64,000 bases of DNA from an uncultured archaeon (GTDB taxonomy: Archaea; Aenigmatarchaeota; Aenigmatarchaeia; GW2011-AR5), in NCBI GenBank assembly GCA_964599215.1, contig CAZRDV010000001.1, forward strand, positions 55,615 through 119,614, given 5' to 3'. Of the stretch, positions 1 through 64,000 are shown piece after piece; position 1 is the stretch's first letter; each line of letters opens with the position of its first letter. The notes under the pieces were generated by a model, which was not told where the DNA came from, did no database searches, and was given only the letters and a program-made list of their open reading frames with translations. The position numbers and the translations under genes are program-made.

Positions 1-39
1 GCCTACCTTTCCCAGGATGTTGCTCTTGGCACCAATTTT

Positions 40-864
40 GTGTTCATAGGTATAATGGTAATGATAGCACCATACTCTATTTACAAGTTCTTTGAATTCA
101 GGCGTCTGAAGAGGTATGAGGACGGTTTTCCGGCATTTCTGAGAGATGTTGCCGAGTCCCAGAGGGCTGGTTTGTCGATTATACAGGCAATACGGGTTGC
201 CTCAAAAAATGATTACGGGTTGCTCAGCATCGAAATAAAGAGGATGAACGCAAAGCTAAGCTGGAACGTACCGCTTGAAAAGGTATTGAATGATTTTAGC
301 AGGAAGGTAAGAAAAAACAAGACAATGGTAAGATCAATAATGATAATGCAGGAGGCAAACAAATCAGGCGGTAACATAGAAGAAACCATGGAATCACTTG
401 CAAATAACATAGACATGATAAGAGAGGTCCAGGACGAGAAGGGCATGCTGATGCACCAGCAGGTTATGATGATGTATGCAATCTTCTTCATATTCCTTGG
501 TATAAGCATAGCACTGATTAAATTTCTGATACCAATGCTACAGACCCAGGCATTTGATATGGGGGCTGTGCAGGGTTTCAGTTCAAACCCATGTTCTGTA
601 TGCATGGATGGGGGTGAGGGATGCGCTCCGTGTGAACTGTTCTTTGGAGTGTCTTCATCTTTTGGTTTTGGTGGTAAAGAAGACCCGAGCGGGTATTACA
701 AAGCCCTGTTCTTTCTCATGATAATAATTCAGGGTTTCTTTTCCGGTTTAATCGCCGGCCAGGTAGGGTCTGATTCTATTATTGCTGGCTTAAGGCATTC
801 TATGATTATGCTGCTGTTGGGTATTTTTGCCTTTATTTTGGTAATAAAACTAGGGTTCATATAG
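40..864 (+). CDS. TadC/FlaJ-like type II/IV secretion system F-domain membrane protein; may be 5'-partial at the window edge
   Basis: Polytopic membrane protein with a single cytoplasmic T2SSF-like domain. It is followed on the same strand by two class-III-signal genes. Its architecture resembles 34127..35110 and 35100..35981. Confidence 0.55.
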   Translation: MFIGIMVMIAPYSIYKFFEFRRLKRYEDGFPAFLRDVAESQRAGLSIIQAIRVASKNDYGLLSIEIKRMNAKLSWNVPLEKVLNDFSRKVRKNKTMVRSIMIMQEANKSGGNIEETMESLANNIDMIREVQDEKGMLMHQQVMMMYAIFFIFLGISIALIKFLIPMLQTQAFDMGAVQGFSSNPCSVCMDGGEGCAPCELFFGVSSSFGFGGKEDPSGYYKALFFLMIIIQGFFSGLIAGQVGSDSIIAGLRHSMIMLLLGIFAFILVIKLGFI

Positions 865-868
865 CTCT

Positions 869-1315
869 TTGGTGGTTTGGATGAAGGGCATAATCAATAT
901 AGAATTTGTTATCTCTCTGTTGGTTTTCATAAGCACAGTATCTTTCGTATCAATGATGGTAATAAACAGTTTTCCGGCTTTGCGTTATGAAGCTCTTAGC
1001 AATGATATGAAATCAAAGGCCTACCAGCTTTCAAATGTTATACTTGCTAATTTCTCAGGCCAAGAAACATATGCCCTTGACATGAACAGGATAAACGAAA
1101 TGAAGAACAATTACTGCTACGGTCCTGATGCTTATGAAGCTTTTAGAAACCTATTTTCAGAAAATTTGATACTTGAGATTGAACAGCTTGACGGCACCAC
1201 GCTGATTTCATGTAAGCCTCCTGTAGAAACTCGTTTAAAACCAGAATTTACACTGAAAAGATTTGCTACCGTTAACAATGAAATAATTATCATGAGCATT
1301 GGAATTATAAGGTAA
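869..1315 (+). CDS. Pilin-like protein with class III (type IV prepilin) signal peptide
   Basis: N-terminus MVVWMKG|IINIEFVISLLVF has a basic residue, Gly, a hydrophobic helix and Glu at +5. Starts 5 nt after the T2SSF gene. Confidence 0.5.
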   Translation: MVVWMKGIINIEFVISLLVFISTVSFVSMMVINSFPALRYEALSNDMKSKAYQLSNVILANFSGQETYALDMNRINEMKNNYCYGPDAYEAFRNLFSENLILEIEQLDGTTLISCKPPVETRLKPEFTLKRFATVNNEIIIMSIGIIR

Positions 1316-1317
1316 TA

Positions 1318-2343
1318 TTGATGAAGGGTTTTGTAAGAATATTAGAGGCTGTGATAGCTTCGTTTGTTATACTGATATCTCTGAGCTATTTTATTACAGC
1401 GCCATCAGGTTATGACTATTGGGACGAAACGTTGTTAAGAATCCAGGCCCAGGATGCATTAGCAAGCCTTTACAAGAGTGGTTCATTGGAAAATTATATA
1501 ATAAATAATGATATAGATGGGATTAACAACACGCTGACTGCGATGCTGCCGGGAACTGCTGATTTTTCTGTAGAGATAAAAGGCATGCCAGGCACGATAA
1601 TTTATATAGGCTGTAACTGCAGCGATGCTGAGCTAGCTAATTTAGAAAATATGCTAGGTAAAACCGGGGGTGAAATACGCCTTACATATAATGGACGGCA
1701 AATCGAGATACGGGTGAGTAAGTCTTCTATAGATAATATTGACCCAAGAACCAATATATATTTTATGTTTGATTACACAGACCTGAATCCTTACAAGGAT
1801 AAAATGAACGGTTTTCTCCAGGCCGGCGGAACACTATTCATGCTAGCTGATTTAGATGAAAGTAAGGTTGAAGACGGTATCCTAGATGAGACGTTTGGAC
1901 TGGAATGGACAGACATAACTGCCTCAACAAGTGGAAAATTCTATAACTACGGGGATGTAGAAAAGAGGTCCCACTGGATTAGAAACTATTTCTTAGGCCT
2001 GTCTGGAAATGAGAGCGAAATAGAATTTGACAATGGCAGAGGCGTAGTCAATGATGATAGGACAGTGATAATCGATGATACATATCAGGTATCCAAGGTA
2101 AAGATCAATGAACTTAATTGTGGCAGGACGGTCTGGTTTGCTGGTTATGACGGATCAGGTGATATGAACGATCTGCTGAAGGCCCTTATTCTATGGTCAG
2201 CTGATAACGGGTATAGGATGGATCCTGGCTATAAAACCGCAATGATAGATAAACTGAAGAACAGTGATATTCCTTACACAGAGGCAAGTTATTTATTACC
2301 GAACTACGAAGTGAGATTAAGGGTGTGGGGAATTTTCTACTAA
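1318..2343 (+). CDS. Secreted pilin-like protein with class III signal peptide
   Basis: N-terminus MMKG|FVRILEAVIASFVILISL, followed by a soluble domain. Starts 3 nt after the upstream pilin gene. Confidence 0.5.
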   Translation: MMKGFVRILEAVIASFVILISLSYFITAPSGYDYWDETLLRIQAQDALASLYKSGSLENYIINNDIDGINNTLTAMLPGTADFSVEIKGMPGTIIYIGCNCSDAELANLENMLGKTGGEIRLTYNGRQIEIRVSKSSIDNIDPRTNIYFMFDYTDLNPYKDKMNGFLQAGGTLFMLADLDESKVEDGILDETFGLEWTDITASTSGKFYNYGDVEKRSHWIRNYFLGLSGNESEIEFDNGRGVVNDDRTVIIDDTYQVSKVKINELNCGRTVWFAGYDGSGDMNDLLKALILWSADNGYRMDPGYKTAMIDKLKNSDIPYTEASYLLPNYEVRLRVWGIFY

Positions 2344-2391
2344 CTGCTTAGATGATTAAAAGCCTTATAAGTTTTTAATCTGATTATCATT

Positions 2392-4980
2392 ATGGGTTTT
2401 AAGCTGGCTGCTGCCTTTTTTATTGTACTATTTCTGATAATGTTCATCCCGAGTGTATACGGTGATCTTCTCTGGTTTTCTTCTATAAATTATCAGTCCG
2501 TATTCTGGACAGTATTCACGACCAATGTCTATCTTTTTCTGGCAGGCACGGTAATCTTCTTCCTGTTCCTGTTTATTAACCTGAAACTGGTGAAACGGTT
2601 TTCGAAGAAGAATATATCCTCTTCTATAGTTTTGATAGTTATATTCTTTTCATTGCTACTGGGTATTGTTTTCAGCTCTGGCTGGGAAACTGCACTGAAA
2701 TTCTTCAACTCTGCGCCGTTCGGAACAACTGACCCGGTTTTTGGCAATGACCTGTCTTTCTATGCATTCGACCTGCCGTTTTACTATTATATTCTTTCAT
2801 ATTGTTTCATCCTTGTTATCTTCACAATTGCAATAACAACAATAATCTATATGGCCTATTTCAAGGTGTTTTCTGTCGAGAAGAACCAGAAAAATGTAAA
2901 AACAATGGGTCTGAAAACGAACTTCAAAAAATTCAAGTCAGCAAAAACCCATATCTCGGTGCTTCTTGCAATCCTGTTTTTCCTATTAGGAATATTTCTG
3001 TTCTTAAGCAGGTATGAGGTACTTTTTTCAACAAGAGGCGCGGTTTTTGGTGCTGGTTATACTGACCTGAATATACAACTGCCGTTCTTGCTGATATCAT
3101 CAATTGCCTCCTTTGTTGTTGGCTTTACACTACTTATATCAAGGAAGAAGCTACCGTTGATTGCTGTCTCAATATTGCTAGTTATTTTGTTTATTGGTTC
3201 TATTGCTGGTCTTGCTGTTCAGAAGCTTATTGTAGAGCCTGATGAGTTTACTGTAGAAAGGGAATACATATCAAGAAACATAGAGAATACAATAGAGGCC
3301 TATAACCTTGGTTTTGATGAGAAACAGTTCCCTGCTACCTATGACCTGACAAAAGATGATATAGATGATAACAGCGCCACCATCGACAATATAAGGCTCT
3401 GGGACTTCAGGCCATTGGTGAGAACATATAACCAGTTACAGATATTCAGGACATACTATGATTTTAATGATGTTGATGTTGACAGATATTACTTTGATTC
3501 GAATTATAAACAGGTTATGCTTTCTTCAAGGGAGCTTGACCAAGACAGTCTTGCAGATAAAGCCAAGACCTGGGTCAATGAGCACCTGGTTTATACACAT
3601 GGTTATGGATTGGCAATGAGTCCTGTTGACCGGGTAAGCGAGGGTGGGCTGCCGGAATTTTATGTCAAGGACATACCGCCTGTTGGCATGCAGATAGAAA
3701 GGCCTGAGATATATTACGGTGAAAAAACCGATGACTTTGTAGTTGTTAACACGAAGACAGAGGAGTTTGATTATCCAACAGGTGAAGAGAATGTATATAC
3801 AATATACGAGGGAGATGGCGGGATAGAGCTTAGTGCTCTGAGGAGATTGGCGTATGCAATGAAATTCGGGTCCGTAGAATTGCTGTTATCAGGATCCATA
3901 ACCGACCAGAGCAGGATAATGTTATACAGAAATATAGAAGAAAGGGTAAGCAGGATTGCTCCGTTCCTTAGTTATGACAATGACCCTTACATAGTCATAA
4001 GTGATGGAAAGATGTACTGGATTTATGATGCATACTCTACAACTGACAGGTATCCTTATTCTGAACCGATCGGGGGTTTCAATTACGTAAGAAACTCTGT
4101 TAAGATAGTGATAGACCCTTACAACGGTAAGCTTACATATTATATAATAGATGAAGAGCCCATTATCAATACATATAAAAATATATTTCCTGACCTCTTC
4201 AAAGACTTCTCTGAGATGCCGGATGATCTTAAAAAACACATAAGGTATCCTGAAGATCTCTTCAGCATCCAGGCCAGTCTTTATTCAACTTACCATATGA
4301 GGGACCCGAGGGTATTCTACAACAAAGAGGACCAGTGGATAATACCAGAAGAGATATACAGGAGCAGGAAGCAACAGATGGTGCCTTATTATGTGATAAT
4401 GAAACTGCCAGAAGAGGAAAAAGAGGAGTTCATCTTAATGATACCGTTTGTTCCTAGGGGTAAGGACAACATGATAGGATGGATGGCTGCAAGATGCGAT
4501 GATAGCTATGGAAATGTGATTGTGTACCTGTTCAGCAAACAGGAGCTTATCTACGGTCCTTTGCAGATTGAGGCACGTATCGACCAAGATACTGACATAT
4601 CACAGCTCATAACCCTATGGGACCAGGCAGGGTCTGAGGTTATAAGAGGCAATTTGTTGGTGATACCTATAGAGAATTCATTGTTGTACGTGGAGACGCT
4701 GTACCTGCAATCAAGCGAGACAGCAATACCAGAGCTGAAGAGGGTTATCGTGGCTTATGGTGATTCGTTAACAATGCAGGAAAGCCTGGAAGAGGCCCTG
4801 AACACAATATTCGGGGAGAGTGAGGCAGGACAAGAAAAAACAAAGGAAGAGCTAATCAGCCAGGCAATGGAACATTACAATAGCGCATTGGCGTACTTAA
4901 AAGATGGTGATTTCGCAAAATACGGCGAGGAAATAGAAAACCTTGGGTCATTGTTAGAAGCCCTTCAGGACACCGTCTAA
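2392..4980 (+). CDS. Large membrane protein, UPF0182/COG1615-like (about 7 N-terminal TM helices plus a large soluble domain)
   Basis: 862-aa ORF with multiple N-terminal hydrophobic helices and a long C-terminal soluble region. Family assignment is by architecture only. Confidence 0.45.
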   Translation: MGFKLAAAFFIVLFLIMFIPSVYGDLLWFSSINYQSVFWTVFTTNVYLFLAGTVIFFLFLFINLKLVKRFSKKNISSSIVLIVIFFSLLLGIVFSSGWETALKFFNSAPFGTTDPVFGNDLSFYAFDLPFYYYILSYCFILVIFTIAITTIIYMAYFKVFSVEKNQKNVKTMGLKTNFKKFKSAKTHISVLLAILFFLLGIFLFLSRYEVLFSTRGAVFGAGYTDLNIQLPFLLISSIASFVVGFTLLISRKKLPLIAVSILLVILFIGSIAGLAVQKLIVEPDEFTVEREYISRNIENTIEAYNLGFDEKQFPATYDLTKDDIDDNSATIDNIRLWDFRPLVRTYNQLQIFRTYYDFNDVDVDRYYFDSNYKQVMLSSRELDQDSLADKAKTWVNEHLVYTHGYGLAMSPVDRVSEGGLPEFYVKDIPPVGMQIERPEIYYGEKTDDFVVVNTKTEEFDYPTGEENVYTIYEGDGGIELSALRRLAYAMKFGSVELLLSGSITDQSRIMLYRNIEERVSRIAPFLSYDNDPYIVISDGKMYWIYDAYSTTDRYPYSEPIGGFNYVRNSVKIVIDPYNGKLTYYIIDEEPIINTYKNIFPDLFKDFSEMPDDLKKHIRYPEDLFSIQASLYSTYHMRDPRVFYNKEDQWIIPEEIYRSRKQQMVPYYVIMKLPEEEKEEFILMIPFVPRGKDNMIGWMAARCDDSYGNVIVYLFSKQELIYGPLQIEARIDQDTDISQLITLWDQAGSEVIRGNLLVIPIENSLLYVETLYLQSSETAIPELKRVIVAYGDSLTMQESLEEALNTIFGESEAGQEKTKEELISQAMEHYNSALAYLKDGDFAKYGEEIENLGSLLEALQDTV

Positions 4981-5013
4981 GTATTTTTTAAACATTTCTT
5001 CAATATTATTAAC

Positions 5014-5628
5014 ATGTTCTGTATAAAGTGCGGTAAAAAAGCAGAGATAGGAAATTTTTGCAGCAGCTGTTTTCTTGGCAAGGAGAGCTTATTTGAAATA
5101 AAAGACTTTTTACTGTATGTCTGTGACTGCGGTTCTTATTATGATAAGGTGTGGAGAAAAGCAGATAACGACATTATAAAAGAACAGATAGGAAAAAGGA
5201 TAAAGACAAAATACAGACTCGTAAAGAAGGAGATTGCTCTAAAGAGCTATGGAAACAGGGTAGCTGCTACTATAGTCTGCTATGGAATCGTGCATGCCCA
5301 TAAAAAGAAAGAGGAAAGAAAAATAACAATAACCATCAAGAAAAGAAAATGCGACACCTGTGTAAAATTATTAGGCAGGTACTATGAGGCTGTCCTGCAG
5401 ATAAGAGGCGAATACAACAAGATTTTTAATAAGATTAAAAGCCGGCTGCCGAAAACAGCCAGAACAGAAAAAACAAAGCATGGCTATGATATCCGTTTTC
5501 TTAAGAAATCAGAAGCTGCCAAGATAGCAAAGGCATTAAAGGTTAGATATGAAGTAAAGAGTTCCTTCAAGTTTGTTGCTACAAAGAAGGGCAAGAAATT
5601 ATACAGGAACTACTATTCTGTAAGATGA
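5014..5628 (+). CDS. NMD3-like zinc-ribbon protein (ribosomal export/biogenesis factor family)
   Basis: N-terminal Cys clusters CIKCGK..CSSCF..CDCGSY followed by a basic C-terminal region. Confidence 0.5.
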   Translation: MFCIKCGKKAEIGNFCSSCFLGKESLFEIKDFLLYVCDCGSYYDKVWRKADNDIIKEQIGKRIKTKYRLVKKEIALKSYGNRVAATIVCYGIVHAHKKKEERKITITIKKRKCDTCVKLLGRYYEAVLQIRGEYNKIFNKIKSRLPKTARTEKTKHGYDIRFLKKSEAAKIAKALKVRYEVKSSFKFVATKKGKKLYRNYYSVR

Positions 5629-5680
5629 AGCTACTGTTGTATATAAATAATTATTATAAAATAATAATTGAGTTGGTAAC

Positions 5681-5962
5681 ATGGAACCGGTTGGCAGGGT
5701 CAGAATACCGAAAAAGGGCGAGATTCTGGGTATTATTGAGAGTACCCTAGGTGCGAGCAGGCTTAGGGTAAGATGCAATGACGGTAAAATGAGGATATGC
5801 AGGATACCGGGAAAGCTGAGAAAAAGGGTATGGATGCGTATTGGTGATGTTGTAATTGTTAAGCCCTGGGAGATACAAAATGATAATGGCGATGCAATAT
5901 GGAGATACACTGCTGCTGAAGCTGGATGGCTTAGAAGAAAGGGCATACTAAAAAGTTTCTAA
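5681..5962 (+). CDS. eif1a: Translation initiation factor aIF-1A
   Basis: OB-fold eIF1A signature [51 protein letters not shown]-like tatataaata lies about 35 nt upstream. Confidence 0.85.
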
Positions 5963-5970
5963 ATGTTGTT

Positions 5971-6459
5971 ATGATTGACAGAATCCGAATTCCGAAAAAA
6001 AGAATTTCCGTGCTTGTTGAAAATAAGGGAATGGTTGAAGAGGCTACAAAAACCAAAATAAAATTAAACGATGAAATAACAGTAGCTGGTGGGCCTTTAG
6101 AGATAATGGACGCAAAAAACATGATAAAGGCCATTGGCCGCGGGTTTACAGTAGATACTGCTTTAGAACTGACAGACGAAAAAAATAATTTATGTATAAT
6201 ACCTTTACCAGATGATAGAAAAAAATTAAAGAGGGTTAGAGCAAGAATAATTGGCACAGGGGGTAGGAGCAAGAAAAAGATAGAAAAACTGACTTTTACA
6301 AAAATTGCTGTTTATGGGAAAACTGTCAGTATAATCGGAAAGTATGAAAATGTTGATATCACAAGAGAGGCCATAGAGAAGCTTATAAGAGGTTCTCCGC
6401 ACTCCACGGTGTATAGATTTATTGAAAGGTTATCAAAAAAGTTGAGTGATGTTGTATGA
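5971..6459 (+). CDS. KH-domain RNA-binding protein (Dim2/Pno1-like)
   Basis: Two KH-like segments with GxxG motifs (IIGTGGRSKKKIEKL). Position between eif1a and top6B is typical of archaea. Confidence 0.65.
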   Translation: MIDRIRIPKKRISVLVENKGMVEEATKTKIKLNDEITVAGGPLEIMDAKNMIKAIGRGFTVDTALELTDEKNNLCIIPLPDDRKKLKRVRARIIGTGGRSKKKIEKLTFTKIAVYGKTVSIIGKYENVDITREAIEKLIRGSPHSTVYRFIERLSKKLSDVV

Positions 6460-8009
6460 AGACTGCTGCTGAGCTTGCAAAAGAGCAGAAAGAGATAAGT
6501 ATAAGCGAATTCTTCGAGAAGAACAAGCATCTGCTTGGTTTTGATAATCCAACAAAGGCACTGATGATGACGGTAAAGGAGGGTGTTGACAATTCCCTGG
6601 ATGCAGCAGAAGAGGCGGGTATACTGCCTGATGTTAATGTCAGGATAAAAAATATATCCGATGATAAATTCCAGATTGTAATACAGGACAACGGCCCTGG
6701 TATCGTAAAGGAACAGGTACCAAGGGTATTTGGCAAGCTGCTTTACGGATCCAAGTTCCACAGGCTTAAACAGAACAGGGGCCAGCAGGGGCTTGGTATA
6801 AGCTGCTCTGTTTTATATTCACAGCTAACAACAGGTTCTCCAACCAAGGTCTGGTCAAAAATTGATAACAAAAACAAAACGCATTACTATGAACTCAACA
6901 TAAACACAATCAAGAACGAGCCGGAGATATTGAAAGAGGAAGATATAAACGACGGCTTGAAAGAGCATGGAATAAAAATAGAGATGAGAACCATAGGCAG
7001 GTATAGAAAAACCATTGAAGATTACCTAAAACAGACGTCGATAGCGAATCCGTTTGCAAAGATAGTTTACAACGCGCCGGATGGTACCAGAATTACGTTT
7101 CCCAGGTCTGTTGATGCTCTGCCAAAGCCTGCCAGGGAAATGAGACCCCACCCTTACGGGGTGGAGTTTGGGGTTTTGCTTAGAATGCTAAGCAAAACCA
7201 AGAGCAAGAATCTGGCTTCGTTTCTGTCAAATGAATTCTCTTCGCTTGGTGCCCACTCATCTAATCTGATATGTAAAACAGCCAGACTGGACAGAAACCT
7301 GAAACCTGCAAAACTTACAAGAGATGAGATTGAAAAACTGCTTAATGCAATGCAGAAGGTAAAGATACAGAGGCCACCTTTGGACTGCCTCTCGCCTATA
7401 GGAGACAAGGAACTGGAAAAGAGCCTCAAGAAAGAGTACCCAGAATCTGAATTCATAACCACTGTTCAGAGGGAGCCTGAGGTCTACAGGGGCTTCCCAT
7501 TCATAATAGAGTGCGCAATCGTGTACGGTGCAAAGACCGATAAGATGGATGTTATCCGGTTTGCAAACAGAGTGCCACTGCTGTACCAGGCAGGCGCATG
7601 CGCGATAACCGAGGCTGTCAGAAATGTAGAGTGGAAGCGGTACAACTTACCACAGAGTGGAAATGAGGTTTCAGCGCCGGTTCTGCTTATAGTCCATATG
7701 TGTTCCACATGGGTTCCTTTCATATCAGAGAGCAAAGAGGCAATTGCCAGCTATCCAGAAATAGTAAAGGAGATGAAGCTGGCAATACAGGATGTGGCCC
7801 GTGATGTATCAAGGTTCTTATCTGGTAAACGAAAAGTAGGTGAACAAAAGAGGAGATTGCTTCTCTTTGAAAGGTATGCACATGAAGTCGCTTCCTCTGT
7901 AGCCAAGCTAACAGGCAAGAATGAGAAGGATATAGAAAACCGACTTAAGGATTTAATTTCTAAAAGAATCAGGATAAGTGATAAGGATGAAGAGCAAAGT
8001 GAACAATAA
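6456..8009 (+). CDS. top6B: DNA topoisomerase VI subunit B
   Basis: Bergerat ATPase fold motifs (EGVDNSLDA, GLGISC). 517 aa, directly upstream of and overlapping top6A. Confidence 0.9.
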   Translation: MKTAAELAKEQKEISISEFFEKNKHLLGFDNPTKALMMTVKEGVDNSLDAAEEAGILPDVNVRIKNISDDKFQIVIQDNGPGIVKEQVPRVFGKLLYGSKFHRLKQNRGQQGLGISCSVLYSQLTTGSPTKVWSKIDNKNKTHYYELNINTIKNEPEILKEEDINDGLKEHGIKIEMRTIGRYRKTIEDYLKQTSIANPFAKIVYNAPDGTRITFPRSVDALPKPAREMRPHPYGVEFGVLLRMLSKTKSKNLASFLSNEFSSLGAHSSNLICKTARLDRNLKPAKLTRDEIEKLLNAMQKVKIQRPPLDCLSPIGDKELEKSLKKEYPESEFITTVQREPEVYRGFPFIIECAIVYGAKTDKMDVIRFANRVPLLYQAGACAITEAVRNVEWKRYNLPQSGNEVSAPVLLIVHMCSTWVPFISESKEAIASYPEIVKEMKLAIQDVARDVSRFLSGKRKVGEQKRRLLLFERYAHEVASSVAKLTGKNEKDIENRLKDLISKRIRISDKDEEQSEQ

Positions 8010-9063
8010 ATTAAAGGGGTTAGGTAGTGAAATAGAAGAGCAGATAGACAAGAAGCTGAACCCGAACATATCAATACCGATAAGGACCCTGTCAAATATA
8101 ATATACGACAAGTCCACAGGCCAGCTTACCCTTGGGGACAAGGTATCAAAAAGGTACTTCTTCAATGTTGCGCATGCAAAGAAATTTATGCAGACGATGA
8201 TGGTTGCATCTTTCTGCAATGATCTCATAGGCCAGAATATCCACGCAAGCATAAGGGACATGTTTTACAACCTTAAGAGGACATTGCCTGAAACAAGCGA
8301 GAATACCTTTGATGTTCAGAGCGAAAGCGATCCGATAATAATTGATCTTGAGGTTGCTCTGGATATCTTCAGGGAACAGCTTCATCTGACAACAGACAGA
8401 AAGGGCATAGTAGCAGGCAACGTCATAATAAAAGACAGGGGCGACAGCATTGACTGGTCTAAGCTTGGCAGCGGGGGCTGGTCAATACCCTCAACAGTAG
8501 AGGAAATAGAATTCAGTAAAGTAAATGCTGATTTCGTTCTTGTGGTTGAGAAAAATGCAGGTTTTGAACGCCTTCATGAAGATAAGTTCTGGCAAAAGCA
8601 TAACTGCATATTGATAGGAACCGGCGGGCAGCCGTCGCGTGGAACCAGGTTATTAATACAAAGGCTGAACAGGGAATATAAATTACCTGTATACGTTTTC
8701 ACGGACAGCGATGCATACGGGTGGTATATCTATTCGGTTATAAAGTCCGGTTCAATGAGTCTTGCCCATATCTCAGACAGGATAGCAACACCATCTGCAA
8801 AATTCATTGGACTAACCATATCAGACATATTCGAGTATGAACTGAAGAAATGTATCATCAAGGCAAGGGAGCTTGATATAAAGAGGGCGAAAGAGCTTTT
8901 GAATTACGAGTGGTTCAAGAGGCCGGAATGGCAGAAAGAGATAAACCTGATGATAAAGAAAGGTATAAAAGCCGAGATAGAGGCACTGTCACACCGTGGC
9001 CTGAAGTTCATGTCAGAAACATACCTGCCTGAAAAACTGAAGAAGAAGGCATTCCTTCCGTAA
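7978..9063 (+). CDS. top6A: DNA topoisomerase VI subunit A (Spo11-like)
   Basis: Toprim and winged-helix Spo11 architecture (FVLVVEKNAGFERL, IGTGGQPSRGTR). Overlaps top6B by 32 nt. Confidence 0.9.
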   Translation: MIRMKSKVNNKLKGLGSEIEEQIDKKLNPNISIPIRTLSNIIYDKSTGQLTLGDKVSKRYFFNVAHAKKFMQTMMVASFCNDLIGQNIHASIRDMFYNLKRTLPETSENTFDVQSESDPIIIDLEVALDIFREQLHLTTDRKGIVAGNVIIKDRGDSIDWSKLGSGGWSIPSTVEEIEFSKVNADFVLVVEKNAGFERLHEDKFWQKHNCILIGTGGQPSRGTRLLIQRLNREYKLPVYVFTDSDAYGWYIYSVIKSGSMSLAHISDRIATPSAKFIGLTISDIFEYELKKCIIKARELDIKRAKELLNYEWFKRPEWQKEINLMIKKGIKAEIEALSHRGLKFMSETYLPEKLKKKAFLP

Positions 9064-9133
9064 CTTTCTCTGATTTAATCTTTTAAATCCTTTATTTTAT
9101 AACTTTAATCGATAAAATAATAAGTATTTTGCT

Positions 9134-9231
9134 GCCTCGGTAGCTCAGTAGGTAGAGCAGTTGGCTGTTAAGTGCCTCAAGGCTCATCCACAGTAACCAA
9201 AAGGTCACAGGTTCGAGTCCTGTCCGAGGCG
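9134..9231 (+). tRNA. tRNA, probably tRNA-Asn(GTT), with an approx. 25-nt intron after position 37
   Basis: Acceptor stem GCCTCGG/CCGAGGC, D arm GCTC..GAGC, T arm ACAGG-TTCGAGT-CCTGT, anticodon loop CTGTTAA, discriminator G. Total 98 nt implies an intron. One mismatch at 27:43. Confidence 0.6.
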
Positions 9232-9241
9232 CTTAACTAAA

Positions 9242-9315
9242 GGGAAGGTAGCTCAGCCTGGGAGAGCACACGGCTGAAGACCGTGCTGTCGTGGGTTCAA
9301 ATCCCACCCTTCCCA
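9242..9315 (+). tRNA. tRNA-Phe(GAA)
   Basis: Cloverleaf GGGAAGG..CCTTCCC, anticodon stem-loop CACGG-CTGAAGA-CCGTG, T arm GTGGG-TTCAAAT-CCCAC, discriminator A. 74 nt, no encoded CCA. Confidence 0.9.
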
Positions 9316-9368
9316 TAATTTCTCAGCAAAACCAATCATTTTTTAAATATAAACGCCGAATAATAAGT

Positions 9369-9956
9369 ATGGCCTTTCAATACAGATATAAGGCATTCAC
9401 AATCAGCAACAAACTGTTAGGGGTTCTAAAAAGGAACAGCAGAGCCACAACCATAGTTTCTATTTTAATTATCCTAATCTTCTCGTTCTATCTGATAACA
9501 AGCAGTGTTACAGGTTATATCACATACACAGAAAACCTTGAAGCAAAGCTCAACGAAACGGAAAAAGACCTAGAAATCACAAAGGCCAGTATGGAAGCTT
9601 GCAGCAATAACCTGGCTGATACCAGAGACGACCTTAATTCATGTAATGCTGGCCTGGGTCAGAGCCAGTCACAGCTTTCAACCTGCGAAATACAAAGAAA
9701 TGATTTGACAGAAGAGAACTCACAGCTTGAATCAGATATGGCAGTGTGTGATTCAGAGAGAGCAGATTACCTAAACATGTATGAAACCCGGTTAGAGGCA
9801 TTTAATAACCTGGTTAGGAATTCTGTGAAAGCCATATGCTGCTCATTTAACGACATTGATTCTGGAACAACAAAAGAATGGGGAATAGCTGATAACAAGA
9901 TCGTCTGTACAGGAGGCTACCAGGTTAACTGCGGTACTGGAGAAACCAACTACTAG
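9369..9956 (+). CDS. Hypothetical membrane-anchored coiled-coil protein with a Cys-rich C-terminus
   Basis: ORF 9291..9956 overlaps tRNA-Phe, so the internal Met at 9369 was chosen. One TM helix, a coiled-coil region and a C-terminal CC..C..C cluster. Confidence 0.45.
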   Translation: MAFQYRYKAFTISNKLLGVLKRNSRATTIVSILIILIFSFYLITSSVTGYITYTENLEAKLNETEKDLEITKASMEACSNNLADTRDDLNSCNAGLGQSQSQLSTCEIQRNDLTEENSQLESDMAVCDSERADYLNMYETRLEAFNNLVRNSVKAICCSFNDIDSGTTKEWGIADNKIVCTGGYQVNCGTGETNY

Positions 9957-10003
9957 TCCTTAATAAAAACTTTAATACCTTATCAGAGAGATATTAGATA
10001 CCA

Positions 10004-10582
10004 GTGATTATTATGGTGAAAAAGAAAAAAATCGAAAAAGAAATGATAAAAGAGGTTATAGATTCTGTCCTAGCAGAGGACAAGGTCCTTGTATTCGAAA
10101 ATATAGATCAGGTTTATGAGCCTGGATACTATGGTAAGGAATTAGAAAACAGGCTGGAATTGGCTCTTGTAGAGGCCTGTCTTTTATTGAAAAAGGGTAG
10201 GATAAGGATTATGAAAGGCACTCATCCGATGAAGTTCAAGGAATTATATGAGCATGCGTGTTCTTTTGATAAGCGTTTTCCTGAGAGATTCAGGGTCTAT
10301 GAAGACCTAAGGGAAAGAGGTCTTTTAGTTAGAACAGGCTACAAGTTTGGCTGTGATTTTAGGGTTTATGAGCGTGGTGTGCAGCTGAAGAAGGGCCCGA
10401 AGGCTGCCAAGGAGCATACTAAATGGGTTGTGTTTTGCGTGCCTGAGGATTACACCTGCTCTTTCCAGGAGTTATCCAGGGCAGTGAGGCTGGCACATAA
10501 CATAAGGGCAAGGATGCTGTGGGCAATAGTTGACAATGAAGGGGATTGCACATATCTACAGATAACAAGGCACAAGCCATAG
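10004..10582 (+). CDS. endA: tRNA-splicing endonuclease
   Basis: C-terminal catalytic block YKFGCDFRVYERG...H...K is typical of archaeal EndA. Consistent with intron-containing tRNAs in the window. Confidence 0.8.
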   Translation: MIIMVKKKKIEKEMIKEVIDSVLAEDKVLVFENIDQVYEPGYYGKELENRLELALVEACLLLKKGRIRIMKGTHPMKFKELYEHACSFDKRFPERFRVYEDLRERGLLVRTGYKFGCDFRVYERGVQLKKGPKAAKEHTKWVVFCVPEDYTCSFQELSRAVRLAHNIRARMLWAIVDNEGDCTYLQITRHKP

Positions 10583-10590
10583 ATGATAGT

Positions 10591-11724
10591 ATGCTTGTAA
10601 AGGACCTGATGAATAAGAATGTTGTCTACTGTGAACCTGATGAATCAGTAAGCCAGGCGTTGGGCCTGATGAAAAAATATAAGGTACATCAGTTGCCTAT
10701 TATAAAAGACGGTGAACTGACAGGAATCTTGATATTAAACAAGATCATCACCAGGGAGATAGACCCTCTAAAAACCAAGATATCAACTTTAATGATACCT
10801 TCTCCTAGATTAAGTCCTGATGCTTCTTCAGAGGATGCAATAAAATTACTCCTGGGTTCAAACCTCAGGGCAGTTCCTGTTTTCGATTCCAAACTCAGGG
10901 GAATGATATCTGAACAGGACCTGATGAAGGCTGTTAAGGCTGAAGACAAAATAGCTGTTGAGAAGTGTTGCTATATCGAAGAGGATAGTAATATAGGAAA
11001 GGTCAAGAGCCTTATGATACACAAGAACGTATCAAGGGTTCCTGTTGTAAAGAACGGTAAGTTCATAGGGGTCATTGGCACGCTTGACCTGATAAAGGTC
11101 TTGGAAGGTAAAAGAAGATTTGAGGCACGGCACGGCAGATTAAAAGACAGTGGATACAAAGAGGGCCACAGGGCTCATATTGATAAAATTTCTGTCAGTG
11201 CTGTTATGAGAGAACCGGTTATCCTAAAAGCTGATTATAGTAGCAGCGAGGTTGTTGAATTATTAAAAGAGAATGAAGAGGTTCTGATAGAAAACGGTGC
11301 TCTTGGCCTGATAACAGCAAAGGATATACTAAGGTCAACTGTAAAGCCAAGCAGTTTTTCTTATGTCCAGATAACAGGCATAACAGATGAAGGTGCAATT
11401 GTAACTGATAAAATACATCAGGCAGCTTCAGAATTGGTACAAAGGCTTTCCAGATCAGTAGAGCTGCAGCCAATGAAGATACATATAAAGAAACACAAGA
11501 AGCTAGGGCCAAAAACCAAATATTCTTTGCATATAGAATTGCCTACCTCTCTTGGTCTGTTTGTTTCAACAAAAACACACGGGGTTGGGAAGACCTATGC
11601 TGATCTGCCTACACTTGTTCAGAAAGCTATGAATAATCTTGAGAAGGAGATAAGAAAGAAAATAGAAAAGGGTAGGAGAACAGAAAAGAGAAGGGTTTCT
11701 TCAAAAAGATTAGGAAAAGAGTAG
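10591..11724 (+). CDS. CBS-domain protein (four CBS repeats plus a basic C-terminal tail)
   Basis: Repeated CBS-like segments (VHQLPIIKDGELTGIL; RAVPVFDSKLRGMISEQDL; SRVPVVKNGKFIGVIG). Start moved to an internal Met to avoid overlap with endA. Confidence 0.55.
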   Translation: MLVKDLMNKNVVYCEPDESVSQALGLMKKYKVHQLPIIKDGELTGILILNKIITREIDPLKTKISTLMIPSPRLSPDASSEDAIKLLLGSNLRAVPVFDSKLRGMISEQDLMKAVKAEDKIAVEKCCYIEEDSNIGKVKSLMIHKNVSRVPVVKNGKFIGVIGTLDLIKVLEGKRRFEARHGRLKDSGYKEGHRAHIDKISVSAVMREPVILKADYSSSEVVELLKENEEVLIENGALGLITAKDILRSTVKPSSFSYVQITGITDEGAIVTDKIHQAASELVQRLSRSVELQPMKIHIKKHKKLGPKTKYSLHIELPTSLGLFVSTKTHGVGKTYADLPTLVQKAMNNLEKEIRKKIEKGRRTEKRRVSSKRLGKE

Positions 11725-11727
11725 TTT

Positions 11728-13212
11728 TTATAGAGCCTCTAAATTCTCTCCGCTCAGGAATTCCCTAAGCTTTAGACAGAGTTCCTCTTTTTTGATCCTT
11801 ACCTGTTTCATGGAGTCACGGTCCCTCAGTGTTATACTACTGTTTTCCAATGTTTCATAATCTATTGTTATTGAGGCTGGTACTCCTATCTCGTCCATTC
11901 GTCTATACCGCCTGCCTATGCTGCCTGAATCATCATAGAATACATTGAACCCCAGGCTCTGGAGCAATTTTTTAATCTCTATTGCTTTTTCTGGTAGTTC
12001 ATCTTTATTAACAAGAGGGAATACTGCTGCATCATATGGTGACAGTATTCTAGGGAATCTGAAGACATTTCTTTCTTTCTCTTCTTCGTAGGATAGCAGC
12101 AATAACGCATAGATGTTTCTGTCTACTCCAAAGCTTAATTCCAGTACATGAGGAATAAGTTTCTTTCCATCCACTGAAATAGACATATCCTGTTTTGATA
12201 TCTTCTGGTGTCCGTCGAGATCGTGCGAGGTTCTGTAGTGAATGCCTGCTACCTCTTTCCATTCTAATTCTTCAAGAAAGAGCTCAACATCCCAGTGGTA
12301 TTTGTTATAGAATGCCTTTTCCTCATCGTTCAATTCCTTTAAACGAAATTTGTCTCTTGGTATTTTTAATAAGTCCAGATAAAACTGCTGTACCTTTGCC
12401 ATATGATAAACATAAAACTTCGGTAGTTTCAGGTCTTTGCATGCTATTTCATCTATTTTGTTGCTTTTCCTGTTCTCTTTGGTTAATATCCTAAGCTTGT
12501 AATTCTCTATTTCCTTGAAATTATTATGTTCATTGATTTTATCAGGGTCGAAAAATATTTGTAACTCTGCTTGGCTGAACTCCCTCATCCTTAGGAGCGC
12601 ATTTCTCGGAGAAATCTCGTTTCTGTAAGCCCTGCCTATGATTGCAAGACCCAGAGGCAGCTTTCTTCTAAGGCACTCAAACTCTCTTCTAAAGTTAAGG
12701 TAGGCTCCCTGTGCGGTTTCCGGCAGTAAATATGCCTTCTTCTTATCAGAGCCAGTACCGACGTCAAGAGGGAACATCATGTTTAGGATGCCGGCTTCGT
12801 CCAATGTGCCCTTGCATTTAGGGCACTTTATGCCATGCTTTTTTATAAGCGCCGAAAGTTCCTTTGGTGACAGACCCTCAAAGTTCTCCTTGAGTTCTGA
12901 TTCAACAATATGGTCAGCCCGTTCTGTTAAGCCGCATTTCCTGCACTTGACAATGGGATCAACAAAGCTTTCGAGATGGCCTGAGGCCTTGAAAACATTT
13001 TCCGGCATCACAAACGATGTTTCTATCTCATAAAAATTATCATCCGTCCCCAGGAAAAAGCCTCTCCAGGTATTTTCCCATTTTCTCTTTAACAGGGCTC
13101 CAAGATGCGCATAGTCATAAAAGCCTGATAAGCCTCCGTATATCTCAGAGCTTTGCCAGAAAAAACCGCGACGCTTGGCTATATCATCTATAGTGTCTGT
13201 CTTATTAACCAT
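11728..13212 (-). CDS. glyS: Glycyl-tRNA synthetase (archaeal/eukaryotic type)
   Basis: N-terminus KRRGFFWQSSEIYGGLSGFYDY and class II motifs, 494 aa. Confidence 0.85.
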   Translation of the reverse strand: MVNKTDTIDDIAKRRGFFWQSSEIYGGLSGFYDYAHLGALLKRKWENTWRGFFLGTDDNFYEIETSFVMPENVFKASGHLESFVDPIVKCRKCGLTERADHIVESELKENFEGLSPKELSALIKKHGIKCPKCKGTLDEAGILNMMFPLDVGTGSDKKKAYLLPETAQGAYLNFRREFECLRRKLPLGLAIIGRAYRNEISPRNALLRMREFSQAELQIFFDPDKINEHNNFKEIENYKLRILTKENRKSNKIDEIACKDLKLPKFYVYHMAKVQQFYLDLLKIPRDKFRLKELNDEEKAFYNKYHWDVELFLEELEWKEVAGIHYRTSHDLDGHQKISKQDMSISVDGKKLIPHVLELSFGVDRNIYALLLLSYEEEKERNVFRFPRILSPYDAAVFPLVNKDELPEKAIEIKKLLQSLGFNVFYDDSGSIGRRYRRMDEIGVPASITIDYETLENSSITLRDRDSMKQVRIKKEELCLKLREFLSGENLEAL

Positions 13213-13317
13213 AATATCAATTATACTTCTTTGATTAAATATTTATGAATAGTTTTCTTTTTCGTCTTGTTAAGGTTCTGAGAAGCTTTAAAAGGTTTTA
13301 TTAGATGATATCGAACC

Positions 13318-13878
13318 ATGAGTTTTGAAGAAGAAATTAAAGGAATAATAGCTGATAAAAGGAAAGGTATTATAGGCATAAGGTCGCTTATCCAGCATCA
13401 GCATGCTAAGACTGAGCCACCTGAAGAGCTTATTTATGAAGTAAAAGACTTTATTGACAAGGAGGTATGCAAAGAGTGCGACATGCCTGACCTTCTGACT
13501 ATTGTAGATCCTGATTACTACAAAAAACATAAGGATGAGCTTGTTGTCCCCCATTATGGAACATTAAGTCCTGTATTTTTCTGGCATCTTGATAAGCTGC
13601 CAACTATAGCTTTTGAGGGTATTAGGGGTGCAATATACCCCATAGACGATAAGAACAGGCATATAGATTTTATAGAGATGGACAATACTGCTTATTTTAA
13701 CAATCTTAGTGAAAGAAGAAAGAAAAGACTTGGTCGTTATTATCATGAAGAGCATCCCCACAAAGACAAACCAGAATATAAGGCACATATAAAGTCCGTG
13801 GATGAATTGTATGTAGTATTTGCCAATAGAACCCTAGATAACCTTTTTGATATAAGAAAAGTAGTCAGAATCAAATAA
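13318..13878 (+). CDS. Hypothetical protein
   Basis: 186-aa ORF with good coding appearance and no recognisable motif. Confidence 0.45.
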   Translation: MSFEEEIKGIIADKRKGIIGIRSLIQHQHAKTEPPEELIYEVKDFIDKEVCKECDMPDLLTIVDPDYYKKHKDELVVPHYGTLSPVFFWHLDKLPTIAFEGIRGAIYPIDDKNRHIDFIEMDNTAYFNNLSERRKKRLGRYYHEEHPHKDKPEYKAHIKSVDELYVVFANRTLDNLFDIRKVVRIK

Positions 13879-14139
13879 CCTATTACCTTATTTTTGGATT
13901 AACCTCGAGATTCCCATCGTGTGGATATGAAGTTATTTAAATATGGTCAATGAAGGTGATACGGGTGTGTATTCTGACAGAAACAACGTTCTGTACAAAT
14001 ACCTGTTCATCCTGTGTAAACAGGGAAAAATGTGCGTCTTATACAGCATGGCTGTTAAACAACGGTTTTCTTTAGAATCCAAAAGGCTTTATAAATAAAA
14101 TAAACCAAATCTTATAAACCTGTAAAACAAAGTGATTCT

Positions 14140-15381
14140 ATGTACATACTTACCAAGGAGGGTAAGAAATATCTAGAGAAGGGCTTGCCTGAGAGAAGGC
14201 TTGTTGAATTCCTGAGAAGCGGGAAGAAGACAATAGAGAAAGCCAGGCAGCTAGAGGATTTTGCAATAGCAATACAATGGGCAAAGAAAAACAACTGGGT
14301 AATGGCTGTTCAGGGCGAGATCGAGCTGATAAAAGAGCCTGAGGATTATCCAGAGGAAACTGCGCTAAAGGCTGTTTCTGATGGACGGCAGATCAATGAG
14401 AAAACTGCCTCTATACTGATTAACAGGAGATTAATTGAAAAAGAAAGAGAGGATATTGTCAAGGTAGCCAAGAAATCAGTTGGTAAGGAGATAACAAACC
14501 TTACGCCTGAATTAATAAAAACCGGCCTTTGGAAAGAGGTGAAACTAAAGCCCTACAACGTGGGGGCTGTAGGCAGGAAGGTTTATCCAGGGAAAAGACA
14601 GCCATACCTGCAGTTTGTTTCCCAGATAAAGAAAAAACTCGTTGAGCTCGGTTTCAAAGAGATGGGTGGGCCGTTAATAGAGACGGAATTCTGGAATTTC
14701 GATGCATTATACCAACCGCAGAACCATCCTGCTAGGAGCTGGGCAGCTACTTATCAGCTAAAAGAACCTAAATACGGAAGCATCGATAAGAATATTGCCA
14801 GCCGTGTTGGAAAGGCGCATGAAAAAGGCATAGCAGGAGGCAAAGGCTGGGGTTATAGATGGGATCCAAAAAAAGCAATGCAGCTTATGCCGCGTGCACA
14901 CGGCACATGCCTTTCAGCAAGGACGCTTGCAGGAAAGCCGGATATCCCAGGCAAGTATTTTGCTATTGCCCGTTGCTACAGGCCTGATGTCATTGACGCT
15001 ACCCACCTGATAGAATTCAACCATGCAGAGGGTATTGTTATTGATGAATCGCTCACGCTAAGAAGCCTTCTTGGAATCCTAGAGATGTTCGCAAGGGAGA
15101 TCACCGGGGCAAAGAAGGTGAAATTCTTTCCTGACTACTACCCGTTCACAGAGCCGTCTGTGCAGCTATCAGCAAAGCATCCTGAAATGGGGTGGATAGA
15201 ATTCGGCGGTTCCGGCATCTTCCGCGAAGAGCTAACAAAGCCGTTAGGCATTGATGCCCCTGTTATTGCATGGGGCCTTGGTATTGACAGGCTAGCAATG
15301 TTCAAGCTTGGTATAGAAGACATCCGTTACCTGTTTTCATCTGATCTGAAGTGGCTGCGTGAAACAAAGATGGTGATATAA
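14140..15381 (+). CDS. pheS: Phenylalanyl-tRNA synthetase alpha subunit
   Basis: Class II core (FNFDALYQPQNHPAR, GLGIDRLAM). TATA-like tttataaata lies about 50 nt upstream. Directly followed by pheT. Confidence 0.9.
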   Translation: MYILTKEGKKYLEKGLPERRLVEFLRSGKKTIEKARQLEDFAIAIQWAKKNNWVMAVQGEIELIKEPEDYPEETALKAVSDGRQINEKTASILINRRLIEKEREDIVKVAKKSVGKEITNLTPELIKTGLWKEVKLKPYNVGAVGRKVYPGKRQPYLQFVSQIKKKLVELGFKEMGGPLIETEFWNFDALYQPQNHPARSWAATYQLKEPKYGSIDKNIASRVGKAHEKGIAGGKGWGYRWDPKKAMQLMPRAHGTCLSARTLAGKPDIPGKYFAIARCYRPDVIDATHLIEFNHAEGIVIDESLTLRSLLGILEMFAREITGAKKVKFFPDYYPFTEPSVQLSAKHPEMGWIEFGGSGIFREELTKPLGIDAPVIAWGLGIDRLAMFKLGIEDIRYLFSSDLKWLRETKMVI

Positions 15382-17039
15382 TGCCGACTGTTGAGTTTTA
15401 CCTGAAGGATTTGCAAAGACTGATGAAAAAGAAAGTGACGGCCAAAGAGTTAGAAGAACTTATACTCTATGCAAAAGGTGAGGTTGAAAGCGTAGAAGGC
15501 GACCTGATAAAAGTCGATATAAAGGATACCAACCGGCCTGATTTATGGTCTGTAGAGGGCATTGCACGAGAGCTAAGAACACATATTGGTAAGGCAATAC
15601 CTAAATATAAGATAAGAAAATCCAAATTCCGGATGGTTGTTGATAAAAAGGTTGAGAGGGTCCGTGCAAAGACTGTTGGTGCTGTTGTCAAGGGCCTTCA
15701 CTTTGACAACTACTTCATAAAGCAGATAATACAGCTCCAGGAAAAGATACACCAGACCTACGGTGGCAACAGAAACTTTGCAGCTATAGGTGTCTATGAC
15801 TTTGACAGGATAAAATTCCCAATAAGATATACTACTGTAAAGCCGGATGGTATAAAATTCGTGCCTCTGGAAGCTGAGGAAGCAATGACACCAAGGGAGA
15901 TATTGAAAAAACACCCGTGCGGCCGTGACTATGGGCACTTGATAAACAAGTATCCTGAGTACCCGCTAATGATAGACAGCAAAAAAAACGTGTTGTCAAT
16001 ACCGCCGATAATCAATTCTTCTTACACAGGAAAGATAACCGAGAAGACAAAGAATGTGTTTATTGAAATCACTGGGCACGAGATAGATAGAATATCTGTT
16101 GCATTAAACGTGCTGGTTACTGCTCTGGCAGAGCGCGGGGGCAAGATATACAGCATGGCAATAAAATATCCTGATAAAAAGATTATCAGGCCTGATCTAA
16201 AACCGTTAAAATTCATTCTTGATCCTGATTACTGCAGGCGCGTTATTGGTATTGATATCGATAACAGGGATATAATAAAATTATTAAAAAATTCCGGGTG
16301 CAATGCCAGGCCTGGCAAAAAAATAATCGTGGAATACCCTGCCTACAGGAATGACATAATGCATCAGCGCGATATAATAGAGGATATTGCAATAGCCTAT
16401 GACTACAACAAGATAAAGCCGGAGTTTCCAGAGCTGGTAACCTTAGGGGCTGCCAGTAGGCTTGAGAGTTTCTGCGATACTGTAAGAGAACTGATGGTGG
16501 GTCTTGGTTTCCAGGAAATCATGACTTTTTCCTTAACCAATGAGGATAACCTATTCAAGAAGATGGAGCTTCCTGCCCAGGCAGTATGCAAGATATCAAA
16601 TCCTGTAAGCCTTAACTGGACAGTTCTCAGGAATCAGCTCTTGCCAAGTATGATAGAATTCCTTTCGAATAATCTTCATATAGATTATCCGCAGAAAATT
16701 TTTGAAATAGGCGATTCCGTAGTTCTGGACAGTAAAGAGGAAACGAAAACAAAAACAATGAAGAAGCTGTCGTGTGTGATGACAGACAACAGAACTAGCT
16801 ACGAATCAATAGCCTCTTTGCTGGATGCCCTCATGGTGAATCTTGGATTAAAATATGAATTAAAAGAGGCCAGCCACAAAAGCTTTATTCCCGGAAGAGC
16901 AGCAGCTATAATAGTTAATAATAAGCCAGTAGGCATTATTGGAGAGGTCCACCCGCAGGTCCTTAATAACTGGGGGCTGGAGAAGCCTGTTGTTGGCTTT
17001 GAGCTAGATATCAATAAGATATTTGAAATGGTTAAGTAG
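15381..17039 (+). CDS. pheT: Phenylalanyl-tRNA synthetase beta subunit
   Basis: B3/B4 and B5 domain pattern. Start overlaps the pheS stop (ATAATG). Confidence 0.9.
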   Translation: MPTVEFYLKDLQRLMKKKVTAKELEELILYAKGEVESVEGDLIKVDIKDTNRPDLWSVEGIARELRTHIGKAIPKYKIRKSKFRMVVDKKVERVRAKTVGAVVKGLHFDNYFIKQIIQLQEKIHQTYGGNRNFAAIGVYDFDRIKFPIRYTTVKPDGIKFVPLEAEEAMTPREILKKHPCGRDYGHLINKYPEYPLMIDSKKNVLSIPPIINSSYTGKITEKTKNVFIEITGHEIDRISVALNVLVTALAERGGKIYSMAIKYPDKKIIRPDLKPLKFILDPDYCRRVIGIDIDNRDIIKLLKNSGCNARPGKKIIVEYPAYRNDIMHQRDIIEDIAIAYDYNKIKPEFPELVTLGAASRLESFCDTVRELMVGLGFQEIMTFSLTNEDNLFKKMELPAQAVCKISNPVSLNWTVLRNQLLPSMIEFLSNNLHIDYPQKIFEIGDSVVLDSKEETKTKTMKKLSCVMTDNRTSYESIASLLDALMVNLGLKYELKEASHKSFIPGRAAAIIVNNKPVGIIGEVHPQVLNNWGLEKPVVGFELDINKIFEMVK

Positions 17040-17040
17040 C

Positions 17041-17166
17041 TTACTTCTTGATATCGGGTTTCCATTTCATCGGTTTTACATCGCGCTCTGCATCTCTTCT
17101 AAGGAAGCACTCGTGCGTCTTCTTTTCCTCGTCTGTAATCTCTTTACCGCAATAAGGACATCGCAT
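17041..17166 (-). CDS. Small zinc-ribbon protein (41 aa), putative
   Basis: Own translation gives MRCPYCGKEITDEEKKTHECFLRRDAERDVKPMKWKPDIKK (CxxC...HxC). Below the ORF-track length cut-off, between pheT and the MinD-like gene. Confidence 0.3.
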   Translation of the reverse strand: MRCPYCGKEITDEEKKTHECFLRRDAERDVKPMKWKPDIKK

Positions 17167-17313
17167 ATAATCACGAAATTCTTATTTTTATCTTGCCGCA
17201 TCTGGAGCATCTGTATTTTTGTTGGAACCTTCCATTGCCTGTGTTTTCAGGTCCCAGAAACTTTTCATATTCATGAAGGCCTAGAATGCACTTAAGCGGC
17301 ATCGCGTCACCTA

Positions 17314-18069
17314 CTATCTCCTAAAGAGTGAGAACAATCTATACTGCCATGGTACTCTGAATTCCTCTCCGGCTATTCTGTGGGCAAGCCTGTTTATTTC
17401 TATACTGGCAGGGCTGTTTGGTTTGTGATGAAGTACAGGTATCTTTCTCGATATGCTCTGCTGGATACTGATATCTTCGGGTATTTCTGCCAGCAGCTCG
17501 GTATCCAGCATGCTGACTATTTCTCTTGTTCTCAGCTCATGGCCCTTTCCTGTTACCCTGTTTATAATAAGGCCTGAAACCTTTGTACCGACCTGTTCTG
17601 CTAGTTTTGCAGCTTTCAGGGCATCGGTCACGGCTGGCAGTTCAGGCGTCGTAACTAAGATCATTTCATCAGCTGCTTCTATAGAGGCCAAAGCCTCTCT
17701 ACCAAGGCCAGCAGCTGCATCGATTATGACATACTCTGCGTCACCAACCAGGTCCAGCAGGGCATTAGGCAGGTCTCTTGCATCCACGCCCTTAAGGTCC
17801 TTTAATGCAATGCCTGCCGGAACAATCCTAAGGCCGCTTTCGTGTTCATATATTGCATCCTCCAGGCGTGCGTTGCCCCTTAATACGTCATGCAGGTTAG
17901 TTGGATATAGTGGAAGCCCGAGATGCAAACCAAGATTCGGTGTGGTAAGATTACTATCGAGAATTACAACATTCTTCCCAAGCTCCGCCAGCGCAATGCC
18001 AAGGTTAGCAGTCAGCATGGTCTTTCCTGCGCCGCCTTTGCCTGATGCACAGGTAATTATCTTGGTCAT
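17314..18069 (-). CDS. MinD/ParA-family P-loop ATPase
   Basis: Deviant Walker A CASGKGGAGKT at the N-terminus, 251 aa. Confidence 0.8.
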   Translation of the reverse strand: MTKIITCASGKGGAGKTMLTANLGIALAELGKNVVILDSNLTTPNLGLHLGLPLYPTNLHDVLRGNARLEDAIYEHESGLRIVPAGIALKDLKGVDARDLPNALLDLVGDAEYVIIDAAAGLGREALASIEAADEMILVTTPELPAVTDALKAAKLAEQVGTKVSGLIINRVTGKGHELRTREIVSMLDTELLAEIPEDISIQQSISRKIPVLHHKPNSPASIEINRLAHRIAGEEFRVPWQYRLFSLFRR

Positions 18070-18119
18070 AACAAGATTATTTTATATTCGTAATATTTAA
18101 TAGTTTTCTTCTCGACAAA

Positions 18120-18235
18120 TGGGCGCGACGGGATTCGAACCCGCGACCCCTAGCTTTCTTCCTATCATCCTGGAATCAAATCTTCTATCCCTAAGATAGA
18201 AGGCTAGTGCTCTATCCAAGCTGAGCTACGCGCCC
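18120..18235 (-). tRNA. tRNA-Arg(TCT) with an approx. 41-nt intron after position 37
   Basis: On the reverse complement: acceptor GGGCGCG/CGCGCCC, D arm GCTC..GAGC, anticodon stem CTAGC/GCTAG with loop CTTCTA|intron|A, T arm GCGGG-TTCGAAT-CCCGT, discriminator A. 116 nt total. Confidence 0.65.
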
Positions 18236-18552
18236 TCAGCCCCTTTTTCTTGTAAGAAAAAGGTCCTGGGGTTCAACTTGCAGAAAGCATTCGCTTTCTG
18301 AAGTCTCCAGAAGACGAAAGTCTTCTAGGAGAAAAGAGCCATGGAACATACTATTTATTCCATAACCCTTTGGTTAACAAGACCTTTCTCTCAGTAAGTT
18401 ATTTAAATTCTGCGCCTTAATAAACCTTATTATGAGGCAAGATAAATCGCTTGTAAACATGGTCTTGCTAGTCGTAATGCTCTAAGAGCAACGATATCGT
18501 CTTCTCCCTTTATAACAGTCAAAAACAACAGGAGGAGACGAGAGTATAAAAG

Positions 18553-18834
18553 GTGGAAAGAATGGAAAATGGTGTATACGAGGGGCGTTGTGGCAGCTGT
18601 GCGCTTTTCAGAAAAGCTGTTGATATGTGCCTTGAGAATAGAAACGGTGATCACTGGCTTTATATAATAAAGATGAGGAGCATAGAGCCCAATACTGACG
18701 GAATAAGAATGCACGCCACAGACATTGAACGCGCAGGAGTGAGGTGCATGTATTGCAATAAAGAAATGGTCACAGCTGATACACCGGCATGCGAATCCTA
18801 TGGTATTTTGCAGGATATGAAATGTTATATTTAA
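18553..18834 (+). CDS. Hypothetical Cys-rich small protein
   Basis: 93-aa ORF with CGSC...C..C...CMYC..C, lying between the tRNA/hairpin region and leuS. Confidence 0.35.
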   Translation: MERMENGVYEGRCGSCALFRKAVDMCLENRNGDHWLYIIKMRSIEPNTDGIRMHATDIERAGVRCMYCNKEMVTADTPACESYGILQDMKCYI

Positions 18835-18853
18835 TTAATACTAGGTATTATTT

Positions 18854-21505
18854 ATGCACACTAGAGAAGTAGAAAAGAAATGGCAGAAGAGATGGGAGAG
18901 CAAGAATGCATTCAAACTAGGTAAAAAAAAGAAAAAATATTATGTTCTTGAGATGTTTCCTTATCCCAGCGGCAAGCTCCATATGGGGCATGTAAGGAAT
19001 TATGTTATAGGCGATGCTTTTGCCAGGTTCAAGCGAATGCAGGGCTTTAGTGTTCTCTATCCCATGGGCTACGATTCATTCGGCCTGCCTGCAGAGAATG
19101 CAGCAATAAAAAGTGGTATAGACCCAAGGAAGTGGACTGAAAACAACATAAGGCATATGGAAAAACAGCAGAAATCACTTGGCCTTAGCTATGACTGGTC
19201 CAGAAAAATAGCAACATGCCAGCCTGAATATTACAAATGGAACCAGTGGATTTTCTTAAAGTTCATGGAAAAAGGTCTGGTTTACAGGAAAAAGGCATTT
19301 GTCAACTGGTGTCCCAAGTGCAGCACAGTCCTAGCTAATGAACAGGTCCATGACGGCTGCTGCTGGCGATGTTCGTCAGCTGTCCAAGAAAAAGAGCTGG
19401 AGCAATGGTTCCTTAAACTAACAGATTATGCCCAAGAACTCTTAGATGAGCTGAAGAGGCTTGATTATTGGCCTGAGCGCGTAAAGGTAATGCAGGAGAA
19501 CTGGATAGGAAGAAGCGAGGGCGTAGAAGAATACTGGCAAGTAGATGGCATGGATATGAAATTATCCACATTCACGACATGGCCTCATACAACATATGGA
19601 GCAACATTTATGGTTATTGCTCCTGAGCATCCCCTAATAAAAGAGCTTGTTAAGGGAACTGAGTACGAGAAACGTGCGTCTGAGTTCATCAATAAGATTA
19701 AACAACAGAAGCTAAAAGACAGGATTGATCTGGATAAAGAAAAAGAGGGTTTCTTCACTGGCCGTTATGTTATTAATCACCTGACAGGCTGGAAAATGCC
19801 TTTGTATATAGCTAATTTTGCCATCATGGAATACGGCACAGGTATAGTCAAGTGCTGTCCTACGCATGACCAAAGGGATTTTGAGTTTGCCAAGAAGTAC
19901 AAGCTGCCTTTACAGGTAGTAATCCAGCCAAGAGACCGTGAAATCAAGTCTGAGAAGATGAAGGAGGCTTATGTAGGGGATGGTGTAATGGTTAATGCAG
20001 GCGAATTTAACGGGATGAATCAGAATAAGGCAAACAAGGCTATTGCAGATTATATCGTAAAGCAGGGAAACGGCAGGTTTGCAACGTATTACAAGCTAAG
20101 GGACTGGCTGATATCAAGGCAGAGGTACTGGGGAACGCCGATTCCTGTTTTATATTGCGATAAATGCGGCATAGTTCCGGAGAAGAAACTGCCAGTGCTG
20201 TTGCCAAAGGATGTTAAGTTTACAAGCGGCAATCCATTGGAAACCTCTGAAAGCTTTAAGAAAGCCAGGTGCCCGAAGTGCAAAGGAAAGGCAAGAAGGG
20301 AAACAGACACAATGGATACGTTCTTTGACTCGTCGTGGTATTTCCTGAGATACTGCTCTCCTCATTATGATAAGCTTCCGTTTGATAAGACTGCCGCTAG
20401 GTACTGGATGCCTGTTGACCAGTACATAGGCGGCATCGAACATGCATGCATGCATCTAATATATGCAAGATTCTTTACAAAGGCGTTGCGTGACATTGGG
20501 CTGTTAAATATCAACGAGCCTTTCACAAGGCTGCTTTGCCAGGGCATGGTAATTAAGGATGGCTCAAAGATGAGCAAGAGCGTTGGCAATATAGTTACCC
20601 CTGAAGAGGTGAGCAATAAATACAATGTAGATACTGCCAGGGTCTTCATGCTATTCACAGCGCTGCCTGAAAAGGAGCTTGAATGGAGTGATGATGGTGT
20701 CCAAGGCTCTTACAGGTTCCTGAACAGGATCTACAAGCTTGTTGATAACAAAATAAGCCTTAAACCTGCTAAGAAGCTCTCTCTTATCGACGAATTCATG
20801 CTTGGGAATTGCCACAGAACCATAAAAGAAGTTACAGAAAAGATAGAGAGATTCGAATTAAACCTTGCTTTGAGCAGCATCATGGGGCTTGTTGATGAGC
20901 TCTATAAATACAAGAGGCTTGTAAAAAGCCTGGAGAGTAAAAAGGTTTTCGGTGAGTGCGTCAGAAATCTTATACTCCTCTTATCGCCGTTTGCGCCACA
21001 TCTGGCAGAAGAACTCTGGAGCAAGCTTGGTAAGAAGGGATTTGTTTCGCTGGAACAGTGGCCTGATTATGACAAAAGATTTGTTAGCAGTGAGTTGTAC
21101 TTAAAGGAAAAATTACTGGAAACGGTACTAAAAGATGTGGGAGAGATAAAAAAACTTTCTGAAATAAAACCCAAGAGGATTCATATATTCATCGCAGCTC
21201 CATGGAAGCATAAGGCATATGAGCTTGCTAGGCAGTCCAAGGACAAACTAATAGAAAGGGCAATGGAGGTAAAGGAAATAAAGAATAACAGCGAAATGGC
21301 TGTAAAATACCTGAAATACCTGATGAAGGAATTTGAATTTCCCGGCATCCTAAATCATAAGGAGGAACTGAAGATGTTCAAAGATATTAAGAAATTCCTG
21401 GAAAAAAAAACCAGTTGCAGGATAATCGTAACAGATGAGCAGAAGTCTGACAAGCTAAAGGCAAAACAGTCAAAACCAATGAAGCCTGCACTCTATCTTG
21501 AGTGA
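18854..21505 (+). CDS. leuS: Leucyl-tRNA synthetase
   Basis: Class I motifs HMGHVRNY and KMSKS, plus a CP1 editing region. 883 aa. Confidence 0.95.
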   Translation: MHTREVEKKWQKRWESKNAFKLGKKKKKYYVLEMFPYPSGKLHMGHVRNYVIGDAFARFKRMQGFSVLYPMGYDSFGLPAENAAIKSGIDPRKWTENNIRHMEKQQKSLGLSYDWSRKIATCQPEYYKWNQWIFLKFMEKGLVYRKKAFVNWCPKCSTVLANEQVHDGCCWRCSSAVQEKELEQWFLKLTDYAQELLDELKRLDYWPERVKVMQENWIGRSEGVEEYWQVDGMDMKLSTFTTWPHTTYGATFMVIAPEHPLIKELVKGTEYEKRASEFINKIKQQKLKDRIDLDKEKEGFFTGRYVINHLTGWKMPLYIANFAIMEYGTGIVKCCPTHDQRDFEFAKKYKLPLQVVIQPRDREIKSEKMKEAYVGDGVMVNAGEFNGMNQNKANKAIADYIVKQGNGRFATYYKLRDWLISRQRYWGTPIPVLYCDKCGIVPEKKLPVLLPKDVKFTSGNPLETSESFKKARCPKCKGKARRETDTMDTFFDSSWYFLRYCSPHYDKLPFDKTAARYWMPVDQYIGGIEHACMHLIYARFFTKALRDIGLLNINEPFTRLLCQGMVIKDGSKMSKSVGNIVTPEEVSNKYNVDTARVFMLFTALPEKELEWSDDGVQGSYRFLNRIYKLVDNKISLKPAKKLSLIDEFMLGNCHRTIKEVTEKIERFELNLALSSIMGLVDELYKYKRLVKSLESKKVFGECVRNLILLLSPFAPHLAEELWSKLGKKGFVSLEQWPDYDKRFVSSELYLKEKLLETVLKDVGEIKKLSEIKPKRIHIFIAAPWKHKAYELARQSKDKLIERAMEVKEIKNNSEMAVKYLKYLMKEFEFPGILNHKEELKMFKDIKKFLEKKTSCRIIVTDEQKSDKLKAKQSKPMKPALYLE

Positions 21506-21795
21506 CTTTTAGGGGGTTTACCTTCCCATGATCCAGAGTATTTATATTCTATAGGTGTATTACCCAAGAGTTCTGATACATCTCTTTTAAGAGAAAATGT
21601 ATTGGGATTTTCAGTTAGAATAAGAATATCACTATTATATTGTTTTTCGTTATTAGGTTGGGAATCACTTGAATCAAAAAAAAGGCCATATCCTCTTCTT
21701 TCCATGTCTTCATAGAAGTTTTTTAGTGTTTTTTTATTTGCTTCTGTGATGGCATAGCTTAGAAGAATCCTCTGGGCAACCAACATACTAATCAA
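21493..21795 (-). CDS. Hypothetical protein
   Basis: 100-aa ORF overlapping the upstream minus-strand ORF by 4 nt. Confidence 0.35.
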   Translation of the reverse strand: MISMLVAQRILLSYAITEANKKTLKNFYEDMERRGYGLFFDSSDSQPNNEKQYNSDILILTENPNTFSLKRDVSELLGNTPIEYKYSGSWEGKPPKSHSR

Positions 21796-22079
21796 AACCT
21801 ATCAAGGCTCTTGGCCAATGCCTCTCTCTCGGCATCCTGTTTCTTGACCTTTTCAAACATCGCGTCGAATACGTCATCTATTCTTTTCATTTTGCTCTGC
21901 AGAATAAGGTTTTCTTTTCTCAGCTCAAGAATAGTACACCACAGCTGGGCAATCTTTACATCGTCTGCGTTTCTGTAAGATCCCCTGTGTTTTGCGGTCT
22001 TTCTAAGTATCTCATTCAGCCTTTCTTCGTCTTCTGTTGACATGTACTGCTTCCAGTCTTTTTTCGCGTTGAAAAACAC
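21792..22079 (-). CDS. Hypothetical helical protein
   Basis: 95-aa ORF with charged helical composition. Forms a two-gene unit with 21493..21795. Confidence 0.35.
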   Translation of the reverse strand: MFFNAKKDWKQYMSTEDEERLNEILRKTAKHRGSYRNADDVKIAQLWCTILELRKENLILQSKMKRIDDVFDAMFEKVKKQDAEREALAKSLDRF

Positions 22080-22209
22080 TCAACCACCTTACCTACTAGT
22101 GAGTGACAAATCTTTAAAAACCTTATGCCTAGGGGAATTTGTAATGCTTATGTAATTGGTTTCCCAATAAACATAAAAAGCTTCAGCAAAAGAATGAGAA
22201 AGTGGTATA

Positions 22210-22848
22210 ATGGAAAAAGGGGATTTTATAAAAATAGATTATATTGGCAGGCTGGAAAACGGCGAGATATTCGACCTGACTGATGAAGAAACAGCAAAAA
22301 AGGAAAAGGTACATAACCCGAAGGTAAAGTACAGGCCTGTTCCTGTGATAGTCGGTGCTGGTTTTGTAATAAAGGGGCTGGAGAAGGCATTGTCAGAGAT
22401 GAAATTAGATGAAAGAAAGACAGTAGAGATAAAGGCGGAAGACGGGTTCGGGATGAGGGATCCCAAGCTGGTCAAGGTCGTGCCAAAGAATGCATTCAAG
22501 GGAGAGTTCGAGCCCAGGCAGGGCCTTGTTGTTGATTTCTCCGGGGTAAAGGGAAGGATCCAGTCCGTAAGCGCTGGCAGGGTCATGGTTGATTTCAACA
22601 ATCCGCTTGCTGGAAAGAATCTGAAATATGAATTAGAGATAAAGGAAAAGATTGAGGATCCGGTAAAACAGTCTGAAGCTATATTTGAATTCTTTGGCAT
22701 AGAGGCTTCTGTTGAGATAGCTAAGGGCGTGGCTGATATAGAGGCAAGAGAAATGCCAGAAGAATTGAAGAAAAAGATCAGCTCTTTTATATTGGATTAC
22801 ATCAAAGGTGTGACTAAGGTAAGATTTATATCAACTTACAAAAAATAA
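22210..22848 (+). CDS. FKBP-type peptidyl-prolyl cis-trans isomerase (long archaeal type with IF insert)
   Basis: DFIKIDYIGRLENGEIFD...VIVGAGFVIKGLEKAL..FGMRDPKL matches the FKBP fold plus a flap insertion. Confidence 0.85.
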   Translation: MEKGDFIKIDYIGRLENGEIFDLTDEETAKKEKVHNPKVKYRPVPVIVGAGFVIKGLEKALSEMKLDERKTVEIKAEDGFGMRDPKLVKVVPKNAFKGEFEPRQGLVVDFSGVKGRIQSVSAGRVMVDFNNPLAGKNLKYELEIKEKIEDPVKQSEAIFEFFGIEASVEIAKGVADIEAREMPEELKKKISSFILDYIKGVTKVRFISTYKK

Positions 22849-23126
22849 AATTTCTTTTTTAGCTCTTCAGAACAACAGGCTTGTAATACCATGTTGTATA
22901 TTTGCACCTTGGACATGCTGTAGGTATCTTGTCCTTCCTTGTTTCCCATACATGCCCGCAGTTAGAACACCTTAGTTTCATATTATTACTACTACTATTA
23001 TATATTTAAAGCCGTTTGGTCCAGGAGATATATCATGTCTGCGGCTTTATACTACTACTATTATCTAGTAATAAATTAGCTTTAAATATTTTATTGTGAT
23101 AGTCTAGAAATAATCAGGTGTGGTAA

Positions 23127-24206
23127 ATGGGTGTTTTGGAGTCTAAGAAGGTTGGTCATGGTCCTGCAGACGAGGAATTAAGAAAACTGCTTGAATCCAG
23201 AAAAGCCAACATAAAAGTTGTTGGTGCTGGTGGAGCAGGAGGAAACACTGTTTCTAGATTGATGCAGATAGGTATAATTGGGGCAGAATCGATTGCCATA
23301 AACACAGATGCCCAGGATTTGCTTTATACAGATGCTGATGCCAAGGTGCTTATCGGTAAGGAGATTACAGGCGGCCTTGGGGCAGGAGCTGACCCGAAGG
23401 TTGGAGAAGAGGCAGCCAAAGAAAGCAGGAATGATATTAAAAAGATCCTTGAAGGGTCTGACATGCTATTTATTACTTGCGGTCTAGGAGGAGGCACCGG
23501 TACCGGATCCTCATCCATAATAGCTGACATAGCAAAGAAGATGGGAGCCCTAACCGTAGGTGTTGTTACTCTGCCGTTCACCATGGAGGGAAAGCAGAGG
23601 ATGGACAACGCCAAGGCTGGTTTAGAAAAATTAGAAAACATAGTTGACACCCTGATAATAATACCAAACGACAAATTGTTAGAAATAGTGCCGGATGTTT
23701 CATTGTCAACAGCCTTCAAGGTTGCAGATGAGATACTGGTGAATTCTGTCAAGGGTATAACAGAACTTGTAACAAGGCCTGGTTTGGTTAACCTGGACTT
23801 TGCTGACATAAGAGCAGTGATGGACGGCGGTGGCCTGGCAATGATAGGCATGGGAGACTCTGACGGAGAGAACAGGGCTGTAGAAGCAGTTGAAAGGGCT
23901 TTGAATAATCCGCTGCTTGATGTAGATGTAAACGATGCAAAGGGCGCACTGATCAATGTCTCTGGTGGCGTAGATGTAACCATAAAGGAATGCCAGGAGA
24001 TTGTCGAGGCAGTTGCTGCAAGGCTTAATACTGATGCAAAAATAATATGGGGGGCCCAGATAATCAAGGAACTCGGTGACTCCATAAGAACAATGCTTAT
24101 AATAACAGGTGTTAATTCTCCACAGATATTCGGGCCTGAGAAGACATTCTCCAAGGAGAGGAAGAAAGAAATAGAGAAGGTCCTTGGTATAGACTTCGTC
24201 GAGTGA
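23127..24206 (+). CDS. ftsZ: Cell division GTPase FtsZ
   Basis: Tubulin signature GGGTGTG, T7 loop, N-terminal GAGGAGGN. First gene of the ftsZ-secE-nusG-rpl11 arrangement. Confidence 0.95.
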   Translation: MGVLESKKVGHGPADEELRKLLESRKANIKVVGAGGAGGNTVSRLMQIGIIGAESIAINTDAQDLLYTDADAKVLIGKEITGGLGAGADPKVGEEAAKESRNDIKKILEGSDMLFITCGLGGGTGTGSSSIIADIAKKMGALTVGVVTLPFTMEGKQRMDNAKAGLEKLENIVDTLIIIPNDKLLEIVPDVSLSTAFKVADEILVNSVKGITELVTRPGLVNLDFADIRAVMDGGGLAMIGMGDSDGENRAVEAVERALNNPLLDVDVNDAKGALINVSGGVDVTIKECQEIVEAVAARLNTDAKIIWGAQIIKELGDSIRTMLIITGVNSPQIFGPEKTFSKERKKEIEKVLGIDFVE

Positions 24207-24262
24207 ATACAGCGTTAAAACTGAAATCTAATTATTTAAATACGTTGTTTCTAATTATTCTC

Positions 24263-24433
24263 ATGGCCTTGAGAAATCTTATTGAGAGAATAAAAAGGGT
24301 TTTACTTGTCTCAACTAAGCCGGACAGGGAAGAATTCAAGCAGAGCGTAAAGATAACAGGCATGGGTATATTGATAATAGGGACAGTAGGCTTTGTGATA
24401 TTCATACTGATACAGCTGCTTGGTGGTCTGTGA
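24263..24433 (+). CDS. secE: Protein translocase subunit SecE/Sec61-gamma
   Basis: KPDREEF motif followed by a single TM helix. The ORF opens at 24203 but the homologous core starts at the internal Met. Overlaps the ftsZ stop. Confidence 0.7.
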   Translation: MALRNLIERIKRVLLVSTKPDREEFKQSVKITGMGILIIGTVGFVIFILIQLLGGL

Positions 24434-24870
24434 TGATTGCGACCATAAGAACCACAACCGGAAGAGAAAACGTTGTCATAGAGAGCATAATAGCCAGGAT
24501 AAAGACAAGGAAGCTTCCCATAAAGTCTTTATTCCATCCTGAAGAGTTTCGCGGTTACGTATTCATAGAAGGGGATATAAACGATATAGAGGCCACCATC
24601 AAGGGAATACCACATATAAGAGGCCTTATAAACAAGGATGTTTCCTTATCAGAGCTTGAGAGATTCCTAATAGAAGAAAAGAGGGAAGTGAAGGTAGAAG
24701 TTGGTGACATTATTGAGGTCATAGGAGGCCCGTTCAAGGGAGAGAAGGGCAAGATTACCAGGGTGGACAACACCAAAAACGAGGTTGTGGTAGAATTCCT
24801 TGAAGCTGCCATACCCATACCGGTTACAATCTCAATAAATTCTGTTAGGATATACGAAAAGAAGAAATAA
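24430..24870 (+). CDS. nusG: Transcription elongation factor Spt5/NusG
   Basis: NGN domain plus KOW motif GDIIEVIGGPFKGEKGKI. Conserved position after secE. Confidence 0.85.
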   Translation: MMIATIRTTTGRENVVIESIIARIKTRKLPIKSLFHPEEFRGYVFIEGDINDIEATIKGIPHIRGLINKDVSLSELERFLIEEKREVKVEVGDIIEVIGGPFKGEKGKITRVDNTKNEVVVEFLEAAIPIPVTISINSVRIYEKKK

Positions 24871-24885
24871 TTAGAAATTAATAGT

Positions 24886-25809
24886 TTGTTTCTAAGTAAG
24901 ATTATGCAGGACCTGATTGAGAAAATAATGGAATCCAGCAACCTGGAAAAAAGCAAGATAGAAGAAAAAATCGAGGAAAAGAAGAAAGAACTGCCGGATA
25001 TATCTGAAGAGGGTATAGTAAGGCTGGTTGCCAAGGAGCTGGGAGTTGACCTCCTAAGGCCTGAACCAAAAGAACTCAAGATTAAGAATATAGTTCCTAA
25101 TATGAGGAACATAACATTCATCGCAAAGGTTACAGGCACCCAGCCTGTAAGAGAGTTTAATTCCGGAGGCAATACCGGTCGGGTTCAGAACATTATCCTT
25201 GAGGATGAAACTGGAAAAATACGGCTGTCGCTCTGGAATGAAGAGGTAGACAAATTCAAACTAAACCCTGGTGATGTTATAAAGATTGAAAACAGCAGAA
25301 CAAAAAAAGATAATCTTGGGAACTCGGAAGCTAGAATAAGCTACAGCGGAAATATAGTAAAATCCGATGCAACCATAGAGCTGAAACCAGCAAAGGATTC
25401 TTTTATCGGCCTGGAAGAAGGTGATGATGTTCTTCTAGATGCTACTGTTATCCATATATTTGAAAGACCCATGGTTTATTATTTCTGCCCTATGTGCAGG
25501 TCAAGGGTAATTAATAACACCTGCTCTCTGCACGGAAACGTTGAGCCTAACAAGATATTGATAATGTCAGGCATCCTTGATGATGGGAACACTACAATGA
25601 ACGCGGTATTTTTCGGGGATAGTGCAAAGAGCCTCGCAGGGAAAGATGTAGAAGAAGTAGAAGAAGAGCTAAAGATCAAGCCTGTAGAAAGTTTTATAAA
25701 GGATCTTGACATATTAACAAAGAAATTTAAGATAGACGGGACTACACGAATAAACCAATTAAGCAATGACCTGGAAATAAGGATAAAAAAGATTGAAAGG
25801 AGTGGATGA
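24886..25809 (+). CDS. RPA-like single-stranded DNA-binding protein (OB fold plus C-terminal zinc ribbon)
   Basis: OB-fold block IRLSLWNEEVDKF..GDVIKIEN and zinc ribbon CPMCRSRV..CSLHG. N-terminal helical domain is paralogous to 46994..47947. Confidence 0.7.
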   Translation: MFLSKIMQDLIEKIMESSNLEKSKIEEKIEEKKKELPDISEEGIVRLVAKELGVDLLRPEPKELKIKNIVPNMRNITFIAKVTGTQPVREFNSGGNTGRVQNIILEDETGKIRLSLWNEEVDKFKLNPGDVIKIENSRTKKDNLGNSEARISYSGNIVKSDATIELKPAKDSFIGLEEGDDVLLDATVIHIFERPMVYYFCPMCRSRVINNTCSLHGNVEPNKILIMSGILDDGNTTMNAVFFGDSAKSLAGKDVEEVEEELKIKPVESFIKDLDILTKKFKIDGTTRINQLSNDLEIRIKKIERSG

Positions 25810-25810
25810 T

Positions 25811-26284
25811 ATGGCAAAGGAAACTGTTGAAGCCCTTGTTACTGGTGGCAAAGCAAGCGCTGCTCCTCCTCTTGGGCCTGCTCTTGGTCCGTTGGGCGTT
25901 AACATAGGCGACGTAATCAATAAAATAAACGAGAAGACCAAGGCATTCAATGGCATGGAGGTTCCTGTCAAGGTCATAGTTGACAGCGAGACAAAGAAAT
26001 TCACAATTGTAGTAGGCACACCGCCTGTTACCTCAATGCTGAAGAGCGAGATGAAGGTAAAAAAGCTTGCAAAGATAACAGAAGAGGGTAAAGAATTGCC
26101 GGGTGACCTGCCTCTGGATAAGGTCATCAGCATAGCAAAGGCAAAAGACTCGCTAAGTGGCGACATGAAGGCCAAGGTAAAGCAGGTCTTGGGTACGTGC
26201 CTAAGCTCCGGCGTTACTGTAGACGGCAAGAACCCGAAGGACGTTCAAAAAGAGATAGACGAAGGAAAAATCAAGATAGAATAG
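25811..26284 (+). CDS. rpl11: 50S ribosomal protein L11
   Basis: PPLGPALGPLGVNI signature. Start set at the internal Met MAKET so there is no overlap with the RPA gene. Confidence 0.9.
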   Translation: MAKETVEALVTGGKASAAPPLGPALGPLGVNIGDVINKINEKTKAFNGMEVPVKVIVDSETKKFTIVVGTPPVTSMLKSEMKVKKLAKITEEGKELPGDLPLDKVISIAKAKDSLSGDMKAKVKQVLGTCLSSGVTVDGKNPKDVQKEIDEGKIKIE

Positions 26285-26341
26285 TCTCTTTTTGGCAACC
26301 TTTAAGAACTTTTCGGTGCTTTATAACTGCTTAGTGGTAAT

Positions 26342-26797
26342 ATGTTTTTAAACAAGGCCCTGCCTATACTGTATATAATCGTATTAGGCATGATTCTGAT
26401 AGAATTATTGGAATTCTGGGGGCTTGCTGTAATACTCATGCTTTTTTTGATAATAACCCTTGTTCAGAAGATCTATGTAGAAACCAAGGTACGTGATACA
26501 GAAAAGACAAGAAAGAACATGATTGACCTGGTAACAGAGAAACTGGACATCTTCTCTAACCGTATCGGGGATATAGGTTACAACCTTGATAAGCACGTGT
26601 ATGCACTGGAAAACAGGATAAATGAGGTCAGGCATTCGTATGAAGTAGAGATGGATAGTAATTACAGGGAGCTTGCAAAAAAAATATTCGACATAGAAAA
26701 CAGGCTAAACGAGGTCAAGAAGACGCTTGGTGCAGCTTTTGGTTCTCTGGATGAGAGGGTAAGGAAGTTCGAAAAGGAAGAAGAGTGGAGTGGCTAA
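26342..26797 (+). CDS. Hypothetical membrane-anchored coiled-coil protein
   Basis: Two N-terminal TM helices then a coiled coil. Inserted between rpl11 and rpl1. Confidence 0.45.
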   Translation: MFLNKALPILYIIVLGMILIELLEFWGLAVILMLFLIITLVQKIYVETKVRDTEKTRKNMIDLVTEKLDIFSNRIGDIGYNLDKHVYALENRINEVRHSYEVEMDSNYRELAKKIFDIENRLNEVKKTLGAAFGSLDERVRKFEKEEEWSG

Positions 26798-27199
26798 GTG
26801 ATTTTAATGATGCAGAGATACAGTAATTCTCTTGGAAGGGCCAAAGCTGAATCGATGCGAATCTATTCTGATTTGGCTGAAAAGGCTAGAGATCAATTGA
26901 TAGAGGATATAAGAAACGCTATAAGAGGCTTGTCTTATAACGGGCAACTAGAAATAGAAACCATCTGGGAAGGGTCCCTAAAAACAAGTAAATATTACAT
27001 TGAGGGTAATAAAATATTCAGACAGGACGAATTATATGAAAAATCTAAGCCAAAAAGATGGAGTGACCCGGTAGAGATAAGTGCTGAAGATATACCTCTA
27101 GAGAAAATTGATATGAGGAGAGTTCCGCACGACCTTATAAAATTGGGGTATAAAATAGAAACGGCACAAAAGGAGCAACCAAAAATTGATGCGAAATAA
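26798..27199 (+). CDS. Hypothetical protein
   Basis: 133-aa ORF starting right after the upstream stop. Second gene inserted in the ribosomal cluster. Confidence 0.45.
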   Translation: MILMMQRYSNSLGRAKAESMRIYSDLAEKARDQLIEDIRNAIRGLSYNGQLEIETIWEGSLKTSKYYIEGNKIFRQDELYEKSKPKRWSDPVEISAEDIPLEKIDMRRVPHDLIKLGYKIETAQKEQPKIDAK

Positions 27200-27274
27200 T
27201 CTTTTTATACTTTTCACTGTTAATTAGTTAGATACCCGCTTACTGCGATAAATTCTATAGCAGGAGGGTCTTTT

Positions 27275-27877
27275 ATGGAAACAAAAGGAATTGATGAAGC
27301 TATCAGTGAGATTAGCCAACAGAAGAGAAAATTTGTCCAGGGCTTTGACTTGATTATAAACTTAAAGAGCATTGATCTGAAGAAGCCGGAAAACAAGTTT
27401 TCAAAGAACATGGTACTGCCTCACGGCCGTGGTAAAGATATAGAAGTTGCTGTAATATCTGATTCTATTCCAGGTGCTCTTACCAAAAGTGATATAGAAG
27501 GGCTTGGGAAGGACAAGGCAAAGGTAAAGGATGTTATTAGAAAATATGAGTTCTTCCTGTGCGAGGCACCGCTCATGCCACTTGTTGGTAAGGTTCTAGG
27601 GCGTTATCTAGGCCCGAAGAATAAAATGCCTGTTATACTGCCTCCTGGTGCAGACGCTGATAAAATGACCGGAGAGCTAAAAAAATCAGTCAGGATAGGT
27701 ATACGGGATTCCCCGACTATTCATGTTTTTGTTGGCAGGGAGGATATGGATCCTGCTCATGTAAAGGAAAATATAGAAAAGGTTATTGGAGAGGTGAAAA
27801 AATCATTGCCAGCCAAGGTACAGATAAAGAATATCTATCTAAAGCTGACAATGAGCAAGCCTGTAAAAATCGGGTGA
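27275..27877 (+). CDS. rpl1: 50S ribosomal protein L1
   Basis: L1 fold motifs (NLKSIDLKKPENKF, VLGRYLGPKNKMP). Confidence 0.9.
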   Translation: METKGIDEAISEISQQKRKFVQGFDLIINLKSIDLKKPENKFSKNMVLPHGRGKDIEVAVISDSIPGALTKSDIEGLGKDKAKVKDVIRKYEFFLCEAPLMPLVGKVLGRYLGPKNKMPVILPPGADADKMTGELKKSVRIGIRDSPTIHVFVGREDMDPAHVKENIEKVIGEVKKSLPAKVQIKNIYLKLTMSKPVKIG

Positions 27878-27881
27878 TAGC

Positions 27882-28793
27882 ATGCTGAGAGATGAAAAAC
27901 CAAAGCTTGTTGAGGAACTTAAAGGACTTATCAATACTTATTCGGTTGTAGGGCTCCTGAACATGCACTCGATGCCTGCAAAGCAGCTGCAACAGATAAA
28001 AACTGATCTGAAGGGCGTAGCAACAATAAAGATGAGCAAGAAGAACCTGATAAAAAAGGCGTTAGAAGGTTCGGAGAAGAACGTAAAGACACTAGAGGAA
28101 AAGATAGTTGGAGAGCCTGCAATGATATTTTCAAATGAAGACCCGTTCCGTCTTTTTAAGATACTGAAAGAAAACAGATCAAGCGCCCCTGCCAGGCTAG
28201 GTGATATAGCTCCTCATGATATAATTATTCCCAAGGGCTCTACTGGCCTGCCTCCTGGTCCGGCTATATCGACACTGCAGAAAATTGGTCTGAAAACCAC
28301 TGTTGATAAGGGAAAGATAGCAGTAGCTGCTGACAAGGTTGTTGTTAAAGCAGGTGAGGCAGTAAAGGAGGATGCTGTAAACGCACTAAATCTTTTGAAA
28401 ATAGAGCCTATGGAAATAGGCCTAGACCTTGTTTCTGCATGGCAGGATGAAAAGATATATGATAAGGGTGTACTGGATATAGATGCTGATGAATTTCTCA
28501 ATAACCTCAGCCTTGCTGTTCATCAGATGATAAATATTTCGTTGAATACAGGCTACCTTGTGCCTGAAACAGCAAAGATGGCTCTGCAGAAGGCATTCAT
28601 AGAGGCAAAGGAATTAGCGCTAACTGCAAACATACTTGATAAAGATATCATAGGTGAACTGTTATTAAAGGCGATTTCAGAGGCCAAAGCATTAGATGCT
28701 TTAGTGCCCGAAACTAAGGAGGAAAGGCCTGAAGAAGAAAAGCCCAAGGGGGGAGAAAATAATAGTTCCGATAAAAAAGAGGTGGAAAAATGA
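27882..28793 (+). CDS. rplP0: 50S ribosomal protein L10 / acidic protein P0
   Basis: 303 aa with an acidic, Lys/Glu-rich C-terminal tail. Conserved position after rpl1. Confidence 0.85.
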
Positions 28794-29083
28794 ATCTAGT
28801 ATATGGTGCGCTTCTCTTACATTCTGCCGGAAAGGAAATAAACGAAGAGTCAATAAAAAAGATAGCAGAAGCTACTGGTGAGAAAGTAGAAGAATCCCAG
28901 GTCAAAGCACTTATTGCTGCACTGGATGGTGTGAACATAGAAGATGTTATAAGCAAGGCAGCAATGCCTGTTGCCGTACCTGCAGCAGCACCTGCAGCAG
29001 AAGAGAAGAAGGAAGAGAAGCCAGAAGAAAAGGAAAAGAAAGCAGAAGAAGCAGCTGAAGGATTAGGTGCTCTTTTCGGATGA
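28790..29083 (+). CDS. rpl12: 50S ribosomal stalk protein L12/P1
   Basis: Ala/Glu/Lys-rich hinge and C-terminal GLGALFG motif. Overlaps the P0 stop. Confidence 0.8.
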
Positions 29084-29135
29084 TTTTTTGGATTTTTGCC
29101 TGTTTTTATCAAATAATTAGATGTTAGAATCTATT

Positions 29136-30938
29136 TTATTCTAGAACAGCCCTTATTCTTCGCACGCCTGCAGACACTGCTTCCTCTTTGATAATCCTGA
29201 ATTTTCCAAGCTCTTTAGTGTTTTTAACATGCGGACCTGAGCATATCTCCTTGGAGAAATCACCTATTGTATAGACAGAGACGTGTTCTCCGTATTTAGA
29301 TTCGAAGAAACCGAGCGCACCCTGGTTTTTTGCAGCTTCAGGCGTCATCTCATCGCAACTAACATCAAGGCCGGATTCAATAATCTTATTTACAAGCTCT
29401 TCCACCTTTTTTAGCTGTTCTTTGGTCATCTTTTCTTTATGCGAGAAATCAAACCTTAGGCGCTCAGCAGTTATGTTGCTTCCCCTCTGCTTTACATGGG
29501 GTCCGAGAACAATTCTTAATGCCTCATGCAACAGGTGCGTTGCTGTATGGTATTTTACTGCTGTATTGCTGTGATCAGCAAGTCCGCTCTTGAATATGCC
29601 TTCTGTGCTCTTCCTGCTAAGCTCCTGGTGTTTTTCAAATTCATTTTCAAATTCTTTTTTGTCCACTGTCCAGCCCTTTTCTTTTGCAAGCTCCTCTGTC
29701 ATCTCGATTGGAAAACCATATGACTGGAAAAGGAGGAAGGCGTCTCTGCCGCTTATAATCTTATTTTTTGGTGCAAGCCTGCTGAAATGCTTCATTCCCT
29801 TGTCAAGTGTTTTTCTGAATCTCTCTTCTTCTTTTTCTATTTCGTCTATTATGAAATCCCTGTGCTTCTTAAGCTCAGGATAATGAGAATACATTTCAAT
29901 TATCAAGCCTGCTAGCTGGGTTATGCCATCCTTCATGCCCAATAGCATGGAATGTCTTATTGATCTTCTGAGCAGCCTTCTTACTATATAGCCATGGCCG
30001 AGGTTTGATGGGGTTATTGCCCTGTCGTCTCCGAGGACAAAAACAACAGCACGCATATGATCTGCAATTATCCTTTCTGATTTTGTATCTTCGTTTTCCG
30101 ATAACTCCCTTATCTTCTTTATTATTGGCAGGAATAGCTCTGTTTCATATACGCTTTCTTTTTTCTGCAGAACTGCTGTTGTGCGCTCAAGTCCCATTCC
30201 TGTATCAACGTTCTTCTGCTTCAGCAGCTCGTATCGTCCATCCTTTGTCTTGTTGTATTCCATGAACACGTCATTCCATATCTCGAAATACTTACCGCAG
30301 TTGCAGCCAGGTTTGCAGTTTTTTGAGCATTTTTTCTTTCCTATATCAAAAAACATTTCTGTGCACGGCCCGCACGGACCTGTCAGGCCTGATGGTCCCC
30401 ACCAGTTGTCTTTTTTTGGATTGTAAAACAGCCTTTCTTTAGGCACGCCGAGCTTCATCCATGCCTTTGCTGACTCCTCATCTTTCGGGGCGTCGCTGTC
30501 GCCGGCAAAAACAGTTACGTTTATCCTTTCTTTGTCAAGGCCCAGGCCTTTTGTCATGAACTCAAGGCTCCATTCTATTGCCTCTTTCTTGAAATAATCA
30601 CCAAAGCTCCAGTTTCCAAGCATCTCGAAGAACGTATTGTGGAAAGGGTCGCCAACATCGTTTATGTCGTCTGTACGCAGGCATTTCTGCACATCAACAA
30701 TTCTTTTTCCAAGCGGGTGTTTCTGGCCAAGCAAGAAAGGCACAAGCGGGTGCATGCCAGCTGTTGTAAACAAGACTGTTGGATCGTTCTCAGGAATAAG
30801 CGAGTATGATGGTATAAATTTGTGATCCTTTTCCTCAAAAAATTTTATATATTTCCTCTTCAGCTCTTCAGCTTCCATAGTAGAAATTATAGAATAGGAT
30901 ATTTTAAAAGCATTGATAAGATGGTTAGGAAGTAACAT
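29136..30938 (-). CDS. alaS: Alanyl-tRNA synthetase, short (600 aa) bacterial-type form
   Basis: N-terminus DPTVLFTTAGMHPLVPFLLG and FFEMLGNWSFGDYFK resemble E. coli AlaRS. Editing zinc motifs HTATHLLH and CSGPHV are present. No C-Ala domain. Confidence 0.8.
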   Translation of the reverse strand: MLLPNHLINAFKISYSIISTMEAEELKRKYIKFFEEKDHKFIPSYSLIPENDPTVLFTTAGMHPLVPFLLGQKHPLGKRIVDVQKCLRTDDINDVGDPFHNTFFEMLGNWSFGDYFKKEAIEWSLEFMTKGLGLDKERINVTVFAGDSDAPKDEESAKAWMKLGVPKERLFYNPKKDNWWGPSGLTGPCGPCTEMFFDIGKKKCSKNCKPGCNCGKYFEIWNDVFMEYNKTKDGRYELLKQKNVDTGMGLERTTAVLQKKESVYETELFLPIIKKIRELSENEDTKSERIIADHMRAVVFVLGDDRAITPSNLGHGYIVRRLLRRSIRHSMLLGMKDGITQLAGLIIEMYSHYPELKKHRDFIIDEIEKEEERFRKTLDKGMKHFSRLAPKNKIISGRDAFLLFQSYGFPIEMTEELAKEKGWTVDKKEFENEFEKHQELSRKSTEGIFKSGLADHSNTAVKYHTATHLLHEALRIVLGPHVKQRGSNITAERLRFDFSHKEKMTKEQLKKVEELVNKIIESGLDVSCDEMTPEAAKNQGALGFFESKYGEHVSVYTIGDFSKEICSGPHVKNTKELGKFRIIKEEAVSAGVRRIRAVLE

Positions 30939-31404
30939 TGCCTGTGGTATTGCCGGTGGTGTTGCCTGTTATCTCTTCGTAGCCGCATTCAAGCGGTGTT
31001 ATTAGCAGGATATTACAGAGGCTATCAAATATGTTGCCTCTGGTTACATTTGTTATTTCCTCTTCGCCGTAAGGGCCTGTTACAACAGCATAGGTCTCGT
31101 TGCCTGGTATTTTTTCAACTATAAGCTGGATTTGATTATCGTTGGTTCTTAGATAATCAGGAAGGTTGTCTACATAAGAGATTATACCTGGATCAGGGTT
31201 ATACACTTTCATTATTGTAAATCCTACTCTCAGATATTCATTCTCTATGGCTGGGTCCAGCTCCCCTTCTATTACAAACTCTTTCAGCTCGTTTGTTTCT
31301 TCCGGTGGGGTTATGGCGCTTGTAAATACATATGCAATACTTGACATGAAGAATATGGAGGCTACGAGCAGCACGCCTATTCTCTGTTTTGTTATCTTTT
31401 TCAT
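30925..31404 (-). CDS. Hypothetical secreted/membrane-anchored protein
   Basis: N-terminal signal/TM helix and C-terminal TGNTTGNTTGNVTS repeat (sequon-rich). Confidence 0.45.
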   Translation of the reverse strand: MKKITKQRIGVLLVASIFFMSSIAYVFTSAITPPEETNELKEFVIEGELDPAIENEYLRVGFTIMKVYNPDPGIISYVDNLPDYLRTNDNQIQLIVEKIPGNETYAVVTGPYGEEEITNVTRGNIFDSLCNILLITPLECGYEEITGNTTGNTTGNVTS

Positions 31405-32318
31405 TTTTCTCCCATGATGTAGTTATATGCTGATATGGCTGCTATTGCGCCATCAGCTGCTGCTGTTATGTTCTGCTTCAGTTGATTACTACTAATATCG
31501 CCGGCTGCAAAAACTCCAGGCACGTTGGTCTCTCTCTTCTCGCTTATAATTATGAATCCTTCCTTATCAAGCGTTACTCCGAGGTCTTTTATCAGGTTTG
31601 TTGCAGGAACAGACCCTATCTCCATGAATACGCCATTAACAGGCAGGGTAGATATTTCATTGGTTTTAACGTTTCTTATCTTGACTGAGTTTACAAAATC
31701 CTTTCCGATAATCTCTTCAATAACAGAGTCCCATATCATTTTTATACTGCTTTTGAACAGCCTGTCCTGTAATATTTTCTCAGCTCTCAGCTGATCTCTT
31801 CTATGGATTATGTAAACGTTCTTTGCCATACCCTCCATGAAAAGGGCCCCTTTTACAGCAGAATCGCCGCCGCCAATGATGGCAATATCCTTGTTCTTGA
31901 ACAGAGGCCCGTCACATACTACGCAATATGATACGCCCTTGCCTAAAAACTTTTCTTCTCCAGGAACATTGGCTTTTCTGTATTTAAGGCCTGTGGCAAG
32001 GATGACTGCCTTGGCTTCGTAATCAGACCTGGCTCTTACAAGAAAGTGGCTGTTCTTTTTGAGGATAACAATAACCTTATCCTTTTTTATTTCACAGCCA
32101 TGGTCAATGACCTGTTTTTTCATTTTGTCTATTAGGTCCTTGCCTGTTATGCTATCAAAGCCTGGATAATTCTCTAGCATGGGGGTTATTTCCAGGTTGG
32201 AGAGCTGTGATGGGTTATCTAGAACCAGGGTATTCATACCCTGCCGCCTGGCGAATATAGCTGCTGTTAGCCCTGCTGGTCCTGAACCAATTATTATCAG
32301 ATCGTACATTAGTATCAT
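31401..32318 (-). CDS. trxB: Thioredoxin reductase
   Basis: FAD motif IIIGSGPAGLTAA, redox CVVC active site, NAD(P) motif IIGGGDSA. Confidence 0.85.
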   Translation of the reverse strand: MILMYDLIIIGSGPAGLTAAIFARRQGMNTLVLDNPSQLSNLEITPMLENYPGFDSITGKDLIDKMKKQVIDHGCEIKKDKVIVILKKNSHFLVRARSDYEAKAVILATGLKYRKANVPGEEKFLGKGVSYCVVCDGPLFKNKDIAIIGGGDSAVKGALFMEGMAKNVYIIHRRDQLRAEKILQDRLFKSSIKMIWDSVIEEIIGKDFVNSVKIRNVKTNEISTLPVNGVFMEIGSVPATNLIKDLGVTLDKEGFIIISEKRETNVPGVFAAGDISSNQLKQNITAAADGAIAAISAYNYIMGEK

Positions 32319-32406
32319 CTGTATGATTAATTTTTAAAAGATTAAACAGGCAGCCAAAGTAATAAAAGGTTTTGTCCTTTGGAGGGGGAATAATTAGATC
32401 TTAAAA

Positions 32407-32492
32407 TAGCCCTGGTAGGATTCGAACCTACGTCACGAGGTCCAGAGCCTCGTATCCTTGACCATTTTCCAGATAATCTAGACCACAGGGCT
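32407..32492 (-). tRNA. Candidate tRNA-Gln(CTG) with about 13 extra nt in the D-loop (possible non-canonical intron)
   Basis: Reverse complement: acceptor AGCCCTG/CAGGGCT, anticodon stem-loop CGAGG-CTCTGGA-CCTCG, T arm GTAGG-TTCGAAT-CCTAC, discriminator A. The D-arm region is 31 nt rather than about 17-18. Confidence 0.5.
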
Positions 32493-32511
32493 TTATAAGA
32501 AATAGAATGAA

Positions 32512-32745
32512 TTAAACACTTAAATCTTTCAGTAGCTTGTTTCCCTTCCTTGTTATTATGAAACATGTAGAACCAAGCGGGTTTATAGCCCTTATCAGAT
32601 TCTTTTCAATCAGATTCTGAGTAGCAGAGTCTACAATGCCTGTGCTGTCAGGGCTGTTCAGGGTGTTTTTTAGCTCGATTTTTGTAGTTAACTTGGCTTC
32701 TCCTATTTTCTTCAATATCCTTTCTTCTGTTTTTGTTATGTCCAT
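32512..32745 (-). CDS. Small hypothetical protein, possible winged-helix
   Basis: 77-aa ORF. Weak support. Confidence 0.3.
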   Translation of the reverse strand: MDITKTEERILKKIGEAKLTTKIELKNTLNSPDSTGIVDSATQNLIEKNLIRAINPLGSTCFIITRKGNKLLKDLSV

Positions 32746-32827
32746 TGTACTTACCTAGGTATTTAATAATCTATGAAGAAATAAATAAATTACGATAGAT
32801 ATAAAAGAGTTAGAAAATAAGTTTGAG

Positions 32828-33259
32828 ATGAGAAAAATGCCAATAATCGGTCTGAATCTGAGATCAGTCAAAGCAAGTGTAAATGAGGTCAACAGCGGAA
32901 AGAGTGTGGACATCAAGTCATCTCCGGTAATAGAAAAGATAGTAAAGAAGAGCATAAATCTGCCAGGCGTAAATGAAATCCTATCAATAGGCTTTAAATT
33001 TACTACACATTATGAGCCTAAGGTCGGGGAAATATTCTTTGAGGGCGATGTTCTTTACAGTTCAGGAAATATAAAAGATGTGTTGAAGAAATGGGAAAAG
33101 GATAAAAAAATGGATGATAACATGGCTCTGGAGGTCCTGAATGCCATATTCAGAAGGTGTCTTACAAAGGGTATAGACATTGCGGCTGAGTTGGGACTGC
33201 CTCCGCCGATAAGGTTTCCGGTTGTAAAGCCAAAGGAACAGGATGAATACATAGGATGA
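32828..33259 (+). CDS. Hypothetical protein
   Basis: 143-aa ORF with no recognisable motif. Confidence 0.4.
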   Translation: MRKMPIIGLNLRSVKASVNEVNSGKSVDIKSSPVIEKIVKKSINLPGVNEILSIGFKFTTHYEPKVGEIFFEGDVLYSSGNIKDVLKKWEKDKKMDDNMALEVLNAIFRRCLTKGIDIAAELGLPPPIRFPVVKPKEQDEYIG

Positions 33260-33317
33260 CGTAATGCAATTGTAATGCCTATTTGTAGATTCTTTAGAAT
33301 AAAGCTATGGTACTGCC

Positions 33318-33641
33318 TCAGCCTCTAAGGTCGTCTAGTATATCTCTGCTTATTTTCTTTTCTTCGAGCTTTTCGTCCAGCAAATCAATCCTTTCCCTTA
33401 CGTCTTCAATGCTCCTCTTCAGTTCGAATATATCATCGTTCTTGATTGAAGAGATTTCCCTATTTATTGAATCTATTACGTCCTTCTGTTTTGTGAATTT
33501 CTCGCTTATTATACTTGCAAATTCCCTTAGAAACTCACTTATTTCCAGCTCTCTTTTTTCGGCAGTTGTCAATTCTTCGTACATTATAATGATAAGCTGA
33601 AAAAGTTTTAATAGGCGTAGCATTTTTGGCCATGAAAACAT
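33318..33641 (-). CDS. Hypothetical coiled-coil protein
   Basis: 107-aa helical, charged protein. Confidence 0.4.
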   Translation of the reverse strand: MFSWPKMLRLLKLFQLIIIMYEELTTAEKRELEISEFLREFASIISEKFTKQKDVIDSINREISSIKNDDIFELKRSIEDVRERIDLLDEKLEEKKISRDILDDLRG

Positions 33642-33684
33642 TTAAATAGGGGGAAAAACAACTTATACAAAGGAGGGAACTGAA

Positions 33685-34065
33685 ATGAAAATAAAAGGAC
33701 AAGCAGCCATGGAGTACCTCATGACATACGGCTGGGCTATAATTATTATAATTGTGGCTGTAGCTGCTCTTTATGCCATGGGTGTATTCAATCTAGGAGG
33801 GAGTACAGTACCTTGTTCACCGTGTTTCAGCTACTTTGCATTCATAGACTACGCTAACGATACACTTAAAATCAGAAACGGGGCTTACGATATTCAGTCC
33901 ATGACTATCGATACAGGAACACTGAGTACATCAACACCAAGCCCAGGTAACGATATAACCGTTACAGGGTTAGCAGGAACAGGTGACTTGACCCTTACAA
34001 TAACATACAACCTTACATCTTCTGGTTTGGTCCACACGGATTCAGCAACCATACACAGGGGATAA
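33685..34065 (+). CDS. Type IV pilin with class III signal peptide (Q+1/E+5 type)
   Basis: MKIKG|QAAMEYLMTYGWAIIIIIVAVAALYA has basic residues, Gly at -1, Gln at +1 and Glu at +5. Solitary gene, convergent with the pilus operon. Confidence 0.65.
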   Translation: MKIKGQAAMEYLMTYGWAIIIIIVAVAALYAMGVFNLGGSTVPCSPCFSYFAFIDYANDTLKIRNGAYDIQSMTIDTGTLSTSTPSPGNDITVTGLAGTGDLTLTITYNLTSSGLVHTDSATIHRG

Positions 34066-34126
34066 AAGGCTGCATAGATAGGTAATGTGTTTTATTTATT
34101 GAATTTTTTCTTATTCTTTTTTACTT

Positions 34127-35110
34127 TTAGAACATAGTACCGAACATACTTATAAGAACAGTTTTTGAAAGGAAGTATATTCCTAAGCCTAGGAAAAGCA
34201 ATATGGGAATGAATTTCAGCCCTGATCTCTCTGAACCCTCCTGCACCAGGCCTATGAGCATACCACCGAAAATAGATGTGATTAGAATAGCCAAGATAGA
34301 GTAGAGATTCAGGAATTCTGAATCAATTTCAGTGCTACTGAAGCTGATAAACGGGGCGTTGCCAGGAATGTTTTCTGTATCCATTCCCCCTGTTATCTCC
34401 CCCATGCTTGTGACAAGAAACCCTGATACCGAGTATAAGAGCGGTGCGCCTATTCCAGCCGCGAAGAAGATAAATATAACGTACATCATAACTATGGCGC
34501 TAACCTCTTTTCTCATGGTTTTTGTCTGCCTTATATCCTCTGCAAGGCTATCCAACAGGCTTGGAAGATTTCCGCCTTTTAGGAGTCCTTCTGCTAGCAG
34601 GTCCATGCTTCTTCTCAGGGCATTTGAATTGAATTTATCAACCAGCCTTTTGAGTGCGGTTTCTGCTGATTCTCCTGATATGGTCTCTTTTGCTGCCTGT
34701 TTGATTTCTGTCTCCAGTTGACCGAATTCAGGTCTTGCTGAGAGCAGCAAGGCCTTATCAATGGTGAAACCTGAACGAATATTGGATGAAAGGAGCCTTA
34801 AGAAATCAGGAATTATGTCTTCTACAAACTTTGTTCTGCTGTCAGTCTTTATGATCAAAACAGAGTGAATCAGAATCCCAAATAAAATAAAAATAACTAA
34901 AAAAACCGGCAGAACAAGGCTGCTGGCTATTATGCCTAAAAAATACAGAACAAGACTTATTAAACCAAATATAATGCCGTAAAAGACGAAAATACCGACA
35001 AATTTCTCAGCTGGCATGGATACCTTTGAATATATCAAATACCTCTTGATCCATCCCTTGTAGGAGGATGGTGCAAACCTGTACAATCTGTTATAAATTC
35101 TATACCTCAA
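34127..35110 (-). CDS. TadC/FlaJ-like T2SSF-domain membrane protein (pilus platform subunit)
   Basis: N-terminal TM pair, cytoplasmic T2SSF-like helical domain, C-terminal TM bundle. Last gene of the operon. Confidence 0.7.
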   Translation of the reverse strand: MRYRIYNRLYRFAPSSYKGWIKRYLIYSKVSMPAEKFVGIFVFYGIIFGLISLVLYFLGIIASSLVLPVFLVIFILFGILIHSVLIIKTDSRTKFVEDIIPDFLRLLSSNIRSGFTIDKALLLSARPEFGQLETEIKQAAKETISGESAETALKRLVDKFNSNALRRSMDLLAEGLLKGGNLPSLLDSLAEDIRQTKTMRKEVSAIVMMYVIFIFFAAGIGAPLLYSVSGFLVTSMGEITGGMDTENIPGNAPFISFSSTEIDSEFLNLYSILAILITSIFGGMLIGLVQEGSERSGLKFIPILLFLGLGIYFLSKTVLISMFGTMF

Positions 35111-35981
35111 TGGAAGGCCTCCTGTTCTTTATTATTCCGATGAAAGAAAACTGGAATACAATCAAAATAAGCAAGAGTAAAAAGAATATTGTTCTTGTTA
35201 TAGGGAACCCTGAAAATGAGGATATTATAATAAGAAAGGTAGTACCGAGCGAGGGTATGACCACGGCAAGCATCATGTACATCATTGCCATTGGGTTAAG
35301 CTGTGATCCGTATTTACGTATTGCTATTCTCTGTTCACTTGAAACATTATTAACAATGCTCTCAAGAGTGCTTCCTAGATCGGTACCTGACCTCATGGAA
35401 TTGGTTATCTGCCATATCGCCCTTCTGAAATGAAGAGACGGATTCTTTAATGCAAGTTCTTCCAGGGCAGTGTCTTCAGGCATACCAGTCGAGATTTTTT
35501 TGGTGCATATGGCAATTTCATCGGAGAGGGCACCATAGTTCTGTTTAGCGACGGAAACAAGCGAATCAAACAAAGAAACTCCTGATTTCACCTGTATGGT
35601 CAGGTGCCTTAAGCCATACAGAATATTTTTTTCCAGTTCTTTAACCTTTCTTGTAATCATAAGTTTCGGGTAAAGAAGTACATAAATAAAAGCTAGCAGG
35701 GAGACGCTGATAGCAGTTAGAAAAGATATGAATAAGAAATTAAGTTCAAGTATCTTCCCAAGGGTAAGGAATGATATTAATAAAAGGAAAAACCAGAAAA
35801 TTGATGTGATGAAGGCAACAGAGGCATACTCTCTTGCATCAATATCTATTTCAGCCTGTTTTAAGTACATATTAAGGGATGAGTGTTTTACTATCTTGTC
35901 CCCTATTCTTGTGAATCTTCTAGCTAACCTAAATATCTTTTCTAGAGGAAATGGAACAAAGGGAATTTTCTTCAATTTCAT
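35100..35981 (-). CDS. TadB/FlaJ-like T2SSF-domain membrane protein (second platform subunit)
   Basis: Same single-domain architecture as 34127..35110, overlapping it by 11 nt. Split platform as in bacterial TadB/TadC. Confidence 0.7.
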   Translation of the reverse strand: MKLKKIPFVPFPLEKIFRLARRFTRIGDKIVKHSSLNMYLKQAEIDIDAREYASVAFITSIFWFFLLLISFLTLGKILELNFLFISFLTAISVSLLAFIYVLLYPKLMITRKVKELEKNILYGLRHLTIQVKSGVSLFDSLVSVAKQNYGALSDEIAICTKKISTGMPEDTALEELALKNPSLHFRRAIWQITNSMRSGTDLGSTLESIVNNVSSEQRIAIRKYGSQLNPMAMMYMMLAVVIPSLGTTFLIIISSFSGFPITRTIFFLLLLILIVFQFSFIGIIKNRRPSIEV

Positions 35982-37507
35982 ATGCTCTCCAAATAGTATT
36001 TTGGGATAATTTCATCCGCATTCTTTTTGTTTTTTATGAGTTTCAGAACATTTTCAGGATCCTGATAATATTCGGAGATAACAAAACCGACGCCGTTTAC
36101 AGTATTAACCTTGTTCCTAACAAGCCAGTCGAGTATGACCTGCTTTGCTTTCAGGTCTTTCTGGATTTCAATTTCTGTCATCCCGCCATAAGACTTCAGC
36201 TTTTCCATCAGCTTGATGCTCTCTTTATATTTTATTATTTCGTCTTTCAATGGGTCCCATTTGAAAAGAACCCTTAACTCTTCTTTAGCCTTTTCCTCAC
36301 CTGTCGCTATGGTTGGGAGCATTTCCACTACCTCGTAGATTCTTCTTATGCCTTTTCTCCTGTCTCTGAACATGACTATCAGTAAATCTAATGATTCCAG
36401 GAGCGGCTCTGGCACGGATATCGGTGCGTTTACAAGCCTTCTGAATGTTTGTTCCGCAGTATCTGCATGCAGTGTAGAATAGACGCTATGGCCGGTGTGC
36501 ATTGCTTCAAAAAGAACTTCTGCTTCTTCTGCTCTTCTTATTTCGCCTACAACTATCCTGTCAGGCCTCATTCTAAGGCTGTTTACCAAAAGGTCTAGCA
36601 TACCTATCCCGCCCTTTCCTTCTGGATTTGGTTCTCTTGTTGTCAGTGGTACCCAGTGCAAGAAATCAGGCAGATTTACTTCTCGCGTGTCTTCTATGCT
36701 TATTATACGCTGATTTGGCGGTATGAAAGGCATTAGTGTGTTGAGAAAGGAGGTTTTGCCAGTTGCAGTGCCGCCAGAAACTATCATGTTCATCTCAAAT
36801 TCAATAGCCAGCCAGAGCAGTGCTGTTATTTGTGATGATGTTGTTTTGTGTTCAATTAGATCGGTAATGGTCCACGGCTTCCTTCTAAACATTCTTATTG
36901 ATATAGTATTACCTACAGTGGAGATTGGAAAAAGTGTTGCATTAACCCTGTCACCGCTGATTAGGTGTGCATCAAGCAGAGGGTGCATGGTTGTTATCTG
37001 TCTTCCAACCTTTCTTCCTATGGATGATGCATAGTTTAAGATGTTGGCTTCGCTGTCAATGGTAATGTTTGTCTTAAGCCAGCCGTATTGTTTATGATAA
37101 ACCCATACAGGGCTTTTTGATGAATTGACAACTATTTCCTCAAGCCTACCATCTGCCAATAACATTTCAATGTTTCCTAATCCAAGCATCTCGTGAACCA
37201 AAGAGGTTGCTAAAAAGTTCTCTTCTAGCTCAGTTATTCCGAAGAGCTTTTCTCTTATAATTTTAACCCCACGTGAGTATAACTTCGCTTTCATTTCTTC
37301 TAGGGCCTGTGGATCCAATAATTCATGTGTATTGATTTGTAATTTATTGATGATTTCTTCCTTTGCTTCATCAAGCAGCGCAAGCGTCCCTTCCTCCAGT
37401 TTTGGCATTTTTACAAAGTATATGGGAACAAAATCATGCTTGTCTTTTTTTATCTCTACTTCAACTTTGATTCTGTCAGCCGAAAACGAATATTTGTCTA
37501 TCATCAT
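35978..37507 (-). CDS. Type II/IV secretion system ATPase (FlaI/TadA/VirB11 family)
   Basis: Walker A GGTATGKTSFLNTL, Asp box IEDTREV, Walker B/His box RMRPDRIVVGEIR..HTGH. 509 aa with a long N-terminal domain. Confidence 0.9.
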   Translation of the reverse strand: MMIDKYSFSADRIKVEVEIKKDKHDFVPIYFVKMPKLEEGTLALLDEAKEEIINKLQINTHELLDPQALEEMKAKLYSRGVKIIREKLFGITELEENFLATSLVHEMLGLGNIEMLLADGRLEEIVVNSSKSPVWVYHKQYGWLKTNITIDSEANILNYASSIGRKVGRQITTMHPLLDAHLISGDRVNATLFPISTVGNTISIRMFRRKPWTITDLIEHKTTSSQITALLWLAIEFEMNMIVSGGTATGKTSFLNTLMPFIPPNQRIISIEDTREVNLPDFLHWVPLTTREPNPEGKGGIGMLDLLVNSLRMRPDRIVVGEIRRAEEAEVLFEAMHTGHSVYSTLHADTAEQTFRRLVNAPISVPEPLLESLDLLIVMFRDRRKGIRRIYEVVEMLPTIATGEEKAKEELRVLFKWDPLKDEIIKYKESIKLMEKLKSYGGMTEIEIQKDLKAKQVILDWLVRNKVNTVNGVGFVISEYYQDPENVLKLIKNKKNADEIIPKYYLESI

Positions 37508-38295
37508 ACCCTCCTCAAAACAGGCTTGCCTATGGCAGGATAGTCTATTTTTATAAGCCCGTGCTCTTCCAGTATCCTTGCCAGTTCTTCTATATGAGCT
37601 TCTTTCATTCCTGTTTCCTGTGCGATCTTTCCTATGCTGACCTTTGTTGTCACCATGTTCAATATCTTGTCTATATCAGTTTCTATTACGTTCCCCATTT
37701 CTTTTTGCATCACATCGAAAAACAGTCTCATTATACCTTTCATCACGTCTGTTCTGGTAGCTATGCCTGTTAAAGACCCCTTATTATTCACTACAGCCAG
37801 TCTTTCTGCATTGTTTTTATTTATCGTCTTTACCGCCTGGTTCAGGGTGTCGTCTTCCCTTACGGTAAATGGTTTGCGCATAACATCTCGGATAATGGTG
37901 CACCCCATGGCTTTTATGTCTTTGACGGTAATATCGTTTTTGCCCAATATTTTCAGTATGTCTGACTTGTTGATAATACCTACCAATTTGTTTCTGGATA
38001 GAACAGGGGCGCCATCAATCTTATCCCTGAAGAACATGTCTGCAGCGTTTCCTAGGTTGTCCTTTTCATCTAGCGTCTTCGGAGCTGGTACCATGATGTC
38101 CCTTATTTTTACAGTACCTATAATTATCTTATTCGTTACTGCCTTTACCCGCCTCTTCCTCGAAGCTGCAATATTGTCCAGTGTTTGCTTTGCTACTTTC
38201 TTTTGTGATTTTATTTTCATCTTTTTTTTACCAGCCTTTGGTGTCCTGTTTTTCATTTTGTTAACCTCCTTTTTCAATGATAATTTCTTAGCCAT
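37504..38295 (-). CDS. CBS-pair protein with C-terminal winged-helix domain, embedded in the pilus operon
   Basis: Lys-rich N-terminus, two CBS motifs (IMVPAPKTL..; VIRDVMRKPFTV..), C-terminal helix-turn-helix-like IGKIAQETGMKEAHIEELARILEEHGLIKI. ATGA overlap with the ATPase gene. Confidence 0.65.
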   Translation of the reverse strand: MAKKLSLKKEVNKMKNRTPKAGKKKMKIKSQKKVAKQTLDNIAASRKRRVKAVTNKIIIGTVKIRDIMVPAPKTLDEKDNLGNAADMFFRDKIDGAPVLSRNKLVGIINKSDILKILGKNDITVKDIKAMGCTIIRDVMRKPFTVREDDTLNQAVKTINKNNAERLAVVNNKGSLTGIATRTDVMKGIMRLFFDVMQKEMGNVIETDIDKILNMVTTKVSIGKIAQETGMKEAHIEELARILEEHGLIKIDYPAIGKPVLRRV

Positions 38296-38348
38296 AAATC
38301 ACCACCTTTTCTTATTCTATTATAATTTTCCATATATTAATTCTTCTT

Positions 38349-39611
38349 TTAGATTAATAACTCTGATACACCATATATCGCATGGTGCGTGCTTCCTAGC
38401 GAGGTTATGTTATCTATTCTGAATGTAGGGTCTAGGCCCTTTACAGCATAGCCGTTTATCACATCGTTAGAAAAGTAAAGGTAATCTATATTTGTCTGTT
38501 GGTTTTTTATATCAAGGTCCAGTAACAGTAAGTATACCTTGTTAACAAAGCTTTCTAGTCCTATCGTATAATTTGTCTGGTTTGCGTACTTTTCCTGCAC
38601 TTCTAAGGAGCCTTCAAGTCGGTCAAGAAAACTCGCACCGACAGTGCTGGTGTAATAAACTGAATTCTCTGTATGATTCTTAAGTGTGTCTATAAACCAG
38701 ACCCTGCCTTTATCCCCGTCAACAAGGAGGTTTGTACTGTTTTCTATAAGAACCGTTGCGCCAGATGCATTGTAGACGTATGTATTTGTTGCCCCTGGGC
38801 TGACAGTTTCCTCGGATACAATTCCGAGGAATTGGTTAACTGTAGGGAGAGGGATAAGGGAGGCGTCGTCTGTAACCAGAATTTTTTCATCTTTATCTGG
38901 AACATTTAAAATCTCGGCCATGGATGAAGCTGGTATTACAACACCCTGTCCGTACACCCAGTTGCTGTTACCCATGCTATCTATGAGAAGTTCGGTATAG
39001 TTTTCATACCCAGCCTTTGCTATAAGATTGGTAGCCCTTCCTATAGTATTCAAAGGGTAAGTAGGATCTTCAAACCCCTCTATAGAAGTTAGATGATTGA
39101 GTGTTTCATCTCTGTTCAGGCTTGCAGTACCTCCTTTATCAGAGATGTTTATATTCATTACTCCGGTTGTAACCAGATTCCAGCTGTCATAGGGTTTTAC
39201 TTCAAAATTAGTAATGATTATGTTAATGTTATAGCCCTTGGTATCTCCTACATTTTTTATTTGAGCTATCCAGTCTGGAAGTGTATTGTTCTCCATCAGG
39301 CTTTGTGGTGTAGAATGCAGAGTACCATTCCAAGCTAGTTCTGCAAGGCTTTCCTGAGAATTGTTCAGGGAAACGCCTTCTGATACGATGGAACTTATGC
39401 ATACAGAGATTGCCCTTTTTGTTATGATGTCTGATGCCTTGTTGACATCCCTTACTATGCCTTCGTACATCTTGTACATGTCGTTTAACCTAGCTTCAAT
39501 AGAAATCTGTTCCCTTTTATGATGAACAAGGCCCTTCTGTATTTCTATCATACTAAGAAGTGTTATTGTTAACGAAATCAATATTAAACTGAACATAATG
39601 CCCTTTTTCAT
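38349..39611 (-). CDS. Secreted pilin-like glycoprotein with class III-type signal
   Basis: Internal start MKKG|IMFSLILISLTITLL chosen (the ORF opens at 39656). Many N-x-S/T sequons. 4-nt overlap with the vWA gene. Confidence 0.5.
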   Translation of the reverse strand: MKKGIMFSLILISLTITLLSMIEIQKGLVHHKREQISIEARLNDMYKMYEGIVRDVNKASDIITKRAISVCISSIVSEGVSLNNSQESLAELAWNGTLHSTPQSLMENNTLPDWIAQIKNVGDTKGYNINIIITNFEVKPYDSWNLVTTGVMNINISDKGGTASLNRDETLNHLTSIEGFEDPTYPLNTIGRATNLIAKAGYENYTELLIDSMGNSNWVYGQGVVIPASSMAEILNVPDKDEKILVTDDASLIPLPTVNQFLGIVSEETVSPGATNTYVYNASGATVLIENSTNLLVDGDKGRVWFIDTLKNHTENSVYYTSTVGASFLDRLEGSLEVQEKYANQTNYTIGLESFVNKVYLLLLDLDIKNQQTNIDYLYFSNDVINGYAVKGLDPTFRIDNITSLGSTHHAIYGVSELLI

Positions 39612-42229
39612 TTTTCCCACATCAAAACTTTTATCAGGCTTGGCCCCCATAGCCATCTCAAGCCTTTTAGATTCTTGGTTTCAGTAGCTATATTCCCTTC
39701 TCCTGCCTCCACATAGTCGCTTATTTCATTCTCAAGCCTTTGTATTGCATCAGCTGTTGCTGATTCATAACTGTCTAACATATCACCGTATCCTACTGAA
39801 CCACTTACCCTTATAGTATAGATGATTCTGTTGTCTGGAGATCCGCCCGTAGCATTGCTCGGCTCTACGCCGGTTCCAATCCTTACAGAGTTGTTTCCTG
39901 AGCTTATGTAATCTAAGGGTATCTGAACTATGTATGGATCTCCAAGGCTCTGGTAATCAACAATATAATCACCGAGCCAGTATATACCTGTCCAGTCGAT
40001 TAAAGGATTATTCACATACACGCGATCTGTCCAGAATTCTGAAGAATAGGATGTAATCTTAGCATCAGCTATTCTCACTTTCTCTGATACATTGAACCAC
40101 CCTTCTTTATATGGAATATCTATGGTGTCACCTGTGAAGTTTCTAAATCTTGCAGTTTCACGTGTCAGGGAGATCTCTCCGTATTCATACGGTAGTATGT
40201 TGGGTGTATAATCAAACCCTATATAAGAATCCGGATAAAGGATGTTTCCTGCTGAGATGTTACCGTCTATAGTTATTACCTGTGCCTTGTATCGTATCAC
40301 TATATTCTCAGCTATACGGCGGTATATCTCTCTCAGTTCTTCTGAATCAGCACTGGCGTAGTAAAGTCCTTCTCCACAACTTGCAATTGACCTCAGGGTC
40401 CAGTTTGCGTTTGGACAGCTTGCTACAGGACCAAATCCTATAGAGTGCACCACTGCGTCCAGATCGTTATGAACCCTGCAGGAAGAGTAATTTGCATTTT
40501 GCATTGCACCATTGCAGCTATTACCAGTGCAATCTGATGCACTGCCGAAACAGTCTGTGAATTGTGATGCTGTACTGGTTCCTGTTGAATTACAGCTTAT
40601 ACAGAAAAATAAGAACCAATCAGCGCAGCCGCAGCATGCAGAAGGAATTCCGTCAGACATAACAATTATATATTTTTCCCTGGAGGAGTTGCTGTAGGTA
40701 TTCAGGATATTGTATGCCCTGTTGATTGCACAACAGATGCAGGTGCCTCCTGAAGGCTCTTCTGGATAACCATCAATATGAGTTATTAATTCTTCTCTTG
40801 TTGAACCAAGGTCAGGCGTGTATACATAAGCATCGGAATTAAAGCCGACCAGTCCCATTCTATTGCCTGTGACATTCATGATGATGTTGATGAATTCTTT
40901 GTCAAGGCATCTGGCCAGGCTTATTCTGCTTGTGTTTGAGCTGTTTATTTCTGGATCACCACAATCTGAAATTACATTACCGTCATCGCTGCTGTTCATC
41001 TTCCAGTTCATACTTCCTGAAAGGTCTGTTATAAGAATAACATCTGCTTGCCCTTGTTTTATAAAGAGTGGTGATCCAGGTTCCAATCCAAACCTTATTG
41101 GTATTGTTTCTTCACTAAGATGTTCGTAATCCAATCCTGTTAAGGCAAGACTAGAATTTATTTCTGTGTTGTTCAGAAAAACGGTCTGTTCTCCTGAGGC
41201 ATTGCTCTTATAGACAGTTGCATTACCGATTGTAAATAAGAGGGTTGCATTTTCTATGTTGTTTAGATAGTGCAGGGATGCATTCATAGAACTTATGTTT
41301 CCTTGGACATAGAAAGACGAATACAGATTAATAAGTCCGTGTATACCTGGGAAATAGTACCTGCTGTTTGGTTTATCAGTAATCATCTCAGAGGTGTTGT
41401 AGCTGACCCTGAGGTATCCGCCGCCTATATAACTCCCGTTTCCTGTAAAGTTGATGTTGATTATATTGTCGCCAGAATTAAAATTATCTAGGTAGCTATA
41501 ATTGATGTTCCATGTGTCTGCTGTCATGTTTCCGTCACCAGAAGATTTAGTATAGAAGCCTGAATCCTGGTTGTTTATGTACAAGCTGAAGTTGTTGCCT
41601 GCATTGAATTCAATATAAGCCTCATTCACAACCTCGATTATTGGCAGAGTTATGATTCTAGTTATGTTTCCTTCTCCGACAAAACCTCCGAAGTATGCAT
41701 AGGCTGATTCTGTCTTACTCTTTATGCTTGTTAGAAATGCCCTTGCAAGGTAACCCTGGGTTGGTTTTCCAACCATGTAACCTGTTTCTATCCTGGCTGA
41801 AACTGCTGTATTTCTCTCTGACAGGCTGCATGAAGAATATATAGATTCATTTTCAAGATAGAGGCCAATACAGAAATCAAGAGTAATCCTTTCCATGACC
41901 TCTTTAGATATATTAAGCGCTATTGACCTGTTGCCGGCGTACCAGAAACTGGCAATCAGGTCTAATATTGTCTTGTTCAGGTCTGCTTCTTTTATGACAT
42001 TCTTCGATACTAAGTTTGCTATGGTCGGCTTATCAATGAAACTAGATGCCTTTAGGTGGGAGATTGCTTCCATGGTGTCATCCGCAATATAGCTTAGCTT
42101 TTCATATTGTCTTTCCTGAAATGTACTTTCTGAACTCCAATAGCTGCCGAACATTAGAATAGATAACAGCAAGATAGACGTCCCTAAGAGAATGTCTAAT
42201 GTAAACACGAATCCTTTTTTCATTTCCAC
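39608..42229 (-). CDS. Large secreted vWA-domain glycoprotein, putative pilus tip adhesin
   Basis: N-terminus MEMKKG|FVFTLDILLG. vWA/MIDAS motifs DLSGSM ... VMSDG at about aa 395-640 with a Cys-rich insert. More than 25 N-glycosylation sequons. 873 aa. Confidence 0.8.
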   Translation of the reverse strand: MEMKKGFVFTLDILLGTSILLLSILMFGSYWSSESTFQERQYEKLSYIADDTMEAISHLKASSFIDKPTIANLVSKNVIKEADLNKTILDLIASFWYAGNRSIALNISKEVMERITLDFCIGLYLENESIYSSCSLSERNTAVSARIETGYMVGKPTQGYLARAFLTSIKSKTESAYAYFGGFVGEGNITRIITLPIIEVVNEAYIEFNAGNNFSLYINNQDSGFYTKSSGDGNMTADTWNINYSYLDNFNSGDNIININFTGNGSYIGGGYLRVSYNTSEMITDKPNSRYYFPGIHGLINLYSSFYVQGNISSMNASLHYLNNIENATLLFTIGNATVYKSNASGEQTVFLNNTEINSSLALTGLDYEHLSEETIPIRFGLEPGSPLFIKQGQADVILITDLSGSMNWKMNSSDDGNVISDCGDPEINSSNTSRISLARCLDKEFINIIMNVTGNRMGLVGFNSDAYVYTPDLGSTREELITHIDGYPEEPSGGTCICCAINRAYNILNTYSNSSREKYIIVMSDGIPSACCGCADWFLFFCISCNSTGTSTASQFTDCFGSASDCTGNSCNGAMQNANYSSCRVHNDLDAVVHSIGFGPVASCPNANWTLRSIASCGEGLYYASADSEELREIYRRIAENIVIRYKAQVITIDGNISAGNILYPDSYIGFDYTPNILPYEYGEISLTRETARFRNFTGDTIDIPYKEGWFNVSEKVRIADAKITSYSSEFWTDRVYVNNPLIDWTGIYWLGDYIVDYQSLGDPYIVQIPLDYISSGNNSVRIGTGVEPSNATGGSPDNRIIYTIRVSGSVGYGDMLDSYESATADAIQRLENEISDYVEAGEGNIATETKNLKGLRWLWGPSLIKVLMWEK

Positions 42230-42693
42230 ACCACAGAATCCAGAAAAACAAAGGTGCTGTTTAATATGCCTGCTCTCTTCACCTTGATAACATCCCTGCT
42301 GTTTGACGGAGTTAAACCGAAATTAAATAATGTTGTGTTTGTCTCGTCGTAAACTAAAAAATAATATTCCAGGTCACCTAAACCAAGCAATTGTTTGGAA
42401 GCGTTGTAACCAATTTCATTTAGGCTGTTCATCTTAGAGTAGTTGAATGCATGGTTATCCTGAAAGCCGAGGCTGATTATGTTGGTCTTATTCCAGTTAT
42501 TTGGTACGCCCTGCCTAAACCAGACATCAGAAGTAAGATATGCTTTTTCTATTAAGTCATCTAAGTACCGTGTTTCGTCTATCTGTGATGTAACGCCTAC
42601 CCATTGTATAAGCAGGATACTAACAACTAAAAAAAATACAAACGATGCTATAATGAAATCGTATGAAAGCTGGGCCTTAAGTAACATAGACAA
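42220..42693 (-). CDS. Pilin-like protein with class III signal
   Basis: MSMLLKA|QLSYDFIIASFVFFLVVSIL has Gln at +1. Sequon-rich soluble part. Confidence 0.5.
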   Translation of the reverse strand: MSMLLKAQLSYDFIIASFVFFLVVSILLIQWVGVTSQIDETRYLDDLIEKAYLTSDVWFRQGVPNNWNKTNIISLGFQDNHAFNYSKMNSLNEIGYNASKQLLGLGDLEYYFLVYDETNTTLFNFGLTPSNSRDVIKVKRAGILNSTFVFLDSVVWK

Positions 42694-43063
42694 CCCCGTT
42701 TATATTTTCAATAAGATTCCAGCCTGTTTTAATTTCGCCTGTAATATTCTTTGTTGAGATTATACAGGCTTTTGATCCATGATCCCAGTCTATAAACACA
42801 GCATAATCACTAACTACTATATCAAAATTGGATACGCCGAAAAGCGTTTCCTCTATATAAAAAGACCGTCTGTATGAATCGCCGAATCTTACTGCTGAAT
42901 TGATTTCAAATGCAGTTCTTTCACAGAGTTTTTCGATTTCTTCGTCTGCTTTTATATTAAAACTCCTTTCCCTGAGTGACATCTCGCCAAAGATAAAGAG
43001 TGTGAACATTACTATCAGAACTGACAGGAGTACCATAAACTCTATAGTCATTTGACCCTTCAT
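42677..43063 (-). CDS. Type IV pilin (Q+1/E+5)
   Basis: MKG|QMTIEFMVLLSVLIVMF has the canonical prepilin N-terminus. 128 aa. Confidence 0.7.
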   Translation of the reverse strand: MKGQMTIEFMVLLSVLIVMFTLFIFGEMSLRERSFNIKADEEIEKLCERTAFEINSAVRFGDSYRRSFYIEETLFGVSNFDIVVSDYAVFIDWDHGSKACIISTKNITGEIKTGWNLIENINGVVYVT

Positions 43064-43464
43064 TCAACCACAGTTATGTTTACAGAATACTTATCAGCAA
43101 TCAGCGCAATGAAGTAGCATCCGTTGTTTGTCGGCACAGAACCATTTAACATAGGTATCGTATCACTGTAGATGTCCACGATGCCGGCTGATGTCTTTAG
43201 CTTGAATAATACCATGCTGTCTAATAATACCTCTTCCACACCCTCTGGGATACAGACATTTATTGTCAGCCTTGCTGGAGGGCCCTGGGAGTAAACCCAG
43301 TTGGCGCTTTCAGCGATTTTGCTTGCAGCAGCCTTTGCAGATGATATCTTCACATCCTCTTTGTAGCCAAGCAGGTTCTGGTTAGAATAGAGGATAAGTG
43401 GTACGAGTATTGCCAGCGCAAGCCCGATGATTACTAGATATTCAACAGATGCCTGAGCTTTCAT
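43060..43464 (-). CDS. Type IV pilin (Q+1/E+5), first gene of the operon
   Basis: MKA|QASVEYLVIIGLALAILV. 134 aa. 4-nt overlap with the next pilin gene. Confidence 0.7.
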   Translation of the reverse strand: MKAQASVEYLVIIGLALAILVPLILYSNQNLLGYKEDVKISSAKAAASKIAESANWVYSQGPPARLTINVCIPEGVEEVLLDSMVLFKLKTSAGIVDIYSDTIPMLNGSVPTNNGCYFIALIADKYSVNITVVE

Positions 43465-43913
43465 AAATATAGTTATTCTCGCCCTAATAAGAGTTTTATT
43501 TTAAAGTTTTCTGTGCAAATACTAAACTGACGTAGTATTCTGAGTGAGAAGTTAAAACTAACAGCATTATTGATGTCTACTGATCTGCTATATAATATAG
43601 GCCCCCGGTTTAACTCTCACATTTGGGTGTGAGTTCACCTATCTTCTGTAATATATATTTGATTAAGCTTATTATCAATAATATATTATACTATTAATAA
43701 TTAGTATGAAAGATATTTGATGTAATATATATTGTAGTAGATACTACCATGATTATCTCTCACAAAAGAAATATAGGCTTGAAGATATATTTGTCAAATG
43801 ATTCTTAATTACATATCAATCTCAATAGATATTTCTTAGAATATAATATATCTGAAAATTTGGTTATATCTCTCACATAAGAAAATTATTTTGTTAAAAG
43901 TAAGCAAAATAGG
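43465..43913 (-). promoter_or_regulatory. AT-rich upstream region of the pilus operon containing three TCTCTCACA-type motif copies
   Basis: Motifs at about 43611 (actctcacatttgggtgtgag), 43755 (tatctctcacaaaagaaa) and 43868 (tatctctcacataagaaa). Multiple TATA-like tracts. Confidence 0.4.
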
Positions 43914-44450
43914 CTACTCTTCTTGCTTATTTTCATTCTTTTCTACCTTATTTTCTTCGTTTATTGCTTCATTTTGCTCTTCTTTTTCCGGCTTCATGGT
44001 GCGCGCCATCTCTAACATAAGAAGGTCGTCAAAATCCTTTGCAATTCTTCGTGTTTTTCTCATAAATGCCTTTGTTGCTGATTCTACCCTGTCTAAGAGG
44101 CGGTTTACAGTAGGTGCTGTAAGCATATATCCCTTAATAAAATCATTTCCTGATGGTATTTTAACGAATTCCATCAGCCCCAGGGTTCTCCATTTCCTTA
44201 TTTCCTCGTATGTCTGGCTCTGTGATATTGATAATATCTGGGAGATCTGCTCTATTGACAGCGGTATGTTCTCTTTTCTGTATTTTAGCAGCTCCAGGAG
44301 CAGCTTTGAATGGTCTGCCCTGCTCTCTTTTCTTTTAAGACCTAGTCTCCGGACCAGGGCAACAGAAAGGTCGTTTGTTGTTATATTTAGTTTGTTATCA
44401 GGCGGCTCAACTCGTATAAAAACCATATCAGAAAGCTTCTTTTTCGGCAT
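43914..44450 (-). CDS. HTH transcriptional regulator, putative
   Basis: Central helix-turn-helix-like segment (IEQISQILSISQSQTYEEIRKWRTLGLMEF) and acidic Glu/Lys-rich C-terminus. Immediately upstream of the pilus operon on the same strand. Confidence 0.5.
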   Translation of the reverse strand: MPKKKLSDMVFIRVEPPDNKLNITTNDLSVALVRRLGLKRKESRADHSKLLLELLKYRKENIPLSIEQISQILSISQSQTYEEIRKWRTLGLMEFVKIPSGNDFIKGYMLTAPTVNRLLDRVESATKAFMRKTRRIAKDFDDLLMLEMARTMKPEKEEQNEAINEENKVEKNENKQEE

Positions 44451-44755
44451 TTTCTCACCTCATGTGGCAATCATGATAACTAACTTCTCTTGGTAATTCT
44501 TCTTTTGTTAGGGATTTATCTCCCTTTCCTAACATAAAAACACTCTTCATTTTTTAGTTGTAGTGGCTCTACCATATGCCCTGTTTTTGGCATCTTTGAT
44601 GCAAAACCTTGCCCTTGTATTAACACCTTTAGGCCTAGCGGTTTTTATTCTTTGTGGTATTTGACAGTAATTACTATCAAACATAGGAGTAGAGCCATTT
44701 TCTAAAAAGTAGGTTCCAAAGACCTGTTATTTTATTCAGAATTAAGGCATAATGA

Positions 44756-45441
44756 CTATTTTACGTTTTTCCTAAAATGTCGGTTCCATGTTTCATCGGT
44801 TCTACACTCAAGTTTACAGGGACTGTTGGCTTTCAAGAAACTATCAACATATTGATGTGTAAGACCATTATAGTTTGTAGTTTCTCCATTATGCCTGTGT
44901 TGGAGATTAAATCGGATGTTTACCCCGGATCCACCTGCATATTCAACAATAACCCTGTGTCCCATAGTCTGCACCTAATAATGAATCATAGCTTGTGGCA
45001 GAATTTTTTGCGTTTCTTGCTTTGTATACCTTTGTTCAGACAGGCAATAGCTATTACAGCCGATATCAGGGATATAAAAAGGTGCAGGAGTCGTTGGTGC
45101 TACTGAATTGCAGGCGTCTCCTGCGCAACGACATAAATCAAGAGTCAAATCCTTGAGGTAAGAACCGAAATTATATTTTTCCATAATGCATCACATCATA
45201 CTCCTTCTGGCAAAGGCATGTGAGAAATCTCGCTTTTAAAGAATCTTTTCGCTTTACCGCCACCGATGACATATACAATAGGTTTTATACCCTCGGTCTG
45301 AAGTTGGGATGAGACATCAAAAGGGTCTAATCCACTGCGAACATTGCCGTTGGGTGGGTCAATTGTATAAGAATCTCCGTTCCATGGGCCGTTCTGTGTA
45401 ATTTCATATATAGGCCTGCCGTTAGAATTGTATCCTTTCAT
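44756..45441 (-). pseudogene. Possible disrupted gene: three consecutive same-strand ORFs separated by one in-frame TAG and one frameshift
   Basis: ORF 44975..45184 ends with TAG at 44975-44977 and ORF 44756..44974 continues in the same frame. ORF 45196..45441 lies 11 nt upstream in another frame. No family recognised. Confidence 0.25.
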
Positions 45442-45598
45442 ACCTGCTACACCCTTATTTTATATAAATTAACATCTATTTAAGTTTTACTATTCCTCAG
45501 TGGTGAACAGTGGGTGGGTGTGGGACTTGTTTAAAAAAGTGGGAATTAGGTGGGAGTTATGATTAAAGAATCTTTATCGGAGATTCTAGTAGGTTATC

Positions 45599-45940
45599 AT
45601 GAAAATTGCTGTTGATGAGTGGGAGAACGAGGATGCAGCCGAGGCAGAACGTTCTGGCGTCTACGAATTAGACGATAAAGTCTTTGACGCTCTTTCTGAA
45701 TACTATAAAACAGGTTTTGTTGATCCTATAATTGAAAAGGGTGTCAAAAAAATTGAAGAAAAGTGGTTTCTTGAATATGATGTGAGGGATGGAAGCCAGA
45801 TAAACCATATGGTTGGTTTGTATACTATTGCTAATGGAGTTTTTCTTAAATACGATGGTACTGACATTAAAAACAGGTTCTCAACAACATACACGCCTTC
45901 TTTGTCAATAGAAGAAATAAGGGAAGATCTTAAGATTTAG
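45599..45940 (+). CDS. Hypothetical protein
   Basis: 113-aa acidic ORF. Confidence 0.4.
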   Translation: MKIAVDEWENEDAAEAERSGVYELDDKVFDALSEYYKTGFVDPIIEKGVKKIEEKWFLEYDVRDGSQINHMVGLYTIANGVFLKYDGTDIKNRFSTTYTPSLSIEEIREDLKI

Positions 45941-46314
45941 ACAGGATCGTAGCCGCCTTTGCTGAACGGATTGCAGCGCAGCAGCCTGAATGCGCCTTTG
46001 GCGATGCCGAGAAAAGAGCCATACTTGCTTATAGCTGCCTTCGTGTATTCAGAGCAGGTTGGGTAATATCTGCAGATTCTTTTCACATGCAGTTTTCTTT
46101 TCATCTGAGGATCTATCTCTGCCTGATAATATTTTATCAATGAAATGAAATCCATCTTTATCAGCATTCTTAGTATCCTTATCATTCTTTTCGGATCGTA
46201 GAAAGAAGCGATGCCAGAAGCTGCAGATGTCGTAGAACAGCAATTTACACCAACTGCCTCTTCTATCTGGGATATACAGCCGCTGATGATGTCTTCTCCT
46301 GCCATGATACTCAT
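45937..46314 (-). CDS. yidD: YidD-like (DUF37) membrane protein insertion efficiency factor homologue
   Basis: C-terminal 80 aa match the YidD pattern LIKYYQ..IDP...CRYYPTCSEY..AAISKYG..G...G..RLLRCNPFSKGGYDPV. The true start is probably the internal Met near 46188. Confidence 0.65.
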   Translation of the reverse strand: MSIMAGEDIISGCISQIEEAVGVNCCSTTSAASGIASFYDPKRMIRILRMLIKMDFISLIKYYQAEIDPQMKRKLHVKRICRYYPTCSEYTKAAISKYGSFLGIAKGAFRLLRCNPFSKGGYDPV

Positions 46315-46598
46315 TTCTTCTTTCTTAGTTTTGTGAACCTTCTAAGGACAGATTCGAAATCATTTGCAAGGTCCGTGCCCTCTGGTGTGAGCTTGATGTA
46401 TTTTATCCTTCCGCTTTTCTCAAAATCAACCAGGCCCAGGTCCCTAAAAAGGTCGAGAAGCTTCACAGTATGAGAATACGTACAGTCTGTCTCCTTGGCA
46501 AGAATAGAAACATACTTGGTGTTGCCGAGTTTTATATTCATAAGTAACCTAACAGGCTTTTTTCTAAGAAACAGCTCTTCTAGAACCTTTACTGCCAT
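46311..46598 (-). CDS. Winged-helix transcriptional regulator, putative
   Basis: 95 aa, helix-turn-helix-like segment SILAKETDCTYSHTVKLLDLFRDLGLV. Overlaps the YidD-like gene by 4 nt. Confidence 0.55.
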   Translation of the reverse strand: MAVKVLEELFLRKKPVRLLMNIKLGNTKYVSILAKETDCTYSHTVKLLDLFRDLGLVDFEKSGRIKYIKLTPEGTDLANDFESVLRRFTKLRKKK

Positions 46599-46725
46599 AG
46601 TTTTATTATGGCATTCTTTGTTTAAATAGTTTCAACTATATTTCGGAGAATATCTTTTTTATCAGATACTTTTAGTTTTTGTAGATGCCTTACGATTATT
46701 TAAGATTTCTGATAAAAATAATGTT

Positions 46726-46929
46726 ATGGAGCTGACCCTGCAGCCGATAAGGCGGCTATTTAAGACAGCTGGAGCAAAAAGGGTTTCCAATAAAGCAGCT
46801 AACGAGCTGTCAAAGGTTCTTGAGAGCAGGGCAAAGCTTATTGCTGCAGAGGCGAAGAAGATTTCTGAGCACAGTGGAAGGAGAACTGTGCTGAAAAGGG
46901 ATATAAAAATGGCCAGAAAGACAGCTTAA
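46726..46929 (+). CDS. Archaeal histone (HMf family)
   Basis: Histone-fold signature LPIRRLFKTAGAKRVSNKAANELSKVLE...EHSGRRTVLKRDIKMA. 67 aa. Confidence 0.85.
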   Translation: MELTLQPIRRLFKTAGAKRVSNKAANELSKVLESRAKLIAAEAKKISEHSGRRTVLKRDIKMARKTA

Positions 46930-46993
46930 CAATTTCTCAAGTTGTCTTGTGCTCTCTCTCTCCCTTTAAACCTTTTTCCCGAATATTATTAGC

Positions 46994-47947
46994 ATGGATG
47001 AGATCATTAAAAAAATTGCTGATGATTCAGGCCTTTCGGAAGAAGAGATAAAAGAGCTGATAGATGAGAAGAGAAACGAATTCTCAGGCATGGTCTCAGA
47101 CGAGGGTGCTGCTCATATTGTTGCAAAGGAGCTTGGAATCTCTCTTACTAAAAGAAAACTTAAGATAGAGAACATAATACCTGGGATGAGGAACGTAAGC
47201 ATCCTTGGTAGGATTGTAAATATAGGCGGTATACGTGAGTTCTCAAGAAAAGGATCCAAGGGAAGGGTTGCAAACTTTTTAATAGCAGATGAAACAGGCT
47301 CGATAAGACTATCATTGTGGGACGATGAGATAGATAAGATGAGTGATATTCCTTTGGGAGAGGTTGTCAGGATAGATGGTTTTGCAAAGGAGGATAATAC
47401 AGGAAGGCCTGAATTAAGGATTGGCAGATTCGGAGCTGTAACAAGGAGCAATGAGGCTTTTCCTTCTATAGAGAAGCTGATAAAGGAAAGGCGGTATGAC
47501 AAAAAGAAGATAGCTGAATTAAAAATGAATTCATCAGCAGCTGTACGGGCTGCTTTACTTCAGGTTTTTGAAGGGAATATTTTCTATTATACCTGCCCCA
47601 GGTGCAATTCCAAACTAAAGGACTTTGTCTGCAGCGAGCACGGAAAAGTTAAGCCGGATTATACTCCTGTGCTGAGCGGGATAATAGACGATGGTTCTGA
47701 CAACATAAGGGTTGTTATGTTCGGTGAGAGCGCAGAAAAAATATTTAGGATGCCTAAAGAAGAGGTGAAGAAAATTTTTGACGAGAGGGGTATGTCAGTG
47801 CTGGATAGGATTGAGCTGGGGAAAGAATTCATCTTCGAGGGCAGGGTAAGGAGGAATGAATATTTTGACAGGCTGGAATTTGTAGCCAATAATATTAAAA
47901 ATGTTGATGTTAAAGAGGAGATAGGATTCTTGCTGGAGAGGCAGTGA
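46994..47947 (+). CDS. RPA-like ssDNA-binding protein (OB fold plus zinc ribbon), paralogue of 24886..25809
   Basis: [23 protein letters not shown] block. Zinc ribbon [14 protein letters not shown]-terminal domain similar to the other RPA. 4-nt overlap with radA. Confidence 0.75.
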
Positions 47948-48909
47948 TTGATATGGGCGAAAAGGCAGATAATGATATAAGCGTAGAAGACCTTCCTGGA
48001 ATTGGGCCAAAGGGTGCACAGAAACTAAAGGAAGCAGGCTATGAAGACCTGATGAGCATTGCTGCTGCTTCTTCCGGCGAGCTAGCAAGTGTCTGTGAAA
48101 TAGGCGATGCAACTGCAGAGAAGATAATAGCAGCTGCACGTTCGAAACTAGACATGGGTTTCAAGACAGCAGAGGATGTCCTGGAGAAGAGGAAGGAGAT
48201 CGGAAAGATAACCACTGGCAGCAAGTCGTTAGATGCATTGCTTGGTGGTGGTGTTGAAACAAAGGCAATAACAGAGGGTTTTGGTGCATTTGGTTCTGGA
48301 AAAACCCAGCTGGGTTTCCAGCTGGCAGTTAATGTGCAGATGCCAAAAGAGAAAGGCGGTCTGAATGGCCGTTGTATTTTTATCGATACCGAGAGCACGT
48401 TCAGGCCTGAAAGGATTGCGCAGGTAGCAGAGGCATCTGGACTGGATTCGAAAAAGGTTCTGAAGAATATTTACATTGCAAAGGCGTTCAACTCAGATCA
48501 TCAGATTGTTCTTGTGGACAAGGCAAAAGACATAATAAAGGAAAAGAACATCAGGCTTATTATTATCGACTCGCTTATGTCGCATTTCAGATCAGATTAT
48601 ACCGGCCGGGGTGAGCTTGCTCCAAGGCAGCAGAAGCTGAACAGGCATTTGCATGCGCTGCAGAAAATAGCTGATGTTAACAACATTGCAGTTTACGTAA
48701 CAAACCAGGTAATGTCAAGGCCTGACATTCTTTTCGGAGACCCGACAACTGCAATAGGTGGGCACGTCCTAGGGCATGCTTCCACGTTCCGTCTCTACCT
48801 GAGAAAAAGCAAGGCGAACACAAGGATATGCAGGCTTATCGACTCGCCGTCACTGCCAGAGGGCGAGGCAGTATTCATCGTAACAGAAAAAGGACTGGAA
48901 GATAAGTAA
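47944..48909 (+). CDS. radA: DNA repair and recombination protein RadA
   Basis: HhH N-terminal domain, Walker [10 protein letters not shown], Walker B LIIIDS. 321 aa. Confidence 0.95.
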
Positions 48910-48911
48910 CC

Positions 48912-48930
48912 ATTTCTTATGTTAGGGATA
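48912..48930. repeat. 19-nt element ATTTCTTATGTTAGGGATA, copy 1 (identical copy at 49317..49335)
   Basis: Exact 19/19 identity read in the sequence. Lies about 22 nt downstream of the PRC-barrel gene stop. Confidence 0.8.
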
Positions 48931-48953
48931 GATAACAGGTTTTAAAGAAAAAA

Positions 48954-49214
48954 TCAAACAATCTCCTTCTCAGAAACTATTACGAAGTCTCCTATGCTCC
49001 TTACTGAAGAAAACGGTACAAGGAGCCTGTTGTTTCCGTCTCTCTCAAGGTTCAGGTCAGAGCTGTGCTTTGTTGGCTCTACCAGAACAACGCTTATCAG
49101 CTCGCCTGTCTCAGCAGCGAAGTTTATATCGCCGACAACACCGAACTTCCTGCCAGTCTCTTCAGAAACAACAACCTTTCCAAGAACTTCCTTTCCCCTG
49201 TTTTGAATCATCAA
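48954..49214 (-). CDS. PRC-barrel domain protein
   Basis: 86 aa. GKVVVSEETGRKFGVVGDINF...LLVPFSSV is typical of small archaeal PRC-barrel proteins. Flanked by identical 19-nt direct repeats. Confidence 0.55.
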   Translation of the reverse strand: MMIQNRGKEVLGKVVVSEETGRKFGVVGDINFAAETGELISVVLVEPTKHSSDLNLERDGNNRLLVPFSSVRSIGDFVIVSEKEIV

Positions 49215-49316
49215 ATCACTTATTATAATTCAACCCAAAATTTAAATAGATTCTTTATCTTGGTTTTTATTTTAAAACCGGTTTTTCCAGGCATTTAACA
49301 TTACAGGAGCATCACG

Positions 49317-49335
49317 ATTTCTTATGTTAGGGATA
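49317..49335. repeat. 19-nt element ATTTCTTATGTTAGGGATA, copy 2
   Basis: Exact copy, immediately downstream of the AAA+ gene stop codon (49336). Confidence 0.8.
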
Positions 49336-50577
49336 TCAGGCCTTTACAACAAGGGTCCTGATTCTCGGCGAGAGCTGATAAACAAAGGTCTTCTCTGTTT
49401 TTCTCCTTTCAACAAGCTCCTCGTTCATCATCTCCTTCAGTACGTTGTTTACTGACCTAACTGCATGCTGCCGTGTTTTGTATTTCTCTAGGTTCAGTGA
49501 ATCAGCAAGCTGCCCAGGTGTCATAGGCTTGATAAGCAGTTCTGATATCTTCCTCTTCAGCGGTGTCATTTTCTCCAGAAGCCTAAGGGATGGTGCTTTT
49601 TCCTTTTTCTCATCAAACAGCTCAGTACTTATTTTGTCCGCTCCTTCTGCTATTGCCTTGTTCATGAGCTCATTGCAGAGCCTTATGACCTCCCTCGGGA
49701 AGCCTCCTGTTCTCTCATAAATAAGGTTTATGGTAGCTTCGTCAAACGGGCCTGGAAAAGAGCCGCCGACCTTTTCAATCCTTTTTTTTATCATCTCGCC
49801 GGTTTCTTCTTTTGTTAGGGATAAAAGCTCTATTCTGGCCATTATTCTCTTTCTGAGTGTCTCCAACTCGCTCAGGTTCTCCTCAAATATAGGCAGCGCA
49901 GACAGCACTATGAATAGATTATCAACCTGGTCGCTAAGGACCCTGAGCCATTCCAGCACGCTCTTCTCTGACTCATGGGCCTCATCTAGGAGGATTATCA
50001 GTCTCTTCTGACTAAGCTTCTTATTTAAAAAGCCTGGTATTGAGTTCAGGTTTCTTATGTGAGGGATAAACAGCCTCAGAATTCTCATTAAAAAGTTTGG
50101 CTTAAAATGCTCATTAAAAATATCAATAAATTCTGCTGAATTGGCTGGCGGCTTTCCTATATAAATGATGTCATAGCTGTCTTGCAGTTTAAAAGCAAGC
50201 CATCTTAGAAGGCTTGTCTTTCCAGAGCCTGTTGGGCCAAGAACCAGGCTCAGTTTATGCCTTTCTTCTATAGCCCTTATAATTCCTGTTTTTTCCTCTT
50301 CATAACCAACAAAAATAGAGGGTTCTATGCTTAATGTAAAAGGGTTTTCTGAGCACCCGAATGCCTGAAAAAACTCCTTTGTCGTCTTTTCTGGCTTTTC
50401 TGTTGGTTTTACCCTAGCTTCAGATGGTGGTTCTTGCCTTATCTGCTTGTCAGGCTCAGAAGGGCTGTCAGCTGGCTGGGGGGTCATTTTCGAAGGGTGG
50501 GTTTTTCCTGTTGGAGTTTCATCATCAGCAGAATTTTGCGTTTTTTGATCATTTTCTTCCATGTTACTTATTATCAA
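49336..50577 (-). CDS. AAA+ ATPase with C-terminal winged helix (Orc1/Cdc6-like or archaeal ATPase PF01637-like); family unresolved
   Basis: About 100-aa low-complexity P/E/K/T N-terminus, then NPF...FVGYEEE...LVLGPTGSGKTSLLRWL (Walker A), Walker B IILLDEAHE, and a C-terminal winged-helix-like domain. Confidence 0.7.
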   Translation of the reverse strand: MIISNMEENDQKTQNSADDETPTGKTHPSKMTPQPADSPSEPDKQIRQEPPSEARVKPTEKPEKTTKEFFQAFGCSENPFTLSIEPSIFVGYEEEKTGIIRAIEERHKLSLVLGPTGSGKTSLLRWLAFKLQDSYDIIYIGKPPANSAEFIDIFNEHFKPNFLMRILRLFIPHIRNLNSIPGFLNKKLSQKRLIILLDEAHESEKSVLEWLRVLSDQVDNLFIVLSALPIFEENLSELETLRKRIMARIELLSLTKEETGEMIKKRIEKVGGSFPGPFDEATINLIYERTGGFPREVIRLCNELMNKAIAEGADKISTELFDEKKEKAPSLRLLEKMTPLKRKISELLIKPMTPGQLADSLNLEKYKTRQHAVRSVNNVLKEMMNEELVERRKTEKTFVYQLSPRIRTLVVKA

Positions 50578-51156
50578 TACTGCTGAATATAAAGATTTTG
50601 ATATTCAACTTCACGGATGTTCATCTAACTTCACGAGAAATAAGAGCAACTTCACGAACAACTTCACGAAAACCTTCATATTTCATATGAAGTTCACCAT
50701 GAATTCATATGAAGTTGTTAAAACTAATATGAAGTTCATGAAGGGTATATGAAGCTAGGATGAAGCCCCAAAAGCCTAAAGTGAGTGTTTTACTATCTAT
50801 TTTAGTTGTAGTAAGAGTCTAAATGTGAGTTTTGAGTGTTATAATAATTGGGTCTGTATATTTGTAATAATTTGTTCAAATAACTTCATGGTATGTTCAT
50901 AGAATGTTCACGGACCTTCACAGACCTTCACGGAATGTTCATGAAGGTCAATATGAACTTCATATGAAGTTCATTCATGTCTCACATTTTGTGAGCTTTT
51001 TGAGCTTATTTGTGAGGCTTGAGAGTGGTTTAACTAAGAAAAAATAAATCGAAATCAATTCTAAAAAAGACTGATAATCGATATATGTCCTTTTCAGCCT
51101 TTAAAAGATATCATCTGGTCTTTAAAGACTGGAAAATACGGCTATGAGTACTGCCA
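50578..51156. repeat. Repeat-dense intergenic region (AACTTCACG x4, TTCACGGA/TTCACAGA x3, CATATGAAGTT x3, palindrome AACTTCATATGAAGTT)
   Basis: Read directly in the sequence at 50600-50770 and 50880-50990. Also CTCACATTTTGTGAG palindrome at about 50981. Confidence 0.7.
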
Positions 51157-51459
51157 CTACCCGTAGTGGTTCATTAATTTAAGCAGCCTTAGTATCTTAT
51201 CAAGGCTATCGCCTTGCTGAAGCCTCTCAATAACAAATGGCTTTAGCTTTATTACCCTTAGAAGCGGTTTGCCTGTTCCTCCTAGGCTAACATCTTCTAC
51301 CAAGGGCTTCAGTAGCGTATCTATATACTTGGCAACAGTAGAGTGGTGGATTCCTGTTTCCTCAGCTATTCTTCTGAGCCAGATTCCATCTGGATGGTTA
51401 GCTAAGACACTAATAATAGCTGTGATTTTCTTCTTATCAAAGCCCTTTTTCCTGCCCAT
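51157..51459 (-). CDS. Small winged-helix DNA-binding protein
   Basis: 100 aa with helix-turn-helix-like GIWLRRIAEETGIHHSTVAKYIDTL. Confidence 0.5.
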   Translation of the reverse strand: MGRKKGFDKKKITAIISVLANHPDGIWLRRIAEETGIHHSTVAKYIDTLLKPLVEDVSLGGTGKPLLRVIKLKPFVIERLQQGDSLDKILRLLKLMNHYG

Positions 51460-51607
51460 ATAGCCTCACATAGAATAAATTAGCCAGCTGGCTATATAAA
51501 GTTTATCTCTGGCAAAACAAGCCAAAATACGAAGAATTTGATGGATTTATACTGAATAAAGGCCGTAATCAAGAGGTCTCACATAGCCTTATGATAAGAT
51601 ATTTGAT

Positions 51608-52831
51608 TTAGCTCTCTGGAAATACGAAGTCTTTCGGCACAACTACAATGCCTGAATTCTCCACATGGAGCCCCCTGCTTTTATCGTAGTCCATATCATA
51701 ACCTATTTCTGTGCCTGCAGGTATTGTAACGTATTTGTCTACTATGGTTCTTCTTAATCTGGCATTCTTTCCAACCTGAACACCGGTAAACAGTATGGAT
51801 TCGACTATTTCTGAATTCTCTATACATACATCTGGGGAGATAATTGAATATGAGACTGTAGAATTCTTTCCGCTCACTATAGAACCATCTGAAAGATGCG
51901 AGTGATCCACATTACCGTCTAAGACCTTAGCAGGTGGATTTGGTATATTGAATGTATGTATTGGCCATAATTCCCCATAGACATCAAAAAGCGGTTCATC
52001 CTTAACCAGGTCCATGTTGGCTTCAAAAAAAGCATCTACTGTACCTATATCTTTCCAATATTCAGAATCTTTTATACGTTCCTTGCGTATCTTTTTTCGT
52101 ATACCGTCTTCATTTAGTAAATAAACATAGTCTTCTATAATGTTTTCTTTTGTATAATCATAGCCGTATGTACTGTATCTATTAAGATTGTTTCGTATTA
52201 TATCTTTACCAAAGTCATCACCTCCTCTTTCAAAGGCATCGTTCAGTACATTGGCATTGAAGATATATACACCCATTGAACCTAGTATACTGCCAGACTC
52301 AGGCGGTGTATCTGGTTTCTCTTCAAAGTGTGTTACTTCGTTGTTGCTATCTATCTCAAGGCACCCAAATCTCGATGCGTCTTCCTTTGGGATCTCTATT
52401 GCTGATATTGTTACATCTGCTTTTTTTCTTCTATGGAAGTCGAGCATTCTGCTGTAATCCATCTTATAGATATGGTCTGCACACAGTATCATAACATAAT
52501 CAGCGTCGCCCATGCGTTGTGTATTCTGCCTTACTGCGTCTGCTGAACCTCTATACCATTCCTCTTCAGGTGATCTTGTATATACCAAATGACTCCATCC
52601 ATCCTGAAGGTGATATGATAGAGATTCCTTCTTTGCTTGTATAATAACAACAGGCTTGATTGCCAATGGTAGGTTTGATTTTTCCTTAGAATTCTGGATA
52701 TTGCTTAGTACAAAATCTATGATTCTATATTTACCAGCAAAGGGAACAGCTGGTTTTGTCCTTTTTATTGTCAGAGGCCCGAGTCGCTCCCCAGGTCCTC
52801 CGGCAAGTACGTATGCCATTACGTCGTACAT
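51608..52831 (-). CDS. glgC: Glucose-1-phosphate adenylyltransferase-like nucleotidyltransferase (GlgC family)
   Basis: N-terminus AYVLAGGPGERLGPLT..PAVPFAGKYRIIDFVLSN and a C-terminal left-handed beta-helix region. Confidence 0.75.
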   Translation of the reverse strand: MYDVMAYVLAGGPGERLGPLTIKRTKPAVPFAGKYRIIDFVLSNIQNSKEKSNLPLAIKPVVIIQAKKESLSYHLQDGWSHLVYTRSPEEEWYRGSADAVRQNTQRMGDADYVMILCADHIYKMDYSRMLDFHRRKKADVTISAIEIPKEDASRFGCLEIDSNNEVTHFEEKPDTPPESGSILGSMGVYIFNANVLNDAFERGGDDFGKDIIRNNLNRYSTYGYDYTKENIIEDYVYLLNEDGIRKKIRKERIKDSEYWKDIGTVDAFFEANMDLVKDEPLFDVYGELWPIHTFNIPNPPAKVLDGNVDHSHLSDGSIVSGKNSTVSYSIISPDVCIENSEIVESILFTGVQVGKNARLRRTIVDKYVTIPAGTEIGYDMDYDKSRGLHVENSGIVVVPKDFVFPES

Positions 52832-52970
52832 AATCCTACAGGAAATAGAGTCCTATAAAAGGTCTTAAAGATAGTTATAGGCTTTCTAGACTGCTTTATA
52901 GCTATGCTTCTGCTGTTTCTTGCACAACTTCCCAAATAGACTTAAATTGTTTCGCATTTTCATAGTTTCT

Positions 52971-53507
52971 ATGAGGTGTTTTGTTGCTGTTGATGTGCCT
53001 GAAGAAATAAAAGCGAAAATACAGGAGGCTCAGAGGCAGTTTTCTAATTTCGACGCCAAATTAGTAGAACTAAAGAATTTACACTTTACGCTGAAGTTTT
53101 TAGGCGATATCAATGAAGAGCAGGTAGAAGAAGCAGGGGAGAAGTTATCTGCTGTTGCTAATAATACTTCTTCGTTTACTGTTTTGCTTAATGGAATGGG
53201 TGCGTTTCCTAGTTTATCCTACATAAGGGTTGTCTGGATTGACGCTGTTTCTGATAATTTCCTTAACCTACACAAGGCAGTTGCTGATGCTTTGAAGGGT
53301 ATCGGAAAACCTGAGTCTGCTCCGCACCTGACTGTTGTACGAATACGTTCGCCGCGCAACAAGGAAACAATAGCCAGGATAATAAAGAGGTATGAAAAAG
53401 AGGCATTTGGCTCCATGCTTGTAGACAGAATAATCCTGAAAAAATCGACGCTGACTCCAAGAGGGCCGGTATACGAAAATCTGAGGATTTTTGAGTTGGG
53501 TAAATGA
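52971..53507 (+). CDS. thpR: RNA 2',3'-cyclic phosphodiesterase (2H phosphoesterase, LigT/ThpR family)
   Basis: Two H-x-T/S-x motifs (LHFTLKFLG and PHLTVVR). Start set at the internal Met MRCFVAVDV. Confidence 0.75.
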   Translation: MRCFVAVDVPEEIKAKIQEAQRQFSNFDAKLVELKNLHFTLKFLGDINEEQVEEAGEKLSAVANNTSSFTVLLNGMGAFPSLSYIRVVWIDAVSDNFLNLHKAVADALKGIGKPESAPHLTVVRIRSPRNKETIARIIKRYEKEAFGSMLVDRIILKKSTLTPRGPVYENLRIFELGK

Positions 53508-53866
53508 TATCTGATTCACAGCTTATGAAGCTGTCTTTTGCGATTGCTGTTATAGGCGTACTAAGCTTATTTGTCATTGTCCAGTTAATAGAGCCCTTGT
53601 CCGTAAGAATAGGGGAGATAAACGAGGGTATGAGCGGGCAACTAATCATGACAGAGGGCACGGTTAGCTCTCTTTCCACGGTAAATGGTAATGTTTTTCT
53701 GACACTGTCAGACAATGGTGAGATAAAAGTAGTGATTTTCAGTAAAGACGCAGGGAAAAACAATGCCTATGAATTAAAGAACAATGATAAAATAAGAATA
53801 GAGGGCAGGGTTTCCATCTACGAAAACGAATTAGAAATAATAGCAGAGAAAATAGAGAAAATATAA
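53504..53866 (+). CDS. Hypothetical membrane-anchored OB-fold-like protein
   Basis: N-terminal TM helix, then a beta-rich about 90-aa domain. Overlaps the thpR stop. Confidence 0.4.
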   Translation: MISDSQLMKLSFAIAVIGVLSLFVIVQLIEPLSVRIGEINEGMSGQLIMTEGTVSSLSTVNGNVFLTLSDNGEIKVVIFSKDAGKNNAYELKNNDKIRIEGRVSIYENELEIIAEKIEKI

Positions 53867-53891
53867 AAGCAGGAAAAACAAATCATTAGTT

Positions 53892-54635
53892 ATGAAGGCC
53901 ATAGTATTGGCAGGCGGGTTTGCCAAAAGGCTCTGGCCGCTGACACTGAACAAGGCAAAGCCGTTGCTTGATATCGGCGGAAAGCCGATAATAAACTACG
54001 TAATAGAAAAACTGGAAGGAATGGATGAAATAGAAGAAATCTTTGTTTCTACCAATGCAAAATTTGACCAGGCATTTAGAAAATGGCTTGATAAATACAA
54101 GTTCAAGAAGGTAAGGGTGGTTATAGAAGAGACGCGCAGCGAGGAAGAGAAGCTGGGGGCAATAGGAGGGATTACTTTTGTTCTTGAGAGGGAAAAAATA
54201 GACGATGACTGCCTTATAGTAGCTGGTGATAATATACTTGGTTTTGAGGTTTCTGATTTTCTGGATTTCTACAGAGGAAGGGAAGCTCCGGTAATCGCAT
54301 TATTCGATGTCAAGGATCTTGAAAAAGCAAAAATATATGGAATAGTTGGAATGGATGATAACAAAAAGATAGTTGATTTCGTGGAAAAGCCGAAGGAACC
54401 AAAATCTACTCTGGCAAGCATCTGCTGTTACGTATTCCCGAAAAATACAATAGAGCTATTTCCAGAATATCTCAAAAGCGGTAATTCAAAAGACGCCCCA
54501 GGCTTCTTCCTGCAGTGGTTGGTTAAGAAAAAGGATGTCTTTGGCTTTGTTTTCAGCAACTACTGGTTTGATATAGGCTCTTTTGAATCGCTGGAAGAGG
54601 CAAGAGGTTTCATGAATAATGCTCAGTCTACTTAA
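53892..54635 (+). CDS. Sugar-phosphate nucleotidyltransferase (NTP_transferase family)
   Basis: MKAIVLAGGFAKRLWPLT..KPLL signature at the N-terminus. 247 aa. Confidence 0.85.
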   Translation: MKAIVLAGGFAKRLWPLTLNKAKPLLDIGGKPIINYVIEKLEGMDEIEEIFVSTNAKFDQAFRKWLDKYKFKKVRVVIEETRSEEEKLGAIGGITFVLEREKIDDDCLIVAGDNILGFEVSDFLDFYRGREAPVIALFDVKDLEKAKIYGIVGMDDNKKIVDFVEKPKEPKSTLASICCYVFPKNTIELFPEYLKSGNSKDAPGFFLQWLVKKKDVFGFVFSNYWFDIGSFESLEEARGFMNNAQST

Positions 54636-54930
54636 AAATTAGATAATATAGAGAGTATTTCAATTTCGGCGGTTTCTTGGATATTGAAGAAGATCTAAAG
54701 GGCTTCTTTTTACTTATTTCCTTGGGTCTGATGAATACTTTATTTTTTTGTGTCTTATGTATACCATTTACCGCAATTCAAATTTTTTACACTTAATTGT
54801 TTTATAATTTTTATCAAGTAAATCCTCAAAAAGTACGTACGTGATTCTACTTTTTATATCCTTAATCTTATTCCTTCTTTTCTTGCAAATTTCCTAATTT
54901 TATCTGGTATCTCGAATTCAATTCTCATGG

Positions 54931-56304
54931 TTATTCACTGTTTACAATCCCTTCTTCCAAAATCTTTGAGAACTTATCTTTCAATTCCTCGAATCCTTTT
55001 TCATCGTCAGCTTCTACTGTAAGCCGTATCTTTGGTTCGGTGTTCGATGCGCGGAGCAATATCCAGCCATTGTCAAAATCTATCCTTATACCGTCTATTG
55101 TGTTTATGTTTTTGTATTCTTTCAGGAATTCTTCCTTTATTTTATCAATAACAGAGAATTTCTTGTTATCAGGGCATTTGAAATTAATCCTGTCAAACGG
55201 ATATGCCTTTATTTTGTCGACTATTTCTGAGAGTTTCTCGTCTTTACCGGATAAAACAACTGCTGCGTATAAGCTGACTGCCATGGAATCGTCATACGGA
55301 ACCAGGGATGGTATTATGTAATGGCCTGAGGATTCCACACCAAAGCATGCTTTATTTTTGTGCGCCTCGCTTACAATATATGGGTGGCCGACTCTTACGC
55401 GTAGAACCTCTCTGCCGAACTGCTTTGCTATAGCATCCAGTACGCGCGAGCACTCTACATTAGCGATTATAGGGCCTTGCTCTTTTTTTAACAGCTCTGA
55501 AAGTATCAGAAAAGACACCTGCTCTGGCGTAAGCTTTCTGCCCTTGTCATCAATAAGAACCATTCTATCTGCATCGCCATCATAGGCAATACCTAAATCT
55601 GCCTTTTCTGCCTCCTTCTTCAGCACTGTCAGCGGGTCTTCCTCTGGTTCTGGGCTCCTGTTTGGAAAGGTCCCGTCTAGTTCATCAAAAATAGGAACAA
55701 CAGAAAATCCTGCTCTCTCAAACAAATCCTTGACAAACAAAGCTGCCATGCCATTGCCGCAATCTAAGACCACTTTTAGTTTTTTATCTGCGTGAATGCT
55801 GAGAAGGTGGTTCTTATACTCTTCGATGACCTGACTACTTTCTAGATTAGAGATATTGCCTACTGCCTTGCCTGATTTGATATCTCCTTTTAAGAAATCG
55901 CCCCTGATTCTGAAGTTCTCCTCTTCAACAAAGCCCTCTCCGTTTGGATGAAAGAACTTTACGCCATTCCACCCCTTTGGCAGGTGTGAAGCAGTTATGT
56001 AAGCAAGTGTCTTGTAATGCTGAATTGCGTAGAACATTGCAGCTCCCATTGGTACTAGACCAAGGTCGATAATGTCGCTGCCTGCCGCTGTCACGCCAGT
56101 GGCAAAGGCATTTTTCAAGCCTTTGCTAGACAACCGCATGTCCATTGCAACGACAATATTTTTAGCACTGCCTACAAGACAACTGCCTATTCTCTCCGTT
56201 ATGCCTTCGTCAATATCCTTTTTGTAAATGCCTCGTATATCATAAGAACGGAAGATATGGGAGAATTTTCCCGGGTCCTTTTCATGCATAATCTTATATT
56301 CCAT
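54931..56304 (-). CDS. Phosphoglucomutase/phosphomannomutase family protein
   Basis: Active-site region TASHLPKGWNGVKF (phosphoserine loop) and Mg-binding DGDADR. 457 aa. Confidence 0.85.
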   Translation of the reverse strand: MEYKIMHEKDPGKFSHIFRSYDIRGIYKKDIDEGITERIGSCLVGSAKNIVVAMDMRLSSKGLKNAFATGVTAAGSDIIDLGLVPMGAAMFYAIQHYKTLAYITASHLPKGWNGVKFFHPNGEGFVEEENFRIRGDFLKGDIKSGKAVGNISNLESSQVIEEYKNHLLSIHADKKLKVVLDCGNGMAALFVKDLFERAGFSVVPIFDELDGTFPNRSPEPEEDPLTVLKKEAEKADLGIAYDGDADRMVLIDDKGRKLTPEQVSFLILSELLKKEQGPIIANVECSRVLDAIAKQFGREVLRVRVGHPYIVSEAHKNKACFGVESSGHYIIPSLVPYDDSMAVSLYAAVVLSGKDEKLSEIVDKIKAYPFDRINFKCPDNKKFSVIDKIKEEFLKEYKNINTIDGIRIDFDNGWILLRASNTEPKIRLTVEADDEKGFEELKDKFSKILEEGIVNSE

Positions 56305-56322
56305 GGCAACAATTAAAAGAGT

Positions 56323-57474
56323 ATGTTAGGCAGTATGAAAAAGAAGATAGCAAGGCGTGTCATATGGGGCATGAACATGAAAAAGGGCGAGTCCCTTTTT
56401 CTAAGGGGAGGCTCGCATGAACAGGAACTGATAGAGGAGATGGCAATAACTGCAATGAAGCAGGGAAACGATGTGATGACAGGCATGGGTTCTGACGAGC
56501 TTGCAAAGCGGGTTTATTCTGAGATTCCGATGCCTTACATCAAAAGGACTTCAAAGCTTTCCATGAAGCTCATGGAAGCTCTAAACAACTACGTTGGTAT
56601 AGAGAAACTAAAAGATCCTAGGATTGCTGAGAAATTCCCGCCTAAGAAAATAGCTGCCTCGCAACAGGCAAATGAACCAATACAAAAGAAGATAGAAAAA
56701 TACAAAATAAAGACGTGCGTTGTTGGTTACCCAACAAAAGAAATGGCAGGCAAGCTTAACATAAAATTCGCTCTGCTGGAAAAATTTATTCTCAACGGCA
56801 TGCTGATAAGCTACAAGGACCTTATGAAAAAGGCAGGCTTCCTATACAAGAATCTTGTAAACGCTGAGTACGTACGTGCCTATGATGAATACGGAACAGA
56901 TCTTAAACTCCGTGTAAAGAACAGGCGGCCGCTTGTTGATGACGGCTTCATAAGCAATGCTGACATAAAGAATGGTGATCTTCACAGCAATCTTCCGTGC
57001 GGAGAGCTTTTCCTTGCGCCTGTAGAGACGTACGGCGAGGGTGTTCTTGTATCGCCAAAAAGAACTGATGTCTATACAGGCAAGATGATAGAAAACATAA
57101 GGCTTGTGTTTGAAAAAGGAAGGCTTAACCTGAAAAAGACCAGGGCTGAAAAAAATGAAAGGGCGCTGAAGACGACTCTTAAAAATTCCATGGCTGTTGA
57201 CAGGAAGCTGTACAAAAAAGTAAGGACGATAAATGTTGCTGAGCTTGGCATTGGCATGAATCCTGTAATAGACAAAATAATCGGTTATCTGCTGTCAGAC
57301 GAAAAGATAGGCGGGACAATACATGTGGCAATAGGGGAGAACTACAGGTTCCCGAACGGGAGAAGCCGCTCATGCCTGCACTGGGATTTCATAAGCAACA
57401 AGGGGATAAATCTCTCTGCGGTATCCGGCAAAAAAGAAAAAATTATAATTGAGAATGGCAAATGCTGTTTTTGA
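56323..57474 (+). CDS. Aminopeptidase-like protein (possibly M29/AmpS family)
   Basis: 383-aa ORF. The family call is by size and general pattern only and is weak. Confidence 0.4.
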   Translation: MLGSMKKKIARRVIWGMNMKKGESLFLRGGSHEQELIEEMAITAMKQGNDVMTGMGSDELAKRVYSEIPMPYIKRTSKLSMKLMEALNNYVGIEKLKDPRIAEKFPPKKIAASQQANEPIQKKIEKYKIKTCVVGYPTKEMAGKLNIKFALLEKFILNGMLISYKDLMKKAGFLYKNLVNAEYVRAYDEYGTDLKLRVKNRRPLVDDGFISNADIKNGDLHSNLPCGELFLAPVETYGEGVLVSPKRTDVYTGKMIENIRLVFEKGRLNLKKTRAEKNERALKTTLKNSMAVDRKLYKKVRTINVAELGIGMNPVIDKIIGYLLSDEKIGGTIHVAIGENYRFPNGRSRSCLHWDFISNKGINLSAVSGKKEKIIIENGKCCF

Positions 57475-57742
57475 TTGGTAATAGTTCTTTAGAAATTGTT
57501 TCTAATTTTTTAGAAAACTTTATATATAACTTAATGATAATTATGATTGGTGAATTGAAAATGGCAAAGAAGAGAAAGAAGAAGAAATAAACCAAAAACT
57601 GAGCATTGAGCGATGATGTGAAAAGCTAAACCTTATATCCTATTTTGTGGGAATTTCTGTGGGGATGTAGATATTTAAATAATGATGGGGTCTAGTAATT
57701 TAAATTTGTTCTACTGTTAGAATAGACGTTAGTGGTAGCAGT

Positions 57743-57889
57743 ATGGATGTACCAGATTGTTGTGGAGAGAAAATGAAGATTAACATAGAGACGAGCAGGT
57801 TTATCGAGCTGCGGTGCAATAAATGCGGTGACATAGTCTACCTCAAAAAAGATGCTGATTCCCAGAAGCCTGTTATGCTTGATGACTAG
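57743..57889 (+). CDS. Small zinc-ribbon protein (48 aa), putative
   Basis: Own translation gives MDVPDCCGEKMKINIETSRFIELRCNKCGDIVYLKKDADSQKPVMLDD. Below the ORF-track cut-off. Confidence 0.3.
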   Translation: MDVPDCCGEKMKINIETSRFIELRCNKCGDIVYLKKDADSQKPVMLDD

Positions 57890-58836
57890 AAATCTGTCAG
57901 GTTCTTTAAAGAATTTTTCTTTAGCACGAAGTCATTTTCTATTCTTATTCCGTCTCTCTTATAGATGCCTGGCTCGATTGTGAAGACCATGTTTTCCTTA
58001 AGTATGTCTTTGCTGTCCTTTGAAAGTGATGGCTTCTCATGAATCTCTATGCCGATTCCGTGCCCGAGTGAATGTGTAAAGAATTTCTTATCCCTGCCCA
58101 GCTTTTTCCTGACAAAAAGGTCAATGTCGCCTGCTTTTACACCGGGCTTTATTCTTGGATATACCTCTTCCAGTATTTTTTTAAGATGCCTCTCTTTGCT
58201 ATGGCCAATGGTTCTTGTTACGTCTGAGCAATAGCCTTTGTATTTTACTCCGAAATCGATTAGCAGCGGTTTTTTGATCTTCTTTTTGGTTGGCACGTGA
58301 TGGGGATTCCTTGTGTTGCTTCCGCTTGCTACTATGGGGTCGAAAGAGGGTTCAACACCATGGTCATGGATAGCTGATAGTAATTTCTGCTTAAGCCTGA
58401 GCTCTGTTGATCTGCTATCTATTTCGAAAAATATGTCTTTTGAAATTTTACATGCCTTTTTTATACAGTTCACTTCATAGTCTGTTTTAATCGACCGGAC
58501 CTGCTCAAGCTCCTTTGTTATGTCTCTTGTGCTTGCTCTTTTTCTGATCAGCCTGAAAATAGATACAGGGAGGTTTTTTTCGTTAATTCCTATAACGCCG
58601 TCCTTCGGCAGTTTTTCTATAAATTCCTTGTTCTTTATTACTATTCTTCTGAAGCCTTTTGGTTTTTCATCTATTTTGCTCTGCATTATAACAGGCTTAG
58701 AGAAGTCGTAGAACAGTATGCCGCTTGAAGAGTTTGTAAAATAGAAAAAATTCGGGTCCTTGGAAAAAATCAGGATCCCGTCCAACTTTTTTTTCAGATG
58801 CCTTATTTTCCCCAGCCTTTTCTTTATCTCGTTCAT
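57886..58836 (-). CDS. M24-family metallopeptidase (Xaa-Pro aminopeptidase/creatinase-like)
   Basis: Pita-bread metal-ligand pattern HSLGHGIGIEIHE and FTIEPGIY. 316 aa. Confidence 0.8.
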   Translation of the reverse strand: MNEIKKRLGKIRHLKKKLDGILIFSKDPNFFYFTNSSSGILFYDFSKPVIMQSKIDEKPKGFRRIVIKNKEFIEKLPKDGVIGINEKNLPVSIFRLIRKRASTRDITKELEQVRSIKTDYEVNCIKKACKISKDIFFEIDSRSTELRLKQKLLSAIHDHGVEPSFDPIVASGSNTRNPHHVPTKKKIKKPLLIDFGVKYKGYCSDVTRTIGHSKERHLKKILEEVYPRIKPGVKAGDIDLFVRKKLGRDKKFFTHSLGHGIGIEIHEKPSLSKDSKDILKENMVFTIEPGIYKRDGIRIENDFVLKKNSLKNLTDF

Positions 58837-59984
58837 TTTAAATCTTTCATTGTCAGGATCTTTACTGGTCCTGATTTAACCCTTTCCTTGTAATCAGTTC
58901 CTACCAGGCATGCAACCTTCTTCTGAAGTGCAAGATCAACAATGCTCTGGTTTATCTTACCGTCGAACACGATTGTATGGACGTCTTTGGTTATCATCTC
59001 TGCCAGCTCGCTTAGCGGAACCTTGCTCAGGATCTTATAATCCTTGTCTATCATGTAGGCTGCTCTTGACCCGATTATGTCCTCCATCAGCGAAGCCAGC
59101 CGCCTCCTGTCTTCAGGCACCTCGTCTTTCTTGACCTCTCTGCCTTCTTGCATTTTTTTAACAACAACCTGGTCAACAGGCACCTTTTCTCTCAGCGCTT
59201 TGAATATCTGCTTCTTTGTAAGCTCTTCTACCTCCTTTCCGCTCTCTGCCCTGGCAATAAAATCTATATCTGCCACTGACAGCAGCTTCTTGAGATCCAA
59301 GTCACCACCGCGGTCACCGTCAAGGAAGGCAGTTATTATTCGCTCTTTTGAGAGCGCCACTATGGTGTCAGGTATCTTGCTGCCTTCTATTGCTATGACG
59401 TTTCTTATTCCGTTCTTAAGTAGGTTTATAACATCTGCCCTTCCTTCAACTACTATTATTTCGTCTGATTCTTCCAGGTCAGGTCCGCAACTCAGTCCCT
59501 GATAGCTAAGGACTTCGTGGGTTCTTACTGCTTCTTTTATGGATTCTGATAGCTTCTGGCTGTCAGGCACGCCGTTCTCTATCATGTCCCTCATAATCTC
59601 TTTTGCACGGTCAACAACGTACCTTCTTTTTTGCGACCTTACGTCCTTTATTTTAATTATCTGTATCTTGGCATCGCACGGGCCAACCTTATCTATTGTT
59701 TCAAGGGATGCGGCTATAAGAGACGATTCTGAAGAATCCAGGGAAGACGGTATTTCTATCTCTCCGCTGCTTTTCCCGGTTTCTGTCTTTATGCTTACCT
59801 CTATTCTTCCGATTCTGCCGGTTTTCTGCAGCTCCCTTAGATCAAGATCCTGGCCTAAGAGGCCTTCGGTCTGACCGAATATGGCTCCTATGACGTCCGG
59901 CTTTTCCACAACGCCGCTTGCCTCGAACTTCAGATATATCAGATACTTAGCAAAATTCTGAGCTAGTTTAGACATACTAATCAC
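58833..59984 (-). CDS. dnaG: Archaeal DnaG-like primase (Toprim domain)
   Basis: Toprim motifs VVEGRADVINLL and FLDGDRGGDL. 383 aa. 4-nt overlap with the M24 peptidase gene. Confidence 0.8.
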   Translation of the reverse strand: MISMSKLAQNFAKYLIYLKFEASGVVEKPDVIGAIFGQTEGLLGQDLDLRELQKTGRIGRIEVSIKTETGKSSGEIEIPSSLDSSESSLIAASLETIDKVGPCDAKIQIIKIKDVRSQKRRYVVDRAKEIMRDMIENGVPDSQKLSESIKEAVRTHEVLSYQGLSCGPDLEESDEIIVVEGRADVINLLKNGIRNVIAIEGSKIPDTIVALSKERIITAFLDGDRGGDLDLKKLLSVADIDFIARAESGKEVEELTKKQIFKALREKVPVDQVVVKKMQEGREVKKDEVPEDRRRLASLMEDIIGSRAAYMIDKDYKILSKVPLSELAEMITKDVHTIVFDGKINQSIVDLALQKKVACLVGTDYKERVKSGPVKILTMKDLK

Positions 59985-60185
59985 CTTTTTTCGTATATAG
60001 ACAGAACCAGGCTTAACTAAATGCGGTACAGATAAAACTTATTTTTTCCATCAATTCACCGAATGAACATTATTGATAATCAAAACCTATTCTGTCTTGG
60101 AATATAATAATAGAAAGGTTTTTAAGGCTTGTCATGCCCGGGAAAATAGGCTTTTTGTTGCTTCTGAAGCCCTTCAGTATCCTTC

Positions 60186-60737
60186 TTAATCTTGGCCTGT
60201 ATTAGCATCAATATCAACTAATAGCTTGGCATCTTCGTACTTCTCTTTTATAATTTCCCTTGTCTCTGGCATCGTAAGCTTCTTGTCTGCCTTTTCTATC
60301 TTTTTCTTGACCCATTGCAAGGCTTTTTCAAAATCCTTTTCTCTTTCAAGCCCTATTTTTACCAGAAACGGCAGTGCAGTTATGTGCGCCATTGCATCTG
60401 CGTTGCGGACTATCTCTGCTTCTTTTGTTTTCGGTTCTCCACTTGTTCTGTGGGTTAGTATGCACTTCTTTACTTTCTCTATGTTTTCGTCGGAATAATT
60501 CAATTCCTTCAGAAGCTTGGCTGCTCTTTCTGCTCCTACTGTTTCGTGTTTTTCGTCGTTATCCTTTACAGCTATGTCGTGAAGCAGAGCAGCTAGTTCA
60601 ACAACCTCTTGGTCTGCGCTGGTTCTTTCAGCAAGAAGCTTTGCATACTTTACAACCAGAAGAACATGATAATTATAATCATCAGCAGTGTAGTAGCCTC
60701 TGGCTTTTTCTCTTAACTTTGCTAATCTGTCTGCCAT
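60186..60737 (-). CDS. HD-domain phosphohydrolase
   Basis: LAALLHDIAVKD HD motif. Start set at the internal Met MADRL. Confidence 0.7.
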   Translation of the reverse strand: MADRLAKLREKARGYYTADDYNYHVLLVVKYAKLLAERTSADQEVVELAALLHDIAVKDNDEKHETVGAERAAKLLKELNYSDENIEKVKKCILTHRTSGEPKTKEAEIVRNADAMAHITALPFLVKIGLEREKDFEKALQWVKKKIEKADKKLTMPETREIIKEKYEDAKLLVDIDANTGQD

Positions 60738-60850
60738 ACAAATCGAATATAAAAATTGTCCCACCAGTAACATCGTTTTTCATCAACTGGACCGAAGTCC
60801 TGTTCTAACGACTGAGGGCTGATGGGACAGTATTAATAGTAGGCATGGGT

Positions 60851-61339
60851 TTAAATGGTTTTCAGCTGGCCTATTTTCTTTTCAAGCTCTTTTCCAGTAG
60901 CCTTCAGGTTAACGAATTCCTTTTTCAGCAAAGGAAGGATATCAGAGAGATAAAAATCATTGAAGGTTCTTGTTACAGGCCCGGTTTTCTTCATTGCTGT
61001 CTGTAAGATGCCCTTGAACCTTATATCCAAGAAACCGTTTGTGGTGCTTTCTCCGTTCAGGTCAAAGATTATCACTGATCTGGTAAATTTGTCTATCTTC
61101 TTCTTTAATTCAAATGAAAGCTCTATCCTCTTTCTTGGTCCGTCTGTTTCATAGATGTTCTTCTTTTCAACAGGCTCGCCAAAATTACTTGCTATTTCCT
61201 TTATCTTAAGCGACAGTAAAAACGGGTCAGGCGTAGATAACCGGATGTTCTCGGAGAATATCTCTTCTGTTATACGCATATTAATTTTTTGTCTGGTTAG
61301 AATAAAAAGTTTGTTAATTAGTCCCTGCACTCTTCGCAC
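60851..61339 (-). CDS. Hypothetical protein
   Basis: 162-aa ORF with no recognisable motif. Confidence 0.4.
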   Translation of the reverse strand: MRRVQGLINKLFILTRQKINMRITEEIFSENIRLSTPDPFLLSLKIKEIASNFGEPVEKKNIYETDGPRKRIELSFELKKKIDKFTRSVIIFDLNGESTTNGFLDIRFKGILQTAMKKTGPVTRTFNDFYLSDILPLLKKEFVNLKATGKELEKKIGQLKTI

Positions 61340-61839
61340 TTGTAGACACCGTCTACCTCCTTGACATCGTCACTGTAGTTTCCGCATACCTCGCATCCTG
61401 AAAAGCCGGTTTCTTCACGCATTCTCAGTGCTCCCATCTTCATCCTCTCCAGTAGTATGTTGAACAGGGCAGGCTCGACCCTCAATATGTCATTATTGGT
61501 TATTATTCCAACAAGCCGGTCTTTATCAAAAACAGGCAGTTTCTCTATTCTCTTTGATACCATAAGCCGTGCTGCATGCTCTATTGTTTTTTTAGGCGAT
61601 ATCTTTATCAGGCTCTTGCTCATTACATCCTTTGCTTTTTTGCCCTTGCCTGATGCTATATGCTTGTATACGATATCACGCGTACTTAGTATGCCGACGA
61701 CTCTGCCTCCGGACATAACAAGAACGGAGCCTATTTTGTACTTTTTCATCATCATTGCTGCTTTTTTTATAGGGTCTGACACACCTATGCTCCTGATTTT
61801 CTTTGTCATCACGTCTTTAACAAGGGCATTGAACTTCAT
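61318..61839 (-). CDS. CBS-pair protein with C-terminal zinc ribbon
   Basis: Two CBS segments and a C-terminal CEVCGN...CEEC. 173 aa. Confidence 0.7.
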   Translation of the reverse strand: MKFNALVKDVMTKKIRSIGVSDPIKKAAMMMKKYKIGSVLVMSGGRVVGILSTRDIVYKHIASGKGKKAKDVMSKSLIKISPKKTIEHAARLMVSKRIEKLPVFDKDRLVGIITNNDILRVEPALFNILLERMKMGALRMREETGFSGCEVCGNYSDDVKEVDGVYKCEECRD

Positions 61840-61908
61840 AATGATCTATGCCTTAATTGTTATTATTATATTAAAAGTTTTTAATACAGGTATAGAGAGT
61901 GCATAGGC

Positions 61909-62289
61909 ATGTTCAAGTATATGAAGGGCTACCGCGGTGAGCGCGAACTCGTACATAAGCTATCAGGCCTTGGTTTCATGGTTGTGAGGACTCCTAGATC
62001 CGGAAGAATCGGGCTTGCGTCGCCGGACATAATAGCTGCAAAGGTAGGCAGGCTTATCGTAATAGAATGCAAGTCCAGGAAATCCGGATTCACTGTGCCG
62101 GCTGAGCAGCTGGATGAACTCAGGGAATGGAAAACCAAGGCCGGCGCTAAGGCATACATCGGCTGCAAAGTTTCGAGAAGGGGCTGGTTCTTTCTGAGGC
62201 TTGATGACGTTGTAAAAAACAAGGGCAATGTCGGGAAGAAGTTCCTAGAAGAAAAATCTATAACAATAGAAAAGTTAGCTGCTGATTAA
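61909..62289 (+). CDS. hjc: Holliday junction resolvase Hjc
   Basis: GERELVHKLSGLGFMVVRTPRSG...PDIIAAK...IECKSRK matches the archaeal Hjc nuclease fold pattern. Confidence 0.85.
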   Translation: MFKYMKGYRGERELVHKLSGLGFMVVRTPRSGRIGLASPDIIAAKVGRLIVIECKSRKSGFTVPAEQLDELREWKTKAGAKAYIGCKVSRRGWFFLRLDDVVKNKGNVGKKFLEEKSITIEKLAAD

Positions 62290-62357
62290 AGTATTTAAAC
62301 ATTTGACAAATTTTCATGACTAGAAAAAATTAAATACAGTCAAGTGAAATAGGTATC

Positions 62358-63671
62358 GTGAATTCTATGAAGAATGGCTCAGCTGTAGCTGGATTTTACA
62401 AGCTTGATATAAACAAGAGGCACAGGATAGTAAAGAGGTTTGCAAAGCTCAGTGAAAAGGATCTGAGATTGTTAAAGGGTGCTGCACTTTCTCTGAAAAC
62501 AGCTGACAGGATGGTTGAGAATGTTGTCGGCACAACGCACCTGCCGCTTGGCCTAGGTCTTAACTTTCTTATAAACGGCAGGGATTACATGGTGCCTATG
62601 GCCCTGGAGGAGCCGAGCGTGATTGCTGCTGCTTCGCATGCTGCAAAGCTTGCAAGGCCTACTGGTGGATTCGTTGCAGGCAGTGACGAGCCGCTGATGA
62701 TAGGCCAGATACAGCTGACAGGAATAAAGAACCTTAAGAAGGCGAGAAAGCTCGTGCTAAAGAACAAATCCAGAATAAAGGAGATGGCTAACAGTCTCGA
62801 CTCGACGATAGTAAATCTTGGCGGCGGTGTAAAGGATGTTGATGCCAGGATACTAAAAACTAAGAACGGAAAAATGCTCATCGTGCACTTAATAGTTGAT
62901 GTAAGGGATGCAATGGGTGCAAACATAATAAATACAATGTGCGAATTTGTTTCGCCTTTTCTTGTTGGCATTACAGGCGGAAAAATTGGGCTCAGAATCG
63001 TGTCCAACCTTGCAACAAAGAGGATGGCCTGGGCAAGGGCTGTCTGGAGCAAGGACATAATAGGCGAAGAGACTGTTGATGGTGTCTTAAAAGCGTACGC
63101 CTTTGCAGAGGCAGATGCGCACAGATGCACCACGCACAACAAGGGGATAATGAACGGTATTGATGCTGTTTTAATTGCGACGGGCAACGACTTTAGGGCA
63201 GTAGAGGCAGGTGCGCATGCCTATGCTTCTAATGGCGGTTACAAATGCCTGACCAAATACAAAAAAGACTGGCACGGAAATTTAATAGGAAGCATAGAAA
63301 TACCAATGGCCATTGGTATCGTGGGTGGTGTAACAAAAACTCATCCTGTTGCCAATATTTCCCTGAAAATACTGGGTGTTAAAAACGCACAGGAGCTTGC
63401 TGCTATAATTGCGAGTGTCGGGCTTGCACAAAACTTTGCTGCGCTTAGGGCACTGGCAACAGAGGGCATTCAAAAGGGGCATATGGAGCTTCATGCATGC
63501 AACATCGCAGTAATTGCAGGCGCCAAGGGCACGGCAGTAGAAAAACTCTCGAAAAGGCTTGTTAAAGAGAGAGACATAAGCGTCTCAAGAGCAAAGGAAC
63601 TTATGAAAACCCTTTTCAGGCGCAAGAAAAAGATAATTGTAAAAAAGAAAATCAGGGTACGGATTAGGTAA
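62358..63671 (+). CDS. hmgA: 3-hydroxy-3-methylglutaryl-CoA reductase
   Basis: Conserved blocks EEPSVIAAASHAAKL, DAMGANIINTMCE, GTVGG-like and an HMG-CoA reductase C-terminal region. 437 aa. Confidence 0.9.
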   Translation: MNSMKNGSAVAGFYKLDINKRHRIVKRFAKLSEKDLRLLKGAALSLKTADRMVENVVGTTHLPLGLGLNFLINGRDYMVPMALEEPSVIAAASHAAKLARPTGGFVAGSDEPLMIGQIQLTGIKNLKKARKLVLKNKSRIKEMANSLDSTIVNLGGGVKDVDARILKTKNGKMLIVHLIVDVRDAMGANIINTMCEFVSPFLVGITGGKIGLRIVSNLATKRMAWARAVWSKDIIGEETVDGVLKAYAFAEADAHRCTTHNKGIMNGIDAVLIATGNDFRAVEAGAHAYASNGGYKCLTKYKKDWHGNLIGSIEIPMAIGIVGGVTKTHPVANISLKILGVKNAQELAAIIASVGLAQNFAALRALATEGIQKGHMELHACNIAVIAGAKGTAVEKLSKRLVKERDISVSRAKELMKTLFRRKKKIIVKKKIRVRIR

Positions 63672-63678
63672 AGGATTA

Positions 63679-63882
63679 TTATTTGTAAACATCAAGGATT
63701 TTTATATCCCCTAGGCCTCGTTTTAAACATGTTAAATCTTTTTTATCTGCCAAGAACATGCTAGATGTGCCGTCTGAATGACCAATACCAAGCGCATCAT
63801 ATTTATCCAGCATGTCAAAATATCTTCTGGAAGTTACCACATCTGCACATTCGTCATCAAAAGCAACTAGTACTTCAACCAT
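63679..63882 (-). CDS. Hypothetical small protein
   Basis: 67-aa ORF. Weak support. Confidence 0.25.
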   Translation of the reverse strand: MVEVLVAFDDECADVVTSRRYFDMLDKYDALGIGHSDGTSSMFLADKKDLTCLKRGLGDIKILDVYK

Positions 63883-64000
63883 AATTAGAAATATAGGTAA
63901 AATATAAAAAACGGTTGTATTCCATTTACTGCCGAAATATAGTTATATCCAGCTAGCTAAGTTAGATCCGATTGGGAAAAAATCATAATCAGTCTGGTTA

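Follow-up and report, generated by a model that had tools for sequence, protein, structure and literature searches.

The DPANN archaea, ultrasmall organisms of which most have never been cultivated, include many that need to attach to host cells, and little is known of the molecules that make this contact. In a stretch of 64,000 nucleotides from an uncultured archaeon (GCA_964599215.1, CAZRDV010000001.1:55615-119614; referred to as the window), a DPANN archaeon and probably an Aenigmatarchaeote, a vWA protein with a prepilin-like N-terminus is encoded next to pilus genes. This raises the question whether such a protein could be displayed on a pilus and serve as an attachment factor, as a first-pass annotation of the DNA had suggested by proposing a minor pilin or tip protein.

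The ORF search recovered the annotated frame of 873 aa, which runs on the minus strand from a GTG at 42229 (39608..42229). The frame is real; its start, however, was probably set too far upstream. The ATG at 42223 (MKKGFVF...) overlaps the stop codon of the upstream gene as ATGA and the identical database protein P0001 begins at the same residue, so that the most likely product, judged from these sequence features, has 871 aa.

The gene is translationally coupled to its neighbours and belongs to a nine-gene operon on the minus strand that encodes three small Epd-type pilins, the vWA protein, a 420-aa protein, a CBS protein, a single ATPase and two platform halves (Table 1). ATGA overlaps join the pilin genes, the vWA gene and the 420-aa gene, the start of the latter overlapping the vWA stop codon, and again the CBS gene, the ATPase gene and the first platform gene. 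The two platform genes overlap by 11 nt, and a short gap lies between the 420-aa gene and the CBS gene. Among archaeal machines, a split platform is the mark of 'system 1' (preprint 10.64898/2026.04.22.720090). A Pfam scan of the operon products found neither an FHA nor a MoxR gene.

This arrangement recurs in relatives. Directly downstream of the vWA gene a homologue of the 420-aa protein is encoded in 68 of 83 related loci, and the flanks of these 83 hold the ATPase in 50, platform genes in 41-43 and the CBS gene in 26. In most evaluable loci, small proteins bearing K[GA] / Q...E/D motifs are encoded upstream, and these match the Epd pilins of M. maripaludis (PMC3875500), and the position of the 134-aa pilin-like gene is kept. 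The N-terminus of the candidate major pilin is near-identical to those of two tandem 152-aa genes in locus L003. The vWA family itself occurs in at least 273 species-level genomes of Aenigmat-, Woese-, Pace-, Nano-, Alti-, Parv-, Micr- and Nanohal-archaeota.

Table 1. Features of the pilus locus and of the vWA protein, in window coordinates.
Feature	Position	Strand	Evidence
Small pilin-like protein, 134 aa (MKA / QASVEY: +1 Gln, +5 Glu)	43060..43464	-	weak Pfam Class_IIIsignal match; Epd motif (PMC3875500)
Small pilin-like protein, 128 aa (MKG / QMTIEF)	42677..43063	-	N-terminal motif, synteny, overlap
Pilin-like protein, ~155 aa, sequon-rich (MLLKA / QLSYDF: +1 Gln, +5 Asp)	42220..42687	-	
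vWA/MIDAS pilin-like glycoprotein	39608..42223	-	871 aa from ATG 42223; AlphaFold2 pLDDT 89.5
Class-III-like signal (MKKG / FVFTLD...) and long N-terminal helix, aa 1-56	42056..42223	-	homologue motif, model
N-module, aa 57-388: helical region, then beta jelly-roll-like domain(s)	41060..42055	-	
vWA domain, aa 389-642 (871 numbering), complete MIDAS	40298..41059	-	Pfam, alignment, model
Cys-rich insertion after VMSDG strand, aa ~526-570 (871 numbering)	40514..40648	-	Cys conservation/co-occurrence
C-module, aa 650-871, beta-rich, kept across family	39611..40276	-	alignment, model
420-aa pilin-like protein (MKKG / IMFSLILIS...), candidate cap subunit	38349..39611	-	
CBS-pair protein	37504..38295	-	Pfam CBS 4e-25
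Pilus assembly ATPase (T2SSE; FlaI/TadA-like)	35978..37507	-	Pfam
Two platform genes (T2SSF / TadC / ArlJ halves), 293 + 327 aa	34127..35981	-	Pfam
Candidate major pilin, 126 aa (MKIKG / QAAMEYLMTYGW)	33685..34065	+	N-terminus

The prepilin-like character of the N-terminus, already noted in the first-pass annotation, is upheld by both the homologues and the model. The protein begins with MKKG / FVFTLDILLGTSILLLSILMF, a short basic leader ending in Gly that is followed by about 20 hydrophobic residues. The conserved signal of the family can be written [KR]-[GA] / ΦΦF[TS]ΦD. Its core, [KR][GA] before a hydrophobic stretch with an acidic residue at +6, was present in 108 of 120 homologues; among these, K or R stands at -2 in 104, G or A at -1 in 107 and D or E at +6 in all 108, and the leader is 3-7 aa long in 92. 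In the model, N-terminal helices cover residues 3-34 and 36-56 (2-31 and 36-56 when a truncated protein was modelled), giving a helical region of 54 residues (3-56), as for a pilin alpha1 of about 50 residues.

The motif differs in two respects from that of many pilins. The acidic residue is at +6 and not at +5, the position seen in bacterial and Epd pilins; the +5 Glu is not universal in archaea and is missing from Sulfolobus and Haloferax pilins (PMC3875500). In addition, the family has F, I, Y, L or V at +1 and not the Gln found in the co-encoded small pilins; +1 Gln is carried by Epd pilins, and EppA-type peptidases may need it (PMC3875500). None of the pilin N-terminal HMMs in the Pfam scan (Class_IIIsignal PF04021, Pilin_N PF07790, N_methyl) matched the vWA protein, and Pilin_N gave one unconvincing match (E 0.043) among the N-termini of 21 relatives. 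A TadE/Tad-type N-terminal domain (PF07811 / PF13400) was absent from the vWA protein at E<=0.1 and from 21 N-terminal modules at E<=1. No A24 prepilin peptidase motif or gene was detected in the window or in the 83 related loci.

The vWA domain was recognised by Pfam, where VWA_2 (PF13519, 35.8 bits) and VWA (PF00092, 26.4 bits) passed their gathering cut-offs of 27 and 23.8, respectively, and by the AlphaFold2 model (pLDDT 89.5), in which the Rossmann-like alpha/beta pattern spans residues 393-642; aa 395-640 had been expected. The MIDAS is complete (D402, S404, S406, T496 and D526, 873 numbering), and in an alignment of 85 homologues the SDG Asp is invariant and the other MIDAS residues are at least 90% conserved. 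Structurally, the top match is to a true pilin-vWA protein, and the next ones are Mfa5, PitA, SpaC, RrgA and GBS104, which are tip adhesins of pili or fimbriae. When PDB sequences were searched with a profile, Mfa5 (8.6e-13) and PilB (1e-9) were retrieved as well. The modules on both sides of the domain (aa 57-388 and aa 650-871) matched no Pfam family in the scan.

More than 25 N-glycosylation sequons had been reported for the protein, and 31 N-x-S/T sites were counted, compared to 12.1 +/- 3.0 in composition-preserving shuffles, the highest of 2000 of which reached 24. Their density of 3.55 per 100 aa is seven times the window average, for which the other ORFs of the window were taken as baseline (0.50). 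The N-module carries 18 of the 31, and the 420-aa protein has 11 sequons of its own. From the sequon excess and the paired cysteines described below, an extracellular location is the best reading of the sequence.

All sequence strings quoted in the annotation were found (873 numbering: DLSGSM 402, CICCAINRAY 497, VMSDG 523, ACCGCADW... 531, SCPNANW 604, SCGEG 617), but their geometry had to be corrected. DLSGSM and VMSDG are 121 aa apart and not about 230, and of the Cys-dense stretch that was placed between them only CICCAINRAY is located there, where it forms the helix after the MIDAS Thr496. The main cluster, with 10 Cys at aa 532-584, follows VMSDG and lies, like SCPNANW and SCGEG, in and past the loop after the strand with the last MIDAS Asp. 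The protein has 18 Cys in total, of which 16 fall within aa 423-618, in or beside the vWA domain, with a dense CC, CxC and CxxC spacing.

The idea that this element is stabilised by disulfides fared better. Cys columns are gained and lost pairwise among the homologues (phi 1.0 for C120/C134 and C497/C500, 0.8-0.96 for others), and the Cys count is even in 66 of 85, which supports a disulfide-stabilised insertion as far as sequence covariation can indicate. Three near-invariant Cys (C423, C499 and C533) are found just past the three MIDAS-bearing loops in the homologue alignment; as this is an odd number, at least one of them may be outside any disulfide.

Together with the loop that follows DxSxS, the insertion shows the lowest conservation and the greatest length variation within the vWA domain. 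Among homologues of about 870 aa it is 15-100 aa long, whereas longer relatives have 300 to about 1000 aa at this site after the SDG strand, and 150 to about 1000 aa if the post-DxSxS loop and the post-SDG insertion are considered as two sites. In one long relative the insert is a BNR/YCF48-type propeller. The insertion site adjoining the MIDAS is hypervariable, with 15 to about 1000 aa depending on the relative, and the Cys-rich segment is its minimal form. Such hypervariable inserts argue for ligand diversity.

We consider it rather likely that the vWA protein is a pilus-displayed, N-glycosylated and disulfide-stapled tip adhesin of an Epd/'system 1' machine; the operon context makes the minor or tip pilin role proposed earlier plausible. 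How it is processed and where it is located we infer: that its signal is cleaved, that it is built into the tip, in which order the subunits follow, and that it adheres to host cells or surfaces. In this scheme the class-III-type signal (MKKG / FVFTLD...) would insert the protein into the membrane, and a prepilin peptidase encoded elsewhere would probably trim it. It could then join an initiation or tip complex with the 134-, 128-, ~155- and 420-aa pilin-like products, in which the 420-aa protein, lacking the acidic residue, may act as a GspK-like cap. On the extended pilus the vWA domain would display its metal-ion-dependent adhesion site, with the two flanking loops (the one after DxSxS and the Cys-rich insertion after the SDG strand) as a putative variable, specificity-determining surface, and the CBM-like jelly-roll of the N-module may add glycan contacts.

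The strongest competitor, which we regard as unlikely but worth serious attention, is that the protein is an uncleaved type II signal-anchor protein, either a surface adhesin or the base or anchor of the pilus, that never enters the filament. A +1 residue other than the Gln of the co-encoded pilins (PMC3875500), the missing pilin HMM match and the lack of a peptidase gene in the window and the 83 loci are in line with this, and the anchoring of the pilus to the membrane by TadG, a hypothesis cited by Makarova 2016, offers a precedent. However, in 108 homologues that share 30-55% identity, a generic anchor would not preserve [KR]-G at fixed positions behind a leader of 3-7 aa together with an invariant Asp within the hydrophobic segment. 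The acidic residue is always present in the vWA protein and never in the adjacent 420-aa protein, which fits the packing logic of a filament, and a true pilin-vWA protein is the closest structural match. An association with the pilus in which the main role is not adhesive, for instance assembly priming or force sensing with disulfides that tune unfolding, seems improbable. A part in mechanosensing has been suggested for the vWA domain of PilY1 and a critical disulfide, and one in surface sensing for CpaL (PMC11870444; PMC8806160), and both are precedents for such a function. The near-invariant C423, C499 and C533 just past the MIDAS-bearing loops would suit it as well. Nevertheless, no downstream signalling partner is evident in the operon except the CBS protein, the hypervariable inserts point to ligand diversity, and only one ATPase gene is present; no retraction ATPase is known from archaeal T4P-like systems.

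Two further explanations concern the chemistry and the compartment. If the Cys-rich insertion were a Zn or Fe-S binding module and not a disulfide knot, the dense CC, CxC and CxxC spacing and the odd number of near-invariant Cys would be readily understood, and since many DPANN archaea inhabit anoxic settings, extracellular disulfides are less expected there. The strictly pairwise gain and loss of Cys columns and the mostly even counts make a metal module slightly more doubtful even than force sensing; moreover, there are no conserved His/Cys tetrads, the Pfam scan found no metal-binding domain in the protein, and the density of sequons places the segment outside the cell. That the protein is a cytoplasmic regulator like ArnB, the partner type of MoxR, is hardly conceivable. 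Regulators of this type were the one vWA class that had been considered in connection with archaeal T4P loci in 2016. The idea conflicts with the N-terminal signal or transmembrane helix, with the 31 sequons and paired Cys, and with an operon that contains neither an FHA (ArnA) nor a MoxR/GvpN partner, and pilus tip adhesins outscore it structurally.

For DPANN biology, a MIDAS-bearing adhesin family encoded in pilus operons is a concrete and testable candidate for attachment, with a visibly variable predicted ligand-binding face. Only as a tentative proposal, which may well not hold, the family could be a conserved device for host or surface recognition: a glycosylated vWA adhesin that a five-member minor-pilin complex carries on the end of an Epd-like pilus, and in which the insertion beside the MIDAS (a 15-aa loop, a disulfide knot or modules of up to ~1000 aa including a beta-propeller) is an exchangeable specificity cassette that sets the host or substrate of the episymbiont. 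If true, it would provide a sequence-readable marker of DPANN host range and would conflict with the view in the literature that DPANN genomes lack components of type IV pili (bioRxiv 10.1101/2020.05.14.094862). The grafting of modules onto pilins, established in bacteria (PilB, CpaL/TadG), would extend to Archaea, for general biology a variation on a known theme and no new principle.

Among archaeal systems, the Epd pilus of M. maripaludis ('system 1') shares with this operon the split platform genes and the ATPase, several pilin-like genes, and the short leader ending in Gly or Ala with +1 Gln and +5 Glu. In the literature searched, only cytoplasmic ArnB-type vWA proteins are described for archaeal T4P loci, and no vWA-bearing class III protein for the Epd or any other archaeal system. 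As a glycoprotein of 870 aa, the vWA protein is far bigger than characterised archaeal pilins. Its 420-aa neighbour resembles GspK-type caps, one member of the minor pilins without a conserved acidic residue: none of 56 homologous N-termini has D or E at +1 to +10, in contrast to the vWA protein. By analogy it may mirror the cap subunits GspK and CpaL, which lack this residue (PMC11870444).

The tip adhesins of sortase pili and type V pili, namely RrgA, SpaC, GBS104, PitA and Mfa5, are assembled by an entirely different chemistry, through isopeptide bonds made by sortases or through strand exchange, and lack a class III signal. In PilY1/PilC of type IVa pili, as proposed for the archaeal protein, minor pilins present a vWA domain at the pilus tip, and disulfides within this domain are functionally important (PMC11870444). 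PilY1 is not a pilin, however: it starts with a Sec signal, where the archaeal protein has a class-III-like N-terminus, and ends in a beta-propeller, and no PilC/PilY1 domain (Neisseria_PilC) was found in the latter by the Pfam scan.

Tad is reportedly, after Denise et al. 2019, the bacterial T4F class that is phylogenetically nearest to archaeal Epd-like pili. By description, CpaL (Caulobacter) and TadG (Aggregatibacter) likewise fuse a minor-pilin-like N-terminus to a vWA domain with MIDAS; they are predicted at the tip and encoded beside two or more small minor pilins (PMC11870444). The archaeal protein has no Tad/TadE Pfam match. Their vWA domain is broken by a beta-rich domain inserted by the DxSxS loop, whereas the commonest site in the archaeal family is after the SDG strand, and CpaL itself lacks the acidic or aromatic +6 residue, where the archaeal vWA protein keeps Asp and its 420-aa neighbour does not.

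PilB of S. sanguinis (PDB 7B7P/7BA2), a bimodular type IV minor pilin, likewise comes from a T4P locus and joins a class-III-type N-terminus to a vWA domain that bears a canonical MIDAS. It is detectable by profile (E 1e-9) at only 15-19% identity; its location at the tip was proposed because of its bulk (PMC8179133). PilB is bacterial, has about 460 aa with a small pilin module joined directly to the vWA domain, and lacks the 330-aa N-module, the 220-aa C-module, the Cys-rich insertion and the N-glycosylation of the archaeal protein. It carries the bacterial N-methyl motif (IPR012902) with Glu at +5, compared to the acidic +6 here. The pilin-plus-vWA fusion, which the first-pass annotation had taken for novel, is therefore not so: it is solved in PilB (7B7P, PMC8179133), predicted for CpaL/TadG (PMC11870444) and listed among the widespread modular pilins of bacteria. 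The vWA protein is best seen as an archaeal counterpart of these bacterial pilin-plus-vWA tip adhesins and not as a brand-new type of fusion.

The vWA protein, encoded by the ORF 39608..42229, is well supported as a real extracellular, glycosylated and disulfide-stabilised vWA/MIDAS protein with a conserved class-III-like N-terminus, which belongs to a DPANN type IV pilus operon. As described in the first-pass annotation, the ORF is present on the minus strand with 873 aa counted from GTG, and all peptide strings quoted there were found in the translation. At the third codon (42223) there is an ATG that overlaps the stop of the upstream gene as ATGA, and the identical database protein P0001 (871 aa) begins at the same ATG. 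Therefore, the likely product is the 871-aa protein MKKGFVF...; residues are quoted here in the 873 numbering. In the databases the family is named only 'VWA domain-containing protein' or 'hypothetical protein'. More than 25 N-x-S/T sequons had been claimed, and 31 were counted, which exceeds every one of 2000 shuffles of the protein's own residues (12.1 +/- 3.0, maximum 24). The sequon density is 3.55 per 100 aa; for the remaining ORFs of the window it is 0.50 per 100 aa.

The Pfam scan of the vWA protein gives VWA_2 (35.8 bits) and VWA (26.4 bits), both above the gathering thresholds, and the MIDAS residues D402, S404, S406, T496 and D526 are each invariant or at least 90% conserved in A1, an alignment of 85 full-length homologues. 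An AlphaFold2 model of the full-length protein built on this alignment is confident (mean pLDDT 89.5, pTM 0.64). It predicts an N-terminal helix (residues 3-56), further helices up to residue 113, beta structure (117-380), the vWA domain with strands alternating with helices (393-642) and a beta-rich C-terminal module (660-870). The vWA fold proposed near aa 395-640 is thus predicted at this place, in agreement with the Pfam scan. When aa 1-388 were modelled alone the pLDDT was only 75.9, compared to ~90 for the same region inside the full model, which suggests that the N-module (aa 57-388) and the C-module (aa 650-871; both in the 871 numbering) pack together. A profile of the N-module gave no match against PDB sequences.

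The vWA protein contains 18 Cys, 16 of them within aa 423-618, and 12-13 Cys positions are conserved at 73-98% across the family. C120/C134 co-occur across homologues with a phi of 1.0, as do C497/C500, which form a CxxC right behind the MIDAS Thr, and C584/C618 follow with a phi of 0.86. C441, C546, C560, C567, C572 and C605 form one block that is lost together. C423, C499 and C533 are near-invariant and are located just downstream of the three MIDAS-bearing loops. Disulfides are predicted for C497-C500, C584-C618 and either C499-C533 or C423-C533, with three more inside the six-Cys block. The Cys count is even in 66 of the 85 homologues. Judged by this paired gain and loss and the even counts, the pattern is characteristic of cystines and speaks against a Cys4 metal site. 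A disulfide- or metal-stabilised insertion had been suggested; the disulfide part is retained, and the metal-cluster reading was downgraded because the Cys come and go pairwise. The arrangement of the motifs also had to be corrected, as DLSGSM and VMSDG stand at positions 402 and 523 and are thus 121 aa and not about 230 aa apart. Only CICCAINRAY, right behind the MIDAS Thr496, stands between the two; the main Cys cluster (532-584), SCPNANW and SCGEG follow VMSDG.

The Cys-rich insertion (aa about 526-572) and the loop after DxSxS are the least conserved parts of the vWA domain, with pairwise identities of 0.36 and 0.31, respectively, compared to 0.47-0.67 in the core. The length of the insertion varies from 15 to 100 aa among homologues of roughly 870 aa. 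Longer homologues (1000-2031 aa) have their vWA domain interrupted at the same point by roughly 300 to 1000 aa or, more rarely, by about 150 aa behind DxSxS. Therefore, the Cys-rich insertion is the minimal version of a module-insertion hot-spot on the MIDAS face. In the database protein P0097 the insert matches a BNR/YCF48-like beta-propeller (PSII_BNR, 4e-11), and for P0119 the precomputed Pfam domains list the same family (PF14870; both proteins about 1190-1210 aa). The insert of P0045 (1459 aa) matches a GH114-associated domain (1.7e-5), and for the majority of the remaining inserts in long family members (300 to about 1000 aa) no domain match was obtained. RrgA and SpaC likewise carry inserted arms. 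Such arms are reported for CpaL, a vWA protein of Tad pili, as well (PMC11870444).

The vWA gene lies within a nine-gene minus-strand operon, in which all junctions but one overlap (ATGA or 11 nt). The three small operon proteins fit the pilin rule of Epd, the type IV-like pilus of Methanococcus maripaludis: a short leader to Gly/Ala, Gln at +1 and Glu at +5 (PMC3875500). A 2026 preprint, in which vWA proteins go unmentioned, takes a split platform together with the ATPase as the mark of the archaeal TFF 'system 1' of methanogens and DPANN (10.64898/2026.04.22.720090). The CBS-pair protein, located between the pilin genes and the ATPase, has weak winged-helix matches at its C-terminus and may regulate the pilus machine by sensing nucleotides. 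Upstream of the first pilin gene the AT-rich intergenic region holds three copies of TGTGAGAG[A/T]TA, which may be operator or promoter repeats; at <=1 mismatch the motif has 6 matches in the window, compared to 0.63 expected. A 159-aa protein is probably another surface glycoprotein; it has a single hydrophobic segment near its N-terminus, contains 5 sequons (3.1 per 100 aa), ends in NTTGNTTGNVTS and gave no match in the Pfam scan.

Features of the pilus operon and its surroundings in the window
Feature	Position	Strand	Remarks
Operon gene 1		-	134 aa, MKA / QASVEY
Operon gene 2		-	128 aa, MKG / QMTIEF
Operon gene 3		-	about 155 aa, MLLKA / QLSYDF
Operon gene 4	39608-42229	-	vWA protein
Operon gene 5	38349-39611	-	420 aa, MKKG / IMFSLILIS...
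Operon gene 6	37504-38295	-	CBS-pair protein
Operon gene 7		-	FlaI/TadA-like ATPase
Operon genes 8-9		-	two T2SSF/TadC-like platform halves
Candidate major pilin	33685-34065	divergent from operon	126 aa, MKIKG / QAAMEYLMTYGW
159-aa protein	30925-31404	-	probable surface glycoprotein
Intergenic region	43465-43913		449 nt, AT-rich
TGTGAGAG[A/T]TA copies	43609-43621, 43752-43764, 43865-43877	-	within intergenic region
Divergent neighbour	43914-44450		178 aa, no Pfam match
Second, partial T4P-like locus	40-2343	+	at window edge
T2SSF platform gene	40-864	+	edge locus
Class-III-like protein	869-1315	+	edge locus, MKGIINIEF...
Class-III-like protein	1318-2343	+	edge locus, MKGFVRILEAV...
UPF0182 membrane protein	2392-4980	+	862 aa, Pfam E 4e-279, follows edge locus

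The annotated start of the gene directly downstream of the vWA gene (39656) is probably 15 codons too long; the ATG at 39611 shares an ATGA with the stop codon of the vWA gene. The resulting 420-aa protein has 11 sequons and no Pfam family. Its family shares the K/R-G / hydrophobic start of the vWA family, and no acidic residue is found at +1 to +10 in any of 56 relatives. In contrast, the acidic residue is always at +6 in the vWA family, and E or D stands at +5 or +6 in the three small proteins. Bacterial filaments are capped by one minor pilin without the acidic residue, GspK being the classic case, and the same has been argued for CpaL (PMC11870444). By this analogy the cap would be the 420-aa protein, with the vWA protein adjoining. 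A paralogy of the N-module with the downstream product (435 aa from its annotated start) was also considered; the profile comparison found only the shared MKKGxxFxL signal, and therefore paralogy is not demonstrated.

A class-III-like motif is present at the N-terminus of 108 of 120 homologues, the remaining ones being truncated or having mis-called starts. Among the motif-bearing homologues, position -2 is K/R in 104 and -1 is G/A in 107, and the leader comprises 3-7 residues in 92. From +1 onwards the motif has two hydrophobic residues, then F, T/S and a further hydrophobic residue; the D/E that comes next, at +6, is present in all 108. The prepilin N-terminus proposed in the first-pass annotation is thus upheld as a conserved motif, but three observations count against a textbook pilin: +1 is not Gln, in contrast to Epd pilins (PMC3875500), the acidic residue is at +6 and not at +5, and pilin HMMs gave no convincing match to the N-terminus of the vWA protein and its relatives. 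The main rival explanation, that the protein is an anchor or adhesin retained in the membrane, is rather improbable, as fixed motif positions and a buried Asp kept at 30-55% overall identity would not be expected of a plain membrane anchor. An ArnB-like regulator was rejected on topology, sequons and Cys.

We regard as the most likely mechanism, with moderate confidence, that the vWA protein would be displayed at the pilus tip as part of a minor-pilin complex of five members, where the variable loops flanking the MIDAS would set ligand specificity. No A24 prepilin peptidase was found in the window or in 83 related loci using the regex GxGD[VAIL][KR] in multi-transmembrane proteins; since this regex is crude, the absence of the peptidase from the neighbourhood is weakly supported.

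In a word-indexed search 468 full-length relatives of the vWA protein were obtained at E<=1e-3 with 34-59% identity; named sources include Aenigmarchaeota, Woesearchaeota, Nanoarchaeota, Parvarchaeota and Altiarchaeota. When one genome per GTDB species was scanned, relatives were confirmed in at least 273 stretches; the 80 best of these bear DPANN labels, among them Pacearchaeota, Micrarchaeota and Nanohalarchaeota, besides a few doubtful ones. The homologues of loci L045, L076 and L080 come from a Nanohalarchaeota MAG and from Micrarchaeota MAGs. The contigs of loci L024, L027, L041, L044, L049 and L058, which bear the labels 'uncultured Methanosarcinales' or 'Candidatus Coatesbacteria', look like cases of automatic labelling or mis-binning and not real occurrences, because the family is otherwise strictly DPANN. 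The N-module profile alone matches 1285 cluster representatives (50% identity), of which 528 reach E<=1e-30, and in every one of these matches the module forms the N-terminal part of the protein.

Of the 83 related loci many are cut short by contig ends; a homologue of the 420-aa protein directly follows the vWA gene in 68, the ATPase lies within the flanks in 50, and platform genes are found in 41-43 and the CBS protein in 26. Upstream of the vWA gene at least one small class-III ORF is present in 49 of 58 evaluable loci and at least two in 39. In locus L005 (Nanoarchaeota MAG JAZDHH010000023.1) a 1365-aa paralogue at 3913-8010, with the same N-terminal motif (MEKKRG / FLFTLDSVLG) and no Pfam match on record, lies directly upstream of the vWA homologue, which suggests that the large pilin-like subunit diversified in tandem. 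A groundwater study described T4P components as 'missing in DPANN genomes' and took pili as marking ultrasmall cells as CPR, not DPANN (bioRxiv 10.1101/2020.05.14.094862). Because the pilus operon studied here is found in at least 273 DPANN species genomes, this criterion is unsafe.

In full-text literature searches, which left out most subscription journals, no account of a class-III vWA protein from DPANN or other archaea came up; an earlier description elsewhere is possible. A 2016 census covers vWA only as cytoplasmic ArnB-type and names TadG only as a bacterial case. The vWA protein is a concrete, apparently undescribed candidate for DPANN attachment biology, although the pilin-vWA design will in principle not surprise pilus specialists. 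It is not the novel fusion it was taken for, as Streptococcus sanguinis PilB already combines a pilin with vWA and the same is predicted for CpaL/TadG. For PilB the structure is solved and MIDAS-dependent adhesion was shown, and vWA counts as one of the widespread architectures of modular pilins in bacteria (PMC8179133); CpaL/TadG is the Tad counterpart (PMC11870444). Compared to these proteins, the one described here is archaeal, from the DPANN clade, and different in size, with two unclassified flanking modules. It also differs by its very high sequon load, by a disulfide knot together with a hypervariable insertion site, and by roles that are divided between a vWA subunit with D(+6) and its acid-less neighbour.

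Follow-up and report, generated by a model that had tools for sequence, protein, structure and literature searches.

Archaeal origins of the oriC–orc1/cdc6 type (Pyrococcus, Sulfolobus oriC1/oriC2, Methanothermobacter) carry repeat arrays directly 5′ of a gene for an AAA+/lid/winged-helix protein, with many short units, some containing a dyad, set in opposition around an AT-rich core; the motif is nearly confined to the locus and the architecture is conserved within lineages (PMC1904270, PMC4010727). In Methanothermobacter and Pyrococcus, 13-bp mini-ORB arrays lie beside cdc6, and the ORB/mini-ORB consensus, that of Pyrococcus, centers on an unvarying TTCC..GAA dyad, in many cases accompanied by a G-string (PMC1904270). 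Sulfolobus Orc1-2, a non-initiator Orc1/Cdc6 paralog, instead regulates the DNA-damage response and binds single ANTTTC elements in many promoters (PMC6061795, PMC9738581). The locus described here, from an aenigmarchaeal genome, resembles the archaeal origins in all of the layout features above and has the appearance of a novel type of protein-assembly site that is similar to an origin. Its array probably takes part in autoregulation and may be an origin, or a site of origin control, that is specific to the clade.

The window, by which we mean the whole 64-kb stretch of DNA analysed, contains chromosomal housekeeping genes (topo VI, aaRS genes, ftsZ, radA, rpa). Within it, a 594-nt intergenic gap (50563..51156, GC 0.32) extends from the stop codon of a small winged-helix (wHTH) gene to the ATG of an AAA+ gene. 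As both genes are on the minus strand, the gap is 3′ of the former and 5′ of the latter. The most likely AAA+ start is ATG 50562, which gives 408 aa and is called alike on three independent contigs, so the gap probably runs over 50563–51156; an earlier sequence-only reading of this DNA had the right end correct and the left end, at 50578, too far in. The AAA+ gene (49336..50562, − strand) encodes an AAA+/lid/C-terminal winged-helix ATPase, which we class as a divergent paralog within the Orc1/Cdc6 superfamily; the core of its ATPase is ExeA-like. Invariably directly 3′ of it is the gene for an 85-aa PRC-barrel protein (48954..49211, − strand; PF05239 E 2e-6; PDB matches 8qzo and 8onw). The wHTH gene (51157..51459, − strand) encodes a 100-aa HTH_IclR-like protein. 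The AAA+ gene also neighbors radA and rpa, both of which always adjoin it in Aenigmarchaeota, as well as LigT and a histone gene, and not the secretion or PEP-CTERM genes that go with ExeA/GspA-like ATPases. A mobile element or provirus was rejected given the housekeeping surroundings and the absence of the ATPase family from viral contigs, phages, and plasmids, where only distant Cdc6/ExeA relatives were found. The gap also differs from plasmid iteron/Rep systems, which have 17–22-bp direct repeats by rep, as it is chromosomal and contains 5–9-nt cores with an 11-nt period.

The gap holds 31 TTCA/TGAA cores in two clusters around an AT-rich spacer. When the 64-kb window is divided into 200-nt bins, these cores average 2.7 per bin (sd 1.9); the bins 50601–50800 and 50801–51000 contain 18 and 13, and the next highest contains 7. 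The density of [C/G]TTCA[C/T] is 43.2/kb within the gap and 2.41/kb in the rest of the window, where no 100-nt stretch has four or more. Four copies of AACTTCACG are present at 50607, 50627, 50648, and 50660, with no others in the 64 kb; 0.23 would be expected by chance, and 0/100 shuffles reach four. All four copies of CATATGAAGTT (0.08 expected) are likewise within the gap, and TTCACRGA occurs at 50610, 50907, 50917, and 50927. On the grounds of these shuffles, and because the window has no second such cluster, we rejected chance or low complexity as the source of the array. The dense, non-random array proposed by the sequence-only reading is thus real and the sole one in the window, and each element it listed, including the four tandem AACTTCACG units, the TTCAC(G/A)GA units (four in our count), and a perfect 16-nt palindrome, was found where that reading had placed it.

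Its loose 12–20-nt spacing had to be replaced by helical phasing. Across the orthologous gaps, 276 of 350 same-orientation spacings fall at 9–12 nt, with a mode of 11 nt and further peaks at 20–22, 30–33, and 42 nt. A spacing of 11 nt is tight for a 40-kDa AAA+ protomer and suits the 11-kDa wHTH protein better. The unit consensus, from a PWM of 664 units, is gAwcTTCA[C/T][G/A], with T at −1 in just 8%.

Nearest the AAA+ gene, a promoter-proximal run of TTCA[C/T] units (50604..50681, + strand; starts at 50610, 50620, 50630, 50651, 50663, and 50675) holds all four exact AACTTCACG copies and forms a “<” run in AAA+ gene orientation. A reverse-oriented run follows (50688..50765, − strand; TGAA at 50688, 50700, 50710, 50730, 50739, 50750, and 50761), which in gene orientation is a “>” run beginning at the spacer. 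The palindromic center of this proximal cluster (50682..50742) comprises TTCATATGAA at 50682 and 50704 and ATGAAGTTCAT at 50728. The AT-rich spacer (50766..50874, about 109 nt) contains two conserved c-boxes, GTGAG at 50781–50785 and 50825–50829, which read AAACACTCACTTT and AAACTCACATTT in gene orientation, together with the conserved blocks tACTA and AAAAnnnnAGTA (consensus AAAACCnnAATA). These spacer blocks, c-boxes included, fit regulation as well as unwinding. On the far side, seven TTCA[C/T] units spaced by 10–11 nt form a distal run (50875..50941, + strand; 50875, 50885, 50896, 50907, 50917, 50927, and 50938) that leads into a distal palindromic block (50938..50977) composed of TTCATGAA and the perfect 22-nt palindrome ATGAACTTCATATGAAGTTCAT (50953–50974; ATGAACTTCAT/ATGAAGTTCAT), which encloses the 16-nt palindrome noted earlier. 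Three c-boxes complete the array (50978..51030; CTCACA at 50981–50986, GTGAG at 50991–50995 and 51012–51016). All three perfect TTCAYRTGAA palindromes of the window are inside the gap.

A TATA-like box read from the sequence, CTTTATATT (50588..50596, − strand), would serve the AAA+ gene; its position 25 nt 5′ of ATG 50562 implies a leaderless mRNA. The final repeat units stop 8–10 nt upstream of this box. A CTTTATATA-type TATA box is also found at the wHTH promoter in 34 loci. In the window, the wHTH promoter region (51460..51607) includes c-boxes at 51465–51470 and 51578–51583, the palindrome CCAGCTGG at 51484–51491, and a TATA box at about 51492–51501. Of the 34 loci, 28 have c-boxes at this promoter, and the window has them in another promoter region as well, at 43.6 kb.

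In Aenigmarchaeota, 27 distinct orthologous intergenic regions, here termed Group I, share this architecture. The wHTH gene, a gap of 358–725 nt, and the AAA+ gene follow one another in 31/31 loci with enough DNA, so that the wHTH gene is always directly 5′ of the array. Unit density over the 27 distinct gaps is 42–70/kb, compared with 4–10/kb in the flanks. One order is invariant: c-boxes, palindromes with the “<” run, the spacer with its two c-boxes, and the rest, which in all arrow maps consists of a “>” run of 5–8 units, palindromes, a “<” run, and the promoter. Inverted runs surround the spacer in 22/22 aligned loci; it measures 57–184 nt, and the distance between the arrays follows no 10.5-nt rule.

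By curated models, the AAA+ gene product is not a member of the Orc1/Cdc6 family. TIGR02928 (orc1/cdc6) scores the window ATPase at 12 bits against a cut-off of 181 (E 0.061); its E-values span 0.06 to 0.002 for the window and L009 ATPases, and it finds nothing at E ≤ 0.01 in that of L052 (L numbers denote our loci). Neither PF09079 (WHD_Cdc6) nor PF22703 matches the window ATPase, and a search of PDB sequences with the ATPase profile returned no Orc1/Cdc6 chain. The curated models that match are PF01637/AAA_22 and the ExeA-like TIGR03015. The latter is the best for the ATPase plus lid (E 2.6e-23, residues 68–317), although its 82.8 bits are far under the cut-off of 324.5 for ExeA/GspA-like membership. 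It differs from ExeA/GspA-like AAA_22 proteins (TIGR03015, COG3267) in lacking any membrane or peptidoglycan-binding segment and in ending in a Cdc6-type winged helix. Standard annotation labels it “ExeA” or “TadA”.

Structure prediction and profile alignment nevertheless place the protein near Orc1/Cdc6. Following about 55 disordered N-terminal residues, the AlphaFold2 model (pLDDT 83.5) contains an AAA+ base, a lid, and a C-terminal winged helix, in that order. The best full-length Foldseek matches are archaeal Orc1/Cdc6 structures (1w5t, 1e-12; 1fnn; 2qby; 2v1u), with STAND NTPases, RuvB, and MuB/TnsC as close runners-up. With hhalign, the family profile aligned to TIGR02928-positive haloarchaeal Cdc6 at 97.1% over 298 columns including the WHD, and to 15 canonical Orc1 sequences at 94.6% over 294 columns. 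Candidates for the initiator-specific motif (ISM), which consists of additional helices between beta2 and beta3, are three predicted helices (144–152, 157–160, and 172–183) between strands 131–135 and 188–192; in the hhalign comparison of sequence profiles, the ISM helix of Orc1-1 is matched by the first of them. The C-terminal winged helix has a recognition helix, YK-x-RQHAVRSVNN, that does not vary among 31 homologs. Judged from the predicted fold and these alignments, the ATPase is remotely homologous to Orc1/Cdc6 across its ATPase, lid, and winged-helix domains. The initiator-like AAA+/winged-helix gene of the sequence-only reading thus stands as an Orc1/Cdc6 relative by Foldseek and hhalign, but it fails TIGR02928 and lacks PF09079. 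Among the findings that would speak against it, that reading had also named a non-initiator PF01637 ATPase, which agrees with the curated match, and the motif at many unrelated promoters, a pattern not seen within the 64-kb window.

Canonical orc1 genes with classical ORB and G-string origins exist in Aenigmarchaeota. In such relatives (Group II), the AAA+ gene lies 4–8 kb from oriC–orc1, and both genes coexist. The idea that the ATPase is the sole, highly diverged Orc1 was therefore rejected for Group II (L009, L052, and L057). The AAA+ promoter gap of Group II measures 99–145 nt, with 6–8 TTCAC units distributed around the TATA box (3+3 in L052, 2+6 in L057). With the ATPase encoded beside orc1 and 6–8 units at its TATA box, the ancestral role of the motif looks like that of an operator. 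The motif also accompanies origins: L052 has two ORBs with G-strings, each directly followed by ATGAAGTTCATTT, and in L009 some TTCAC units separate the ORBs, some lie within them, and others are in the gene that follows orc1. At origins elsewhere in the phylum, then, TTCA units beside the classical ORBs of relatives suggest, by sequence, a link between the motif and origins.

In Group I, the ancestral neighboring orc1–PolB block is missing from the syntenic place (L059 versus L057). The ORB/G-string pattern (RGAAAY-N1-6-GGGG) and the relatives' oriC palindrome ATATAACACTGTTATAT are absent from the 64-kb window and from every Group I locus. Among about 190 Orc1 clusters, no canonical orc1 was paired with a Group I array in one assembly, from the matches listed. 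The lack of a classical ORB and of the orc1 block would accord with the array being the organism's classical chromosomal oriC, its units serving as mini-ORBs for a canonical Orc1/Cdc6 encoded elsewhere and the AAA+ gene being a bystander or accessory; the L009 ORB cores CTCCACGTGAAAT include CACGTGAA, which is similar to the palindromic unit TTCACGTGAA. We regard this as very improbable. In the relatives, the ORB sequence is TTTC(C)A...GGGG, whereas the units here avoid T at −1 and have no G-string, and their dyad is TTCA-NN-TGAA rather than the TTCCA-N-TGGAA of the ORB/mini-ORB consensus; the proposal that they are mini-ORB cores was dropped for the same reasons. In Group II, moreover, the motif tracks the AAA+ promoter and not orc1.

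A skew switch would also be expected of a classical oriC. On either flank of the array, four-fold-site GC skew is above zero (+0.114, p = 9e-4; +0.161, p = 9e-3), and this equal sign indicates no switch there; bulk GC skew tracks the coding strand in the window. Because four-fold-site skew has no clean pattern at the canonical oriCs of L052, L053, and L009 either, the result is weak evidence. As at ORB-type origins, an AT-rich element lies between inverted repeats, and the duplex of the spacer is among the least stable 0.6–0.8% of the window (dG/bp z = 2.5–2.7), although it is not the least stable site and at least a dozen other gaps melt as easily. The adjacent gene does not encode an Orc1/Cdc6 family initiator by TIGR02928/PF09079. 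For the archaeal-origin reading given earlier, the opposed arrays around an AT-rich core persist, while the canonical orc1/ORB origins in the phylum and the missing skew switch count against it.

These same two observations could be accommodated if the array were a pure regulatory super-operator or titration array for the AAA+–PRC operon, with no origin function, bound by the AAA+/WHD protein, the wHTH repressor, or both, and serving only to control or buffer the operon's expression and the free concentration of its products. A known analogue of a titration array is E. coli datA. Several features of the locus point in this direction: the Group II motif consists merely of the units at the AAA+ TATA box, the last units in the window abut that box, and the c-boxes are shared with the wHTH promoter and a promoter region at 43.6 kb. 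Orc1 paralogs that are not initiators have been described (PMC6061795), as has negative control by ORB clusters, for which the inhibitory cluster at Haloarcula oriC2 provides an analogue (PMC4010727). We nonetheless consider a purely regulatory array rather unlikely, as about 30 phased sites, a fixed multi-part layout, and an AT-rich core, maintained over 27 distinct loci, far exceed the needs of autoregulation, and TTCA units adjoin ORBs in the relatives. Unlike the sites of the Orc1-2 regulon, the motif is at no other promoter in the 64 kb. A search for such a regulon in the window, about 7% of a genome, yielded no cluster or perfect palindrome outside the gap. The dense transcription-factor operator array offered as an alternative by the sequence-only reading is a live rival.

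The comparison with Orc1-2 extends further. Both are divergent Orc-type AAA+/wH proteins, with an ISM that is a candidate feature in the ATPase, and both exist beside true initiators, the ATPase in Group II. Each has a short promoter motif, which Orc1-2 binds and the ATPase would bind. The ATPase gene of Aenigmarchaeota has radA and rpa as constant neighbors, and about 30 units are gathered at its one locus.

Type II plasmid centromeres (parC/ParR) consist of direct repeats spaced by one helical turn that flank a promoter, and archaea have AspA/SegB-type centromere binders. The locus likewise has one-turn repeats at an operon promoter and encodes a small DNA-binding protein and an NTPase. The array could on this basis be a centromere-like site for segregation or division coupling, bound by the wHTH and/or AAA+-WHD protein, with the ATPase as motor or switch and the PRC-barrel protein as a link to FtsZ/SepF. 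The number of sites differs between clades, as do parS numbers, and the Group II module, 4–8 kb from oriC, is origin-proximal like bacterial parS. The PRC-barrel gene is invariant, and PRC-barrel CdpB proteins are required for haloarchaeal division (bioRxiv 10.1101/2023.03.28.534520). Set against this, the arrays are inverted and chromosomal, and the NTPase is an Orc-like AAA+ protein whose fold has no tie to segregation, not a ParA-, ParM- (actin-like), or TubZ-type (tubulin-like) one. PRC-barrel proteins are functionally varied and mostly unlinked to division genes, and ftsZ is 27 kb from the array. We judge a centromere-like site improbable. Its cell-cycle version we hold to be at least as improbable: an Orc1/Cdc6-derived ATPase, assembled in the origin region on some 30 phased sites, would be tied by a CdpB-like PRC-barrel protein to the FtsZ/SepF ring, making it an initiator relative turned to segregation or division control in DPANN archaea.

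The reading we tentatively prefer is that the array is a cognate assembly platform for the proteins of its flanking genes, and that the Group I locus is an origin or origin-control locus grown from an ancestral 6–8-unit operator. The divergent Orc1/Cdc6-like AAA+/winged-helix ATPase is the main candidate binder; its recognition helix YK-x-RQHAVRSVNN may read the TTCA[C/T][G/A] units, and the small wHTH protein would probably read the CTCACA boxes. With 11-nt phasing, neighboring protomers would all sit on the same side of the DNA, making ATP-dependent oligomerization of the AAA+ modules possible. Two opposed filaments could then form, nucleating at the palindromic TTCAyrTGAA sites and meeting at the AT-rich spacer, the putative site of DNA melting or helicase loading. 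The last units reach the TATA/BRE of the AAA+–PRC operon, so occupancy may also set expression of the AAA+ protein itself.

The array and ATPase would in this way act like an archaeal replicator–initiator pair, or like DnaA on oriC. At bacterial oriC, 9-mer DnaA boxes adjoin dnaA, as in the low-affinity site arrays of E. coli. The likeness lies in opposed sites of 11-nt period nucleated from stronger sites, in an AAA+ protein with a C-terminal DNA-binding domain that is proposed here to oligomerize, and in overlap of the array with the promoter of the initiator gene, proposed here to give autoregulation. The protein lineage is unrelated at the family level, the domain of life is another, and here the AT-rich element lies between the arrays. 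From archaeal oriC the locus, which is known from sequence alone, is separated by its ATPase (ExeA-like core, outside TIGR02928/PF09079), its gAwcTTCAYR unit in 11-nt-phased runs of 5–8, and the coexistence of canonical orc1 with ORB origins in sister genomes.

The literature and supplements that we consulted contain no statement on Aenigmarchaeota initiators or on the AAA+ ATPase family of the array. To our knowledge, what is known of replication, segregation, and cell-cycle control in DPANN archaea comes from gene inventories alone, and none of their origins has been characterized. The locus offers a sharply defined cis-element, conserved across the phylum, for which the unit, the rule of its phasing, the overall architecture, and two candidate binders can be named. 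Should replication fire from the array, this would be a new origin type, set by a very divergent Orc1/Cdc6 relative, and at least one origin would be misplaced by pipelines in which DPANN genomes are rotated to orc1. If it is not an origin, Sulfolobus Orc1-2 would be joined by a second documented initiator paralog that was recruited to another job, in this case together with a PRC-barrel partner and a DNA platform of unusual elaborateness. Under either reading, a 6–8-site operator (Group II) can grow to a 30-site origin-like structure (Group I).

Two other kinds of gene were considered for the gap. A 63-aa ORF (50561–50752) called on one contig is neither called nor conserved at other loci, indicating that it is a by-product of the repeats. 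An RNA gene was rejected, as Rfam had no match there at the gathering threshold or at E ≤ 1; a chance Rfam snoRNA match falls within the AAA+ coding region.

A 594-nt gap (50563–51156, GC 0.32) separates a small winged-helix gene (100 aa, 51157–51459, minus strand) from the AAA+ ATPase gene, whose 408-aa product is likewise encoded on the minus strand. These bounds follow from the ATPase start at ATG 50562, which is called so on three independent contigs. Every repeat named in the sequence-only reading was found in the gap: four copies of AACTTCACG, present nowhere else in the window (0.23 expected), four of CATATGAAGTT (0.08 expected), four TTCACRGA units, and the palindrome, which is perfect over 22 nt at 50953–50974. 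Underlying all of them is a short oriented unit with the core TTCA[C/T]. The gap contains 31 TTCA/TGAA cores (window average, 2.7 per 200 nt), and [C/G]TTCA[C/T] occurs at 43/kb within it versus 2.4/kb outside. Perfect TTCAYRTGAA palindromes were confined to the gap when the 64-kb window was scanned. Recurrence of the motif at many unrelated promoters, which the same reading had considered, did not appear within 64 kb: there is no second cluster, and no other 100-nt stretch carries four [C/G]TTCA[C/T] matches. The window DNA is chromosomal and belongs to Aenigmarchaeota (DPANN), as do all named close homologs of its genes, and housekeeping genes surround the array (topoisomerase VI A/B, several aminoacyl-tRNA synthetases, ftsZ, radA, rpa, and a histone gene). 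A mobile-element origin is unlikely.

In AAA+ gene orientation, the array opens with three CTCACA boxes (c-boxes; 50978–51030) and a distal cluster (50977–50875), in which palindromes precede seven units at 10–11-nt spacing. An AT-rich spacer with two further c-boxes (50874–50766) leads into the proximal cluster, composed of a run of oppositely pointing units (50765–50688), palindromes (50742–50682), and a six-unit run that includes the four AACTTCACG copies (50681–50604). The fifth part is the TATA-like CTTTATATT at 50596–50588, situated 8–10 nt past the proximal cluster; its position 25 nt upstream of the ATG points to a leaderless mRNA. Units on the two sides of the spacer are mutually inverted. 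By duplex stability, the spacer ranks among the least-stable 0.6–0.8% of 60–100-nt windows (z 2.5–2.7), a level equaled or exceeded by a dozen other gaps in the window, with the extreme at 43640–43900.

Across Aenigmarchaeota, the ATPase has homologs with ~50% identity. We compared loci with a long array gap (Group I), four retrieved via ATPase homologs and 36 via the small winged-helix protein. Their gene order is winged-helix gene, 358–725-nt gap, AAA+ gene, 85-aa PRC-barrel gene, and rpa/radA with a histone gene. In 27 of 27 distinct gaps, unit density is 42–70/kb versus 4–10/kb in the remainder of each locus; c-boxes reach 3.5–9/kb versus ~1/kb, and arrow maps show the identical five-part order. 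The unit matrix (n = 664) reads g-A-w-c-TTCA-[C 61%/T 39%]-[G/A]. Consecutive units of the same orientation are mostly 9–12 nt apart (276/350, mode 11), with secondary peaks at 20–22, 30–33, and 42 nt, and the units therefore lie on one helix face. Alignment of 22 spacers revealed the conserved blocks tCTCACAAA, AAACTCACAtTT, tACTA, and AAAACCnnAATA, so the spacer is more than filler; the alignment contained no canonical CTTTATATA promoter, and the spacer matched no Rfam family. It is secure that the array is real and unique, with deep conservation and a high degree of order, and that it is linked to three genes, encoding the winged-helix protein, the Orc-like ATPase, and the PRC barrel. Very probably, it is a cognate binding platform for the neighboring proteins, with promoter-proximal occupancy autoregulating the ATPase operon.

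The sequence-only reading described the ATPase as initiator-like while allowing that it might prove to be a PF01637 ATPase. The latter was partly borne out by family models, as the protein scores as PF01637/AAA_22 and its best model is the ExeA-like TIGR03015 (E 2.6e-23, with a score far under the cut-off set for it). Against TIGR02928, the orc1/cdc6 model, it gave only E 0.06, which leaves the protein outside the curated family; Pfam models of the Cdc6 lid and WHD did not match, and PDB sequence and profile searches returned P-loop-level matches only. Its structure is nonetheless Orc-like, and this part of the initiator claim stands. The AlphaFold model (pLDDT 83.5) comprises an AAA+ base, lid, and C-terminal winged helix, with residues 1–55 disordered. 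Best full-length Foldseek matches were archaeal Orc1/Cdc6 proteins (1w5t at 1e-12, 1fnn, 2qby A/B, 2v1u) and Drosophila Orc1; STAND NTPases, RuvB, and MuB/TnsC trailed Orc1/Cdc6 by two to four orders of magnitude. A tblastn search of plasmids matched two 334-aa haloarchaeal "Cdc6/Cdc18" proteins that both pass TIGR02928. The ATPase family profile aligned with one of them at 97.1% probability over 298 columns and with a profile of 15 canonical Orc1 proteins at 94.6% over 294 columns. Both alignments extend through the winged helix (RQHAVRSVNNILKxL versus TQRRVSDLIxELDxLG), and this helix of the ATPase is invariant across 31 homologs, in line with the invariant DNA unit. Given this predicted fold, the Foldseek matches, and the profile alignments, we treat the ATPase as a very divergent Orc1/Cdc6-superfamily paralog outside the curated family. 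The two short haloarchaeal proteins, encoded on megaplasmids (L055, 2875–3879; L056, 2875–3876), are its family's closest curated relatives and could bridge it to Orc1/Cdc6 in a phylogeny.

An HMM built from four PDB Orc1/Cdc6 sequences, run on all ORFs of at least 150 aa in 424 kb, detected exactly one canonical Orc1, in L009 (CP070662.1, a complete 833-kb MAG chromosome), 7.7 kb from that genome's ATPase copy (41% identical); it detected none in the 64-kb window. With the L009 protein as query, many Aenigmarchaeota-named ORC1-type proteins were matched; across ~190 clusters, among the matches listed, no accession block was shared with Group I contigs. In Group II loci (L052, L053, L057, L058), the order is PRC, ATPase, a 99–145-nt gap, LigT, DnaG, CBS, Hjc, then oriC-orc1, a 340-aa gene, and PolB. 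Classical ORBs (archaeal origin repeats) with G-strings adjoin the canonical orc1, e.g., CTCCAGTGGAAATAAAGGGG, GCAGTGGAAACGATGGGG, and TTTCTAAAGGAAATTAGGGGG, together with very AT-rich stretches and a conserved 17-nt palindrome, ATATAACA[C/G]TGTTATAT. Ordinary origins are thus present in the phylum, where orc1 and the Orc-like ATPase occur together. The palindrome, perhaps a binding site for an origin factor or the mark of an unwinding site, lies in orc1-adjacent origin gaps and a second gap near DnaG in Group II-type genomes (L009, 619 and 18595; L052, 4880; L053, 1927 and 4707). Another gap with ORBs is found between the orc1-PolB block and NAC (L052, 10144–10481; L057, 16014–16166), and the two ORB clusters, one on each side of the block, are reminiscent of the Thermococcales oriC/dp1 layout. 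Neither ORB/G-string nor this palindrome occurs in the window or any Group I locus, and the array unit is, by sequence comparison, securely distinct from the lineage's ORBs. That the array is a classical oriC bound by Orc1 is very improbable.

An origin or origin-control site in Group I is our preferred, though tentative, reading, to which we give somewhat less than an even chance. It is favored by the inverted arrays enclosing an AT-rich core, by the Orc-type build of the ATPase, and by TTCA units beside ORBs in relatives: in L052, ATGAAGTTCATTT directly follows each of two ORBs, and in L009 one unit lies between two inverted G-strings, with three more within the gene after orc1. In addition, the orc1-oriC block is gone from its ancestral neighborhood exactly in the array-expanded clade, where HMG-CoA reductase occupies its syntenic place (L059 and the window). 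The main rival, a super-operator or titration array lacking origin function, is rather unlikely; it draws on the regulatory look of the c-boxes, the Group II state, in which units flank the TATA box of the short ATPase promoter gap (3+3 in L052, 2+6 in L057), and the missing skew switch. Skew had been proposed in the sequence-only reading as a check on the origin. Bulk GC skew follows the coding strand. At four-fold degenerate sites, G exceeds C on the plus strand along either flank of the array (+0.114, p = 9e-4, 29–50.6 kb; +0.161, p = 9e-3, 51.1–57.5 kb), with no polarity switch there. The power of this statistic is doubtful in the phylum, since the control oriCs of L052, L053, and L009 also lack a clean switch. 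Four-fold-site skew on the plus strand stays positive over ~57 kb in both gene orientations and is flat after 57.5 kb, which suggests that 1–57000 belongs to one replichore.

Systems that pair an origin-like repeat array with an adjacent Orc-type gene are already known. The present array departs from them in four ways: its protein falls outside the curated family and carries an ExeA or TadA annotation, its unit and strict one-turn phasing are different, it belongs to a three-gene module, and it coexists with the classical origins of sister genomes. We found no published description of the module in the literature searched. The array is well defined and testable in vitro, and bears on the starting or control of replication in DPANN archaea.

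Among its partners, the small winged-helix protein is conserved above the ATPase (72% mean column identity). In its promoter, c-boxes (GTGAG) lie at about −110 and often −10 from the ATG in 28 of 34 loci. This promoter (51460–51607 and 34 related loci) is strongly conserved, with CTTTATATA, then the palindrome ACAGCTGT/CCAGCTGG, then CCAATTTATT. The boxes and the ACAGCTGT palindrome suggest the winged-helix protein as reader of c-boxes and the ATPase as reader of TTCA units. The most AT-rich and least stable gap in the window (450 nt, 43465–43913) lies upstream of a VWA gene and three small genes that form an operon. Among its four c-boxes are TATCTCTCACA[A/T]AAGAAA, in two copies at a distance of 113 nt, and a CTCTCACA/TGTGAG pair (43610–43633). 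Common to array, winged-helix promoter, and this gap, CTCACA may be the site of a shared regulator. The 85-aa protein encoded downstream is a PRC barrel (PF05239; PDB 8qzo, 8onw), a functionally diverse fold that includes the CdpB proteins needed for haloarchaeal division (bioRxiv 10.1101/2023.03.28.534520). A centromere or division-coupling site acting through this protein is improbable. Its CdpB-like gene (48954–49211) always directly follows the ATPase gene, and in locus L007 ATPase, PRC, rpa, and radA share one strand, possibly as a single operon.

The L009 LigT gene beside the ATPase (9334–9891) carries 12 GTGAA and two TTCAC in two reading frames, apparently candidate binding sites within a coding sequence, a situation also reported for the dp1 ORB cluster of Pyrococcus; the window's LigT gene has zero. 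Rfam reports two tRNAs that ARAGORN misses (9134–9231, 98 nt; 18120–18235, 116 nt), presumably intron-containing, and an 86-nt ARAGORN tRNA-Ile(AAT) at 32407–32492, unreported by Rfam, is probably a miscall. The gene at 2392–4980 encodes a large protein (862 aa) of the UPF0182 family (E 4e-279). At 45937–46314, this archaeal genome encodes a YidD-type membrane-insertion-factor homolog (PF01809, E 2e-23), kept in the same neighborhood at several Aenigmarchaeota loci.
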